Origin: Marsupella aquatica
Lineage: Eukaryota > Plantae > Marchantiophyta
Reading direction: 5' to 3'
DNA: 64,000 nucleotides
Assembly (NCBI GenBank): GCA_973895155.1
Contig: OZ316897.1
Coordinates: 23,163,455 to 23,227,454, forward strand
Shown: positions 1-64,000 of the stretch, one piece after another
Position numbering within the stretch: the first letter of the stretch is position 1
Layout of the letters: every line of letters begins with the position of its first letter
The notes under the pieces: generated by a model
What the model saw: the letters and a program-made list of their open reading frames with translations, nothing else
Database searches by the model: none
What the model was told of the DNA's origin: nothing
Program-made: the position numbers and the translations under genes

Positions 1-237
1 TCGGGATCCAGACAAGATACTAGAGCCTGCGACTTCTCGATGCATGTTGTATGGATATTTCCAAGCAAATATCTGATAATATATCCATACAGGTGTCGAC
101 ACTGGCAGCATAGAGTTTTCGGAACTTTTTGGGGAGACTTGATCTGTTAATTGCACAAAGTCATTTTGTTTTCTGTTAATCTGACATAACAGCAAATCCC
201 GGACTTTCTGCATTGACTTTGAATTCTTCTGGTTCAG

Positions 238-3200
238 GCTTTCGAGAGAATCGGCAGAAACTCAAATTGTTGGAACTTCCCAGTATTTTTATACCTGAAG
301 ATTGGTCGTTCACTTTTCTGGAAGGCCTCAACAGACATCCGGAGAGTGGGTTTCAGGACAGGGATGTTGTTGAACTTGGATGCGGGAACGGCTGGATCTC
401 TATCGCTCTAGCTGAGCGATGGTCTCCTAAGAAGGTAAGGAACCACAATGTGCTTTAACTCTCTTCCACTAGCGTGAAAACTTCTTTGCGGTGTCCCCTT
501 CATTGAATGCAGCTTGAGCCTGGAAGACTATTTGATTAAATGATAGTCATTTCACTCATTGCTGTAAACATAGTCTCGTTAGTCTTGATATAGAGTATTT
601 ATTTGCATTTGATTCGTTAGTCCCGGATTGCTTGTAGGTATACGGTTTGGACATCAATCCTAGGGCCATCAAAGTTGCTCAGATAAACTTGTATCTTAAT
701 GCTCTCGATGGGGATGGGTCACCTATTTTCGACCATGAAGGCAAGACTTTGCTCGACAGGGTTGAATTCCATGAGTCAGATCTTCTTGGGTACTGTCGTG
801 ATCGGGACATCATGCTGGACCGTATTGTTGGCTGCATACCACAGGTTTGTGACCGATGGCTTCCCCTTCTTTTCTTCTGTTTTGACTGTCTGTCTTAACA
901 CTGAAGGAAAATACTTCTTACCTTGTATAAGACCATTTTTGAGAATGAATGAATGTGCAGTGGTATGATGCTTTTTGCCACAGAAAGTCGCAAAAATCTC
1001 AGCGCATGATCCTCAAATATCTCTGTGGATCTATCTGGTTATGAATACCCTGGCCACCTTGCATCCGAGAGCGATGGCTACTACTTGTTACACTTCTAAT
1101 AATCCACTCGATCGTGCTCCTGATGAGCTGACAGGTTCTCACCCCTAATCCGGAGGCAATGGCTAGTATCATATCGGAGAATGCAGGTGAAGAGTTCCTG
1201 TTTTCTCTTAGCAATTATTGTGGACTACAGGTAAAAACATCCAAGCTTGTTGGGACTTGTATTTTTTGCTGCTGTGACGTATTCGCTATTTTAGGGTTCA
1301 TCAAATGCACACGGGATAGCAGTGTCTGTATTCAGGGTTCCCAATCTTGAGACTTCGTCTTAAGGACGTTGGAAGGATGCATATTTCTAAGTTAAAATAT
1401 TTTCTTTCATTAGCAGACAGAATCAGTGCTTGTTGGCATGAAATCAACCCTGGTCATTTGTATCCAGGGTTTTGTGGAGGATCAGTTCGGCCTTGGGCTT
1501 GTAGCAAGAGCTGCTGAAGAAGGGATTGCTCTTCTCAGACCAAACGGTGCTATGATTTTCAATATGGGTGGTAGGCCAGGGCAGGCTGTTTGCGAAAGAT
1601 TGTTTGAGCGGAGGGGATTTCACATTAACAAGCTGTGGCAAACTCGAGTAATTCAGGTGATTTTCATCGAAGATATGAGACCTAGTGGCTTGTCCTTCCA
1701 TGGTTTTTTCTCAAGAGGATTGCTGGAATGGAAATCAAATTGTTTACGCCAAAGACGTCCATCATTCTCTGATGGAGAGAAATGCCATGCAGGTTAGGAT
1801 CTGATTGCTTTTGGTCCTTTTGCAGGCTGCTGACACAGATATTCTTGCGCTTGTTGAAATTGAGAAAAACAGTCCACATCGGTTTGAGTTTTATATGGGT
1901 CGTGTTTCTGAAGAACCGATTAATGCTCGCACAGCATACACATTTGCAAAAGCAGGGGGTGAGATTGCACACGGGTTGTCGGTCTATGAATGTCGCCTGA
2001 GGCAATCCAAGCAGGTAGTGAACTATCCCTCTTATCATGTGCAGAGATGTAAGCTGATGTCAACGGTGTGTTCTGATTGCTAAAGGAGCTTGGCGGATAT
2101 TGCACGTAAAATGGTACTAGGAATTTGGAATCTCGAACTTGTCCCGGATGCAGAAATGTTTGTTCTGTACCTGCAGCGGGGCCAAAGAAGTTTTATTAGT
2201 ATACCCTCCAAGAATCAATTTATAAACTGCGTCTATTCATAGAAGTGTTATAAAGATGTTACTTGATGAAGACGCCACTTCGGGCGACTGAAAATTTATA
2301 TGCGACTAAGCTTTACTGCAACTTCTAGGAAGAATATCTGCTACTGTGTCAGAAGTTTGATGCAACAAGGTTGCTGTTCTTTTTGTTTTGACATCAGGAC
2401 CAGCATTATAACTTCGGCCAACGATTGAAGCGTCTGGTTTTCTTTTCAGGTAAAGACAATCTTCAAGTTCCTAAGTGATGGATGGGAGCAGACACGCAGT
2501 GCTCTCGACTTGTCGTTCCAGGTGGAGGCAGTGGCAGATGAGAAGATCCCCTTTCTTGCACATCTTGCGCGTACGCTAGATCGAATTGATCACTTCCCTC
2601 TTGAGTTACCAACAGGCGGCTCTTTGTTTGGGAACCTCATCTCAAACTTCATGCGAAATTACCATCGTATACCTTTGACTCCAAAAGTAAGTCCGTAGAG
2701 CAGACTCCAGTGGTTTGATTCGGTGGCCTAGAAATGTTGGTGCCAAGTGTCTGATCAACTGAGATTAACTAGGTAACAGTGTCAGGAAACTTCTCACGGT
2801 GGTGATATGTTATTATATCCTGAGCAAATAGCCGGGATCTGTTGGTTGAGCATCGAATTTTAACATTGCGGTTCTTGTGAGCAGAGTGTGACCATATTGC
2901 CCTCGAGGTCCATTGTGATTGAGAATGTTTTGCGACTCTTTTCACCACACCTGGCACTGGTTGATGCAAATTTGACTAGGTCCCTGCCAAAGAAGTGGAC
3001 TGCGTCTCTTCCTGGTCAAGTATGCTCATTTTGCCTGCTTAGTTTTTCTTTCTTCGCAACATAATCAATTCTTGTTTATGCTGGTGTCCCTTCGTGCCAA
3101 TCGTAATGGGGATTTTTTGAGTCAAGTAAAATCAAGTATGGCGACTCTAATATGCGTTCCTCTAATATGCCATATCTAGGTTATTTAAGTACATGCAGTT

Positions 3201-6102
3201 CCTCACAAGGCCTTACAGATCGCTGAAAAAGAATCATCCTGTCACGGAGGGCAGAAGAAAAAAATTGGCTGCGAACGCATAAAAAAGATATGACTTCGTA
3301 GTGCCAGGGCCAAAAGAGGATTTGTGATGGTGAATATATCGGGCTTTTGTTCATACTCACAGAAATAAACTCAGAAGCTTTGTACGTGGCAGGACAATAT
3401 GAAAGCGGTCACAGAGGATAATGTTACTGTAATAGAAGCTCCTCAACGGACAGACCTCCTCACAGAACTTGTGAAGCGCTTACAGCCCAAAATTGTAATT
3501 ACTGGCATAGCAGCTTTTGAGCTGCAGACCTCTACTGCTTTTGAACAGCTTTTGGAAGTATCAGCGGATGTTGGCGCTCGACTATTCGTGGACATATCAG
3601 ATCATGTCGAGCTTTCAAGCTTGCCTGGTACAAACGGTGTTCTGCAGTACATGGCGTCCCATGCTCTGCCAATTCATGCGGCAATCATATGTGGCCTCGT
3701 AAAAAATCAGGTTTTTGGCTAACCTTATACCGATGCATGTGAATGTACTTTATTGAGTGTATTCCTTAGGCAATGTGATAGGCGGTCAGAGGGAGCCTAG
3801 TTCTGCTTAGGAAGCAAAGCCGTGGTCTTGAGGCATGGGCCCCTTGGGTGTTGTGATACAAGGTATGATGGCTTGTATAGTTTCCTAGGGGATGAGGCCA
3901 TTAAGATGATGAAACTATATTCAATTGTTTTTGGCGACGGTTTCGCCTATAAATTATCCTGAACCAAATTGCAAACGAATTTGACAAGCAGGTTTATGCC
4001 GATCTAGAGGTCGCCTTTGTGATCTCGGAAAATCAGAGCCTTTTAAATGCTTTGGCAAAGACGAGTGAGCTTACGTGCGGACGGACAGCTATATCTAGCC
4101 AGTTTTACTATGGCTGCCTCTTGCATGAGCTCTTGAGTTTCCAGCTTCCTGACCGGCACACCACATTACAGGTTCTTACTCTCCTACCGTCCTGTTAACG
4201 GTCCCTTTCTCATGTGGATGTCATCCTAACAAATGTCAGGAAGTTTAGGGTCCTGTTCTAACAGTATGGATAAGTATTTCCAGCCTTTTCTGACAGACAG
4301 TTTATGGCTGGTATTGATTACTTCTTTGAACGCCGAGTCTCAATAATGCCTCACATATTAGACATGCACTGGAACCTCGATTGGAAAGTTGTCGGTCAGA
4401 TCATTTCATGGATTAGGTTTGAATATCAAAGTTGCAGTATACAAGAAGTTCAAAGAAGAATATCATGGGATCCAATTCAACTGTGTGGTCTTCAGGTGGT
4501 TGGCTAATGAGATCTGCATCTATTATTTTGCTTTGGGTTTCAATTTACACGATTTGACTGATTCAATTTCATATCTATTTCAGAGATTGCCCATTACTGA
4601 AGGGGAGCAATCGCAATTCGTCAGCTTTTCTGGCCATGCAATTAGTGCAATAGCTGAAACAGAGTTGTCCCGCTCCGACCTGGAGAAAATGAAATTGGTG
4701 AACTTGCATTGCGAGGAAAACACTCTTCCAATACCCTCGGTTGTGAAAGTTGCAATGTTTGAGGGATTTGCTCGTCAAAACATAACTTCGGCTGAGATGG
4801 ATCCCAGACCGGAGATACTCAAGTTTGTGAAAACCAAGTATGGTCTTAAGGCAAAAGAGCTTGTTCTGAGCAACAGTTCCGTAGATCTGTTCTCAAAGCT
4901 TGTGCTGGCATGTGTTGAAGACCATGGTACACTTTGCTTCCCGACAGGATCAAATGGAACATTTGTTGCAGCCGCAAAATTTCTTGGAGCCAACGTGGAG
5001 GAACTGTGTACAGATGTAAAAGATCATTTTAAGCTGACACCTGCTGTTGCAGATGCCTTTTTGCAGACAGTGCAAAAACCTTGGTTGTATGTTTCTGGAC
5101 CCACTATTGTTTCAACAGGCCTCATTTACAGTCAAGATGACCTAAGCTCTATCTTAGATGTATGCAAAAAGTATGGAGCAAGGTTGATCTTCGACACTTC
5201 TTCTTCTGGGTTGGAATATGAAACACCTGGCCCATGGAATTTGGACGAAATAATGCCAGCTGATGGCAATGGCTCTTGTGCAGTCGCTCTTCTTGGGGGA
5301 TTCTCTAAGGAACTGCTTACTGGAGGCATTGAATGTGCTTTTGTAGCTCTAAGCGATCCGATCTACATGGAAGCTTTCAAGGATGCACCTAGTCTGAGTA
5401 GACCTCATGGCACTTTAAAATACTCAATAAAAAAACTTCTTCACAAGTTAGAGGAGAAATCTGGTGACCTCCTGGATGGTCTAGCTTCGCAAAAGAAAAC
5501 TTTGAAACGAAGAGCAGAAGAACTGCAAAGGGTCTGTTATTCGCTTCATCACATCATTGCTAATTGTCGCGTTGTGGATAATTATGACGGAGTTTCTCAT
5601 GGTCATACTATAAAAAGTTTGCTAGCATGACAGTTTTGATCTGGCATTTTTCTGTGTTCAAGTAGCAATATCTTTTTTTCATGGTCATAAGTCCAAGAGG
5701 TTTATGATTGGGGAGCTAGCCCTTTCATCCTTTGTCCGAAGAATTTATTTACTATCTGTATAATAAGTATCTCACAATGGTGATTATTTCTGGCAGGCAC
5801 TGGTGGATTGTGGGTGGCAAGCCATCATGCCATGTGGCGGTTTTTCTCTTGTAGCTGAACCATCTACGTATCTTGGAAAAGTTGTTTCCTATACGGATTC
5901 AAGTAATGCCACTGGGGAGGTCGTACTTGGGAGCAAGAATATCAGAGACGTTTTGGTCATGACAACAGGCCTATGTGTCAGCAGCAGTTCATGGACTGGC
6001 ATCCCAGGGTTTTATCGGTTTGTCATTTCGTGCAAGGAAGATGATTTTCAGAAGGCTTTAGGGTGCTTGCAGAGCTTCAAGAAGCTTGTCCACCATCAAT
6101 AG
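238..6102 (+). CDS. MMT: Methionine S-methyltransferase (S-methylmethionine synthesis), 5'-partial. Exons 238-434, 638-844, 1135-1230, 1468-1656, 1826-2014, 2450-2686, 2885-3019, 3393-3710, 3992-4171, 4584-5531, 5797-6102
   Basis: Spliced translation gives IPEDWSFTFLEGLNRHP, SAM motif VELGCGNGWIS, VYGLDINPRA, FVEDQFGLGL, MGGRPGQ, VADEKIPFLAHL and a C-terminal aminotransferase-like domain, as in plant MMT. All introns are GT..AG and keep frame; stop TAG at 6100-6102. Confidence 0.95.
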
Positions 6103-6989
6103 CAAGCAGGTAGCAATGTATTAAACTCAATACGACGGGGCTTACAAGTTCTCCGTTGTCACTGACTCTAGGTCAATGCGAGCATGTGTGGATGTTATCA
6201 CCATCCATCTCTCACCCTAAACGCCTGACTCAATCAAATATGTCCCCCAAGGTGATTTTTTGACCCCTGTGGTCAAAAATCCAATTCTTGTTTATCATTG
6301 ACTTTTGTACCCCTTTAAAAAACATTTTCAGTTTTTCATTATGCCCAAAAATAAGCATTGCCGAAGAAAAATAATCCCATGACAATATCCGCATAACAGT
6401 AGTAGAACCTGGCTCAAAGCAAGGAATATAACGTTTTGCAGATGCACACTTTTCAAGAGCCAGCCATTCCCTTCAATATTGTGCACTTGCAAATTGCCCT
6501 TTACAAAACCCATCCACACTTCTTATGAATGTAAATGTAACAGTCTCTTTCTGTCTAATTACTAATATATCAAAAACTCTGGTGGAGAATTGAACCCCAA
6601 ACTGTGTACACAGTTCTCCAATCAGATTACCCCCCCCCCCCCAAAAAAAACAAAAAAAAAACAAATATATATCTTGTATACATTTGTTTTCTTCTCTCAA
6701 AACTCTCCTCTATACATAGAACTACCTTGTCAATAACATTGAGTACCAAAAAAGAGTTAGACACTCCCTGTTAGCTCACCTTTAGCCATCACCAGTGGAT
6801 CAGCTCCCATGAGATAGTAGTTCAGTCTTGATCTTGAAGAGACTCTTTCTCAACAAAGTTGTCCTACCTCTCCTTTGACTGCTCTATCCTACATCAACAT
6901 ACACTTTTTTTTGCCTTGAAAATCAAAAGCAGGCCCATCCAACAGAGGATAGACATCCTACTTTGGAGCATGCATTTCTATCTAGGGTA

Positions 6990-7242
6990 TTAACCACAAG
7001 GGGACAATACCTAGAGATCCAACAAGGACCCAGACCAGGAGGGAGAGAGGATTAAACCAGAACCCCAAAGCAGCCAGCCAAGGGCTGGGGGATAATCAGT
7101 ACTCCCACCACTACACCCCACCCACCCACACACATACACACACACATACCCTCCACACCCCTTGCGTGTGGAGGGAGGATTGAACCTGGGACCTCTCGGT
7201 TCTAGGCTCATCCTCTGGCCATCTGACCAAAGCCAGTTGGTT
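6990..7242 (-). mobile_element. tRNA-derived SINE-like insertion (3' end approximate)
   Basis: Minus strand shows a Pol III A-box-like TGGTCAGATGG (7229-7219) and B-box GGTTCAATCC (7186-7177) at tRNA-like spacing, followed by a GT-rich tail; no cloverleaf seen. Confidence 0.5.
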
Positions 7243-10073
7243 ACATCATCAACATACACTTGTGCATTTTCTATTTCTTCATCATCAGATAGTACAATCA
7301 CATCTCCAAGTTTCACCTTCTCCTTTCTTTCCCTAGTCCCTGGAGAATTCTCTGCAGCCAACAAATCAATTGACTGTCTCCAAGTGATTAGACTTAGGAA
7401 AGGGATGTTTGTCAGCCAATGATAACAAACTCACCAAAAGTCACCAGATGTCACTCCTGTGTCAGAAACCCTCATATTTGCAAAAATGTCATCAAAACAA
7501 ACACATTTTGGTTCTTTCTTTGGCCTCTTGTGAGAGCACTCTTAGTAACAGATCCCTCTGTGTCACTGTGCTTTCAGGTACAAGGCATACTCATCTGCTG
7601 ACTCAGAAAAATACTTGCCAGAATTTCCTGTCCATGGTTTCCTCACAAAGAATTCTTCAACTTGCTTTGGATCATTTATAGGATAAATGTTACATTTCCA
7701 AAGACATGTCATCCTCCTACAATCCATTCCCTGACCATTTAAAGGGATTATCCAACTAGCAACAAGCATACAAATACCAGATTTTACCATCTCTGTCAAT
7801 GTTGAAACAAATGTGGCATACTTGTATTTCACATACATTCGTTCTGCAACATTTTTTGTCAAGGTAACTCTGGACTTCAGATCTGCTCGACTATATATAG
7901 AATGCAACTATTTTTCTGCCTCCGTCGTTTGGAAGCACCGCAACACAGACTTTAGTCATCCACTCAAGCAAAAGTTCACTGATCAGGCATTTGTAGCCAA
8001 TTTGTTCTTTGACAAGGATAAGTGCTTGAACATCTGGGAAGCACCAGGGGAAGCACTCCTTTGGCTCCCAGACTACATCATTACACTTCCGGGGACGATT
8101 GACTTAGCTTGCCACCGCTTTGATCACCCGCCCGAGTACATTCAACGGAGGGTAAGCAGAACACCCATGCCATCCGGGGTGGGAAAACTATCACAATGGT
8201 AGGAGTGACCTCAGGCTCCTCCTTCTCGCAACCGGAGGATGCAAATCCAGCCCCGGCCCCAATGATGATACCCGGATTGGGCCCAGCAGGACCCGTGGGA
8301 AGCAAACAAGAACACCAACAACAAAGGTTGCCCCCAAGGCCGCAAATGAGTCGCTTGCCGCCAAAATCCCATCAACAGCTCAAGTTTGGTCCATGGTAAA
8401 TGCAATGAACTGAGCTCGGATGAAGAGGATCCCACCCCGCAATCCAACCAACACTCTCGCCAATACTCTTTGGGCTCAAGCCACGCGCTCCCGCCCCACT
8501 CTGCCAACTCACCCAGGCACAAACTTGAGTGGCATTCCTAGACTATAATGGTGGCGCGGGTCTCAGCCACCATTCCCATGGCTACTCCACTCAGTTACCA
8601 TGTCTGGAAGCCAAACCCGGAAGAGGAAGGAGCTGGTTGCACCCAGCTCCCTCCACATGGCCACCGTTGTAGCAGCAAAGATCATGTTACACCAAATGGG
8701 GGAAAACCTTCATCGGGATATCCTTCAGCCCCACGACAACAAGTACCTTTGGGCACAAAGATTCATTCCAAGCACCTTGTGGCCCTGCCATGGAACACAA
8801 GCTCAATAAGGGAGCTTGCTAGGAAAGTTCAGGAGGCCAATGCGTGGGCAAGGGTAAAGCACCTAATTATGCCTCCATCACCATCGCCACCTTGAGGCGA
8901 GGTCCCTGAGTTTGTGTTCTACTTTGATACAACCAAGGAGGGGGGCAAACCAGTAAAGCCAGCAGTACCAGACAATCCCAGGGCTAGAGGGGAGGGGGAT
9001 AGTCAGGTCAGAGACAGAGGACCTGTAGTAGTAAGTATCGATATGGGAATACAACCAATATTGGGAAATCAATGCAAATGCTATACGGGAAGTCCCCAAC
9101 TTAGAGGTTAGGCCTGATATTGGCAATCAGGCCGATACAAATAAAACGGCCGTTGGAGATAGTGACCTTGGCTGAGAAGCTGAAGAGACAGGGTTAGATT
9201 CAGTTATTCTAGGAGAAATATCTTGAAAGTGACAACAACAACACCAATTGCAAGTGGACGCTGACAATCTCGGTCACCTGGCAAGAAAGTCACGGATGCC
9301 AGGAGAACAAGTGTAAGAGTTATCTTCCGCCATGAGTACAAAAGGTGAATGATGACTATTGCAACTTGCAATAACTCCAGGGAATGCAGTTAGAATTAGT
9401 AGGGGAGGTGTCACTCACTCTTTTGTATAGGAGGTGTCACTTACCTGTTTAGGATTAGTAAGGGAGGTGTCACTCACCCATTCAGTATAGTAGATAGCGT
9501 AGGTAGGATTCTGGGAGCAACGCTGCATCCATGGATAAACCTTTGCAACGTGGCTCTCATTGGGGTCTCAGGGTTTTCTCTTAGTCAAGTTCAGATGCAC
9601 CAAGATCCCTCAGACGGTTTGAGTAATCAAGTTGATCAGGTACATTCCGATGGCAGAATCCAAACAAACCAGATTAGGTCAATGAGGATTTAGTGCAGTA
9701 GGTTAGTATCATATTCATAACCTCAAACCAAGAAACCTCTGAGGTAACATAAAGTGATATTCCGGATCGCTCAGCTCATAGTTAATGACGTGGAACAACC
9801 CTATCCCTATCAGAAGATGTCTCTTCATGGTGTTTTTGTTGGGGTTAGCGAAGAGAATCGCACCAGAAGGACAGAAGTGGCCACTTTGAAGAAAAGTTTA
9901 GTTTTACAAGGGCTGGTCATACATGTGTATGTTTTAATCCAGAGAGTGGGAGCAAGTGCGTTGTTAGATCCAACTTTGTGTGGGGTATCAGTACCATGCA
10001 AGCAAACAGTAAATTTCCTTGCAATACCATCCTCGTTTCTCAATACAAGGTAAAACCCATAGATATCCACCAC
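7243..10073 (-). pseudogene. Decayed gene of unknown function, split by an insertion at ~7876-9868
   Basis: ORF pieces 9825-10073 (..KTKLFFKVATSV) and 7563-7907 (..KNVAERMYVKYKY..) join across a shared GGAC at 7872-7875/9869-9872, with a 1-nt frameshift; further stops downstream. Confidence 0.35.
7876..9868 (+). mobile_element. Degenerate internal fragment of the giant coding-LTR family (homolog of 59260-63283)
   Basis: Translations EALLWLPDYIITLPGTIDLACHRFDH and RKRKE..MLHQMGENLHRDILQP..HLVALPWNT match EALLRLPDEVFNIPGTIDLQRHHFDH and KKRKE..MHRMGENVHSNILHP..HLTSLPWNT of ORF 62817-60157. Confidence 0.8.
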
Positions 10074-11463
10074 TTGGCTAGTAAACTTAGTCCCTGGCTA
10101 GCCAAAATTTGGATTCAAATACCTTGAATTTTGTGCCATTTTTGTCAATCCAGAACCCTCCAACATTTGACCATTATCTGTGGTAAAAAAATTAGCCTAC
10201 CTGGAAAAATACTTAATTTCATACTATCTATTCAAAGCATGGGCCACAGACAAACATAGTCTACAATGAGCCGGTGGTGATGTCACAACACTGGACATCG
10301 ATGAAGGTTTCAGTTTTTCCCATCCACTTTCAGATGAAGCTGATTTTTGGTTGTGCACTAGTTTTGTTGCGCAGTGCAGTAGGGCAAATGAGGTGTGAAG
10401 TGAGGGTTGTTTATTGAGGGGATGCCATGGGAGAAAAGTAAGGGTTTAGGATTTAGGTCTCTACCTGACTTTCCAGGCTTTAGAGGAAGTTCACTTTGGA
10501 ATCCCTGTCATGCTAACTTTTCTTGCCTGGTTCTGAATATCAATTGCACGGACTTTCAATTAGGGAACTGATTAGTGAGGAGGGAAACCAGAACCGTGTA
10601 ATGGATGCCTCCACAACCTCTACATTCCAATCCCCAAACCCCAACAATTCTTTCAAATGATAGAGAATCTAGAATTTATTTCAACGCCCTTCTCTCTAGT
10701 TGAGAGGGTGGCTCCCAGAAAATATTTTGTTTGCCAGGTTGTAAGGGGGACAAAGGCATTGACTGATCATCGATGCAGACATTCTGCAACCGGTAGAGAA
10801 CTCAGGACCCAAGGCCTTGGTATGCATGTTACATTATATACTTCATACCCCGTTTCTATAAGGTTTCGAACATAACAGGTATTTTGTCTGGAGGGGTTCG
10901 AACAACAGCATTCTGTTCTCCTTTTGGGAAAGAAGATGTTTGACAATTGAAAATCTGTTATCTTGGCAGCTCCGGTTCCATTCAATATGAACTACAATTA
11001 AAATATGGGGCTTGTGATCCTCAAGCTACTTTGCCAACCTGGAAAAGTAATTTGAGATTAAACAACACACAGTATAATGCACAACAGTTTCACATTAGAA
11101 CATCCCAAGCTCACGACAGTCGATGCCAATCAACTTGACAGAACTCAACAAATATGGAAGATAGAAATGTATCAGGTATACTTGCGCGTCAAGATGTAAA
11201 ATTAGTAAAACAAAAGTGTTAAATGTCCTCTGTGCCAGCACTTGAATTTGGTTGTCTTCGAAGTTGGCCGCCAACTGTCACTCCAACACACCCCTCAAAG
11301 AAATGTGAACTATCTTCAGGGTTCTAGGCCCATCTTAGCAAGGAAGCTGGTCATGACTCCACCTGAGGAACAAGACTAACTGAAACATACACACGACACC
11401 AGAAAACAACAGATCAACACTATCAACGTGCCTGTAGTGGTTAGGGCTGAATCTTGGCGAGGT

Positions 11464-11580
11464 GCCCACCTTCAAAAGTCTCACTACAATGGAACTTTAG
11501 AACTTTTTCGATGCAATGAGACTTTTGAAGGTGGGCCTGTGTTCTTACTTTTGAAGGTGAGCCTATGTTCTTACTTTTGA
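11464..11580. repeat. 20-bp perfect inverted repeat (11464-11483/11517-11536) followed by ~26-bp tandem copies of the right arm
   Basis: GCCCACCTTCAAAAGTCTCA ... TGAGACTTTTGAAGGTGGGC, then CTTTTGAAGGTG(G/A)GCCT(G/A)TGTTCTTA repeated. Confidence 0.85.
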
Positions 11581-11607
11581 TTGTTCACTCTGAATTGTGA
11601 CCAGTAG

Positions 11608-13248
11608 CTATTCCTCTTTTTCATGGATGCAAATGTGGGGACAAAGTTGAAGGAAAGCCAGAAAGGAAGTAAACGTCTTGCTATTGATTGATGGCTTACC
11701 ATTCAGGTTGAATTCTCTTCTGTTACCTATAAGAGTATCAGAATCCTGTCCCCAACTTTGTGCCATACATGCGACATCCCTCGCAACCTTTCTTGCAGAC
11801 ATCTCAAGCACCTTCGCTGCTGCTGTGCGTTCTTGCTGCAGTTTTCTTGCCCAGGATCTCATCACTTGACGTTTTTCCTTACCGCCTACAGAAGAGTCAT
11901 TGAGCCATTCAGCCATTAGTTTCCCGAGTTGGTAAATGTCCGATCCCTTTGTGTATCTTTTCCTTTTGTCATTGTCTTGTTCCAGCGTTTCCGCATCCCA
12001 ACCCGTTAAGCCATTACCAACCCATACTTCATTGTCGCTTCTAGCGTCTTCCAAGTCTATGATCACCCATTTCCATTCACCCTCAACATTTGCTTTGATG
12101 CAGTTGTCCCATCTTAGATCCATGTGGGTGTAGCCTTTGCTGTGCAAGTCCACAAGGCCGTGTAACATGTCATGCATGGCATTTTCTAAATCCTCCAAAC
12201 TACCAGGTTTTGCAAATGGGTCACCAACAAATTGCAATTGCAATATTGCTCTATTCCCGCTAGTTCGGGAGGTTGCATAGTGGATCAGGTACCTGGACTC
12301 AGCAATTGATTCATACAGGGAGTTCAACACGATCCACTTAGCTGTGTCCAATCCTCAGATTACCTTCTTCACAAAGTCAGGATAGAATGTTACTACTACA
12401 TCACCTTCTTTTCTGCTTACTGGCATATATAATGCCACAAGGATTGGATTGTCCAGTTTTTCCTGCAATTTCTATAGGAGACAGTGCATCCGAATGGTGC
12501 TATGCAGGAACTTGGCCACACCCCTCAACCCATTCCAGTCATATCTTTCTAAGATGAAATCGGTAACAATTTTCTTGCCTTTTGGATAGAGCTTCAGCCA
12601 TTGAAACTGCCTTCCGGTGCAGCGACCGCCAATCACATAAGGGAGCTTACCATAGTACAAAGTGCTCCATGCCTTTAATTTTGACGCGCTCTCATGTACA
12701 GCAGCTGACAGAAGTGCCTAGTCTCACTTATTCTCCCATTGGAGAATGAGATAATCCCTGACATACAGCTGAAAATCTGGTCTTAACAGCGATAGCAGTG
12801 GTTGCGATGCTGCACTTGTAGTAGTGAGATTGGCTAAATTTAGTCGATACTCCAAACCATGTAATTTTCTGTTGTGTGGAGCTTCATCATTTAACAATCT
12901 GAGGAAGTTTCCAGTGAGTTCCAACAATTCAGCTGAGCTGGTGGCCTCGTTGCCTGGACAAGGATGCTTCATCGATCGGAACACAATTTCGGAGAAGGTT
13001 GCCAAGCTGTCTGCCGCTGCGGTAGTATCGAACATCACCAGCTCAGGGTCGCGTACGGCTAGGTAAATTGTGTGATTTCTAACTGGGAGCTTTGCTAATC
13101 TCAGGGACAAAAACTCCTGGAGTCGGTCGACACTTTGGTGGAGCTCAGCAGGGGGTTCTAACAGTTTCCCAAAATAGCTTGTTTTAGCTGCAACTTCTGC
13201 AACCAAGGCTAGGGTTACATCTTCTGTTACGCCTTTTGACCGTTTTGC
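11608..13248 (-). pseudogene. Crinkler-like REase + atypical protein kinase pseudogene
   Basis: ORFs 12724-13260, 12472-12660 and 11608-12351 share one frame, separated by four in-frame stops. LRPDF..L..ENK and W..LYYGKLPYV (CRN REase-like) precede the kinase motifs LHSKGYTHMDLRWDN, IIDLE and DIYQLG. Splice acceptor at 13249. Confidence 0.7.
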
Positions 13249-15425
13249 CTGCATACACACTAGTCACTAAGTATTGAAGAGGATGAGAAAATCAGGAAAG
13301 TCATCCAATAATCACTCGAGCAAGGAGTCTAAAAACTTGGCACTATTCCGGCATAAATGCTTTATCTGTTAGGCAAAGCAGGAAGACACAGGACACCTGT
13401 TGTTGCAAAAGTACTTTCCAAACAAATGCCAGAGCAAGGGCGACAGCTGCTGTCCATGATACCATTGATCACTTTTCAGCAAAGAAACAAAGCAGCTACA
13501 GAGGGGCCTTCAAAGGAAAAAACTCAACGCAAGATACAAACCAGAACCAGAAGATACTGAGAGTTCCTTTTTATGCCTAATTGCCGTCTTGAATCCATCT
13601 TTCGCACAATGGAAATCACTTCAAGCACATGGAAATCACTTCAAGCAACCACAATAGGGTTTACAGTGGCAGTGCAGCGCCGATAAACCTACACATAAGA
13701 AAATCGAAACAAACCCTAGGTTCACACAACCAGAAATGAAAGCCTCGGGTTGACACAAAATCTTAGCAACAGAGGAAGCGACAGAGGAAAGAGCACCACA
13801 AGGATGAAAACTCCGGTACAAGGCCCTGAACTCACCATCCACCAAACCCTAAATCACCGAACACCCAATCCAAAATCCCTCAAACCGCGATGTAAGGCCT
13901 CCTGATCCGCAGTCGATCCTTATAATCAATTAAACATGCAGCAACTTACCACCTGCAAATTTCCAGGCCAGATTGCTCGCGAATCCGCCATACGACAGCC
14001 TATGCCGAACAGATAAGTATAGCGAAGGCTCTTACGCAGACAGGCTCTTCGGTCGGCAGACAAAGAAGTTGATCCGTAGCCTAGTGTAAATGAAAACGGT
14101 GTTGAAGGACGCAGTGCCTCAAAATAACGTCTACTGTACTCATTGGAGCGTGGAATCAACTTCAATTGGCAACGATGCCCGTAAATGAGGTAGATTCAAG
14201 CATCGAAAGGTAGCAAATAATTTAGGGTTTAGTACTAGGGTTAATTTGCTACCAATGTTTTGTCTCTTCCCAACAGCTATCAGGGCAATACCTAGGGTAA
14301 CCACGAATTTTACACGCACCCTGTGATGCCCAGTAGCGAGGCGACCAGAACTCCTGCACAGGCACGCAACTGGAAGTTTTACTAAGATTTTGACTTGCTT
14401 CTCTGGAATTGTTGCGTTTAATGCACATTGATCTTCTGTGTTGCACACGAAGCTGCATTCCACACCTGCGGAGTTTACAAGGATCGTCAGTGTGGCAAGC
14501 CTTCGCTACGTCTGCCTACGGAGCATCCAGACAGCTCGAAGAAGAAAGGGGTCGTGCAGGCAAGGATTGGCGGACCACTTTGATATGACTTGCAGCTGCG
14601 GGATATCCGCATTCTCATCCTTCGTTGTCGAAACACCATTCTCCGATTCTTCATCATCACATTCTCACGGCAAGGATCTTGCGGCCAGCTGCCCAGTGCT
14701 ATGGCAAGCAGCCAGTCCGCAACTCAAGGCTGACATCAATCCAACATGAGGCACCGGGACACAATGTTGCGGTAACGACGGCTCCTCCCGGGCAATCGAA
14801 TTCTGGCAGGCGGCCCGCCATCCCCTCTGTTCAGAATTCGGAAATCGTTTACATCCCATCCGACATTCTAATGTATGTAGAAACCTGAAGCCTTTTCTGA
14901 GGAGACATCATGTATAGCAAGAACAGTTGTCCTTGTAGTTGCAAACTCTGGTCAAAGCAGACACCTTTTCAAACTTGCTGAAAGTGTGGTTTACTAACCC
15001 CTTATTTCTGTTGATTGCTGCTTATTCATGGATGGGCTTAAAAGAGTATAACCAAAGGATCTCGTAGTTTATTCGGCATCACATCAAATAACTTGACTGC
15101 CTGAAATCTGCAGAAATTATCAAATAATTCGACTGCGTTGATCGACATCGTATCAGCCAATTTATCAAATCAGCCAATTCGATTTCCAGCATCAGCAGAC
15201 CAGGCTATTTGCTTTGAGAAGGAAAATTATATCCTCCAAAAATTAGCAGAACAGGATACTGGCTTACACAAGGAAATAATATCCTAAGGAAGAGCGAAAA
15301 AGCAGGGCAATCAAGAGGGCGCAAATCAAGAGGGCGCGCACTGGGTAACCGAAATCGATATCGGTCCTTGTGTTTTATTTTCCTCTAATAGAGCATTGGA
15401 AATAGGAGACTGAAAACTATGCTTT

Positions 15426-17843
15426 TCAATCCTCTTCTAAAAGGCGTTTTATGCAAGAAACCATGGATAGCAGCTCCTCGGTAGTTGCCAAACCACTTGC
15501 CCGCCATCTAATCCTCCCCTTTTTATCAACCAAGAACAAATACCTGTCATTTAATACGGCCCAATGTCACACTCGGACACATCCTTAAAAATGCATTCTA
15601 AGGGGCTGTAACATATAAATGAAAAACTTTCCACACAGTAGCCATACAGGCAATTCGACAGAAATCTTACACCTAACCTACGGATTTTCACTGGAATTCT
15701 TCATATTATACATACCCAGCAAGTACATTCGGTATTCCTAGCTCTTTGCGGAAGAAGTATGTGTCGCCAAATGCATACACCAGCCTTTTCTTCATTGGTT
15801 GCTCTCCTTCTACGAGTTCTGGAGCTCTCATGATTCGTAGCATTATACGCTTCACGGGTGGAAGTGACAGAAACCAGGAATCCACCAAAGAGACCTGAAC
15901 TCAAAAGGACAGCACTTAGCATCTGTTTGTCGCCCCCATGAAATATTACATCAAAGATCATTCCTACACTGTGAAGTGCAACGACCAAAGACATGCAGTA
16001 CCACTCTTTCGTAGCTGCAACTCCAATGTTTTACAGTTTTCCCTCTAGGTCAGGATCCAGGATGAGAAGCACTGTCGTCATTAGTTCCCCTACAAAGGAA
16101 AATCTCCTTGTTACCAATTTTTCAGTCGTGCATTAACTGTTAAGACTGCTCAAGTGTTCGAACGTTTTACCCATCTGTGACCGTCACTGCAGCTTTAAAT
16201 CCTCGTATGTTAGTAAACCTCAAAAGTATCAATTCTGTTGTGTGCTGTATTTGACTTGTGGATTTATTCTGTAAACATCGCCCTGAATAGTTTATGTCCT
16301 GTCCAGTTTTCGACTTTACCCAGTCTCAAACAATAGAGCTTGGGTATAGGCAAGAGAGCCTGCTCTACTTTGATAGTAAGAGGTCTTGCCATGTCATAAA
16401 GATACGAAAAACGAGGGTGACAAAGACAATGACGAATCGACTTACCTCAACGAGCTCAATGCTAGCTGACGACTCCAAGCTGGTTGAGAGAGGCTTAGTC
16501 CATGATTCTATCATATCCTGCATCATTAAAAGTGCAGCTGCCACCAATTTTACTGCAGAGCAAGATCTCCTTCTGCTAACTACACAAAGACCACGTGGTT
16601 TGCAGAGTCCCGAACATACATCGATGAACACATTCACTTCTTACTGAAATCGAGCTTAACTCCTTGACATAGTTGAAGCAGAATCAGAATGCCAGAAGAA
16701 TGTGAATGTCAGACCCTAATGGTGAGGCAAGATGTTTGAGTAAATTTGGCTTATAGGTGAACAAGCCTTTTGTGTATTAGGAAGTACGGACAGTTGAATC
16801 ACCTGTGCACTAGCTCGAAAGGCCATGCAAATGACAGTTGCGCGGATGGATGGATTGTCATTCTCAGTGATTGGAAGAGAAACACAATCCCCTGCTTTCG
16901 TGCAGGTTGTTAACGGAGGAAATTTTCCTGCAGCCAGAACAGGCACCAGGTTCTGACTTGCGATGGCAACCTGCATAGGCGAAACTCATCTTTCAGCTTT
17001 GTAGGCAAGTCCAATGCTACGGAGTGAGGACTAGCTCGTCCCAGAGGAGATGGGACCGAGGCACTATAGAGCTTTCATCGTTGAGCTCAGCCAGCGAGTA
17101 CGTCTTCTGCAATAGTTAAGACACTTCAAAATTACAAGAGATTCTGCTTACCTTTCCACCAGTTTTCTTGAGCTCACGGAAGTCATCAAAATACCCTCGG
17201 TTCAATTCATCCTTCCTGTGCAAGTCATTTTGGTTTTCGAAACTCGTCAATTTACGCAGCATGTTCCCTTCACATCGAGAAATTTCTAGAGAACACAGAA
17301 AATTAATATGACACGACATTCCACTGGAAAACCCTTCAAGGCCATCACTTAAGCCCGAAACGAACAGCAAAGGAAGCAGTTTAACCGCCATTCAATCACA
17401 TTGCTAATAAATTGCATTCTATAATGATATACTAAAAAGGATTACTACAATTCGCATGCAGATGGTGCAAAGGATTCCGATACAGCTGATTCCTTTCCCT
17501 TGACTGAAATGAATGTCACTATTTAGAATAGGGTAGTGGTTCTCATACAATCTGGCACGCTCTTTGTCGCGTGCTTCCTTGTTGAATACCTGCCAACGAG
17601 TTCAGAAACGAGTAAAGTTTTTGACAGTGAAGGACTTTGATAAACTCTTCTTCGGGGATCCTCCAAAACCACAATTCAGGGACTATTCGTGTATGAAGTT
17701 GTTAACAAGTCTGCAGACCCCGTGGTCCAACCCAAAGAGCAGTTTACACTTGAAAATAAAATCTGCATCTGCCAAGCTTAGAAATCTTCCCGACCGAGGG
17801 GTACAAGGACTTACACTAAATATATTCAAATGGCGGAGGGTCC
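15426..17843 (-). CDS. ATP10: Mitochondrial ATPase complex assembly factor ATP10. Exons 17843-17815 (tentative), 17589-17549, 17215-17152, 16970-16803, 16517-16446, 15894-15716, 15543-15426; N-terminal exon(s) unresolved
   Basis: Spliced product DKERARLKDELNRGYFDDFRELKKTGGKVA..FRASAQDMIESWTKP..VYAFGDTYFFRKELGIPNVLAGYLFLVDKKGRIRWRASGLATTEEL* matches plant ATP10; GT-AG introns with compatible phases. Confidence 0.88.
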
Positions 17844-17919
17844 CTGGATCCAACAAAACACCCAACTGGGTAAGCCAACAATGGAAGTGCAGGGGAATCA
17901 TCGCTTGGCAACTCGGTGA

Positions 17920-19123
17920 TCACTGGATCAACGATGCCAGCGTTGGTCATATCCACATACACCTGAGGGTGTCAAAAGTAAATACGAGACAAATCCACTG
18001 ATAGGCATCATAGAAGAATTGACTCATCCATAACAAACCAAGGTAGGGAGAACTCCCCAAAGACTACATTCTCACTGAAGAAAATCCACCCAATTAGGAC
18101 AGAGTTGAGCTCTTTTCTAAAGGTTTTCCCTTCTGTACGATTCCGCCTGTCTGCAAAAGGGTCCATTTCCCAAGGCTTTTGCATGGTTTGCACAACTCAA
18201 GTTACGCCAGAATGTGTGTTACCATCACAAATAATTATGGTGAAAGCTGAATCCTTGTAAATTTACACCAACCACGCCGCTTGAAAGGGGCACAACTAAT
18301 TCATCGACAGTAATTGCTTAACTAATTCAACAATGCCACTGCTGCAACGGCTCGTTATTTTCAGCTGCTGGATCTCCCTAATCATAACAAGACATGAAGA
18401 AATCATTTGTAGTGAGAGGTAGAAAAGTCAGACACCTCTTGCCTCATCGTATCCAATACCTATGCTCTGCCACACCAGACTCTTGCCCACCACAACTGCT
18501 CCTTCCACTCCAGCATTTTCTGTTACGATGTAGGCAGGCATCTGTCTAAATCATTTCACAAGTGTTACTAACACCCAATAGCAAGCCTAAATCAAAGACT
18601 GTCATGCTCCGGGTCATTGAAACTTACAGCTTTTGGACTTAACATCTGAAATAAAGTAAGGAGATATATAGCCGGTCAAACTTCATGCCCTCCACACCTT
18701 CTAGTTCGTTGCAAGGTTGTTTCCGTCCTCCAACATCGCATTCATGCATACTTAAAAGAAGCAAGAACAATGGGAATTCCAGTGAGGTGTAAATAGGAGG
18801 ACCAGGATCCGTTGGCAAGTTTGCGAGGCCTTTGCCACCGTCACACCATCCCTATTAACTTTACGATAACCAAAACGTTGCTCTGTAACCCCACATCGAC
18901 CTTGGACAAGAGTTACAGATTCACAAAGCAATGAGTGACTGGTTCAAGGATGTCACGCACCTACGACACACCTAGACATAATTTTGTAAGGGGCGGACAA
19001 TAATTACGTTGAGCAGTTGTGTATTATACCTTTGGGCGCATGGTAACCTTCTCAGCATCCAATAATTCCTCAACAACTTGGAGTGTAAGAGGCCTCCCCT
19101 CGCCTTGACTCCAATTCTGGTAT
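17920..19123 (-). pseudogene. HSP60: Fragmentary mitochondrial chaperonin HSP60/CPN60 pseudogene (exon relics 19123-19030, ~18900-18826, ~18740-18628, 18541-18436, 17962-17920)
   Basis: Collinear relics: LQVVEELLDAEKVTMRPK; GR..EQRFG..KVNRDGVTVAK; NELEGVEGMKFDR/YISPYFISDVKSKSC; NAGVEGAVVVGK..GYDEARG; YVDMTNAGIVDP. Splice sites are retained; frameshifts and large deletions are present. Confidence 0.85.
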
Positions 19124-21175
19124 CTGTCAAGAATGCAATGATCTTAGAATAGAATACTAAAACAATTGTGAAAGGCAGATCCAGGTAGCTCAAGTATCAA
19201 GGAGCTCGTTCATACTCCCATATTTCACTGTAACCATAGAATAGACAGAGCCAAGAGCCTATCGAATTGGCACCTAAAACCTTCAGCCAGGAGTCACATG
19301 TTATCCTTGGGGTTTGCATAGGATAGACTCTTAGGACACCTTGACAGGCGTTCAGTTGTACGTTCCCTCCTCTGTCCCTTCTATGCTATACACAACCAGA
19401 ATCTCAGGTTTTTGAAAAGCGACTATAATTCACAAATAAAGCCTTGCCAGCATCGGTAGATTGGCTCTAGAGAATCCAGTGTAATTTAGACACAGATGAC
19501 ATGAATATGAAATTCACAAAGAAAGCCTTGCCAGCATCGGTAGATTGGCTCTAGAGAATCCATTATAATTTAGACTCAGATGACATGAATGTGAAAGCGC
19601 TATCCTCCCTCTCCTACAATTCAGAACTAAAGCCTATCCAGCATTCTTTAAATTGGCTCTTATAGAATCCGTCGAGAGACACATATGACATGAATGTGAC
19701 AGCGCCCGCCCAACAATCAAACTTAAGTTCAATTAAAATCTTCATCACATAAGCCCCGTAGCAGGAAATTCACGCAACTATAAATGTCACCGTGGTGCTG
19801 GAACAAGAGTTTCTCTTAAACGTAGGTACGCACAAAGTTGAAAATCGTTCTTCGGTCTCATTACCTGAACGCCTTATACAAGAACAATGGCTGATACCCA
19901 TACCAATCAAACCGGAAGATGAAAGATGAACTCTGCAAATCAAACGTCTTTGTTGAGAATGCATTCAAGGTCGTTTGATCACATCATAATCCAACAAATG
20001 ACATACATGCAAAATTAATCACACCTGGCTGTGGATTGCAGCCGAAAGTGGTCCATATGCAAAATTTCCATCGAGTCAGATCCGTTCCCGTGCCGGGAAT
20101 AGAGCTTAATGGTACAGTTGTGAGAAATATGATCTTACCTCTTTGACAAACGTTCAGATCAGTATAAGTAGGGCAATCTTGCAGAGCCCTCAAATTCAAG
20201 TCTCATCTTTCCTGGACTAAGGAAAGAATATTCACTAAACGAAGGCTCTGTTGGGAAGGCCAAGGAATCTCAGCTCAACGTAATAGTTGGAGGAACCCCT
20301 AGAAGCAGAGCAGTAGCACTTCTCCAGGATCACGTCCTCCTCATTAAGAAGTTAGAACTAAGAAGTGCTGTACTCTTCTAAGAATCATCCCAGCTTTGCC
20401 ATCCAAACTTGAGAATCAAAACTACAAGTTTTCAGAAGAAAACTTACGAGAATTTCAAATCCCAAAGCAACCACCACCATACCTGCACATTGCCCTCTGA
20501 AAAATTTTGCCGCAAGTGCTCGAGTTTATCGCCCTCCTAGAAAGAAACCTTTCCAACCGAATTGTCCTGCATACCAAACGAAAAATTGACGACATTTCTT
20601 CAAAGAAGAACTTGTGAATAAGTGGCATGCAGAGCGTGTAAGTAGCAAATGGGCAGGCTCGACAATTCTTTCAGAACAAGAAATTGAAGCAAGTGGGAAA
20701 AAATATTGATTTAGGTTGTGATGGGCAGTACAAGAAGGTCATAAACGGAGACATCCTTTAATGTTTGACATGTCTGAAAAAAGAGGCAAATGCACATAAT
20801 TGCAGGCAGCAGGAGACGTCATCCAGGAATTGAGCAGGAATTGAACCACGATGGGGAGACGAAAAAGTTTCCCGGGCTGAAACAGAGATTCTGTCCTGCT
20901 TCCTTGGGCACTAAGAGTTGAGAAGTGCAGTTGCCCAGCACTTTAGGGTTGAAACGCAGACGAACATCGAGTATAGCTAGGGCCTTCCTAGGAATTCTCT
21001 GCCCAAAGGACATCGCGAGAGGAGCTGTAAAAGTGGTAACGCGAACGTAACAGGGATCATTGGATTTCGCCAGCAACCAGCTACACCCAGCTCCCCGACA
21101 ATCAACCAAAGCGAACAAATAATGAGTTACGACGAGTAATTCTTAGCAGATTTTGAATTCTGCAAGAATCGTTAT
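19121..21175 (-). repeat. Duplicated 5' gene module, copy A (paralog of 37815-39737), upstream of ATP10
   Basis: Continuous same-orientation similarity, e.g. TATCTGTCAAGAATGCAATGATCTTAGAATAGAATA at 19121 and 37815. Contains a putative exon MSSIFRLVCRTIRLERFLSRRAINSSTCGKIFQRAMC(R) ending at a CAG|GTATG donor near 20482, and an ~82-bp tandem duplication at 19438-19596. Confidence 0.9.
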
Positions 21176-21620
21176 CTTGGGACAGCCCGGGATTCGGGAT
21201 AGCCAGCGGGGTATGTAGACATCTCCTTCAATTCATGTAGAAATCTTGGTGGCGGAGAGGAGGAGCACTGAGAAGCGCCACTGTTAAACCTGAGCTGTCA
21301 CCTTGCTCTTCAGTTGGAATTCAGCTGAACTGAGCCCGCTATTGGAATGCCTTTGGGGTCTTTTTTGTGGTCTTTTGGCCACTAGTGGCCAAAAAAGACA
21401 GTCCTTCCTGTCGACAGGAAAATACAAAGTACCCAGATTACAAAGTAAATCTATCGCCTCCATTCTCGAAACATGACTGCATCGGGAGCCCGGATAGCAT
21501 TGCCTTCTTCCCTAACTCCCCTTCTTCCTTGCATCAACTCCGGCCACCCTGCCTACCACCTCCCCGCCCCATCGCGTAGAGCTTCTCCCCATCGCGTAGA
21601 GCTTCTCGCTGCACTCCATT

Positions 21621-22445
21621 GGGGGTTGAGGGAGTTTGGGTTGAGGGGGTTGGGGAGTGGGGGTTTAGGGAGTTTAGAGTGCGGGAGTTTAGAGAGCCGG
21701 AGTTTGGAGTGCGGGAGTTTGGTTTTTGCGGGTTTGGTTGTGGGTTGGGTTGAGGGAGTTGGGGAGTTGTGTGTTGAGGGTGGAGGGAGTTTAGTTGGGC
21801 AGGAGTTGAGGGAGTTTGGGTTTAGCGGGTTTGGTTGTGGGTTGGGTTGAGGGAGTTGGGGAGTTGTGAATTGAGGGAGTTTGGGTTTAGCGGGTTTGGT
21901 TGTGGGTTGGGTTGAGGGAGTTGGGGAGTTGTGTGTTGAGGGTGGAGGGAGTTTGGTTGGGGAGGAGTTGAGGGAGTAAGTTTGAAATTATGGGGTTTGG
22001 TTGGGGAGTGGTGTGTTGGGGGTTCAGGGAGTTTGGGTTGAGGAGGTTGGGGAGTGGGGGGTTAACCCTCACCCCTAGCTCACAACACCCCCAATGCTAC
22101 ATTAGGGTTGCACACGCCTCCTAGTATGCACACCCTCAAAACTGGGGGCCACCCTCAATCCCCATGGAACCATGCATGCACCCTCACCCTCAGCTCATTC
22201 CACCCCCAAAGCTACAATAGGGTTGCACACAACCCCTAGTACTCACACCCTCAAAACTGGGGAGCACCCTCACCCCCAGCTCATTGCACCCCCAATGCTA
22301 CAGTAGGGTTGCACACACCCTCTAGTACTCGTACCCTCAATTTTGGGGGGCACCCTCATCCTCAACCCCCATGGAACCCATCACCACCCTCACCCCCAGC
22401 TCGTTACACCCCCAAAAGCTATAGTAGGGTTGCACACGCCCCAAG
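21621..22445. repeat. G-rich simple repeats (21621-22062) abutting C-rich ~70-130 bp repeats (22063-22445)
   Basis: GGGTTGAGGGAGTTTGGG-type units switch at GGGGGTTAACCC to about four CACCCTCACCCCCAGCTC..TAGGGTTGCACAC units. Confidence 0.85.
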
Positions 22446-22449
22446 TACT

Positions 22450-23236
22450 TGTAGGATCAAAATAGACAATATGACGTCTCATATCATCATTCATATAGCA
22501 CTCGAGTACACCGACACAAAGATATGTGGTTCACCCCGTTAGGGCTACGTTCACAGTCGCACCACGAGCTTCACTATGAACATGAAAGTACATATCACCA
22601 TAGCTCCATGGTCCAAGCTCTCTCATTCTCACACAGAGTTCTCCACTAAGTGTTCTCTGTCCATGGGATACAAAGAGGGTTATCCCTTCATGAAGAGTCT
22701 AATCAACTAATGTGAACTCTGGTTAACTTACACTAGTCAACCTAGCCAAGGTTGAGTCAAAACCCTAACAAACTCCCCTTTGACTCTAGCCTTGAGCTAA
22801 CTGCTAGCAATCTGATGCTAAGATCTGCAGTGAATTGCAATGTCTTGCAAAATCACCATGAGGGATAACCTTGGTTAACATGTCAGCTGGATTGAGTTTA
22901 CCATAATCTTGACTAGCTCAACCTTTCCTGCTAACACTGTCTGTCTGATGAAGTGATACCGGATATCAATGTGTTTAACTCTGTCATGTGTCATTTGGTT
23001 GGCAGCAATGTGTAAAGCACTATTGTTATCACAATGGATAAGTACAATGCACTATGTAATCCCCAAATCCTTCACCAGGTTGCTTAACCAAATCGCCTCC
23101 TTAGTTGCTTTAGTTGCTGCCATATCTTTAGCTTCAATAGAAGACTGAGATATACATTTATGCTTTGTGGACCTCCAACTCACACATCCACCTGCAAGAG
23201 TGAATGTGTATCCCGAAGTGGACTTCCTCTGGTCCA
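22450..23236 (-). mobile_element. Ty1/Copia 3' remnant: RT-end/RNase H relic, PPT (22771-22782) and 3' LTR (22450-22770)
   Basis: RKSTSGYTFTLAGGCVSWRS..EAIWL..IHCDNNSA..RVKHIDIRYHFIR; purine tract AAAGGGGAGTT directly before TGTTAG; LTR bounded by TG..CA. Confidence 0.9.
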
Positions 23237-24245
23237 AATCTCCTCCGATGGTGGAGATCGGTTTGGTTGAGGTCGAGGTGGTGTTGGTGAGGGCACTGAT
23301 GAGTCGGCAACAGTTGTAGCTGGAGGAGGCGCCATAAGATTCAGCAAGTCTGAGGGGAAGCCGAGTGAGGTCAAGAAGGATGTCTCGCCCGGATCTGCGT
23401 TACCGAACTGATGGTCTATGGAAGCCTAAACTTTGGCGGGGATATGGTTGAAGTGGTGTCGTTGCAAGTCTATCGTGCCCGGGAGTGTGAAGACCTCATC
23501 TGGAAGCTGAAGGAGTGCTTCCCGGAAGTTGACGTACTTTGGACCATCGAAGAAGTATTCACAGATCTCGTCGACTCGACAGAGCTCGCTCTAGAATGGG
23601 AGGTTGAAATTGTCGTTATAGTGAGAGCGCCCGGCTAGGCAGATGAGCCGTTCTACTGCCTTTTGGTTTTGTACCGGCGTGGGTTGACGTTGGCCAGTGA
23701 CTTCGCTAAATGATTTCCAACGGATAGAAATTGAAGCCAAAACCAAAGGACCAAACTGGACATAATCATGACAAACATACAGGAAATGGCGGTGGATGAC
23801 TAAGGAGCAAATGAGCAAGATGGGGTCGAAGCTGGCGTGAGGAGTGAAGTGCTGATGCTAAGCAAGAGAATGGCCTGCCTTTTATACCCCGAGGGCTTGT
23901 CGGCCGAACGGCCCCTTCCTCTTTCCGATAGGCCTATCCTTTCACGCTTGTAGTGTACCGACCACTCTGCAGGTCCGGGTCAGAGTGTGTCAGTGAGCCG
24001 CCCCCTTGAGTTGTTATACGGACCCGAGGGGGCATCCCTACACGCTTGTAACCCGGTGGTATGAATGGCGCTCTGCCGCCAGCCCAAGCGTAAATGCTCC
24101 TTATTGACTAATGATGTCCTAGTCGTGATTACTACCTACTTTAGTGTCATTATGCTAATAACTACGGACTACTATGTCCATAGCGCGCGTGCTAAGCACG
24201 GATTAGACCAGATCACTCGTTAACCGCCGTGCTGGCGGCGTCACA
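23237..24245 (-). mobile_element. 5' fragment of the giant coding-LTR family
   Basis: Begins TGTGACGCCGCC at 24245 like 63283; 23821-24245 aligns with 62860-63283 including the TATA; decayed EYFFDGPKYVNFREALLQLPDEVFTLPGTIDLQRHHFNHIPAKV. Confidence 0.88.
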
Positions 24246-26599
24246 AGCAGACTTGGAAAAAGTGTTCAGAGTGAAAGAGAAGTTTATTCAAAAAGGCAAG
24301 ACTGAGAATATTCACTTTCAACCATTGTGAAGACCATAGAGCACAAAAATAAAATATTGTTCATTGAAATTCGACTCATTCAATACTTGTTGGAGCAAGT
24401 AGAACTCAAAAGAGATTGGGTGTAGTATAGACAGGGCTGTAGCTTTTCTTGGGGGGGGGGGGGGGTTCTAACTACATTGGATTAAACCCTCTATCCTTTA
24501 AAACAAAACTTGGTCAGCAAGGAGCAAGCAAGACGCACACTTAGTAAGTGGGATCACAAAACAAAGCAGGCTGCAGTCTATTCTACTGCTCAAGACACAA
24601 AGGGTAGGTCTGATGCACGACGTCCATTATCGCAGCTCCAATCCACTAATGCGGCTCACCGAATCCCAAACTCCAGCTGATGCTTTGCAAAGGGGAAGAA
24701 AAGCAAAGGGGAAGCAACCACAAACACAATAAGCTAAGACAACAATCTCATAGGAGAGAAAACAGGATTGGGAGAGGCAGAGCAAACATTGCACAGAGTG
24801 AGCAAAGTACATCATTCTCCTACAAAGAGCACAATCAATAAATTCATCCTGGTTGAGAGGCTGGGCAATAAGAGCTCATACAATAATGCATAGCCCACCC
24901 AAGGCTGAGCAAAGAACCAAACTTCTGAGAACAGAAAACAATCTTATAGGAGGCAAAAATTTAGATTGAGAGAGACATGAAATGGAAACCTATACAGACC
25001 AGAACAGAGACTCCCTTCAAGCTGGGACTCTGCTCTTGGTCGATCGCTATTGTTGCTACTTGCTAGTGCCCTTCACTAAAACTGAAAACAACACCAAGAC
25101 AACATTGGGCACTTTAAGTTCTCATAGTGCAGTCTCAGGGATTGAGGTGGGGTTTTAGGTAATTTTGGCTCTTTCAAACGTAAGTAGGGAATGTTGGGCG
25201 GTGTTCCTCCTCAATTTTATATTGCATTTGGAAAGCTAGAAAAATAGATAGAAGGGTTTGAAAGCATTCACGACCTAAGCAAGAGCGCTACACACAATAG
25301 TAGTGAGGGATTGTATGAGGAAAAACATATTACAAGACACATTGCAGACAATAGGATTGTAGCAATGAAATCCCGCCTGTGTTGACAAAATACCTGGTTG
25401 CAGCCGCGCGTTGCCCAACCCCTGAAGCAGTAGGTATCCACCCCCTTCACACCCCTCCCTTGCAGCAGCGGGTTGCCCCTTCCTTGCAGGCAGCTCAGCC
25501 TATCAGGTCCCTGATTGCAGCTCACTTCTAGTAGGTGCTTGTAGTAGAGCTCGGCCACTTGCAATCCCTTAGAAATTAACACTACAAGAGAACTGTAAGA
25601 AGGACAAGCAGTCATGACAGCAAACACAATTTACAGTTTGGTGGCACACGTACTAAGTATCCAGATGGCATAAAGCATGCCTTAACTTATGGCAATTTGC
25701 GCAGCTGAAATCAAGTAGGTGGTCCCACAACAAGACAGAGGACAACAAAGAAAATTAATGTAGCTATGATGTCTTACCAGCCTTGACAACGGGAGCTTCA
25801 AAGGCGATGCACTGTGGCTTAAAAATGGCAGCAGGTAAAGGTGTTTTCTTCAGCTGCAGCGATTGTGGTAATGTTACCCAAGCTTTCTTTGTCTGTCGTG
25901 GTGCTGCAGCAACTCCCTCCGTAGCCCAAGCCTAAGGCGCAAATCAACAGCTTGCTCTCTCCTGTCTCCTCGTCTGTCTCCCGTGCACTTCTGCCTCCCT
26001 GCCCTGTCAGTCTCCCACGTACTTATTGAAGTCTTAAAAAAACTGTCAACACCCAAGTGCACAAATGCTGACACATTCACACAGCAGAGCAGCAAATCAG
26101 TCCCTTGCAAATCAATTCCCTATCGAATCATGGGCACTATGCCAAGCACTGCGCAAGAGACCGGGAAAGACACTGCAAACATGGGGACCCACAAGCAATA
26201 AATCTGGACCCCCGACACAATCTGGAAATCCTTCCGCAAAACAACTGGCCCTCACCTCAGCAGCTCGCGATGGTAGCGCGACCTTAGACAAACAAATGCC
26301 AACACCAAGTCGTAGAGATTGCAGCCACAACACATCGACAATGCGGGTCAGGAGAAAAGCACAACAATGTATGGCCCTTCTCTCAGAATGCCCCAAACAA
26401 TGAAGCCCTAGCCTGGACATGACAAGAGTGAAAGGGAGGGAAATGCACCGGGAGATGCAGCGCCAACGTTGCAATGACGGAGGAGGGCAGGAATCCAATG
26501 CGAGGGCCATCGCATAATTCTCAGGCATGACATGACACCGACCTGGATAGACAGCCCAGATCGCACTATGAAAGGGTATTATCCCCTGCCAAAGGACTT

Positions 26600-29159
26600 A
26601 GGGAGACCCTTAGGATGTGGGCACATGCACACCCTCAACCGTTACACATTATGTCACCCCCAAAATTGCCCACATTACTAAGTAGCCCCTTTTTATAAAC
26701 CACTATTATGATTCTTGGGCATAAAATACCAAAATAGTTAGAATGTGCAACAGATTAGTACAAGGGAGACCTTAGTGATTGAAGACATATTTGGGGTATC
26801 TTAATTTTGTATATGGCATGATACATAAAACTGATGACCCTAAACCCCTGGCCTGTTATTGACATCATTATGCATGTAAAACCTAAAAAATACAAACATA
26901 TGCATGGCTATATATAATAGAGACTATAAGTTCCGCCTTACACCTTGTATATACCTGGCCTACACATCATAGTTTTGTTGGGAATCTTCAATGACCCATC
27001 AAATGACATTTGTCATGATAGGTGCAACAGTCAAATCACCTAGCACTCCCAAGTAATATTATTGTCCCCTTAAATGAGCCCACAAGTGAATATTAAATGA
27101 CGACGTCCATGGTCATTAGCAAAAAAGACATCTAGTGGCACATAGCAAATTTGACAAAAGTTCAATCATGGGCACTCCACAAATGACGGCTCGGGGTTGA
27201 CAAGTACCCTATCCCGAACCGCGGGCTTAATGGTGGGGCCCTATGACCAATATGGCCAATCATCCGCCTGAGCCCCCAACAAGTCATATTGTCAATGGCA
27301 TGCCTGACTACCGCCATCAATGACTTATTTTTGTGTCATATGCTTAAATGACATCCCTCGGCACTTCACAAATGACTCTAAATCCCTTCCAAATGACCAA
27401 ATGAGAATGATTTGCACCCGTTTGGGCAAATGACTCCAAAATCATACAACTTGGGAGTGTTTTGCCCAAAGTTGGGTGATGCCTTTCCAAGGTGCAAAAC
27501 TTGGGTCATGGAAATTATTGCGGGGCCAAATTGACATAACTAGTGGCACAGGGTTCAAGAGTACCCTATCCCGCACCATGTGGAGTGGGTAGCATCCCTA
27601 ATGGCAAGCTATGATCATGGATATCAAGAAACAGCCCCTAGACCCTCCAAAGAGTCATATTGTCCATGGCATGCTTGACTGCTGCGTTGACATCATGAAT
27701 GACTCATATTTCTGTCATTTGCATGAATGACGTCTCTTGGCACTCTCCAAATGACAAAACCCTTTAGTCATGCACAATAATGACTCAAGATCCCTTGCAA
27801 ATGACCAAATGAGAATGATTTGCACCCGGTTGGGCAAATGACTCCAAAGTCATACAACTTTGGGAGTGTTTTGCCCAAAGTTGGGTGATGCCCTTCCAAG
27901 GTGCAAAGCTTGGGTCATGAAAATTATTGCGGGGCCAAATTGGCATAACTAGTGGCCGCATAGGGTTCAAGAGTACCCCATCCCGCACCATGTGGAGTGG
28001 GTAGCATCCCTAATGGCCGGTTACGATCACATATATCGAGAAACAGCCCCTAGAGGCCCCAATGAGTCATATTGTCCATGGCATGCGTGACTGCAACATT
28101 GACATCATGAATGACTCATATTTCTGTCATTTGCATGAATGACGTCTCTTGGCACTCTCCAAATGACAAAACCCTTTAGTCATGCACAATAATGACTCAA
28201 GATCCCTTGCAAATGACCAAATGAGAATGATTTGCACCCGTTTGGGCAAATGATTCCAAAGTCATACAACTTGGGAGTGTTTTGCCCAAAGTTGGGTGAT
28301 GCCCTTCCAAGGTGCAAAACTTGGGTCATGGACATTATTGCGGGGCCAAATTGGCATAACTAGTGGCACAGGGTTCAAGAGTACCCCATCCCGCACCATG
28401 TGGAGTGGGTAGCATCCCTAATGGAAAACTAGGATCACGGATATTGTGAATATTAAGCCCTTAGAGGCTCCAAAGAGTCATATTGTCCATGGCATACTTG
28501 ACTGCCGCATTGACATCATCAATGACTTATTTTTATGTCATTTGCTTTGTGTCAATCCCAAACATATTTATTACAGATTATCAAGCCTTTTAAGTTGTAC
28601 ATCAATTCAATGACGAGACTCACAACAAAAGAAGGTTTGTTAGGTCTCAAAATTTATTTCAAATCTAATATGTGAGTGCCACTAGTCTTTATATATACTA
28701 CCATGCATTTTGGATGGCTAATTAAACCCTAAAACATATACTAAACCATAAACCTCAAAATAGTCATATGTCGTTTATCATGTCATTTATTTTTTGGTTT
28801 AAATGACTAGTAACATTTTTAAACACTAATATTTGTATATTTGATTTAGTCATTAGTCGCCGTCATCTGAAATGACCTCACACATGTAAAACACTGATAT
28901 GACCGAGTTTTGTCAATTGTGTCATTCACAAAGACTGTCCAAAATGACTACAACTCATGATTGTTGTCATGATGATAGTAGTCAAAGTCTTGGCTCATTG
29001 GTTTAAATGACACTAATGCAATTATTAGCCATTTTTTGCACCCGGTCATTTTAGATAGTCATTTAAATGTCATTTATGTTATGTCATTGACATATTTTGT
29101 CATTTGGGCACATAAGTCATATGTGTCATAGTCATAAAAGGCCCCATTTTCTACTAGTG
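26600..29159. mobile_element. CACTA (En/Spm) element end with subterminal repeats; left boundary uncertain
   Basis: Terminus TTTTCTACTAGTG at 29147-29159 (reverse complement CACTAGTAGAAAA); dense AAATGAC/GTCATTT motifs in both orientations. Confidence 0.7.
27370..28545. repeat. ~410-bp tandem repeat, ~3 copies, inside the CACTA remnant
   Basis: CAAATGACCAAATGAGAATGATTTGCACCCG recurs at ~27390, ~27797 and ~28210. Confidence 0.9.
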
Positions 29160-30650
29160 AATTAGCTCTACTCAAGTTAGATAGGATAGTTAGGTTAGCC
29201 AAACTTGGGTTAGCTATGTAACTTGGGTTAGCACAACAATGAGTACCCCCACTCGGTTGTGGGGGCATAACTTTTTGTATTTGACCAAATGGCTATAATT
29301 GACCTTGTTGGAAAGAGGAGCTCAACCCGCTTCCAATGCTGCTATCCATGCAGCAAATGGTTGGATAGAGAAATCGGAAGAGGAGGCGCAAGCTCGCAAA
29401 AACTATGGAGGAGGGCCAAATCCAAAGTACACAGCCAATTCAAGATAGAAATAAAGCTGCAAGTTAGGGTTCTCTAGTTAAAGATAGTGGCGGCTTTGTT
29501 AGGGCTAGGATGGGGCTCCAACAACGTAGCATCCACCCATTTGAGCTCAATGTGAGAGTATATCTATAGCAGCCCCCCCCCCCCGTAGAGGCAAGGGGGA
29601 GACTTCAGTTGTGTGATCTCACATAGACTGAGCAACAGGGAGGAGCTCTGTGCAAGGAAGGCTAGGCTTGAAAGCTGTGTGTTGGGGAGAGCTTGGTGTG
29701 CTATTACTCAGGGAGTAATCAGTCACGCTTCACAACAATAATTGGCCAGGTTTGCAAGTTGGATTGTGGCTCTTTCTAGTACGCAACACAAGTGGGTTCT
29801 TTTCCCTGATACAAAGCCTTGGTGATAGGTGATGTGTTGGTGATTGTAAACTGTGGGGAGGATTTCAATTCAATTTGTGGTGAGCACATTAGGGAGGCTG
29901 AGACACTAATTGAGGGGCAACAGGAGGAGCATTTACAGTTCAGTCTAGCAAGGCTACGTGATCCATGGGGAGTCCAGGCCTTTTTTTGGTAGAGAGCACT
30001 AAGGGATTTATGGCCAGAGCTGAGCTTGCAGGGCAAGCATGAGGCCGGGCCTCATTGCAATTTGGGGTAGATTGCCGTTAGGCCTGGTACCAGCTTTGAA
30101 GTTAGGTCAACTGTGCATATGTAACTTGACATTCTGAAATGGGGGTGTGAGATCTGTATGTGCCCCCAAGAATGAAGCGTAGTGAAGGAGTTGAGTTCAA
30201 GATTGAGTTTACAAGGCAAGTACGGGATTGGTTTGAGTCCAATCTGCTGTCGCAATCTGGAGTGAGTCGGGCTCAAGTTTAGGATTGAGCTTGCATGGCA
30301 AGCACGGGGCTTGCGGGGCAAGCACGTCGCAATCTGGAGTAGACAGCCTTTGGGCCTATTTTTTGGATCGACTGTTCTCAATGAACTATTGTGTACATCT
30401 TTGAATCTAATTGAGTTTTCCTCTCACGCCTCATTTCTCTCATTTCTCTCATGGATGTGTGTGTGTGAGGCAATTTGAGTGTATGATGGGACTAGCATCA
30501 CCACTGAGAGATGTACCGGGTGCATTGAAGTGGGATGAGTGAGGGCTGTCATAGCTCTGATTGCTGAGAGTGGAATGGCAGAGTGGTGGGGCAATGGCTT
30601 AAAAGTCCCTAAGCCATGAATGAGTCAGGAGTCACTAGTTTATGGGTACA
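29160..30650 (+). mobile_element. LTR-like repeat (family C), inverted paralog of 50736-52215, truncated by the CACTA end
   Basis: Reverse complement aligns continuously with 50736-52215; the ORF-track peptides of both copies are near-identical. Confidence 0.75.
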
Positions 30651-33115
30651 TTCCGGCGGCAAAATAGAAACATACCTAGGGCAGTAAGCATACAATCATA
30701 TAGACATAATTATGTGCATCGTAGTGCTAGGCCCTGTGTGTACGGGCCCTATATGAAGACCCCTTCTCACTAGAACTGTCATGAGCATAGGATCTGATTC
30801 CCAACCTTGGTTCCTAGGGATTGAGCTTGGGTGATGTGTGATAGAGTTTTGCTATGATAGTCTGGTGTTAAGGGCATAAACTTTAGTGTTTACCAGCCTT
30901 CATAGCATCCCTTCGTGATCCTCAGGTACAAGGAGATGGTTTTGGCACCCAATAGTGACATTTTGGTGTTAAGACCCATGTCAATCACTTGACACTAGTG
31001 CTCATGCTTGGGCCCTCACATCTCATCGCCATCCCGGGCCCCCGATCGGCCAAACCCGGATTGAGCCATAACTAGCGCCCCAAGCGTCCGTTGCCCATGG
31101 CGTGAACTCCATTGGCCTTGGGCCCAAGAGGAGCTCTCACTCAAGCTCTCAAAACTCAAAGTTTGTCCGGGGTCTGGACGGTTGACCTTGAGCCCGACCC
31201 CTTTCCCCTTGACCCAATCAGCCCTCAACTAGTCTAAGTCCTTAGTATGTCACTAGCTTAGCGCCTTGCCTTTGTCAGTGCCACGCCCCATTGCCCATAA
31301 GTCTTCACATGCTAAGTCCTCTCCGAATGGCCTATCTGAACCTGGACCATAGGGGAGCTTGGCATCGAAGTCAGCGATGCTGGAGCTAAGTGTTAAGGTA
31401 GTTGAGTTTTGTGACTCAATCTCAAAGACCCTCGCCGACATGGGATGACGTACAGTGGAGTAATGATGATGAAGCGCTTGTACAGTCCCCAAAACTAATC
31501 AATATGGTCAAAACGGTCTATGTCTGTTAGAGGTCAAATCACCATAAACTCATTTGTGTTGGCCAAACTTGGAGTGTGTCTGAATAGACATGTAGTCGTT
31601 ATTATGAGGGTTGAGTTGAATATGGTAGGATACCAATGATTGCTGAATTGTTAGCAGCAATGTTGATGATCGTCTCAACTATTGCAGGTCAACTCAACAC
31701 GGACTCGATAGTGTTGACGGGATGTGACATGCATGTGAATAGACATGTACTCGTTATACAACAATTTGCTTTCATGCCCGATCCCCATTTGTACATATTT
31801 GGTGTGATATACGAGTGGGCCTTGGGTATATGAAGTATATGAAGATGACCGCGTTACATGATAATGAAGCTCCTCAGCTCTTGATAGAGAAGAAGAAACA
31901 AGGTCATCCCAGGAAACTTCCTATTGCAATGGCTACCACACTGCTTGACGATGATGGTGAAGCTCCTCGTTTCATTGTTGAGATCTCCAGGTAATGGCAA
32001 GGTTGTTGGTGGTGCAAACAGAATCTCAGAGAAGTTAAAGATGCACGCAGATGATGCTGCTAAGTTCCGCGGTTGTGATAACACAACCAACCACAAGGAC
32101 TCGCCCAGTGCCGAGTGTGCGAAATGTGCTGATGTTGACTCTGGGTTTGCTAAGGAGTTGCTGCAGAGTTTGGATAAGGAGATCGCGGAGGCTAAGTCAG
32201 ACTTTCATAAGCTTATGAGCCTCCATGTAGATGTGCAGGCTAGGCTGTGGGAGATGACTGACGACGTCCAGAATCTATGGATATAAATTATTGACCTCCT
32301 CTTATCAAGAGCTGAATTGGAGGCGTCCACTAGAGTGAATGTGCAAAAATGAGCACACATTTACTTGTAGGAAATAGGGAATAGCGGAACATTGCAACTT
32401 AGAAGGTTAGACACATTTTGTGGTTTTGAGCAGACAACTTAGTTTTGAGCAGACAACTTAGTGAAGTCAGCGGCCCTTGTTGAGAGCTTTTCCCAACACA
32501 GAATAGCCAAGAGTAGCGTCTAACCCGCCAAGGAATGACAATGTATGAAGTTTCCAAAACATTTCTAGTAAAGATCAAGTCGGCGACCTCGCTGACATTC
32601 TTTTTTGGTCGCATTAAAGTGTACGGAAATGACATATAAGGTCCACAAGAACGAATTTATGATGTTGGCGAGTTTGCCGACATATCCTTGCCAATGTCAG
32701 CGACCTCGCCCACATCGCCTCACTGTGGACCCTTCACTTATATCAGTTATCAGTCACTAATAACTGATGATGTTACCTATATATCTCAATCTTGGAGGTG
32801 GGCCATTCGGATCGCCACTCACCTAGCCAACCAGGCTTGGGTGACTGTTCTAGTAGCCCGTGAGGCAACGTAGGCAACAATTGTTTTAGTACCCTGTGAG
32901 GCAACGTAGACTGAGTAGATGATAGAGTATTGGACATTGGGGCTATGCAGTTAAGCCAGGACAATTTACAGATACTCTCTTAGGCGCTCACACTACACAT
33001 ACATTCTTATTATTCATTTAGGCTCCCATGAGTCATTCAATTGTAATTTTGATTTACTGATGTTAATAACGTTTCATCCCCACCGTAGGATTTCTCCTTT
33101 TGAATTCTTTCAATT

Positions 33116-33260
33116 TCAAAATTTGCCAGCTGGATTTCATAAACTGACTGGTGTACAAATACTCTCCAAATACAGTGTAAATTTTTTCATTTTCAAAATT
33201 TGCCAGCTGGATTTCATAAACTGATGGTGTACAAATACTCTCCAAATACAGTGTAAATTT
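33116..33260. repeat. ~75-bp direct tandem duplication
   Basis: CAAAATTTGCCAGCTGGATTTCATAAACTGA..GTACAAATACTCTCCAAATACAGTGTAAATTT occurs twice. Confidence 0.9.
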
Positions 33261-35240
33261 ATGAAATATAAATTCACCTACGTGGCAAGATCTGAGAGGC
33301 CAAGCATGATAAAAATCTCCCCACAACACTTAAAGGGTTCCTTTGTATTCTCGTTTTGTATTCTCATGGTGAATACAAAACATAGCAGGCCTCTGGAAAG
33401 ACTATATCAATTTCCTTCACATTATGGTTCCTTTGTAATTTCATGGCGGACAGGTCTTTTTTGGACACTACTGGTAGAAAGGCTTTCCATGCGCCAGGCC
33501 TCACCAAAGGCTATATAAACCTCAGACAGTACAGATTTTTCCAGACTCCCCGGCAGACCTGGACCTTTCCCCTCCAACTCAACGTCATTAGTACATCATC
33601 AACCTCTTGTGCAGACTTTTCAGCATAGCAAGGAAGAGTGAAGGCCTTCTCTAGAGTCACCACTAAAGATTCCTACTGAAATCTCTCCTCAGAAAATCCA
33701 GCCACCCTCCTATCAGTGTAGCAATCACCAGCATCAGATTAAGAAGGCTTGCCCGAAAACTATAGAAAGAAATTAAAAACACCAAAATGGGAGTCCCACG
33801 TCAAGAGAGGCCAAGTACTTCATTCCAGGTCAAATTCATCCCTGTCGTTTGAAGATCCGGCGGCACTTCCACCAACAAATGAAAACTCATAATCTGACCC
33901 GACCTCTTGGTTATCTTCCTTCTTCTGGTCGGGGATCATTTTCGAATTTCTCGAGTGCCTCTCCAGAACGCTAATCAAACTTTTTTGGGCACAACTATGC
34001 AGGATATCCCCATTCTCTAGACTGATATAAGCAGACTATATGTTAGCAAGCACTTGTGGGTGGAAGAATTGGGGTGATTCAACTAAAAAGTTTGCTCGCA
34101 CGAGGATTTTTTTGATTGTTTCCTCACGCGCTACTATGACCATAGTGAAGGCAGAATGATGTTGGCGAGCCTGAAGGTTGCTAGGTCAGTTCAGTGGTGT
34201 CCTTCCACCAGACTTCTTCAACAGCATTCTCACCCAAGCAAATTCAAACCAAAAGGAAGAGAGAGCAGATTAATCTCTCTCAAGTCCTTCTAGAGATGAA
34301 TCTATTTTCTTGAAGTCGGTATCGGCCCAGCAGAAGTAACAGAACATGCTAATCCACTACTCCTTTGCAGAACTATGCTCTCTTCTGCGTTCACGTGGCA
34401 CTCTTTATGAGCTTTCGGAATTCAATCATACCACCAACGTAGCTAAGTTTCGACTGCAAATACGGTCCACGTTCCTGCCTTGTCCGATAGTCCTTGAGGA
34501 TAGCAGTGTACAAAGCATCATTCCCATTCTCGCGTAATTTGAGAACTTAAACCCGGAGTAGTTAAAAAGCATTTAAGCACGTTTCACGACCTTATCTACG
34601 AATCTGCGAAGCTCAGACAGTTGAGTTGCAAATGGATATGGTTTTTGGTTGAATTCAGACTGTCAACTCGCTTTGAAGCAGAAGAACACGGCCCCCTTAC
34701 TAGATTAGAAATGTCTAACCTTCAAACCTACATCATTAAGCTGTATAGAATCTGGAATCTGGGAGCGAAAGGCTTCCTCTGCAAGTCAATGAACTCTAGA
34801 ACTGATTGCTTAAGGTTCTATCCTGGTGGAGGTTGCCATCGGCGAATTTTATCTTTATGCCCTTCATTTTACCGTCTCCTGGCAGCAAAGCGAGTTCCCT
34901 TCCTGTGCCATGTTCACGGTAAGGTAGCTACTGTATGCAAACCCTTCTTCTAGTCTAAAGACAAGATTTGCCAAGATATCAAAAGAACTTTCTACAGATC
35001 AAGCCAAGAGCTTTATGTCACGCATCTATGATTTCAACTTCAAAACTAAACTCGCGAAACATTTCTCTTGCATGAAATTTTCTTTCAGCCAGAAGAGGGC
35101 TACTTACAACCCAAAGTTGCAGAATCTCAAAATCAATGTTACAGGATTGCAGCAACGAAAACCTGATTGTATCTGCGCTGCCAGTGAGTACTGCTTTAGA
35201 ATCACTTTCCAGCCAGCCCAACACAGCTTTCAATCTGGGT

Positions 35241-37817
35241 TCACCAGTAATCACCACAAGAACACATTCCATCTCTAAAATGGTGGAACCGATTTGCATC
35301 CCTCGCAATAATCTCGCGTCCGGTCACCTTAGAAATATACTTGGTTGCTGAGTGGCAATCCGAACACACCCGAAGGTTCTTACTTACACGAATTGGTTCT
35401 CCCCAAGGTAGGTGCATAAGTCCGTAAACAATAGCCAACTTCTCACTATGAGAGCAAAGAGCTAGCTCTTTATCCTCCTCATTGATATCATGCAACACAA
35501 GCCGGGTATCGGGAATGTAGCCTCCAGCCTTAAGTTTTTCACTCAATTTATTCAGCTCAGTATATATCACCTTCGCTTCTGGGTGAGATGTATCCCCCAC
35601 AACAAATTCATGAATCTTGTTATCAACTTCAATCCAGCTACGCCCTGGCTCCTTCCGAACACCTCTCTCTTGCATCATAGTCCGCACAGATGACACCTTC
35701 TCCCACTTCCCAGCCGCAGCATAGATATTGGAGAGCAGCACATATGTAGAGGCCTTACTGGGTTCCAACTTGAAAAGCTCGTTAGCGGCCAGTTCGCCCA
35801 GCTCCACATTACCGTAAGTTCTACAAGCCCCAAGCAAGGCTGTCCAAGTTACATAATCTGGTTCGATCGGCATCTCACTGATGAGCTGCTTTGCTTCTTC
35901 CACGTGTCCCGCCCGCCCAAGAATATCCACCATGAGGGTATAGTGAAAAACAGTACGCTCGATACCATAATCTTGCGTCATGGCAGAAAAGATTCTACGG
36001 CCATCATCAACAAGGCCTCCATGAGAACAGGCTGACAACACAGCTGTGAATGACGTCTCGATGGGCTTCACATGGTCTGCATTCATTTGTCTGAAAAGTT
36101 CCAGGGCTTCCTGCCCATATCCGTGTTGTGCAAGTCCACCGATCATTATGTTCCATGTGACTACATCGCGTTTCTCCATTCTGTTAAAAACAAGTCTGGC
36201 GTCAGCTATACTGCCACTCTCTGCATACATGTGAACCAGTGCACTGCCCACACGCAAATCTGAGTCCAGTCCCGCTTTGCTAGCATGGCCATGAACCTCC
36301 TTCACCCACTCTAAAGACCCCGCACCTGCATTCAGAATACTCGCATAAGTGAATGCATCTGGTTCAAAGCCTTCCCGTCTCATTTGGATAAACAAGCGAT
36401 ATGCTTCATGCCCACATCCATGTTGTGCAAGTCCTCCTATCATTACATTCCATGTGACTACATCGCGTTTCTCCATTCTGTTAAACACCAGTCGGGCATC
36501 ATCTATACTCCCAGTCTTCGCATACATGTGAACGAGTGCAATGCCCACACGCAAATCTGAGTCCAGTCTCGCTTTGCTAGCATGGCCATGAATTTCCTTC
36601 ACCCATTCCAAAGCCCCCTCACTTGCAGATGCATTCAGGATGCTCACATAAGTGATTGTATTTGGTTCGAAGCCTTCACGTCTCATTTGTAGAAACAGGA
36701 GATACGCTTCCACACCATCACCACATTCTGCACATGCTCCAATCATAACATTCCATGTAATGACATTTCGATTTGTCAACTTTTCAAAAACTTTCCTTGC
36801 CTCGGTGATACAGCCACATTTTGCGTACATCAGTACGAGAGCAGTCCCTACACGCACGTCCGATTCAAAGCCGGCCTGTCGAATATGCTCATGAATTTCT
36901 TTTCCGCACCTTAGAGCTAACGGACTGGCACATCCTTTCAGGATGCTCAGATACGTGATCTCATTCGGCTGGACGCCTTCTTGGCGCATTAGATTGAAAA
37001 TTTCGAGTGCAGATTCAAAATGTTCACTCGTAGCGTACCCTGCAATCATGTTGGTCCAAGTAATAACACTCTTCTTCTGAATTTGATCAAAAACTCTACG
37101 TGCATCCGATAATCCTCCGCATTTGATATACACATTCAACAGCGTGATTACCACATATGAATTCTTATCACTCCCACTCTCGATGATGCAATCATGAATT
37201 TGCTTGGCTGCTGAAAGATCTTTCTGATGCAAGAGCATTTGCAGAAGTTTAACATAGGTGTACGGGTCTATAGCAATGCCTCGTTGCAAACGATCTTTCA
37301 AACCAGCAAGTGTTCCACTCGTTGTACCAGGAGCGTGCATATGCCTATTGCCGTTCCCTTCTGCAGTGACTTGAGACCGATCTCTCGTGCAATAACTAAC
37401 ATTAGATGGAAATCTGCAATGAGTAACCAAATTCGCCCTTGCCTTAACCCACGCTGGGGTTGACCAGCCATCCACCCAAAGTGCTAGTCTTGTCAACTTC
37501 TGATTGAACTCAGGTGCTCTGGGCTTCCTCTGTCAGCACCACAACCCACGATCAGATCTGCTACCAGGATAATATCCAGGAGATTCCACGAGGTGCAATG
37601 AATTTGTAGTTATTTCTTGACGACTATGTTTCCAGTGATCTTTCTACAATGAGTGTTCAGAAATGGATAGCAGACCGGTAAGCCTCTCGAGTTCTAGGGT
37701 GCATTCCTACCTCCGTCCAAAGATGTATTTTCTTGTCTCCCTTGCTCTGCTGTGATCTTTGGTACAGATAACTTGCAAAAGTTAAATGACTCCTTTCCAA
37801 CTGAGAGTAACGGCTAT
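35241..37817 (-). CDS. PLS-class PPR protein with E1/E2/DYW deaminase (organellar C-to-U editing factor). Main exon 37529-35241, in-frame upstream exon 37817-37711 (tentative); start unresolved
   Basis: 14 PPR motifs (L-S-P triplets ending P2-L2-S2), PG box KEPGRSWIE, HSEKLA, KNLRVCSDCH and C-terminal CSCGDYW*; intact frame. Confidence 0.95.
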
Positions 37818-39737
37818 CTGTCAAGAATGCAATGATCTTAGAATAGAATATTGAAATAATTGTGAAAGGCATATCCAGGTATCAGCAAGCTCGTTCCTTC
37901 TCCCGTATTTCACTGTACCCACAGAAAGGACAGAGTCAAGAGCCTATCGAATTGGTACTAAAATACTTCAGCCAGAAGTCACATGTTATCCTTGGGTTGT
38001 GTACAGGACACACTCTTAGGGCATCTTGAGAGGCGTTCATTTGTAAGTTGCCTACACTGTCCTTTCTGCGCTATACACAAACCAGAATCTCAGGTTTCTG
38101 AAAAGAGACTACTTAGAAATAAAGCCTAGCCATCATCTATAGAATCCATCGTGATTAGACACAAATGACATGAACGTGAAAGCGCTTCCCTCCCTCTCCT
38201 ACAATTCAGAAATAAAGGCTATCCATCATTCTTGAACTTGGCTCTTATACAATCCGTGAAGAGACACATACGACATGAATGTAACAGCCTCCCCTCCCCT
38301 GTGCTTCTTAACACGAAAAAGGAATCAACCTTGAAGTTCAACTCAAGTCTTGATCACATAAGCCTCATAGCAGAAAATTCCCGCAACTATAAATGTCACA
38401 CCGTGGTGCTGGAACAAGAGTTTCTGTTTAAAAGTAGGTACGCATAACGTTGAAATCGCTCTTCAGTCTCATTACCTGAAGGCCGTGTACAAGAACAATG
38501 GCGGATGCCAATACCAATCAAACCGGAAGATGAAGGATAAACTCTGCAAATCAAACGTCTTTGTTGAGAATGTATTTAAGGTCGTTTGGTCACATCAAAT
38601 CCAACAAAATGATATGCATACAAAATTAATCATACCTGGCTGAGGACTGTTGCCTAAAGCGGTCCATATCCAAAAGTTCCATCGAGTCAGCTCCGTTCCC
38701 GTGCCGGGAATACGGAGCTCAATGGTACAGTTTTGAGAAATACGATCTTACCTGTTTGACAAAGGTTCAAATCAGTCTAAGTAGTGCAATCTTGCAGAGT
38801 CCTCAAATTTCAAGTCTCATCTTTTCTTCCCATGGACTAAGGAAAGAATATTCATTACGCGAAGGCTCTGTTGGGGAAACCTTGCCCGGGCAGAGGAATC
38901 TCAGCTCAGCGTAACAGTTGGAGGAAGCCCTAGAAGCATAGCAGTAGCGGTATCTTCTCCAGGATCAATTCCTCCTGCTGGACTCTTTTACGAATCATCC
39001 CAGCTTTGCCATCAAAACTTGAGAATCAAAACTACAATTTTGAGAAGAAAAAGTATGAGAAGATCTTCCATCCAAACCCCAAAGCAACCCACCGTCATAC
39101 CTGCACATTGCCCTCTGAAAAACTATGGCGCGAGTGCTCTTGTTTATCGCCCTCCAAGAAAGAACCCTTTCCAATTGAAGTGTCCTGCATACCAAACGAA
39201 GAATTGACGACATTTCTTCAAAGAAGAACTTGTGAACAAGTGTTATGCAGACCGTGTAAGTAGCAAATTGGGCAGGCTCGACAATTCGTTCAGAACAACA
39301 AGTTGAAGCAAGTGGCAACAAAATTGATCTAGATTGTGACGGGAAATCAGGAGACGGGCAGCAGGAGACGTCATGCAAGAAATGAGCAGGACTTGAACCA
39401 GGATGGACAGTATCCCGGGCTGAAAAAGAGATTCTGTCCCGCTTCCTTGGGCGCTCAGAGGTGAGAAGTATAGTTGCCCAGCAATCTAAGGTCGAAACGC
39501 AGAAGAACATCCAGTATAGCTAGGGCCTTACTAGGAATTCTCTGCCCAAAGGACATGACGAGAGGCCGTGCAAAAGTGGTAACGCGAACCCAACAGGGAT
39601 CACTGGATTCGTCAGCATGTAGTTACGCACACCACTCGATACCAACTCCCCGAGAAGCAACTATAGCAATTCAGCAATCCGAAGCCACTACGACAAGTAA
39701 TTCTTAGCAGATTGTGAATTCTACAAGGATTGTTAGC
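37815..39737 (-). repeat. Duplicated 5' gene module, copy B, upstream of the PPR-DYW gene
   Basis: Aligns with 19121-21175; carries MSSILRLVCRTLQLERVLSWRAINKSTRAIVFQRAMC(R) ending at a CAG|GTATG donor near 39100. Confidence 0.9.
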
Positions 39738-39912
39738 TCATTAAATTAACAGCTGAACTACCATCCAATAATACATTCTTAATTTTGGTTTCTTTTATAT
39801 TTTGCAGCATAATTCATATTTGGCGACCTTCTACATGGTGGATTAAGGACTTCCTGGGTCGCCGAGTGTCATTTACTTTTCATCCCAAGTCATTCTTGGC
39901 GGGGTCTCCGAG

Positions 39913-39990
39913 ATTCTGAGTTGGATTCTCATTGACTTTTACCTAGAATCCATTCTGAGTTGGATTCTCATTGACTTTTACCTAGAATCC
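39913..39990. repeat. 39-bp perfect tandem duplication
   Basis: ATTCTGAGTTGGATTCTCATTGACTTTTACCTAGAATCC x2. Confidence 0.9.
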
Positions 39991-41589
39991 TAGTCATTGA
40001 GGGTCTGACATGCGGTCGCGCTATCTGGCGAGCCTCTCTGTGGTGGATTAGGGACACTTGGGGCCCACCTATTGTAACACTTCCTCACTCGGAGTGTCAT
40101 TTAGTTTTCACCCTAAATTATTCTCAGCGGGGGTCTTCGGGATGGACTCAGGTCATTTGGGGCAACAGTATTTGTACTCGGCGAGTGCCTCTGAATTGGT
40201 TTTGGTTCTCTTGTTGCCCACTGTCCATTTTTACCCATGGTTTCCTAGTCGTAGTGTCGTTACCTTTTGACCTTTAGTCATACTCGGCAAGCCTCTTTGA
40301 GATGGATTTGGGCCTCGTTGAGGATGGTAGATCTGTACGGACATTGTCGTTCTTTACAAACACGCGATCCGTACGTAATTTGATTGTACGAACATTGAAA
40401 AGACTATATGGTGAGGCTTTGCATGCACTTTTGGGTCCATCATAGTGTTTCAGCGATGGTCTCTAACATTGGATGTGGGATAGAACCAATTTGGCTCCTT
40501 CATTTGAAACGGAATACCTTTAATTTCATCTTGGAGAGGGTCTCTGAGAGACACTGTCCATGTTACAGTAGTTAACCCTCTAAAACTGTTAAGAGGGTCA
40601 ACAAGTTGTGTTGTATGGCCAAAGTACATCCACCACTCCATCTCAGAGAGGGTCTCCGAGAGGCTGGGTCTCATCTAGCAACCTTTTTGACCCAAGATGC
40701 AGTCCAAGAGAACTGTTGTCTGGCCACTTGAACCCTATAATTAGGTGATTATTCCAAAAGGAGAGTTAAGTATCAAAACCATAAAAAAATTAAATTTTTA
40801 AGTTCTTATAAGGCCCTTTAAGCAAAATTAAGTTAGTTTAAACTCAAATGGGTAAGGATACCATTGGAAGATGTCAAGGCCACCCTGGTTTTCACATATT
40901 AGGCGTCAAGACGGCAAGAAATTGAAAGTTTCAAAAATGAGGTGTCGGCTTGGACGGCCTCCACACAGGGACGGCAAGGACGGCCCCCACGCAGGGACAT
41001 CCGGGACGTCCACTTTTTCACCCAAGGACGGCCGACGCCTCCCACGACGGCCCGCATGGAAAACTTGAGGACATCTTGGACGGCCTCTATGTAGGGACGT
41101 CCGGGACGTCCACCCTGCCATGACCTAATGTGACATCTGCGCCGGCCCGAACACTTTTTCTTCATTTTTCTTCAAGGACGTCCATGGCGGCCGGCAGTAG
41201 GGCGCAAGCTTCGACCTTTGATGCTCATCCATTAGACCTCCATTTGATCTCATTCCACTTGCTATAGCAGCGCAACTGCCTAGAGATCGTTCACCCCAAT
41301 TCTGAACTGCCATTGATGAGACATTGAGGAGTATTGAGTCATTGATGCTCTCTGATTTCTTGAAAATGAAGAAATTACAGATTTGAGAGCTTCGCTTGAT
41401 CAAAACTCCTTCATTTCTATCTTTTTTCAATTCATTTCTGCTCCCACAGAAGCGCAACTACGTTAATCCCCAGTTGAGATTTCATTCTTGATTCTCAATG
41501 CTTAGCTATTTTTAGGAGGAGAGCTTCAAGTTTTCTCATATTTTCTGAGCTATGCCCCCAGAAGCATACCAGTAAGTAAGGCCATTAGG

Positions 41590-43297
41590 GTGACTTTACC
41601 CCCAGGTCCTAAGGCTTACTTTCGGCTCCTTAGTGACCTGGTAGAGATGGGCTTGAGTTCCTTACTTTTTCTTCCTTGGGATATGGTACATGGGTCCATC
41701 ATTGCCGATTTTCTTTGTCCACCCCGAGCTGGCGCTTTCCGGAGTTCTACTAGAGGTTCAGCTGATGTTTGTACCGCCGCCATTGTTTCTGAGGTGTACC
41801 AGTTGAGCCACGAGGGAGAGAGACTGATTTCTGTTGGGGAGGACTTGACTGTCCCCTACTTTAGAGGTACCAAGGACCAGAGGTCTGGTTGGAAGATTGA
41901 TCAGTGCAGGAACCGAGAGTTAGCTCATCTACTCCAATTCCTTGTACCCATCTTTCATCCGACCAAACCCACCAGGGCTATGGTTTACTTGACCAGCTCT
42001 ATCATTATTTCATGGACCGGCAAGAGGAGGATCAGCTGGGCCCTAGCTCTTTTGGAGGTGATCGCCAAACAGGTGGTTGTCTTGTCTACTACCGGTGATA
42101 CATATCTGACACCCTACTTGGCGCACATTTACTTTTTGAGAGGTTGCTTGTTACCAGTGGAGCTGAGCGATTGGAGGAGGAGAGTGAGACACTTTGAGCT
42201 CCCTTAGCCAAAGTTAGTGAGAGAGTTGACTCCACCACCTACGACATCTTCGAGACCCCCTCCAGTGGAGCAGACGACAACACCGGATTTACCAGGGATG
42301 ACTTCTCCCTCTTTTGTTGCTTCCACTTCTTACACGTCGTGGACTGATTTTGTTAGTGATGCTGAGCGACTAGCTAGTGTGGCTGGTTTCAACCAGCATT
42401 TGGTAGATGAGGCCACTAGACTCTTGAGTTGTACTCCTATGCAGTTACTTGACTGTATTCATACTTTGTTTTCCGAGTCTCGTACCACACCACCCCCTCA
42501 TGTTTCACCCCCTGCACCTTCACCACAACCTGATCACCCTATGGATGTGGATGAGCCAGAGATACCTATTGCTGATCCTTCACTCCCTCCTCCATCCACA
42601 CCTACACCCCCTCTACCTGATCCCATTCCTTCTCCTATTATTGATTCACCTATCCCTCTTACATTTACACCTGATCACCCTCCATCTCCTACCCCTGAGC
42701 CTTTAACCCCTTCACCAGTACCCCCTCCAGATCCATTTTCCCCATTGAGGATACCACCCTATCACCCCTTGATGCTTCACTTCCCTCTCCTACCAGGAAA
42801 TGAACCCATTTATGAGCCTATTCCCGAGATTGACCCTGAGACTATAGAGCCTCCCAGTGTACCATTTATAGCTCCTACTCCTCTGATGTCTTAGCCTCCT
42901 ATTGTCTCTTATATTGCCAACATTGATCGAGTCTCTTTTTGTCTTTCTTGCCCAGTTTGATAGGATGATTACGACACTCATTGACGCACGCACTCCTCTT
43001 GCACCACCTTTGTCTCCACTTATGTTTGGTCATGAGTTTTTTCCTTTTCCACACACCTACGACATGGTTCCGATTTCTTGTGGTATTCTATGGCTACCTA
43101 TTGACAAGCTGAGACTACCCACGATTGAGACTTCTGACCTTTGGAGTTGGGTTTATCACCGTAGAAAGGTCATTGCATCTTTTCCTCTTCCAGCTCTAGA
43201 CATTCCATGGCCATCAGATTACTTTGTTTGGATCGGATCGGATGGACATCCCATCCAAAAGACCAGTGAGCCCAGTTTAATTGATTTGTTATCGTGA
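41590..43297 (+). pseudogene. Decayed retroelement accessory gene (same LPW..G(W/F)..C domain family as the LTR-borne ORFs) with a Pro-rich tail
   Basis: GLSSLLFLPW..VSEVYQL..GWKIDQC..LLQFL..W..TYLTPYL parallels GLEAFVRLPW..IAEVFGLP..GFFRNTC..MIDFL; broken by stops; preceded by GGACGTCC-rich repeats (40870-41190). Confidence 0.55.
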
Positions 43298-45021
43298 AGA
43301 CCTTTTCCGTCGACAGTATTTGAAGGGACATAAGACCAAAGGGAAGAGAGCCCTTGGTTATGTAGCTCGCCTCCCTCTACTTGTAGTCGACCCTCCTCCT
43401 ATTACAGTATGAGATTAGTACTTTATTTTGTAGACTTTTACTTAGCTTTGACTATTTGACTATCCCTTAGTCAAAGTTGATTTTTATTTTACTTAGTTTA
43501 GACTTAGGAAATGAAGAGGTATGTCTCGTTATTCTCCTTAGCCCGTGGGCGATCTCATGTACTTATTGTGATACCAGTCTCATTTTGAGACAGAGTGGAT
43601 AGTTATTTGCATCTCCTCATTTTGGAGTTTTGTCTCTTGTACGTGTAATACAATTTTGCAAGGAAGATTTGTATGCCTTTAAATTTGATTACTTGTGCTA
43701 TGAGTCTACCCCTCCTTCGTATGGTAATGCATGTTGCAATTACCGTAAGAAGTAAAACCCATAAAAATATAGTTTGTGGAATGTATTAGAAGATCCGTTG
43801 GTCGGTGCCTAATCCAAACTACAATATTTGTTGTCGAGTTTTGTATTTACATGAAGAACTTATCTTTGGAAGATAAGTATTGCATGTAATCAAGAAAGAA
43901 AAATCTAGATATGTTAAGAAGTAGCGACATTCTTAATTCATGGATTTGAAGTACCATTGTGGTATACTGAATGTGCATTAGTTTTCCTTTGGAATTGCGC
44001 ATTGCTAAAAAAGGAAACATGTTGCCGATATTTTAATGACACACTACTATACACACAATCCAAAACGTATATTGGGTTTTGTGAGCATAGACACTTCTTA
44101 AACTTAGATTTATAATAGAAACCTAGAGAGCAGTTATAGCCAGGTTAGGTTTGACTTATCAACGTCTCAAACAATGCCATAGCTCTTTCTTAAGACATGG
44201 TAACGAAGTTAAATATTGCTAAACTATACCTCTAAAAGCTCTAAGATTCTATTATTCAGCAAATATCATTTTTGTTCTTATTTTATTAATTTCTTGTATT
44301 TTGTTTAAGATTCTATTTTTCTTATAGATGTTGAGTTCCATCTTTAAACCACTCAAAACACTTTAAAACATCTTTTCATCCCATTCTTGTTCTTCCAAGG
44401 GAACGAACACCGAGTTTTTAGCATATATTCGATGACATTTGCTTTTGATAGCATACAACCAATCCTAGACCCCTAAGCCTCACATAAGAGGATGAGGGAC
44501 GCCGATGCTCAGCATATTGATTACCGGGGTCCGGAACATTTGTATCCAGGAAGTCAATGCGTCCTAATCGCTCTTGCACTCAACGTTCAATAGGCTGCTG
44601 ACCATCAGTAGGAATGACTTCATGAAATGAGAACCGATCAAAAAATGCGCGCAAAGTATCACGGTTGTTAGTCCATAGTATATTTCTCTCCCCTGGACTA
44701 ATTGCCTCATCGTAAGGAAGAGCAAAACAATTCTGGAAAGTCAAGATTTTGGTGAAAGTGTTGCCACGAACGGACTCGAAGGAGCTCAAGTGACTCTCCA
44801 CAGGCCAAACTCTAGAAGGACCGAAGAAGGCAAGCATCTCCTCCAAAGACATGAGTTCCTTCCTCTCCATCTAATGGGAACTGTTAAACAAAATAGAGGC
44901 TAATCACAACACCAATGTTGTTGAAATGACCCGACTTCGAGAGAGCTTCTGCCTGAAAATGACTCGCAAGAGTGACCTAATGTAGAGTACAAGTCGACAA
45001 TCATTGGCATTGGTAACAAAG

Positions 45022-45346
45022 TGAGGTGCATCCCATGGGTCCCTAAACCCAAGAAACCCCCCTACACAAGCCGATTCCCGTAGGTTTCGCTCTCGGCGAG
45101 GCTGGTTTCGTGGCTTATCGGCATGGAACGCTGCTAACTCTCTTCTACTAATATTTTACACACATATACTGGACAGATCCTTCATTGGGTCATGAGATAA
45201 GTAGCCGACCTATTCTATGCCTTCCCTTGTCTTCCTCTTCTGGTCTCCCTTTAGGTATGTTTCGATTCCGCCATCGGAATGATCCCCAATTGGCTTGGGT
45301 TAGCCGCTAAGACCTCTCTCAGCTTGACACATCCAACTCTTACTAC
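45022..45346 (-). mobile_element. 3' end of an older LTR of the same family as 45347-50052, in opposite orientation
   Basis: Reverse complement aligns with ~49724-50052; similarity stops exactly where TGTGA begins at 45347. Confidence 0.8.
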
Positions 45347-45382
45347 TGTGATACCTAGCCAGGAATCACTCGGCTAGTTGAA

Positions 45383-46078
45383 GTGGAAATGGGAAGTGTA
45401 CCCAAGAAACACCTTAGTATAGTTACAGAAATAAGAAAATATAAACAATTAAAGGTGACTATGGAACCCGAGCCGAGGCCGGAAGTAAGGACGCCAGGGG
45501 AGAGAACACAATTAGGGTTAGGGCACGATAAATGCCGGCGGCTAGGGGTCACCAACGGGAGAGAAACGCCGAGGAGGAGAGGGGTAAGGACCGCTCGTGA
45601 AGAGTTGTGGCTCATTTGCAGGCACGAACTGGGCAGACGACTACGGGCGGTGAACTACTATCAGCTGCTTAAGCACGCACTTGGGGGGGGAGCAGATACC
45701 GACTATCAACTCGATAAGGGTATGAGCAACGTCAATCAAGCGGCACATTTTTGGGGATGCCTGTTCGAACGGGCAACTGAGTACATTGGGACTTACGAGG
45801 ACGAAGAATCAGAGAGAGCAGCTCGAGAACGGCAGGAGCTCGCTCGATTGTGGGAGTTGCAGAAAGTTGCCTTCTTAGGAGGAGAACTCATCAAGGCCGA
45901 ATTCTTGTGGACTCCTACTACCAATCAACTCGACGACCTTCTGTTTTGCGAAGACAGAGTCGTCGGCATCCGCGAAGCCATCAAACGCTGCAACGACCTA
46001 CACTGGGAGTTGAAGGTAGCACGGAGGGGTGAACAAAGGCAACCGTGCTCGGAGAGACATCCATGGCAGCCGAGATGA
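45383..46078 (+). CDS. LTR-encoded ORF1 (231 aa), homologous to the N-terminal domain of ORF 62817-60157
   Basis: AAHFW..ER..LFCEDRVVGIREAIKRCND aligns with AIRFW..ER..FFNGDKYIGFWEALLRLPD. Confidence 0.6.
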   Translation: MEMGSVPKKHLSIVTEIRKYKQLKVTMEPEPRPEVRTPGERTQLGLGHDKCRRLGVTNGRETPRRRGVRTAREELWLICRHELGRRLRAVNYYQLLKHALGGGADTDYQLDKGMSNVNQAAHFWGCLFERATEYIGTYEDEESERAARERQELARLWELQKVAFLGGELIKAEFLWTPTTNQLDDLLFCEDRVVGIREAIKRCNDLHWELKVARRGEQRQPCSERHPWQPR

Positions 46079-49000
46079 AGAGGAAGGGAATTAACAATGA
46101 CGAGGCCACCCCGGCAAAAAGAACGAGGTCGGCAGCACCAAAGAAACCAGCCGAACAGCAGAGTAGGAGGCAGAGAGAAGCCGAGGAGGAGGAGGTCGAC
46201 CCCATCAACGCCATTCCAACGAGAGATGACACCTGGAAAGGCTGGGCGGCGATCCTCCCCGAGGAGGTCCAATTACACTTTGCAAGAGAAGAAGATGCAT
46301 GCTTTACGGCTATGCAGACTCGGAAATATCAGGGCTTCATGGCCGGATCCGGCTTGGAAGCCTTCGTAAGGTTACCGTGGCTGAAGCCGGAGGTGCCGAA
46401 TTCAGACTTACTTGAATTCGTGGGATCATGGGAGTCCGAGACCAATTCCACAAGGGTGTATGGGAAGGAATTCTATCTTACTCCCCAGGTGATTGCCGAA
46501 GTATTTGGCTTGCCGATGGGCAATAAGACCAAGGTAGATACCAGGAAGACCTTGCCAGACACGGAGTTCAGGTCGTTTCCAGGGCCTTCAACAAAGAATG
46601 GTTTTTTCCGTAACACTTGCACCAACCCGCATATAGGAGAGATGATCGATTTCTTGCGGGTGACCATGCATTGCAACTGGCCGAGAGCAGAGATCGGCAA
46701 GGCACAGGTCTATCTGGTAGAGAGGCCAGACCCAAGCCGGGACTACAACGGTTACCTCCTCACTCAACTAAAGAAGATCTTGAAGGAGGAACAGCTGGTG
46801 ATCGGCAAGGGAAGCGTGTCCTGGTTGGGCTATCACATGCCGCTATTGTGCCGGTATGCCCGAAGTAAGACCTTTGCCCCGGTACTTCCCCTACAGGCAA
46901 GGGCACCAGAGGAGGTTTTGGAACAGAGGCCGGCAACAGAGAAACCTAAACCACCCGACAGTCCTACAATCGAGCAGGTATTTAGGCCAAGGACAGAGGA
47001 CTTGCCGATGCAGCAACCAGGCATGCAGAATCTATTGAAACTGCTGGAGAAAGAAAAGAGAACGGCTACGGCAACAACAACAACAATGGCAACGGCAACG
47101 ACAACAATACAGGACACTGCTCCAGAGGTAGGCCTAAACCGGCTTACAAGGGAAAACCCCTTTACTGGAGTCAAGGAGAGAAGGAGGCCGGAACACGAGC
47201 CGGGAGTCCGGATGTATGTAGGAGCCTCTAGTCCCGAAGCCGAAGAGAAGCAGGCCGTAGCTCCCGGCCCCGACAAGGAGAACAAGAGATCAACACGGAA
47301 GCCGGAAGAGGAACCAAGACCGGCAAGAGGTGAAGCCGTGTTCACAACAAAATCAGGAGAACAGCGGGAGAAGCCGGTAGTCCAAGCCGAGGAGGAGGCG
47401 GTGGAGGACTACAGCAATGATAACTCCGGCTACGGGTCGGATCATCATGTTCCAGGAGTAAGGACATGTGGCCGGTTTATCCCCACACTCCCAAGAGTAG
47501 TCCGAGGGGACCCGAGCCAGCAGAGCAGCCCCGAGTCTCCCCCGCCAGATGTCGCTCCCCCAAGCTTTGACGGCATAAAACAGACGGCGCAGGAATTTCA
47601 GGAGCGAATGAGGGAGGAAGAGGAGGCAGCCCTGGCTAGGGAGAAGGATTTACCAGGAGGAGAATGGCCAAAGAACATCAGGCGGCTTGCAGAAAAACGA
47701 AGCAACCCTCCGGCCACGATAGAGGAGATCCGCAAGGCGGCTTGGGAACAAAGGCCGCGGTGGATGATGCCGATGACTTCTACTTCCTCCACCTATGCTA
47801 AAAATAGAGCCATGGAGTACGGGGAGATGTGTGGAGAACTAGCGCTCAGCATCTTTGGGGAGGAGTTGGAGCAGGGACCCTTTTTCCAGAGGGAGATGTT
47901 GGAGAAGCGCCATTTAGAAGAAGCGGTGGCCTTGGAAAGAAGCAAGAAGGACGAGGTCATCCATCGGCTTAGGGAAAGGGAAGCCAAAATCGAGGACCTA
48001 AGGGCGGCCAAGAAAGCCCAAGATGAGCTGCGGATTAAGCGGCATGAGCTAAATATCATGCAGGGCCAGTTGGATACCGCACAGTATGATAATCGGATGA
48101 TCAAGAATCTATTGACGCGGACCCAAGGAGAGTTGGCCGATGCGATCAAGGAGCGGGAGAAGTGGAAGCGAGAGCTGAGGAATGCAGAGGAGGCCCACAT
48201 AACAGCCAACAACCGGGCCATGGCGGAGACCCAGAGAAGGGAAAGGGCGTTGAAGGGGGAGCTCGAGGTTATCCGTGGAGCCCTTAAGCAAAAGGAGGCT
48301 GAGTTAGGGAAATCCTATCAAGGGATTATTGCACTGCAGCAGGAACTTGCGTCCCTGATGGCCAGCTTCAAGGCCGACCTACGGGAGAAGGATGACCAGC
48401 TCGACCAGACTTATGCCAAGATGAATAAAATGGAGTCTGAGGTCGTAACGGAGCTCGACAAAGAGCTAAGAGAAACCCAGGAGGAGAGGGCTACCTTGAA
48501 GAAGGAATTGGAGGAAGCCCAAAGGGAGCTGGAGGAAGCCCAGAAAGAACTGGAGGAGGCGCGTAAGGACCTGGACGAAGTGCAGGAGGAGTTGGAGGAA
48601 AGCACGCGGAAGCTGGAGAACTTACAACGGCGAGCCGACAACCAAACGGAGCGGCTGAAGAAACAAGCCGCAGTAATTAAAGGCTTGGCTCCATCAGGCC
48701 CAACTCCAATTGGGGCAACCAAGTTACCAGGAGTGGTACTGGCCGAAGAACAAGCCGCGCCACTTGCACCAGTGCCGGAAGTAAGTGGGAAGGGGAAGGG
48801 ACCAGCTGCCGAACCAGAAAAGAAGAAGAAGCGGAAACCTTCAGGGTCAAGGAGTAATACGGCTCCACAGGCCGTGGTGACCCAGGAGGCAGACCCAGCA
48901 CCGACCCCAGGCAGGGTCACGGCAGAGGATCCAACTACCCTAGAAGCAGGGGATGACGAAGCCGTGGCTGATGCCGAAGCCGGTGCCGAGGCCAAAGCCG

Positions 49001-49134
49001 AAGGTGGACCCAGTCAGGCCGATGGAGAGTTGACTAAGTCCAGGGCAGGTAATCTGTCAAAGAACGAACCTACGGCAGTGGCTGAGGAGGAAGCGTTGGG
49101 GGCGTCCACTGAGGAACAGACACCGCTGCCATGA
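46045..49134 (+). CDS. LTR-encoded ORF2 (1029 aa): plant-transposon-like globular domain, low-complexity linker, long coiled coil, NLS-like KKKKRK
   Basis: Uninterrupted 3.1 kb ORF; LPW..EFV..LT..FGLP.G..SFP..NGF...C..EI..AQV shared with ORF 60403-62190; heptads KELEEAQRELEEAQKELEEA. Confidence 0.8.
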   Translation: MLGETSMAAEMKRKGINNDEATPAKRTRSAAPKKPAEQQSRRQREAEEEEVDPINAIPTRDDTWKGWAAILPEEVQLHFAREEDACFTAMQTRKYQGFMAGSGLEAFVRLPWLKPEVPNSDLLEFVGSWESETNSTRVYGKEFYLTPQVIAEVFGLPMGNKTKVDTRKTLPDTEFRSFPGPSTKNGFFRNTCTNPHIGEMIDFLRVTMHCNWPRAEIGKAQVYLVERPDPSRDYNGYLLTQLKKILKEEQLVIGKGSVSWLGYHMPLLCRYARSKTFAPVLPLQARAPEEVLEQRPATEKPKPPDSPTIEQVFRPRTEDLPMQQPGMQNLLKLLEKEKRTATATTTTMATATTTIQDTAPEVGLNRLTRENPFTGVKERRRPEHEPGVRMYVGASSPEAEEKQAVAPGPDKENKRSTRKPEEEPRPARGEAVFTTKSGEQREKPVVQAEEEAVEDYSNDNSGYGSDHHVPGVRTCGRFIPTLPRVVRGDPSQQSSPESPPPDVAPPSFDGIKQTAQEFQERMREEEEAALAREKDLPGGEWPKNIRRLAEKRSNPPATIEEIRKAAWEQRPRWMMPMTSTSSTYAKNRAMEYGEMCGELALSIFGEELEQGPFFQREMLEKRHLEEAVALERSKKDEVIHRLREREAKIEDLRAAKKAQDELRIKRHELNIMQGQLDTAQYDNRMIKNLLTRTQGELADAIKEREKWKRELRNAEEAHITANNRAMAETQRRERALKGELEVIRGALKQKEAELGKSYQGIIALQQELASLMASFKADLREKDDQLDQTYAKMNKMESEVVTELDKELRETQEERATLKKELEEAQRELEEAQKELEEARKDLDEVQEELEESTRKLENLQRRADNQTERLKKQAAVIKGLAPSGPTPIGATKLPGVVLAEEQAAPLAPVPEVSGKGKGPAAEPEKKKKRKPSGSRSNTAPQAVVTQEADPAPTPGRVTAEDPTTLEAGDDEAVADAEAGAEAKAEGGPSQADGELTKSRAGNLSKNEPTAVAEEEALGASTEEQTPLP

Positions 49135-50056
49135 CGATGGTGGAGGGCCGCTCCTTTCAAGGAGGGCGGACGTGGAGGGAGGAGGCGTGAGTGGGCAGGG
49201 CGGGCTCGGATCTCTAAGTTTAGGATTAGGATCAGGACCAGAAGGCGGCCCTGACACTTAGCTCAGTGGGATTGCGGTTCCACTGGTAAGAGCAACACTT
49301 GTACTCCTGCCTCGCTGTAGTTAGGTAGATTCAATTAGGTAGATTCAATTAGGTAGATTTGGCTTACGCTGCAAGGAATTAGGCGGATCCACGTCCAGGA
49401 TAAGTACCTGGGCAGCGGGGAGCTCAGGGCCTCTTCTTTAGCAAGTTTTTAGTTGCACCAGTCGGGCTGGGATCAAGTAGTAAGAGAAGCTCTCGGTTAG
49501 TCATACAGTGACCCTTGTGTATATTCATGTTTCCTCATGCCTAAGAGCTGAATAGAGTTGGCCTCACGGCTTAGTTCGCAGAGCTTGTGTATGAGATGTA
49601 CCGTTTGTATGGCAAGTGCATGGTATGACTCAGTCAGAAGGAGTCATTTTGCTATTTGTGTGTCGCATTAACTTGTGTGAAGAGTGCCCACATCAACTAA
49701 TAGATGAAGGAAAGTAAGTAAGGGAGTGAGAGTTGGATGTGTCGAGCTGAGAGAGGTCTTAGCGGCTTAACCAAGCCTATTGGGGATCATTCCGGCGACG
49801 GAATCCAAATATACCCAACCAGAAGGAGAGGAAGAGAAGGGAAGACCCAGATTAGGCCGGCTACATATCTCATGACCCAATGAAGGATCTGTCCAGTATA
49901 TGTGTGTAAAATGTTAATAGTAGTAGTAGAAGGAGGTTAGCAGCGTCCCATGCCGCTAAGCCGCGAAAACGGCCTCGTCGAGGATGAAACCCGCGGGAAT
50001 CGGCTTGTGCGGGGGGGTTTCTTGGGTTTGGGGAGCCATGGGGCGCACCACATTTT

Positions 50057-50075
50057 TGGCGCTAGATGGAGGGGG
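50057..50075 (+). promoter_or_regulatory. Primer binding site
   Basis: TGGCGCTAGATGGAGGGGG 4 nt after the LTR-terminal CA; TGG is the complement of tRNA 3' CCA; resembles Tat-type PBS. Confidence 0.7.
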
Positions 50076-50121
50076 CATTTCTTAAGCCGTGACATATGAA
50101 GTTAGGAAGGAAGCGTAGGTA

Positions 50122-50724
50122 ATGACTGAACCTACGCCGAGGGAGGAAAGAGCGATTCAACGGGAGAGAACTCGTCTGCAGCAACTCGCCGGGTGGCATG
50201 ATACACAGCGACTGAGAGGGGCAGAAAGAGCTAGTAGCTCCGTAACTGAAAGTGGCATCGAAGAAGACATACCAGAAGAAGGGTCGGTAAGGAGAAGTGA
50301 GTCTCCAACCGACATGGGGGAACCAGAGGCACGGCCAGACGAGAGGCCAGGGACCAAATTGAGCCAACGGTCACGTATTCATTACAAGGCCTTTCATGGA
50401 AGAGGAGATGAGGATCCGGACGAATGGTTGGATGACTTTGAAGGAACTGCTGCAGCAAATGGAGAATCGGCCATCAAGATGCAGATTCTTCCCGACCTAT
50501 TCAAAGGTGAGGCTAGGCCTTGGTACAGAGCCTTGGACGTGGAAGATCAAGCCATATGGCATACTTTCAGATCACTATTTGTCAAGGAGTTTCGACCCAT
50601 TGGAACTTCAGAGTTAGCAGTGCTGAAGTTGGGACGACTTTGGTTCAAGGAGAACAAATCCTTCAGGAAGTTCTTGCAATGCTTCCAAAAGCTGAGAATG
50701 CCCGAATGCACGCAAACAAGGTGA
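50122..50724 (+). pseudogene. gag: Truncated Ty3/Gypsy gag
   Basis: YKAFHGRGDEDPDEWLDDFE..FKGEARPWY..WHTFRSLFVKEF (retrotransposon gag signature); cut off at ~50700 by an unrelated LTR. Confidence 0.85.
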
Positions 50725-50735
50725 TGGACAACCAG

Positions 50736-52561
50736 GTACCCATAAACCAGTGACTCTTGACTGATTCCCGGCTTAGGGACTTCTAAGCCATTGCCCCACC
50801 ACTCTGCCATTCCACTCTCAGCAATCAGAGCTATGACAGTCCTCACCCAGCCCGCTTCAATGCACCCTGTACACCTCTCAGTGGCGCTGCTAGTCCCATC
50901 ATACACTTAGATTGCCTCACACACACACACATCCATGAGAGAAATGAGGCCTGAGAGGAAAACTCAATTAGATTCAACGATGTGCACAATACTTCACTGA
51001 GAACACTTGATCCGAACAATAGGCCCGAAGGCTGTCTACTCCAGATTGCAGCGTGCTTGCCCCGCAAGCCCCATGCTTGCCATGCAAGCTCAATCCTAAA
51101 CCTGAGCCCGGCTCACTCCAGATTGCGACGGCATATTGGACTCAAACCAATCCCGTACTTGCCTTGCAAACTCAATCCTGAACTCAACCTCCTTCATTGC
51201 ACTTCATTCTTGGGGGCACATACAGATCTCACACCTCCAATTCAGAACGTCAAGTTACGCATACATAGTTGACTCGACTTCAAAGCTGGTACCAGGCCTA
51301 ACGGCGATCTACCCCAGACTGCAATGAGGCCCGGCCTCACGCTTGCCCTGCAAGCTCCGCTCTGGCCATAGATCCCTTAGTGCTCTCCACCAGACAAAGG
51401 CCGGGACTCCCCATGGATCACGTAGCCTTGCCAGACTGAACTGTAAATGCTCCTCCTGCTGCCCCTCAATCAGTGTCTCAGCCTCCCTAATGTGCTCACC
51501 ACAAATCAAATTGACATCCTCCCCACAGTTTACAATCACCAATACATCACCTATCACCAAGGCTCTGTATCGGGGGAAAAGAACCCAGTTGTGCTACTCA
51601 CTAGAAAGAGCCACAATCCAGCTCGCAAACCTAGCAACCCGTTGCTGTGAAGCTTGGCTGATTACTCCCTGAGTAATAGCACAACCAAGCTCTCCCCAAC
51701 ACGCAGCGTCCAAGTCCAGCCTTGCTTGCACAGAGCTCCTCCCTGCTGCTCAGTCTAAGTGAGATCACACAACTGAAGTCCTCCCCCTATCTCTACCGGG
51801 GGGCTGCTCTATATACTCTCATACTGAGCCCAAATGGCTGGGTACTACGCTGTTGGAGCCCCATCCCAGCCCTAACAGAGCCGCCACTATCTCTAACTAC
51901 TGAACCCTAACTCGCAGCTTTATTTCTATCTCGAATTGGCTATGTACTTCGGATTTGGCCCTCCTCCATGGTTTTCGCGAGCTTACGCCTCCTCTCCCGA
52001 TTTCTGTATTCAACCATTTGCTGCGTGGATAGCAGCGTTGGAAGCGGCTTGAGCTCCTCTTTCCAACGAGGTCAATTATAGCCGATTTGGTCAAATACAC
52101 AGAGAGTTATGCCCCCGCAACCGAGAGGGGGTACTCACTGCTGCGCTAACCCGAGTTACATAGCTAACCCGAGTTCGGCTAACCTAGCTATCCTATCTAA
52201 CCCGAGTAGAGCTAACCCGTGGTCTCGGGTTAGGCCGCTACACGCTATCCGCTAACCTAGCCTAAGCTGAGCCCGAACCCGAGCTTACCTATGCTAACCT
52301 GAGCCTGAGTTTAGGCTAACCCGAGTTCAATCTAATCCGAACCTAGGTTAAGCCTAAGCTGAAGCTGTGCTGACCTAAGCTAAGCTGAAGCCGTGCTTAC
52401 CTTAGCTAAGCTGAAGCCGTGCTCACCTGAGCTAAGCTGAAGCCGTGCTTACCTGAGCTAAGCTGAAGCCGTGCTCACATAAGCTAAGCCGTGGTCGAGC
52501 TTGGGTTAACCCAAAACTGAAGCCGAATCCGCTAATTCCGGCCACAAGTTAACCCGTCACA
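50736..52561 (-). mobile_element. LTR-like repeat (family C) with ~26-bp tandem repeats at ~52350-52490
   Basis: Minus strand starts TGTGACGGG at 52561 (cf. TGTGACGCC of the other LTRs); GCTAAGCTGAAGCCGTGCTCACCTGA units; TATA-like GTATATAGAG near 51810; paralog at 29160-30650. Confidence 0.7.
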
Positions 52562-52627
52562 CTAATCAGGCCGTATCTCTCTTAATACACCTCCGTTTCC
52601 CGAGTGTTTTATATCGATTTTACTCGC

Positions 52628-55600
52628 CTAATTTATGAAGAGCGCTTAGGACATTCAGTACAAGGTAACCCGGATGGACAGTTATCATCACAACAATGGT
52701 GGGATTCCGTGGTAGCTCTACTATGTATTGGAAGAGTACCAAAATCTCTGCTTCGGTCCACTCCTTCTGTTGAAGTCGGCTGAAATCAACAATTGCAAGA
52801 GGGCATGTTGGAGATTGTTCTTCCAACGACTCTGGATCGACTGTCTTCATTAGGTTGTTACTAAAAAATGTGACCCACGGTTGGGTCCAAGAACTTGTCC
52901 CCCCACCAAACTTCTGACAGTAAATATCATCTAGACGCATCACCAATGTCATTGGCAATATCTCACTCTCCTTTGTATGATTAGACTTCAATAAATTTGT
53001 CAACCATACTTCACCAGCCGCTCTTCGGCACCTGTTCAACTCCGACTCGACACCTAACAATGGGAGGACCTCAATTACTTTAACCCAATCACTATCTGCT
53101 GGGAAGTTTTTTGGATCCTTCTTGAAGTAGTAATCTCCAATAAGAGACTTCAGTTTGATCAATATCTTCACCTCCTTTGCAAAGTCCTCCATTGCTGGAA
53201 CATCTGACTTATTTGTCGGATCCTTCTTCAATAAAACCTGACCTGACTTCACCTTGCTCAAAATTTTGGTCAAATCTCTATTTGAGATTTTACCATCAAA
53301 ACAATGAAACATTGCGACTGTTATTGCCTTTTCAGACCTTTTGTTTCCTTGTGTACCAGCTCCATCAGGAAGATTTCCATCAATCCACATCTGGCACACT
53401 AACTGCCATAACTCAAAAAGATCATTCTGGGCAAAAAGCAACCAGTATACATTTTTCAAGGCTTTTCTCCCCATGGTCATCCTTGCCAGTGCTAAATAAT
53501 CCTGCAATCAAAAATTGGGGGGAATGTTATGAGTTATCTAAATAAACCAAAAGTCACACTCTTGGACAGAGACCATCTCCATCCAAGTCAAAACCAAAAG
53601 TAGAATGAAGTAAAATCTCTAGAACGGACGGTCACACTCTTGGACAGAGACCATCTCCATCCAAGTCAAAACCAAAAGTAGAATGAAGTAAAATCTTTGA
53701 AACGGACGGTCTCACTCTTGGACAGAGACCATCTCCATCCAAGTCATAACCAAAAGTAGAAGGAAGAGAAATCTCTGGAATGGACGATGACACTCTTGGA
53801 CAGAGATCATCTCCATCCAAGTCATAACCAAAAGTAGAAGGAAGAGAAATCTCTAGAATGGACGATCACACTCTTGGACAGAGACCATCTCCATCCAAGT
53901 CATAACCAAAAGTAGAAGGAAGAGAAATCTCTAGAATGGACGATCACACTCTTGGACAGAGACCATCTCCATCCAAGTCATAACCAGAAATATATTGAAC
54001 TAAAATCAGTGTAACGGACGGTCACACTCTTGGACAGAGACCATCTCTGTCCAAACAAGAAAAGTGTTTCTCACCTGAAATTTTTGATTCTCTTGGGCGT
54101 TTGACTTGTTGTCCCCGTGCTTTGGCTTTCTTGGTCCTCCGCATTCAAGGAATTGTTTCCTTGCATGAACAATTGTATCTTTGAAGCACGATTGAAACAC
54201 CATCATCGAATTGATGGCATTTGATCTCATTGAGTGCTCAACCAATATAGCCGATGGTGTAAGGTCTGACAATAATCTAGACTTCCTGTATTTTAACTTT
54301 TTTGCCAACACTGTGAGCTTGGCATCAGTTTTGGCCCATTCGAGAACCCACTTGGCCGCCCTAGCTGAATGTTGCCCACTGATGGCAAAGAAACCAATCT
54401 CGCCTTTCTTCACTCCTGCAAGAAAGTCTTTGCGGTCGTTCTCCGTGCTGTCAAAATGGAGCAACTTTCTAAGCTTCAGACTATAAGGAAGCAGGTCCGT
54501 GACGTGAGGTTCATGTCCGGGGTTTTTGACCATGGATTTGGCTATGTGCTTCACATGGGTACTACTGAGCATCCTGTAACATAATCTTGCAGGTGCAGGC
54601 ACAATTTTCTCCACTGGAATAGAAAACAGTTCATTTATCCCAAAAGTATAGTACTGCTCTATTCTCTGGAGAACATCATTTCCTTCTAAGACCTTCTTCT
54701 CCTCAGGGGCATCAAGTTTGTCTCCCTCATCTTCTGGGAGCATCTGTACGTCCGCAGGGGTTGACCGCAAAAGAGACTTGTCAGTTTTCTGTTTCTTCGC
54801 TACTGGCTTCTTCTCGGGTTCCTTCGGCAATGTCTCAATTTTCTCGCGACCCTTCCTCTCTCTTAGTCTTCGCTTCCCTACCACTTGTTTGGTGCTTGTC
54901 CCAGCCGTTGTTCCTGCAGTCCTTGTTGTTGTCTCCTGAGATATTTTTCTAGGTTTGGGAACTTCTTTGGGAACTTCTTTGTTAACAACTACTGGAAGCT
55001 CGTTCACCACTACTGGTGCAACATTTGTAGGCTTGGGTAATGATTCTACCCACTTTTTTGCATTGTCCATCGCAAACTCCTCTGCAAATGCAATTTGCTT
55101 GTCAAGGCAAACACCTGATTCCGAAGATAGGAATCCTGCCTTGTCAAGCAAATTATTTAAAATCCATGTCACCGGAAATGTATAATTCCCTTGGTGTTTA
55201 TGGATATTCAGCTTCACATATTGGAACCCATACATGATGTCAAGTGGAAGAATCCCCTTCACTCCAACAATCACCTTTTGAGTTGAATACAACTTAGGGA
55301 AAAAGCCCATTGCCATCACGCCAAGTTCTCCAGCAGCAGACCACTCAACATTGAACTCTGAAGAATACGCCTTTGATGGTAGATGTAGCTTAACCCATCG
55401 TATCCTTTCATGGAGCTCAAGAATGATGGAAACAAACCCTCTTCCTTCAATTCCAATGAAGACTACAGGTCTGAGTACAAGAGTCTCTTGATCTTCTGTT
55501 CTGACCTTTATGCACAAAATGGGATCCCGTCTCTCTGACGTGCTAAGGAAATCAAAATCAACTCTAGAGAACTCAAGGCCCCAACGAAAATCTGGTTTTC

Positions 55601-55691
55601 TCTGCTCCAACAAGACTCCCTCGGAGCAATCTGATTCTAAAATTGCTGGTTTCAATCCATTTAGATCGCTCCCTGCAATAGTCCCATCCAT
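52628..55691 (-). CDS. ParB/Sulfiredoxin-like domain protein. Exons 55691-54075 and 53501-52628; 3' part probably lost to the LTR stack
   Basis: SIPVEKIVPAP..YRMLSSTHVKHIAKSM..FFAISGQHSARAAK matches the ParB N-terminal fold pattern. Phase-0 GT-AG intron 54074-53502 joins KFQ|DYLA. Possible AG|GCGAGT donor at 52627; otherwise stop at 52620-52622. Confidence 0.65.
53555..54052. repeat. 78-bp tandem repeat (7 palindromic cores) filling the intron of the ParB-like gene
   Basis: Units begin at 53555, 53633, 53711, 53789, 53867, 53945 and 54023; core TTGGACAGAGA-CCA-TCTC(CA/TG)TCCAA. Confidence 0.92.
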
Positions 55692-55749
55692 GCATATTAG
55701 TTTGGAAAATCATAATTTGTAATCGACAAAGATGAGGTTCTCTCACAGT

Positions 55750-56262
55750 TTGGACAGAGATGATCCCTATCCAATTGGACAGGGATGATCTCTATCCTCT
55801 ACTTGGATAGGGATGATCTCTGTCCAATTTGTAACAAAGATAATCTTTGTTCGATCAAAGGATTTTGACAATCTTTATTAGGAATTGGACAGGGATGATC
55901 TCTATCCTCTACTTGGATAGAGATGATCTCTGTCCAATTCCTAATAAAGATCATCTTTGTTCGATCAGAGGATACTGACGATCTTTATTAGGAATTGGAC
56001 AGGGATCATCTCTATCCTCTACTTGGATAGGGATCATCTCTATCCAATTCCAAATTAAGATCCTCAGCATCCTCTGATAGAACAGTTTTGATCCTCTGGT
56101 TGGACATCCTCTATCGTCATTTTGGAAATAGATGATCCCTATCCAATTGGACAGGGATGATCTCTGTCCTCAGTTTGGACAGAGATCATCTCTATCCAAT
56201 TCCTAATAAAGATCACTATCTTCTACTTGGACTCTACTTGGACAGGGATGATCTCTGTCCAC
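55750..56262. repeat. Cluster of ~11 palindromic GGA(C/T)AG(G/A)GAT-N-ATC(C/T)CT(G/A)TCC sites upstream of the ParB-like gene
   Basis: Repeated TTGGACAGGGATGATCTCTATCC, often in pairs within a ~110-bp higher-order unit. Confidence 0.88.
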
Positions 56263-57311
56263 TGCACAAATATTCAACTTGTTACCGAGATACTTACTTG
56301 GATTGAGCAATTGGAAGGCTCTGGAATCCTCGAGGGCCGTGTCTACCACATCCTCAATGGAGGAGAGGTCTATCTCCTCTGTTGGCTCAACGACCAAAGA
56401 CACTTGAATAGGTCTAGATGGATCCATCTTGTGACACGTGGTCGTATGGACACGTGGAGGATCATAGAGCGTTAGATCTAGGGCAATTAACGTGGCGGCT
56501 AGGGCAGAAACTCTAGTGTGAAGGCGGAGGTGGAGTGGGGCCTAAGGAGACTGGAAGCGAATGAGGCGGAGGAGTGGAGGAGCGGAGGCGCAGGAGCGAA
56601 GAAGAGGAGCGAAGAAGAGGAGGAGGGAAGAAGAATGAGGCCCAAGTGGGACCTCTTGCCTCCTTTACCCCCCCCCACACCAAGGCGAGGCAAGGCCAAC
56701 TCAACACGTGGGAGGCCGAGCTGCAAACCCTAAACGCAAGGCTGCGTAAATTGTGCCGCCCGACTTGGTTGTGTGGCGTGGATGACCTAATCCACTCGAC
56801 CCTAAACTCCGCCGCTGCTTAAGGCTGATCACGCATCGCCTTATCCGTAAGAGCGATCTTGAATGGTATAAGATACTTGGGCTGCTCCGGTTGGTCCTCA
56901 TTTGGTATTTTCATGTCTAGATTTTCATTCAGTGTCTCAACCAGGTCCGTTCATTACGGAGCCCCATTGAGCCACTCTTGTTTTCTAGACAGAACATCTA
57001 GTTTTAATTTCTTCCACACCCCTGAAGCATTTAGTTTACCAGCTTACTGAGAACTACCCCTTCAACAAAGTATTTTATTACTTGGTTTGACAACATAAAC
57101 TAAGTGAGTTTTGTGTTCAAGAATCATTTCCAGTACAGGTAACTTTCAACTTAATTATAGAATATTCCATTGGTATCAAATTTAGGAATTGTATATCTAA
57201 GTTACTTAAGGTTGGGGTATCCAGCCCAACTCACGATTGGGATCATCTCAATCGAACCTTTCTTTGGTCAAACATTAAATTAGTGTGTAGAGGTTAATTG
57301 TCCGTACAAGG

Positions 57312-58280
57312 GTCTGTCCACCGTTTGGATAGGGATGATCTCTGTGCACCGTTTGGATGGGGATGATCTCTGTCCACCGTTTGGATAGAGATGATCCCTG
57401 TCCGGCTTTTGGATAGAGATGATCCCTATCCACCATTTGGATAAGGATGATCCCTGTCCACCGTTTGGATAGCGATGATCCCTGTCCACCATTTGGATAG
57501 CGATGATCCCTGTCCACCATTTGGATAGGGATGATCCCTGTCCGCCATTTGGATAGAGATGATCCCTGTCCACCGTTTGGATCGAGATGATCCCTGTCCA
57601 CCGTTTGGATAGCGATGATCCCTGTCCCCCGTTTGGATAGAGATGATCCCTGTCCACCATTTGGATGGGGATGATCCCCGTCCGCCATTTGGATAGAGAT
57701 GATCCCTGTCCACCGTTTGGATGGGGATGATCATGTTCGGCTTTTGGATAGAGATGATCCCTGTCCACCATTTGGATGGGGATGATCCCTGTCCGCCATT
57801 GGATAGGGATGATCCCTGTCTGCCATTTGGATAGGGATGATCATTGTCCGCCGTTTGAGGTATTTGCTTTATGGGACCCCAATATGAAAGGTTTTACTTT
57901 CAGATAGGACCGCTGAGTGATCCTAAGTGATCCGGACCTTGAATCATCCATGTCTATTGTTTGGACAGTGATAGACCCTATCCGCCATTTGGACAGGGAT
58001 CAGCTGTGTCCACCATTTGGACAATGACAGACCCTATCCACCGTTCTGATAGGGATCATCTCTGTCCGGATTTTGGATAGGGATGATCCCTGTCCGCCGT
58101 TTATAGGGATCATCTATGTCCATTGTTTGGACAGTGATAGAACCTATCTGCCGTCTGGACAGGGATCATCCCTACCGACCGTCTAAATAGGGATCAGGGA
58201 TCAGGGATCAGGGATCTTAGGGCTAGATAAGGATTGTTTAGGGACCTATTATTTTGCTTGATGGGGATGATCCCTATTTG
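57312..58280. repeat. ~28-bp tandem array (~19 units to 57850, then ~9 diverged units) of the same palindrome
   Basis: TTTGGATAG(G/A/C)GATGATCCCTGTCCACC(G/A) repeated head-to-tail. Confidence 0.93.
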
Positions 58281-58383
58281 CGCACTGTCCTTGGATGGGG
58301 TTCACACCTATCTGCTTCCTAGTTGGGACCATTGTTAACTAATACCTTACATTTCAAATTGTGCAGGTGAACACGTTGTAGGA

Positions 58384-61300
58384 ATGACCGGAATATTTTT
58401 GAGAGGAGACAATGTGATATTGACAATTGGTGGTTACGATGTTGCAAGCGGGACAGTTCAAAAAATCAACCCGCAAGATAGTGTTCAAAAGATATTGTTG
58501 AGAGAGAATCGAATGGGCGTTCTCATTGAGAAAGTTTTTGACCGAACCACAAAACTACCATTTCCAATGCCTCGGGCAGAAAACCTTTTTGATGCCATTG
58601 ATTCTTGCGTTATTTGGGATTTGTCTTGCGCATATCTATCAACGATAACAAATTCTCAAAAACGCATTAGTGTAGGTAGTTGTTCAAATCGACCGGAGAG
58701 TAATTTGGAAAAAAATCCAATTGTAGAGGAGGACTCATCGACCACTCTGAGGCAAGGGGATGAGGTTGAAATGTTCATCTTTGGGTGTTGTGTAGCCCTT
58801 GGAGTTGTTTTCAATACAAATCCAATGGAAAGATGTCACAACATTTTACTTGGTGAATCACGGATCAGTGTGAGGGTCACTGATGTCATTCATGGGAGTA
58901 GGGTTTTACCTTACAAACACAACAGGGTTGAAACAATTGACGAAGCAAAAGACTCATGGGTTCTCTGGGATGTGGCAGATGTCCGAAGTAGAAAGAGTTT
59001 CTCAAAGAAGGATGCGGGCGATGATATCAACATAGAGCGGAGTTTTGTTGCGGAGTCTCCCTCAGCTGAAATTTCTAAAACTAATTGTGACTATTTCCAA
59101 CGGTCAAATTGGATGTCAGAGTTGGTCGAACTATACATCGGTTCAGATCGAACCAATAGGGTTGCCACGGGGACCATCACTGTGCCTCAAGAAACGGCGG
59201 TGGTTGACGATGAAATCCTTGGTGAGGACCATGTAGGGATTGCTGTGAAAGATGTGGTGTGTCACGTCGTAGGCTTCCGCCTTAACTCAGACTTCAGCTT
59301 AGACGGGCACATCCCTCGTAAATCTGAGGGTTCGGGCAGGAAGGGAAGCACGTAATGCACCTTATTCTCGTAAACTAGCGCTAAGTGCGCATACTGCTAA
59401 ATACGGACACCTCCTAGGTATGGTTTGTGTTCCGCCGCCGGAACGTACCTTAGTCGATAGCAGGATCGACCCCGGCTTAAGGGCTTCTAAGCCTTCGTGC
59501 TGTCCGCCTTCAATCCGGATTCGATGATACAGGTCCTCAACCCGTGCTCGCAACCACTTACCTGCAGGCTGCACCTTGTGCACGTCTCGGGTAGTGCGTT
59601 CGGCCTGGCGCTGCCACCCATATACGAGAAACCCACACACATATGCGCACACATGCATACAATCTCGATTTACACGAAGGAAAATGATGGGAAAGGATTT
59701 TACTACAAAGGGAACATATGCGTACACTTAGTTGACACGACAGCCCTGGAATGCACAGGTTCAAGGCCGAGGGTGCACACTACAACGGAGCCCGGCTCCG
59801 CACTCGCCCGACGAGCTTAGTCCTATCCCCTCCCCTTGGTACTCTGTCATTCCCAGAGGTCGGGACTCCCCGCATGTCCCGCGGATGTCCGACTCTGAAA
59901 CTAAAAACCCCCCCTGCCTCTACCGAGGGGTGCACTAAATACTAAGAGCCGAGGGACGGGGTGTCCTCTCGCCGAAGATTCGCTGACTAAGGTCCTAACT
60001 AAGCTGACAGTCAGGCCGGAAAACGGCTGTGTCTTATTAGAAGATCCTAATCTACGCAGGCTGGACAGCAGGGCAGCGCTGCTGTACCTAAGGCAGGTGC
60101 CTGTCCCAAGAGCCTGACTAAGCCAATCCTAATCCTAATCTATTCCTACTCTGCCGCTAATGCCTGGCACGCTTGCCAGAGCCACCCGAATGGGAACGGC
60201 CATCCCGCTGCCTTCCAAGCCTGTCATTGTCCGCTTTGAGGAGCTGGACCTGGTCTAGCAGAGATTCGTTCTCTCGCCTCGCCGCGTCCGTCTCCTCTAC
60301 TGCCTCCTGACATGCCTCCTCCAGCTGCTGGGCGTCGCTCGTCAGTTTACCCGCCAGCTGGTCCTGCTTCTCGTCCTCGGTTTGGAGCCGCGCCATCTCG
60401 GCCTACAGCGTGGCTATCTCCGTCGCATCCCGCTGGGCTCGCTCCTCGGCCTCCTCCAGGTCTTTCTGCCAGGTGACAGCTTGTTTCTTCAAATTATCAA
60501 TCTGGTTCCGGAGTCGTGTAATCTCGGCCTCGTTCCCAGCTTTGGCCTGTTCGGCTAGGGCGGTAAGAGCGTACGCCTTTGCTAATAACTCATCGGCGGC
60601 TGCAACCTTGGGTCGTAGTTGCAGAAGCTCAGCCTCTTGAGCCGCCACTTCGTTCTTTAGGTACACGGACTCCACCCGGTACCGCTCTATCCTCTGAAGG
60701 GCCTCCGACTGGGCCCGACCTGCCTTTACGGCGGCAACCAACTCCTGATTGAAGAAACAGGCTACCTTCCGGGCCATGAACTCCCCGGTATCTCGGGCAA
60801 TTTGATGAGAGAAATCTCCCAGAAGCCCGTTCAGAAACGTACCCTGTACGAAGAGTTCCGGGTGGTCCAAGTTGTGCCTGTCCGGATTTGGGCACGGGCA
60901 AACATCAACACGCGCAGGGGCCGAGGCAGTGACGTCCAGCCCTGGGGACATAACGTTGGAAGGGGCTGGAGTGTCCTCCTGCAGCGATGTCCGGTTCTCC
61001 GGAATTGCCACCGGCGGGTCCTTGGGAGACCCGGGTTCGGGTAAGACCTCTGCCGTACCAACTTCTGTACTTAGCCCGGCTAGTTGGGTCGCATCAACGG
61101 TTGCGACGACCGACCCCTCCGGCGCCTCCTCGGTTACGATTACAACTATTTGTGGAGGTGGGGTGGGTGAAGCTGGCATGTCCACTGGACTTCGGGCCTC
61201 GGGTTGGGGCCGTCTCTCCAATGCCGGAAAAACCCACCTAGCTGGGACCAGCTTTGTAACGTTGATGCGGGGAAGGGTTCGTCGATCAAACCGGGCGTAC

Positions 61301-64000
61301 CACTCAAGAATGATTTCGATGTGGCTAGCAAAATACGCCTTCCCGCCAATGTACAGCATCTTCCTTCGTCGCTCCATCTCTTCATGGAATTTCTTAGCGA
61401 AGTACGACGCCCATTTCCTAGGTCGATAGTTCTCGACCTGGATAACCTGGGCGGCGGAGATCTCCCCCCGGGGTTCCATCATGTGGAGAGCGTACCTCTG
61501 GAACTCCAGCCGCTCAGCTATCTCGGGCATGAGGCAGGTCCTCATCACGAACCCGTTGTCTACTGATCCCTCTGAGGGAAAACTTGAAGATTGGTACTTG
61601 GCCCCCTTGCCCCCGGGAGCCCGTGATTCGACTCGATGGTCACCTTCGGGTAACCCGAAGATCATCTTGAGCCGTTCTTCTGTGAGGGACATATTCCTTC
61701 CCCGCAGCCGAGTCTGTTGACGTACGTCGTCATAATTCTTGACGAATTCTGTCATGTCCTCCCCGTAGTACCTGCAAGTGTTCCAGGGGAGAGAGGTGAG
61801 GTGCTCAAATCCCTGAGTCTTCAGGTACACCGCATGCTTGGGATGGAGGATGTTGCTATGAACGTTTTCTCCCATGCGATGCATCGTCACCTTGGCTACG
61901 GCTACCGTGGCCAACGGTAACCCGGACGCAGTGGCGGATTCCTTCCTCTTCTTTCCCCGTGACTGACTCGGGGAAGGTGATACTTCCCCATCCTCCCGAT
62001 CGGGCCTGGGGAGTGCCACTACGGTTGGTAACGGGCCCGGGGCGGCCACGATCACTATGTTGTCTGCTGGGGCCGCTCTTGGGGTCAGAGCAGGGGGTGG
62101 GGACGATATAGTGTCGGCCCCCCGAGCGCTTGTTCCTCTGGGCCGCCTGGTCAAGGGTGGGGTAGCCTCGTCGTCATCGCTAAGATCCACAGCGTTGATG
62201 ACGGAGCGTACCTGTGCTGGCTAGGTGATAGGTGGTGGGGTTTGGCTAGGCTGCGGCTGAGGCTGAGGCTAAAGCTGAAGCTGAGGTTGAGGCTGGGGTT
62301 GCATGGGCACGGGTACGGGTACGGGTACGGGCCCGACTGAGTTGGTCATGTTGGTTGATGGCCGAGTTCCCATGAAGCTCTGCAAGTGCTGGTAGAAGTT
62401 CTCCGAAGCGAGTGCGGACGCCCTTGTCGAACGGTTGGTACTGGACTCGCCGTTAATGACAGCCCGAACCTGGGCAGGGATGTGGTCGAAGTGATGTCGC
62501 TGCAGGTCGATTGTACCCGGGATATTGAAGACCTCGTCCGGAAGCCGAAGCAATGCTTCCCAGAACCCGATATATTTGTCTCCGTTGAAGAAGTACCCAG
62601 ATACCTCAGCTGGTCGGTAAAGCTCGCTCTGAGACGGGTAGTCAAAGTTAAGGACGTAGTGGTGTCGTCCTGCTAGGCGGATGGCTCTCTCGTATTCGCG
62701 TTCGATCTCGTATCGGCGCGGGTTGGCGTGTTTCAATGAATCGGCCAAGTGCCTTCCGGTAGATAGGAACTGCGTCCAGAATCGAATGGCCGAGCTGGAG
62801 AGGATCGTGTGCGACATTCAGAGGAGATAGTAGTGGCGACCTAGAGAGAACGAGAGAGTTGGGGTCGAAGCTGGCGCGCGGACTGATGGACTGGTGCACT
62901 ACAAAGGGTTGGCTCCCCTTTTATACTTTGAGGGCTTGTCAATCCCCGACGTCTCCTCGACGCCCATAGGTTGAACCGCTCACGCTTGTGGTGTACCGGC
63001 CACTCCGTCGGTCTGAGTCAGCGTGCGTCAGTGGCCGCTTCCTTGAGTTCGTTATACGGACCCGAGGGAGGGGCCCCTCCACGCTCGTAATCCGGGTGTG
63101 CGAATAGCGACCCGCCGCCAGCCTGAACCTGAAGTCCCCCTTATTGCCTAATGATGTCCTACCCCTAATGATTACCTAAATACTGTCGTTATGCTAATAA
63201 TAGCGGCCTAAGACCCACCTAACGCGCATGCCGAGCGCAGTTAGACTGAATCACTCATTAACCGCCGTACCGGCGGCGTCACATGGTGGAATCACAATAC
63301 TTTCCCAATTTCCATAGGGGAGTAATTACTTTGGTTCGGTGGTGGATTGATTCAACAAAACTACTTGCAAACGGGAAATTTTTGTCGGACATTTTGGTTG
63401 AAGGTTCAGAGAGGATGGAGACGGTGGATAGGGATGATCTCTATCCAAATGTAAATGATAGGGGAATGCCGCGCACAAGGCCATACAATTTCAACAAGAG
63501 GACTCATGTAGATCCGATTGAAAAGAAGAGAAGGTTGTTGGAAACCAAAGCAGTTTCAAAAACAACGGAAGCTTCGATTGATGAAATTAAAAGAGAGAAT
63601 TGTTGCAAGCAGAAATGTTGTCTGACTATGCCAAGAGAAGACATAGACGATATCCGGATAGAATTTCACGGGATGTCTAGCGAGTCAAAAACATCACACA
63701 TTTTCAACCTCTTCCACTACAGAGAAGATGATGTTCGTGATAAGGGGCAACATGTTCTCAAGGGTATGGTCGTATGTAGACATGCATTTGCAATCATCCA
63801 TGGCTTTAGCCACACGAAATATTATGATTACAAAAGGAGATATGTGGAGGGTTGCAAAATTGGGTTCCATGGAAACACGGGCTCCATGAAAACAAGGTCA
63901 AATACCTTGCATGCACGAGCTCTGTTGGAGGATTTTTTGACTCGAAATGCAGAGCCCATGCCTCATATACCTTATGCTGGGGCTCATGGGACAAACTCCA
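58384..64000 (+). CDS. DNA transposase-like gene (three Tnp1/En/Spm-like beta domains + Sola-like N-terminal region), interrupted by the solo LTR at 59260-63283; runs off the window
   Basis: Removing the LTR and one TSD restores the frame (..KDVV|ESQYF..), open to 64000. Motifs CCKQKCC, VCRHAFAIIHGFS, HGNTG, ARALLEDFLTRNAEPMP; three VA.G..LG....V.V..V repeats; acceptor at 58366. Confidence 0.6.
60157..62817 (-). pseudogene. LTR-encoded gene, 887 codons in one frame with three TAG stops
   Basis: ORFs 62269-62817, 60403-62190 and 60157-60396 are in one frame; stops at 62269, 62221 and 60403 lie in Gln-compatible contexts (CAG>TAG); homologous to ORFs 45383-49134. Confidence 0.8.
62918..62925 (-). 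promoter_or_regulatory. TATA box of the LTR-internal gene
   Basis: TATAAAAG ~100 nt upstream of the ATG at 62817; conserved in the copy at ~23879-23886. Confidence 0.55.

Follow-up and report, generated by a model that had tools for sequence, protein, structure and literature searches.

A liverwort ParB-like gene set among family-specific palindromes: a possible self-recognition module of a plant transposon

Introduction

The 64,000-nucleotide stretch of Marsupella aquatica DNA analysed here (the window) holds, towards its end, two head-to-head genes accompanied by dozens of copies of a single palindrome, which raises the question of which protein recognizes these sites and what such recognition might serve. 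A sequence-only reading had described the pair as a transposon-borne ParB-like gene and a transposase-like gene, and had proposed a clamp loading at parS-like sites for synapsis, anti-silencing spreading or segregation. The locus is likely a broken copy of a jumping gene of an early land plant. The interpretation favored here, at roughly even odds (about 0.5), is that the ParB-like protein binds the palindromes of its own family and forms a self-recognition module, probably keeping the element active.

Organization of the locus

As the sequence-only reading had it, the minus-strand gene appears to be spliced: three predicted exons (Table 1), deduced from GT-AG sites and homologs, join in frame into 867 stop-free codons, and the motifs quoted in that reading map to an ORF at 54006-55709. 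The gene boundary that it had placed at 52628 has to be withdrawn, as the gene is instead cut by a high-copy retroelement-like sequence that leaves loose ends at 52627, whereas other copies continue further. The remainder of the cut gene is absent from the 64-kb window. Exon 3 shares 43-44% identity with the relative P0007, and both the ParB-like and the plus-strand gene are repeated in many variants.

Table 1. Coordinates of the predicted genes, palindrome arrays and insertion, as positions in the window
Feature	Position	Strand	Characteristics
Exon 3, ParB-like gene	52627..53501	-	Helical region in the DNA-binding position, more helices, first methyltransferase-like strand; cut at 52627
Intron 2 array	53553..54054	.	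78-bp unit x6.4, tandem; 7 palindromes
Exon 2, ParB-like gene	54075..55672	-	PH-like domain, low-confidence linker, predicted ParB/Srx-fold domain with R..GQHS..N
Intron 1 array	55752..56260	.	11 palindromes, 25-99 bp apart
Predicted exon 1, ParB-like gene	56298..56427	-	43 codons; ATG, GTAAGT donor, phase fits exon 2
Intergenic array	57234..58313	.	26 palindromes, 28-bp period for most
Plus-strand ORF, 5' part, possibly transposase	58367..59259	+	Pfam Transposase_23, sub-threshold
Unrelated insertion	59260..63283	.	4024 bp, TG..CA ends, 5-bp target duplication TGGTG
Plus-strand ORF, continuation	63284..64000	+	Cys/His-rich; exits the window; one palindrome at 63426-63446

The palindrome, with the consensus GGAYAGRGAT-S-ATCYCTRTCC, was counted 45 times across 53564-63446 against a chance expectation of about 0, in agreement with the roughly 45 copies reported earlier; these 45 are divided among both introns, the intergenic DNA and the plus-strand ORF (Table 1). 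Searching with the degenerate consensus GGAYAGRGATNATCYCTRTCC gave 19 exact matches, 31 with up to 1 mismatch, 41 with up to 2, 43 with up to 3 and 46 with up to 4, of which a single one, at 18097, lies outside the locus and the other 45 inside. The consensus of the sequence-only reading yielded 34 matches (≤3 mismatches) where 0.01 were expected, a count reached by none of 100 shuffles. The motif is housed by unrelated repeat units of 78, 110 and 28 bp as well as by coding sequence, and the intergenic array combines a 28-bp tandem (19.5 copies) with a looser array. Palindrome positions 4 and 18 form a Watson-Crick pair in 7 out of 43 sites, the remainder being dominated by T-G (22) and C-A (13) combinations. 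Such mismatches, in tandem copies that are not independent of one another, seem more in keeping with a site recognized as duplex DNA than with a hairpin, and no Rfam match was found for the palindromes.

Private palindromes in distant relatives

The sequence-only reading had linked the palindrome to the gene, and the distant loci bear out both co-occurrence and co-variation. The intron following the ParB exon holds a palindrome in all eight of these loci, as does the upstream region in the six that include upstream DNA. Palindrome density reaches 11.4 per kb in the post-ParB intron plus upstream region, compared with 1.6 elsewhere in the eight loci and 1.8 in positions 1-52626 of the window. 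Placement persists at protein identities of 25-30%, with the palindrome sequence replaced: five sequence variants follow five subfamilies, none of them being the palindrome of the window, whose motif is absent from all eight loci even when 3 mismatches are allowed. With up to 1 mismatch allowed, none of the six motifs occurs outside its own loci. Copies are dispersed in loci L001 and L007, and in L005 the cognate motif has no copy in the 7.2 kb downstream.

Together with the window locus, these relatives provide six protein-site pairs, in which the palindromes either differ throughout or are 1-4 bases apart per half-site. Five of 245 variable protein columns track the site variants (one in the predicted helical domain and four in exon 2), in a split that follows the tree, so that this test of specificity residues could not tell co-evolution from kinship. 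No close relatives were found in the metagenome and viral contigs scanned, and none of 20 matches looked up was an algal protein. Two candidate family members, P0122 and P0129, look like chance matches and were excluded from the alignments.

A predicted ParB fold with a non-canonical nucleotide pocket

ParB was not detected when the window protein was searched by sequence against Pfam, PHROGs and the PDB, and Pfam DndB matched 3 of 81 family members with E values of at least 0.03. Structure prediction points to a ParB/Srx fold of the ParB/Noc/KorB type, as the sequence-only reading had anticipated. Exon 2 of the window protein was modeled with a pLDDT of 81.6. The two-domain model is that of the relative P0001, folded from an alignment in which 6 of 59 rows were misaligned. 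This model matched Noc (7nfu) across its length with an E value of 7.6e-4 and ParB chains with Z scores of 9.0-9.9; for C. crescentus ParB the Z score was 9.1, with an rmsd of 2.5 across 98 aligned residues. KorB was aligned over both domains, 197 residues in all, with a Z score of 7.8 and an rmsd of 5.1, at a level, Z 7-8, that unrelated models also reach in a wide search. Eight rows among 48,161 chains had a Z of at least 5, all of the ParB/Srx superfamily, and phage ParB proteins were matched by the fold search at E 3e-4. The helical region after the nucleotide domain is confident in the P0001 model and is predicted to sit in the position of the ParB DNA-binding domain; it was not matched alone, and the KorB, Noc and Spo0J alignments span it with an rmsd of 4.7-5.6. 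A homodimer prediction for P0001 (score 0.01) gave no answer and has no bearing for or against dimerization.

Across 91 aligned rows, R36 (96%), G102 (93%), Q103 (91%), H104 (100%) and N154 (98%) are conserved. From the motif order, we take R36 and N154 to be the equivalents of the ParB Box I arginine and Box III asparagine. The GQHS noted earlier in place of the GxxR P-motif proved to be a family trait, GQH[S/T], with arginine in 1 of the 91 rows.

These features suggest the following scheme. The minus-strand gene likely serves a plant DNA transposon as an accessory gene, and its product would carry a nucleotide-binding domain of ParB type and, after it, a helical DNA-binding domain, with a dimer likely binding the palindromes of its own element. 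Protein bound in this way would coat the element and probably keep it transcribed or unsilenced, as VANC does. The scheme takes the ParB-like protein itself as the presumed binder; nucleotide-gated, ParB-like closure might permit spreading outward from the arrays, and tandem amplification of the fitting site after each change of specificity could give each family its private tag. Algal precedents, which propose the same mechanism, and the VANC model speak for self-recognition, whereas the missing P-motif arginine and the absence of a Pfam ParB match in the window protein speak against it, as does the position of the densest array, nearer to the plus-strand gene.

A more elaborate version is tentative and rather doubtful: a family of transposon-borne ParB clamps in liverworts, ferns and related plants would load at parS-like palindromes private to each family and, governed by a non-canonical GQH[S/T] nucleotide switch, would slide along the element that encodes them, protecting it against silencing by the host and carrying an inactive methyltransferase as cargo. 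If it were true, plant chromatin would have a nucleotide-gated sliding clamp acting on it, and the protein-site pairs would be naturally orthogonal. In phage ParB-activated dioxygenases, mutation of nucleotide residues had a small effect, so that a retained ParB fold need not imply a retained switch. In an unlikely alternative, the ParB-like protein would bind the palindromes as fixed operators and regulate both divergent promoters without nucleotide-gated sliding. This would accommodate the family-wide loss of the P-motif arginine, the concentration of sites at 5' ends and in introns, the downstream stretch in L005 devoid of the cognate motif, and the description of DndB as a transcriptional repressor. 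However, the other candidate pocket residues (R36, H104 and N154) are kept at 96-100%, and 45 sites exceed the needs of an operator.

The plus-strand gene as a rival binder

Of the gene called transposase-like in the sequence-only reading, the plus-strand ORF stands, although it is split by the 4024-bp insertion and its identity rests on one sub-threshold Pfam match, Transposase_23 (TNP1/EnSpm; E 4.4e-4, 20.5 bits where the cut-off is 21). The two parts of the ORF are in frame across the insertion (544 stop-free codons), and the empty site is present in contigs from two of the four runs examined; the palindrome at 63426 was thus originally about 170 bp past 59255. Predicted splice sites delimit a candidate 5' intron, 57139-58366, that encloses the intergenic array. 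The C-terminal part had no homolog among 142 candidates (416-2000 aa) or in Pfam. Its Cys/His spacing is, in our estimation, reminiscent of Sola-type transposases. The gene is possibly a transposase, the catalytic core of which would fall beyond 64000.

This protein, a transposase or TnpA-like, might bind the palindromes as others bind CACTA subterminal repeats, the ParB-like gene being a passenger. We consider this improbable, even though its one weak match is to a TNP1/EnSpm domain, 26 of the 45 sites fall inside its candidate 5' intron or immediately before it and one lies in its coding sequence. The eight distant loci show no transposase in view; seven of them have contig names with a common prefix and stop close to the upstream arrays, so that a transposase co-varying with the sites could sit just outside. 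Against such a binder, the sites occupy positions deep within the element as well as both introns of the ParB-like gene, a palindrome in the intron after the ParB exon is constant in the distant loci, and the ParB accessory genes of algae are described as switching transposon superfamilies (bioRxiv 10.1101/2025.02.11.637652).

A methyltransferase-like domain that is probably inactive

Full-length relatives, from liverworts and one fern, terminate in a beta-class N4/N6 methyltransferase-like domain, which in P0059, P0086 and P0089 is seen as a fusion of the ParB-like part with a DNA-modifying domain. P0007 carries on from the equivalent of exon 3 into this domain, most of which is lost from the window copy by the cut. 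PF01555 matches were obtained for P0007, P0008, P0059, P0086 and P0089 (E 2.6e-5 to 0.023), and the Atlas model of P0007 aligns with N6_N4 methyltransferases. From these matches one could envisage a full-length protein that is active as a 4mC or 6mA methyltransferase and is directed by its ParB part to the element encoding it; such activity has been suggested for the algal proteins (PMC12477816), and Marchantia has 4mC, via other enzymes. It is nevertheless very unlikely, since the catalytic [DNS]PP[YFW] occurs in none of 157 stored proteins and none of 5 translated exons, and the SAM-binding FxGxG in none of 17 sequences checked at motif I, which reads FFSGG or similar (DFFSGG here, DFFAGSG in M.RsrI). 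Within the self-recognition module, the domain may rather be a dead DNA-contact or dimerization module.

A role of the sites in transposition, with ParB-like bridging of the arrays joining the ends or retaining excised copies through division, draws on the established roles of bacterial ParB and on nothing specific at the locus, and is highly improbable: the arrays seen are internal, the window does not contain the element ends and no ORF in the region stood out as ParA-like. The segregation and synapsis uses put forward earlier found no support in any result. Equally remote are neutral minisatellites or intronic RNA hairpins, for although tandem arrays contain most window copies, a single motif recurs across unrelated repeat units, is dispersed in some relatives, is dominated by stem mismatches at positions 4 and 18, lacks an Rfam match and keeps its placement while its sequence is replaced.

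Comparison with known self-recognition systems

The closest likeness in domain make-up, rather than by sequence alignment, is the accessory protein of Sola1-1_Ec32 in Ectocarpus (~1100 aa), described as ParB-like with an N4/N6 methyltransferase, encoded on the strand opposite to the transposase, with binding and modification of its own element as the proposed role (PMC12477816). Both systems thus combine a ParB-like and a methyltransferase-type domain in a single protein, on the strand opposite to a transposase gene, here a candidate one. Ours differs in coming from a land plant and not a brown alga, in lacking the catalytic motif and in its extra PH-like domain; the main text of PMC12477816 mentions no palindromes. 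PAG3 of red-algal Plavaka (EnSpm) elements is described as having a ParB-like N-terminal domain and adjoining tandem arrays of inverted repeats across families, with self-binding proposed (bioRxiv 10.1101/2025.02.11.637652). It resembles our locus in the association of a ParB-like domain with inverted-repeat arrays; however, its effector is a 2OG oxygenase, the red-algal methylase is a separate gene (PAG2), and family-specific site sequences are not reported in the preprint text, though its supplements may show such repeats.

VANC proteins of Arabidopsis VANDAL transposons are likewise accessory proteins with family-specific motifs amplified in tandem in introns and intergenic DNA (PMC5735166), yet they are unrelated proteins, their motifs are 8-9 bp long and non-palindromic, and demethylation has been demonstrated for VANC. 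Bacterial ParB-parS, Noc-NBS and KorB-OB (PDB 6sdk, 7bnk, 7bm8, 7nfu, 8qa9) share the predicted fold, the predicted order of a nucleotide-binding and a helical domain, and the repeated palindromic sites, whereas the liverwort protein has GQH[S/T] for GxxR, insertions and a methyltransferase-like tail, longer sites (21-26 bp in the plant family) and a spliced gene within a plant repeat. Phage ParB-N6_N4 methyltransferase fusions possess the same two domains, with no close phage relative in the viral contigs scanned. The sequence-only reading had missed the methyltransferase-like C-terminus, the PH-like N-terminal domain, both interruptions and the algal precedents. Iyer 2011 is reportedly the work cited for green algae.

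Transposon ParB accessory genes with proposed self-binding have thus already been published for algae (Ectocarpus and red algae), in two genome papers that put self-binding forward as a proposal (PMC12477816; bioRxiv 10.1101/2025.02.11.637652). What is new here is the extension to land plants, for which our literature search found no report of such genes, the conserved palindrome placement in eight of eight loci and the subfamily-private palindrome sequences. Sulfiredoxin is given as the common eukaryotic representative of the ParB-CTPase fold in a 2025 survey, which describes specificity as not readable from sequence (PMC12704722). The six protein-site pairs make the self-binding proposal directly testable, cognate against non-cognate. 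If it holds, VANC would be joined in land-plant transposons by a second means of self-recognition, derived from a prokaryotic clamp, and the pairs could possibly serve as programmable chromatin-targeting tools. As a lead without alignment, one cluster of fungal DUF3723 scored 0.93 with the ParB domain in an Atlas feature search.

Palindromes around the ParB-like gene

The sequence-only reading had reported roughly 45 copies of a parS-like palindrome around a ParB-like gene, and both their number and placement were upheld. Its consensus gave 34 matches at ≤3 mismatches in a window scan, versus 0.01 expected. The refined consensus is GGAYAGRGAT-S-ATCYCTRTCC, usually with TT and A at its borders. 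At ≤4 mismatches it has 45 copies in the introns of the ParB-like gene (18), the intergenic region and the plus-strand ORF, and a single match, with 4 mismatches, elsewhere in the 64 kb. Since the surrounding repeat units are mutually unrelated, the palindrome was amplified several times. Its two halves are not quite symmetric: of 43 copies, 7 have paired bases at positions 4/18, 22 have T-G and 13 have C-A. In a variant copy of the ORF-embedded site, all three changes (two non-synonymous) are bases present in other motif copies, and one contig has a local duplication and an extra degenerate palindrome there.

Predicted fold and nucleotide-pocket residues

Structure searches corroborated the proposed ParB/Srx fold. 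The exon-2 model (pLDDT 81.6) starts with a PH-like domain, joined by a low-confidence linker to a ParB/Srx domain; Foldseek placed Noc and ParB on top, none at E 0.001, and a wide structure search ranked PadC, KorB, pNOB8 ParB and SerK first. Because the model of P0001, a relative spanning the ParB domain and the following 117 residues (pLDDT 95, pTM 0.90; 6/59 alignment rows misplaced), matched Noc (E 7.6e-4), phage ParBs (E 3e-4), ParB chains (Z up to 9.9) and KorB (197 residues aligned across both domains, rmsd 5.1), the predicted fold of the minus-strand protein is ParB-like. A helical region sits at the DNA-binding-domain position in this model, aligned only jointly with the ParB domain. 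The N-terminal domain, confidently modelled and common to 13 of the collected proteins, has a PH/PTB/FERM-like match (Z about 6) inside the range of chance arrangements.

Alignment columns R36, G102, Q103, H104 and N154 are 91-100% conserved among 91 rows. The GxxR replacement noted earlier proved family-wide, Ser or Thr standing at the arginine in nearly all rows, which departs from canonical ParB. A distant member (P0125, P0149) keeps the canonical arginine, as GGNHR. According to the available parts of the sources, ParB-fold proteins take CTP, ATP or GTP, a choice not predictable from sequence (PMC12704722), and nucleotide residues are dispensable in phage ParB-activated dioxygenases (PMC13229309).

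In our best reading (probability about 0.5), the ParB-like protein would bind its own family's palindromes via the helical domain, its nucleotide domain may permit closure and spreading along the element, and binding would keep the element active, by analogy with VANC in VANDAL elements. Clamp-based anti-silencing specifically is doubtful. A fixed regulator at the palindromes, weighed between the replaced arginine and the conserved pocket columns, is unlikely. Taken jointly with this regulator and an active methylase, our best reading makes the ParB-like protein quite probably the palindrome binder.

Palindrome variants in distant loci

Eight loci were recovered by scanning with a distant subfamily whose identity to the window's ParB-like domain is 25-30%. 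Repeated palindromes of 22-26 bp occur in each of L001-L007, with half-sites CTTCCTCTCG (L001, L002), GTTTCTCTCG (L003), CTTCCAGTCG (L004), GTTCCACTCG (L005) and CTTCCACTCG (L006, L007); L008 has one palindrome, unrelated to the others. At ≤1 mismatch no motif occurred outside its own loci, and none of the eight contained the window's motif. In 8/8 loci palindromes occupy the intron directly after the ParB exon, which corresponds to intron 2 in the window; the 6/6 loci that include upstream DNA have them there as well. Density is 11.4 per kb in these regions versus 1.6 per kb elsewhere. The supposed co-occurrence and co-variation thus hold as linkage to the ParB-like gene and sequence turnover; they say nothing on which protein reads the palindrome, because variants follow the protein tree, 7/8 loci have a common contig-name prefix and no transposase lies within the loci as recovered. 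Binding by the plus-strand protein, whose ORF holds one palindrome, is slightly less probable than a fixed regulator, set beside this linkage.

The plus-strand gene and the element

The label "transposase-like" was only partly sustained: Transposase_23, slightly below cut-off, is the sole Pfam match, and homolog searches found none. The gene is interrupted by a 4024-bp insertion, with an empty site in other copies; when this is skipped, 544 stop-free codons remain. Both genes are present as many variant contigs, as expected of a repeat family. With the sub-cut-off match, no homologs and element ends outside the window, the locus is likely, and only likely, a transposon. The insertion may be an unusually long solo LTR or a non-autonomous element.

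Methyltransferase-like tail and known systems

Longer relatives carry a C-terminal beta-class N4/N6 methyltransferase-like domain. Neither the catalytic PP(Y/F) motif nor an intact FxGxG was found in the relatives checked, so the domain, departing from active methyltransferases, is probably inactive judging by its motifs, and an active full-length methylase is improbable. Additional cargo acting on chromatin or transcription is hinted at by NIF (FCP1/SCP-like) phosphatase domains, one downstream in L005 (6489-7304, E 1.5e-11) and one inside the predicted Adiantum protein P0108 (E 1.4e-8).

The system would work similarly to ParB-parS. In the available text of each source, VANDAL elements, kept active by VANC, likewise carry motifs that have multiplied within introns and between genes (PMC5735166); an Ectocarpus Sola1-1 gene encodes a 1104-aa ParB plus N4/N6 methyltransferase opposite the transposase (PMC12477816); and tandem inverted repeats lie next to red-algal PAG3, for which self-binding is proposed (bioRxiv 10.1101/2025.02.11.637652). 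The window system resembles the latter two, through which this kind of system is already known as a proposal. The literature searched yielded no land-plant family of such ParB accessory genes, no dead methyltransferase in them and no family-specific sites. Synapsis or segregation, and neutral or RNA-acting palindromes, are each very improbable.

Gene extent, relatives and surroundings

The three predicted exons of the ParB-like gene give 867 stop-free codons. At 52627, where contigs from 3/4 runs continue with different sequence, the gene adjoins a high-copy retroelement-like block; the rest of the cut gene was not found within the window. Among named proteins the nearest come from Calypogeia fissa, with 59% identity across the ParB domain and 44% across exon 3. 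Searching with the family profile yielded 129 clusters with E≤0.001; among 20 checked for organism, Riccia sorocarpa accounted for 8 and Adiantum nelumboides for 1, and one Trichinella match was rejected as chance. These affiliations make a bryophyte or fern the likely host.

Features of the window
Feature	Position	Details
ParB-like gene, minus strand	56298-56427, 54075-55672, 52627-53501	predicted exons 1-3; PH-like domain in first 210 residues of exon 2
Plus-strand gene	58367-59259, 63284-64000	head-to-head
Palindromes	53564-63446	45 copies
Palindromes, intron 2		7 copies; 78-bp tandem
Palindromes, intron 1		11 copies
Palindromes, intergenic		26 copies
Palindrome, plus-strand ORF	63426-63446	1 copy
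Insertion	59260-63283	TGTCACG..CGTCACA ends; 5-bp target duplication; no internal direct repeat; two minus-strand ORFs (605, 182 aa), no convincing Pfam match
Partial recurrence of insertion	23423-24245	69%
Coiled-coil ORF, retroelement-like block	46033-49134	1033 aa
Retrotrans_gag fragment	50119-50724	E 4.5e-6; left of cut
Inverted copies	50736-52215, 29162-30649	89% identical
Tandem, left of cut end	52349-52489	26 bp
PPR gene, DYW end	35241-37532	intact-looking, by eye
Aminotransferase-domain exon	4362-5630	E 8e-7
Kinase-like ORF	11608-12354	E 2.5e-5

Follow-up and report, generated by a model that had tools for sequence, protein, structure and literature searches.

A candidate solo LTR carrying an accessory gene of predicted VANC/PMD-like fold in the liverwort Marsupella aquatica

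In the analyzed window, a 64,000-bp stretch of the Marsupella aquatica genome (contig OZ316897.1), a 4024-bp TG..CA unit (59260–63283, sense on the minus strand) carries a long accessory gene, which raises the question of what kind of element this unit represents. Solo-LTR formation usually removes the genes of a retrotransposon; a gene located in the LTR itself escapes this removal and is doubled in each full copy. We consider it slightly favored, with a probability of about 55%, that the unit is a solo LTR of a large Athila/Tat-type (OTA) Ty3/gypsy element, the LTR holding an accessory gene with a VANC/PMD fold. The function of extra ORFs in plant retrotransposons is described as open (PMC7264820, PMC6317226), and PMC5418596 still calls it "fully open" whether PMD arose in the host or within Gypsy elements. 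A retrotransposon protein of this fold, maintained by selection in bryophytes, would bear both on the function of extra ORFs and on the origin of PMD/VANC.

The unit was flanked on both sides by TGGTG (59255–59259 and 63284–63288, plus strand), in agreement with the first-pass annotation, which had reported TG..CA ends and an exact 5-bp target site duplication (TSD). Such a TSD was found for one of the 255 TG..CA pairs near the edges of the unit; since 0.25 exact matches are expected by chance, the TSD would be weak as the sole evidence. It was backed by a rejoined reading frame, by empty sites and by a left end common to the family. Excision of the unit together with one TSD copy restored 544 stop-free codons of the target frame. 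Joints corresponding to the empty site were present in three of the four public sequencing runs, and contigs with differing flanks departed at 59259/59260 in all four. The left end was shared by many copies of this high-copy family, and the right end was also found in a second copy within the window, ending at 24245. This second copy (23300–24245, minus strand) is truncated and 69% identical; it has the TGTGACG end, the TATA and the N-terminal codons seen in the 4024-bp unit, and the 5′ non-coding parts of the two share 73% identity.

The insertion had been described as a clean interruption of a host ORF. The clean interruption stands, as the frame rejoins over the 544 codons; the attribution to the host does not. 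The interrupted ORF (58339–59259 and 63289 to the window end, i.e., within 58339–64000, plus strand) was multicopy in the sequencing runs and matched the Pfam family Transposase_23 (CACTA TNP1/En-Spm) with an E-value of 3.3e-4 and 20.9 bits, just under the cutoff of 21. By its sequence, it is probably a gene of a multicopy CACTA-type transposon rather than an ordinary host gene.

The unit consists of a U3-like 5′ non-coding part (62818–63283, minus strand), the gene, and an R/U5-like 3′ non-coding part of 897 bp with CGTGACA at its end (59260–60156, minus strand). The TATA box noted earlier was located as TATAAA on the minus strand (62925–62920), 358 bp from the unit end, and was kept in the second copy; a second TATA was not found in the 3′ part. 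Neither gag nor pol was detected in the unit by Pfam, as previously claimed, nor was a transposase; the window also contained no pol belonging to the target family or to the sister unit described below. The secondary structure at the 3′ end was ordinary (z −0.02), and an Rfam search of 44000–64000 gave nothing close to any cutoff. No terminal repeat, direct or inverted, exceeded 6/7 bp: of 100 shuffles, 35 and 49, respectively, scored as high as these repeats did (22 and 21), which bears out the reported absence of terminal direct repeats.

Mutator elements make TSDs of 9–11 bp. A non-autonomous TG..CA DNA transposon (Mutator/VANDAL-like or Ginger-like) with a VANC-type gene, mobilized by a transposase encoded elsewhere, would nevertheless be consistent with the fact that no gag-pol was tied to the target family, and VANC does occur in Mutator-like VANDAL elements, as described in PMC5735166. 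The TSD observed here, however, was 5 bp long, a search up to 8 nt from the ends gave no 6–11-bp duplication, and the terminal inverted repeat amounted to just 6/7 bp.

The accessory gene had been described as an 887-codon single-frame gene (60157–62817, minus strand, read from 62817 to 60157). This description holds for the family and fails for the copy itself, in which three codons within the frame, 183, 199, and 805, are TAG stops (62271–62269, 62223–62221, and 60405–60403, minus strand, respectively). An intact gene in this copy was therefore rejected, and the copy is regarded as a pseudogene. At each of the three positions, the stop was absent from 97.5–100% of the sequencing depth (runs X1 and X2); thus, the stops are nearly private to this copy and the family frame is open. 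The dN/dS ratio between the gene and the second copy, a check proposed together with the original claim, was 0.17 (bootstrap 0–0.34; 126 codons) and not near 1. Judging from these comparisons, the accessory ORF is conserved and under purifying selection.

In total, 67 relatives of the accessory protein were found, and all 11 of those named to species came from liverwort. One full-length relative (P0070, 906 aa) matched all three domains and had the same three-part layout. A word-based search with the single accessory protein yielded no homologue among 725 candidates, nor did a word-based search among proteins of 1587–4530 aa; the profile-based search returned just two, both already known. In the search for genomic context, viral, metagenome, and genome contigs gave no usable locus for the target family, and the viral-contig scan produced one 16-residue chance match. 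The sequencing runs listed as containing the family included no RNA run, a result that is silent on expression.

The first-pass annotation further proposed that the gene lies within the LTR and so survives in the solo form. Its location in the LTR is rather likely, on two indirect lines—sequencing depth and the sister unit; with its gene broken, this copy is no proof that genes in solo LTRs stay active. Median depth over the ORF was 247k (X1) and 274k (X2), compared with 116–205k over the termini, although summed depth is a rough guide. Depth over the ORF was thus not below that of the termini, which counts against short LTRs flanking an internal ORF, as these would deepen the termini.

The sister, a TG..CA unit of 5031 bp (45022–50052, plus strand), is probably the 5′ LTR of a truncated element. 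It contains a homologous accessory ORF of 1033 codons (46033–49134, plus strand), which had 29% identity to the accessory protein over 224 aa (E 2e-21) and matched the profile at iE 2.3e-48 with the window sequences left out of the profile. Four nucleotides past its CA end lies a PBS-like site (50057–50074, plus strand), putatively of the plant tRNA-Asn type although look-ups gave no confirming tRNA, followed by a gag ORF (50119–50724, plus strand; interrupted by another repeat at ~50736) with a Pfam match to Retrotrans_gag (E 4.5e-6, 27.2 bits versus a cutoff of 24.1). The order at this junction is CA-TTTT-TGG..-gag, with the accessory ORF upstream of the PBS-like site and sense to gag, an arrangement that speaks for a gene within the LTR. 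The layout may not hold for the 4024-bp unit, because the proteins share 29% identity and the non-coding parts showed no significant DNA similarity. A PBS beside the target family's own CA end was not legible (mixed consensus, with 1–5 contigs per run among the loose ends listed). As for the DNA-transposon alternative, the sister bears inverted repeats of 330 bp in its favor; against it, exactly 4 nt separate the end of the sister from a PBS-like site, which gag follows, and the sister has no meaningful TSD. Altogether, we regard a DNA transposon as quite improbable.

A recombined or deleted element, composed of a 5′ LTR part, an internal Athila-type sense ORF, and a 3′ LTR part, would place the gene only seemingly within an LTR. 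Athila ORF-1 is internal, 3′, and sense in 166 of 168 cases among the matches listed (PMC6317226), no pair of LTRs enclosing gag-pol was observed, and a distant homologue of the central domain at 41644–41976 has no recognized LTR ends in its surroundings. Yet the two non-coding ends of the unit share no direct repeat (paired divergent LTRs within it were rejected on this ground), and its interior contains no direct repeat, common PBS motif, or well-placed PPT-like run able to split it. Depth over the unit was also high and fairly even, with few internal joints among those listed, and the sister ORF precedes its PBS-like site. We therefore consider a recombined element improbable and retain the solo LTR with its own gene as the preferred reading.

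Three regions were distinguished in the accessory protein. The N-terminal helical domain of ~126 aa (62440–62817, minus strand; pLDDT 80) is conserved in relatives; it had no clear fold match, the best Z of 5.3 lying inside the background, a result that does not show a new fold. The central globular domain (61200–61920, minus strand; pLDDT 89) is predicted to have a VANC21/PMD-like fold: its model aligned with VANC21 (PDB 9LNK) at Z 8.5 and rmsd 4.3 over 214 of 240 residues, with 10% identity. VANC21 was the best of 48,161 chains in the VIA comparison, the runner-up having Z 2.5. In Foldseek, the best match was VANC21-DNA (probability 0.99, TM 0.50, E 0.015), with runners-up at TM ≤ 0.17 among the matches listed. 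We assign the VANC/DUF1985 fold to the modeled domain with moderate confidence, as a match of moderate strength at 10% identity, with an rmsd of 4.3 and an E-value that exceeds 0.001. The C-terminal region (60208–60720, minus strand) is a predicted coiled coil, with weak matches to coiled-coil Pfam families and 71% hydrophobic residues at a/d positions in the best heptad frame.

At the sequence level, links to known families were weak. Neither the accessory protein (P0001) nor its scanned relatives reached the cutoff of any Pfam family, including PMD, DUF1985, Athila ORF-1, and Transposase_32; sub-cutoff clan leads among relatives were Transposase_32 (3/50) and DUF1985 (1/32), and the Atlas rows (ATHILA 0.79, Transposase_32 0.78) serve as a lead only. 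A PDB sequence search gave coiled-coil noise alone and no VANC21 match, and the viral structure library contained no convincing match.

OTA elements have LTRs of up to ~5 kb, 5-bp TSDs, and extra ORFs of the PMD/Athila-ORF1 type (PMC6317226). The extra ORFs described include Athila ORF-1 (PF03078), the PMD of Ogre (PF10536), and TRP28 of Retand (PF04195) (PMC6317226, PMC7264820, PMC11963269), and a tRNA-Asn PBS is given for 12% of Athila and 15% of TatII elements (PMC6317226). The unit resembles this group in the large element and multi-kb LTR proposed for it, its 5-bp TSD, an accessory ORF combining a globular domain with a coiled coil, and the weak links of the protein to the same domain group. 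A non-Met PBS would be a further likeness, here of the sister's PBS-like site, if its putative tRNA-Asn type holds. In contrast, OTA ORFs are internal, in most cases located after pol and ahead of the 3′ LTR, and are frequently antisense, while the gene described here lies between the TG and CA of the repeat.

Genes in U3 are familiar from MMTV sag and lentiviral nef. The LTRs of Cassandra, Helenus, and Ajax contain 5S/tRNA-like sequences, as described in PMC10886601. In all these cases, as proposed here, the gene is present in both LTRs and retained by solo LTRs; however, what they carry are immune modulators of retroviruses or small sequences resembling RNA genes, whereas our case would be an 880-aa chromatin-type protein of a plant retrotransposon.

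Arabidopsis VANC21 of VANDAL21 (PDB 9LNJ/9LNK) is likewise transposon-encoded and has a coiled coil, in addition to the likeness in the predicted central fold. VANDAL, however, is a Mutator-like DNA transposon, whereas a 5-bp TSD, TG..CA ends, and no transposase were found in our unit, and the accessory protein has an extra N-terminal domain without a fold match. VANC targets form tandem motif arrays (PMC5735166), unlike the non-coding parts of the unit, in which no self-target motif stood out (best 6-mer n = 7, P 0.045 uncorrected for 16 tests). According to PMC13547354, VANC is confined to dicots and descends from MAIN-like genes. The PMD proteins MAIN, MAIL1, and MAIL2 and the Gypsy PMD-A are reported to resemble VANC DUF1985 in structure; PMD-A clades are Gypsy-encoded, and PMD is described for angiosperms (PMC5418596; bioRxiv 2024.09.27.615353). 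The accessory protein differs from PMD in having no PF10536 match; the two are compared here on the basis of published descriptions.

Basic residues outnumber acidic ones in the central domain (36 K+R versus 26 D+E), and the protein has basic NLS-like runs. An env-like membrane protein was rejected, as there was no transmembrane segment (best 19-residue hydropathy 1.46). A DNA-binding chromatin protein is somewhat probable; a VANC-style anti-silencer specifically is a tentative assignment. A role as a particle chaperone has been proposed for Athila ORF1. The gene could lie in the LTR and encode a general transcription/chromatin adaptor or an oligomeric chaperone of the retrotransposon particle in place of a sequence-specific anti-silencer. 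Consistent with this are the missing self-target motif array in the non-coding parts, the first description of the fold relatives MAIN/MAIL1 as silencing factors (PMC5418596) and the later one as Polycomb antagonists (bioRxiv 2024.09.27.615353), and the coiled-coil oligomerization predicted for both the Athila domain and VANC (PMC13547354). However, among solved structures the model matched just one, an anti-silencer in complex with DNA, and the basic domain, the NLS-like runs, and the lack of a transmembrane segment also speak against an adaptor or chaperone, which we hold to be unlikely.

For the solo LTR with its accessory gene, the following course is proposed. A complete element would have been integrated by integrase; its 4-kb LTRs would then have recombined with each other, leaving 59260–63283. 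Transcription would start ~30 nt past the TATA, and each LTR, solo or paired, could yield accessory mRNA; a promoter at ~360 bp would leave ~3.6 kb of the 4-kb LTR for R-U5, which is mechanistically awkward. The N-terminal helical domain, the VANC-like domain, and the coiled coil may assemble into an oligomer in the nucleus, which would bind the DNA of elements, most likely those of its own family, and oppose silencing in trans, keeping copies transcribable. The copy at 59260–63283 would later have lost its coding capacity through the three stops. That bryophyte Ty3 elements moved a VANC/PMD-fold anti-silencing gene into multi-kb LTRs, with solo LTRs supplying the protein in trans, is a doubtful generalization at present. 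If true, every solo LTR would be self-contained, with its own promoter and gene and probably also target sites, and would go on acting once the host has removed gag-pol, and the retrotransposon-borne VANC/PMD fold would be placed far beyond flowering plants.

The terminal inverted repeats of the sister (45022–45344 and 49725–50052, ~330 bp, 83%) are reminiscent of DNA transposons. A TSD around the sister was rejected, with just 3–4-bp matches at chance level. A recognizable LTR or known domain to its left was likewise rejected: this region had no Pfam match and contained one nearly open frame. The upstream ORF of the sister (45359–46078) had no BLAST match and is at best a weak homologue of the N-terminal domain (iE 8e-4).

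The unit at 59260-63283 (4024 bp, sense on the minus strand) has TG..CA ends and the sequence TGGTG on either side, as the first-pass annotation had described when it reported an exact 5-bp target-site duplication (TSD). It was the only one of 255 TG..CA pairs near its edges with an exact 5-bp duplication; 0.25 were expected by chance, so support beyond the TSD was required. In silico deletion of the unit and one TGGTG restored a stop-free frame of 544 codons. Among four public sequencing runs whose contigs were aligned to the unit, joints of the empty site were found in three (X1, X2, and X5), and the departure point 59259/59260 was common to contigs with differing flanks in all four. The other end was shared with a truncated second copy at ~23300-24245, 69% identical. 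Median depth of the unit relative to its flank was 28x in X1 and 4x in X2, aligned depth being summed contig depth and not a copy number. The unit was present, whole or in part, in 7 of the 10 listed runs (five studies, five organisms), one of them with a small share only; the run with the best match may come from the source of the window itself. It is a real, young-looking, high-copy insertion.

The claim that it cleanly interrupts a host ORF held for the interruption but not for the host gene: the restored frame had a borderline match to CACTA Transposase_23 and was multicopy in the runs, which indicates a nested insertion into another transposon with no host-gene knockout. Upstream of this CACTA-like ORF, the region 52620-58200 contained minus-strand transposon-like ORFs and two arrays, a 78-bp one and a 28-bp one with scattered palindromic units; the arrays are probably subterminal repeats of that DNA transposon.

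On the minus strand, the unit consists of a 5' non-coding part of 466 bp with TATAAA 358 bp in, the accessory ORF (62817-60157), and a 3' non-coding part of 897 bp. The TATA box noted at first pass is also kept in the second copy, and the reported absence of terminal direct repeats was borne out: 35 of 100 shuffles matched the direct score of the two non-coding ends. No significant inverted repeat was found between these ends (49 of 100 shuffles scored as high), and none of seven common primer-binding site (PBS) motifs was found inside the unit. Median depth in X1 and X2 was 247k and 274k over the ORF and 116-205k at the termini, possibly under-counted there because non-coding DNA diverges faster; the ORF was thus not lower, which is the opposite of short LTRs flanking an internal gene. 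Next to the family's own CA end no PBS was readable in the mixed contig consensus (1-5 contigs per run). The unit is probably a solo LTR with the entire accessory gene inside; most likely, a full element of the Athila/Tat type of Ty3/gypsy retrotransposons (OTA) integrated, and LTR-LTR recombination then left one LTR.

The best, although indirect, evidence that the gene family sits between the LTR start and the PBS, sense to gag, is a sister unit at 45022-50052 (5031 bp, plus strand, TG..CA ends). Its 1033-codon ORF was homologous to the central domain of the accessory protein (29% over 224 aa, E 2e-21). Its CA end was followed by TTTT, a TGG-starting PBS-like site at 50057, which we take to be of the tRNA-Asn type, and an ORF matching Retrotrans_gag above the cutoff. 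No meaningful TSD was found around the sister unit, as expected for the 5' LTR of an element later cut. The gag ORF was broken at ~50736 by a 1.5-kb repeat, present as two 89%-identical copies in opposite orientation (29162-30649 and 50736-52215). The sister unit also had terminal inverted repeats of ~330 bp (45022-45344 and 49725-50052, 83% alike), unusual in an LTR and absent from the family of the solo LTR; non-coding DNA of the two units showed no significant similarity.

Since the repeat contains promoter, ORF, and 3' end, every LTR would be its own transcription unit. Either an Athila-type 3' sense ORF may have been taken up into U3, or R/U5 may have taken up a 5' ORF. The presence of just one TATA, close to the start, speaks for a transcript that runs through the ORF as far as the PBS, which would cost a very long strong-stop DNA. 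OTA elements have LTRs to ~5 kb and extra ORFs that are assigned to one side of the polyprotein, 5' or 3', with the plant mobile domain (PMD) of Ogre mostly 3' antisense and Athila ORF-1 3' sense (PMC6317226). Extra ORFs are located in the internal region (PMC7264820, PMC11963269), and Tat elements of liverworts, mosses, and hornworts are described by pol domains in PMC10508981 and PMC13468544. The accessory gene works like an OTA extra ORF; the window contains no pol of its family, and its element is a candidate OTA. Searches of openly accessible literature turned up no report of a PMD/VANC-type gene within a plant LTR and no earlier report of this bryophyte family.

A profile of both window domains, searched against 1.84 billion representative proteins, yielded 67 relatives; of the 30 looked up, 19 had no organism label, and the other 11 were unnamed proteins from Calypogeia fissa, a liverwort, which makes a bryophyte the probable host. 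The relative P0070 (906 aa) was 31, 38, and 29% identical in the N-terminal domain, central domain, and coiled-coil C-terminal region, respectively. No Pfam family was found at cutoff for the accessory protein or the relatives scanned; weak sub-cutoff matches were to Transposase_32 (3/50 relatives) and DUF1985 (1/32), and the Atlas clusters ATHILA (0.79) and Transposase_32 (0.78) are leads only. Two C. fissa pairs of N-domain and central-domain proteins, P0081/P0019 (CAM6101869/70) and P0080/P0082 (CAM6101879/80), were 98-99% identical and 8 accessions apart, with their order reversed, on contigs listed with equal length; either an inverted duplication or the two LTRs of a single element could account for them.

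Across 126 N-terminal codons compared with the second copy, dN/dS was 0.17, not near 1 (bootstrap 0-0.34, dS near saturation, one pair only); at the sequence level, the accessory gene is kept by selection. The 887-codon frame, described at first as a single-frame gene, has three internal stops in this copy. Each stop was missing from 97.5-100% of aligned depth at its site (X1, X2), which points to recent damage to this copy. Of 762 differences, 40 were listed; among these, 29 lay inside the unit and 23 of the 29 were C-to-T (either strand), 15 of the 23 in CG or CHG context.

The central domain was modelled with a pLDDT of 89, and its best PDB match was VANC21, the anti-silencing protein of Arabidopsis VANDAL21, on DNA (Foldseek probability 0.99, TM 0.50, E 0.015), at 10% identity and with no sequence-level PDB match. 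VIA gave Z 8.4-8.5 over 214 aligned residues at rmsd 4.3, against Z 2.1-2.5 for the next match, with re-alignment and an unbiased search of 48,161 chains agreeing. The N-terminal domain (pLDDT 80) had no clear fold match; the protein has basic runs and a heptad pattern, and no transmembrane segment was found in it. The accessory protein is predicted to share the VANC/PMD fold, and the modelled central domain suggests a DNA-binding chromatin protein. VANC is akin to MAIN/PMD in structure and is called dicot-specific (PMC13547354, bioRxiv 2024.09.27.615353); PMD-A clades are Gypsy-encoded in angiosperms (PMC5418596). The non-coding parts of the VANDAL21 element carry arrays of a 9-bp motif to which VANC21 binds, and VANC21 removes methylation (PMC5735166). 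The accessory protein may work likewise, but it is no VANDAL/VANC member. No significant motif array was found in the non-coding DNA of the solo LTR (best word P 0.045 before correction, 16 tests), which leaves VANC-style anti-silencing a tentative minority reading. TTAGG occurred on the sense strand of non-coding DNA 10 times in this LTR and 8 times in the sister unit, and was absent from the 5' part of the second copy.

The second copy, probably shortened by deletion, adjoins residues at 23052-23300 (minus strand) that are presumably of a Copia-type RNase H. A third, decayed copy of the gene family at 7810-8764 (plus strand) comprised the N-domain and the start of the central domain and showed no recognisable LTR ends; a remote central-domain homologue (HHalign probability 92%) followed by a proline-rich frame was found at 41506-42894 (plus strand). 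The window also contained what we take to be an intronless PPR gene with a DYW end (35241-37532, minus strand) and exons presumably of a methionine S-methyltransferase-like gene (4362-6102, plus strand).
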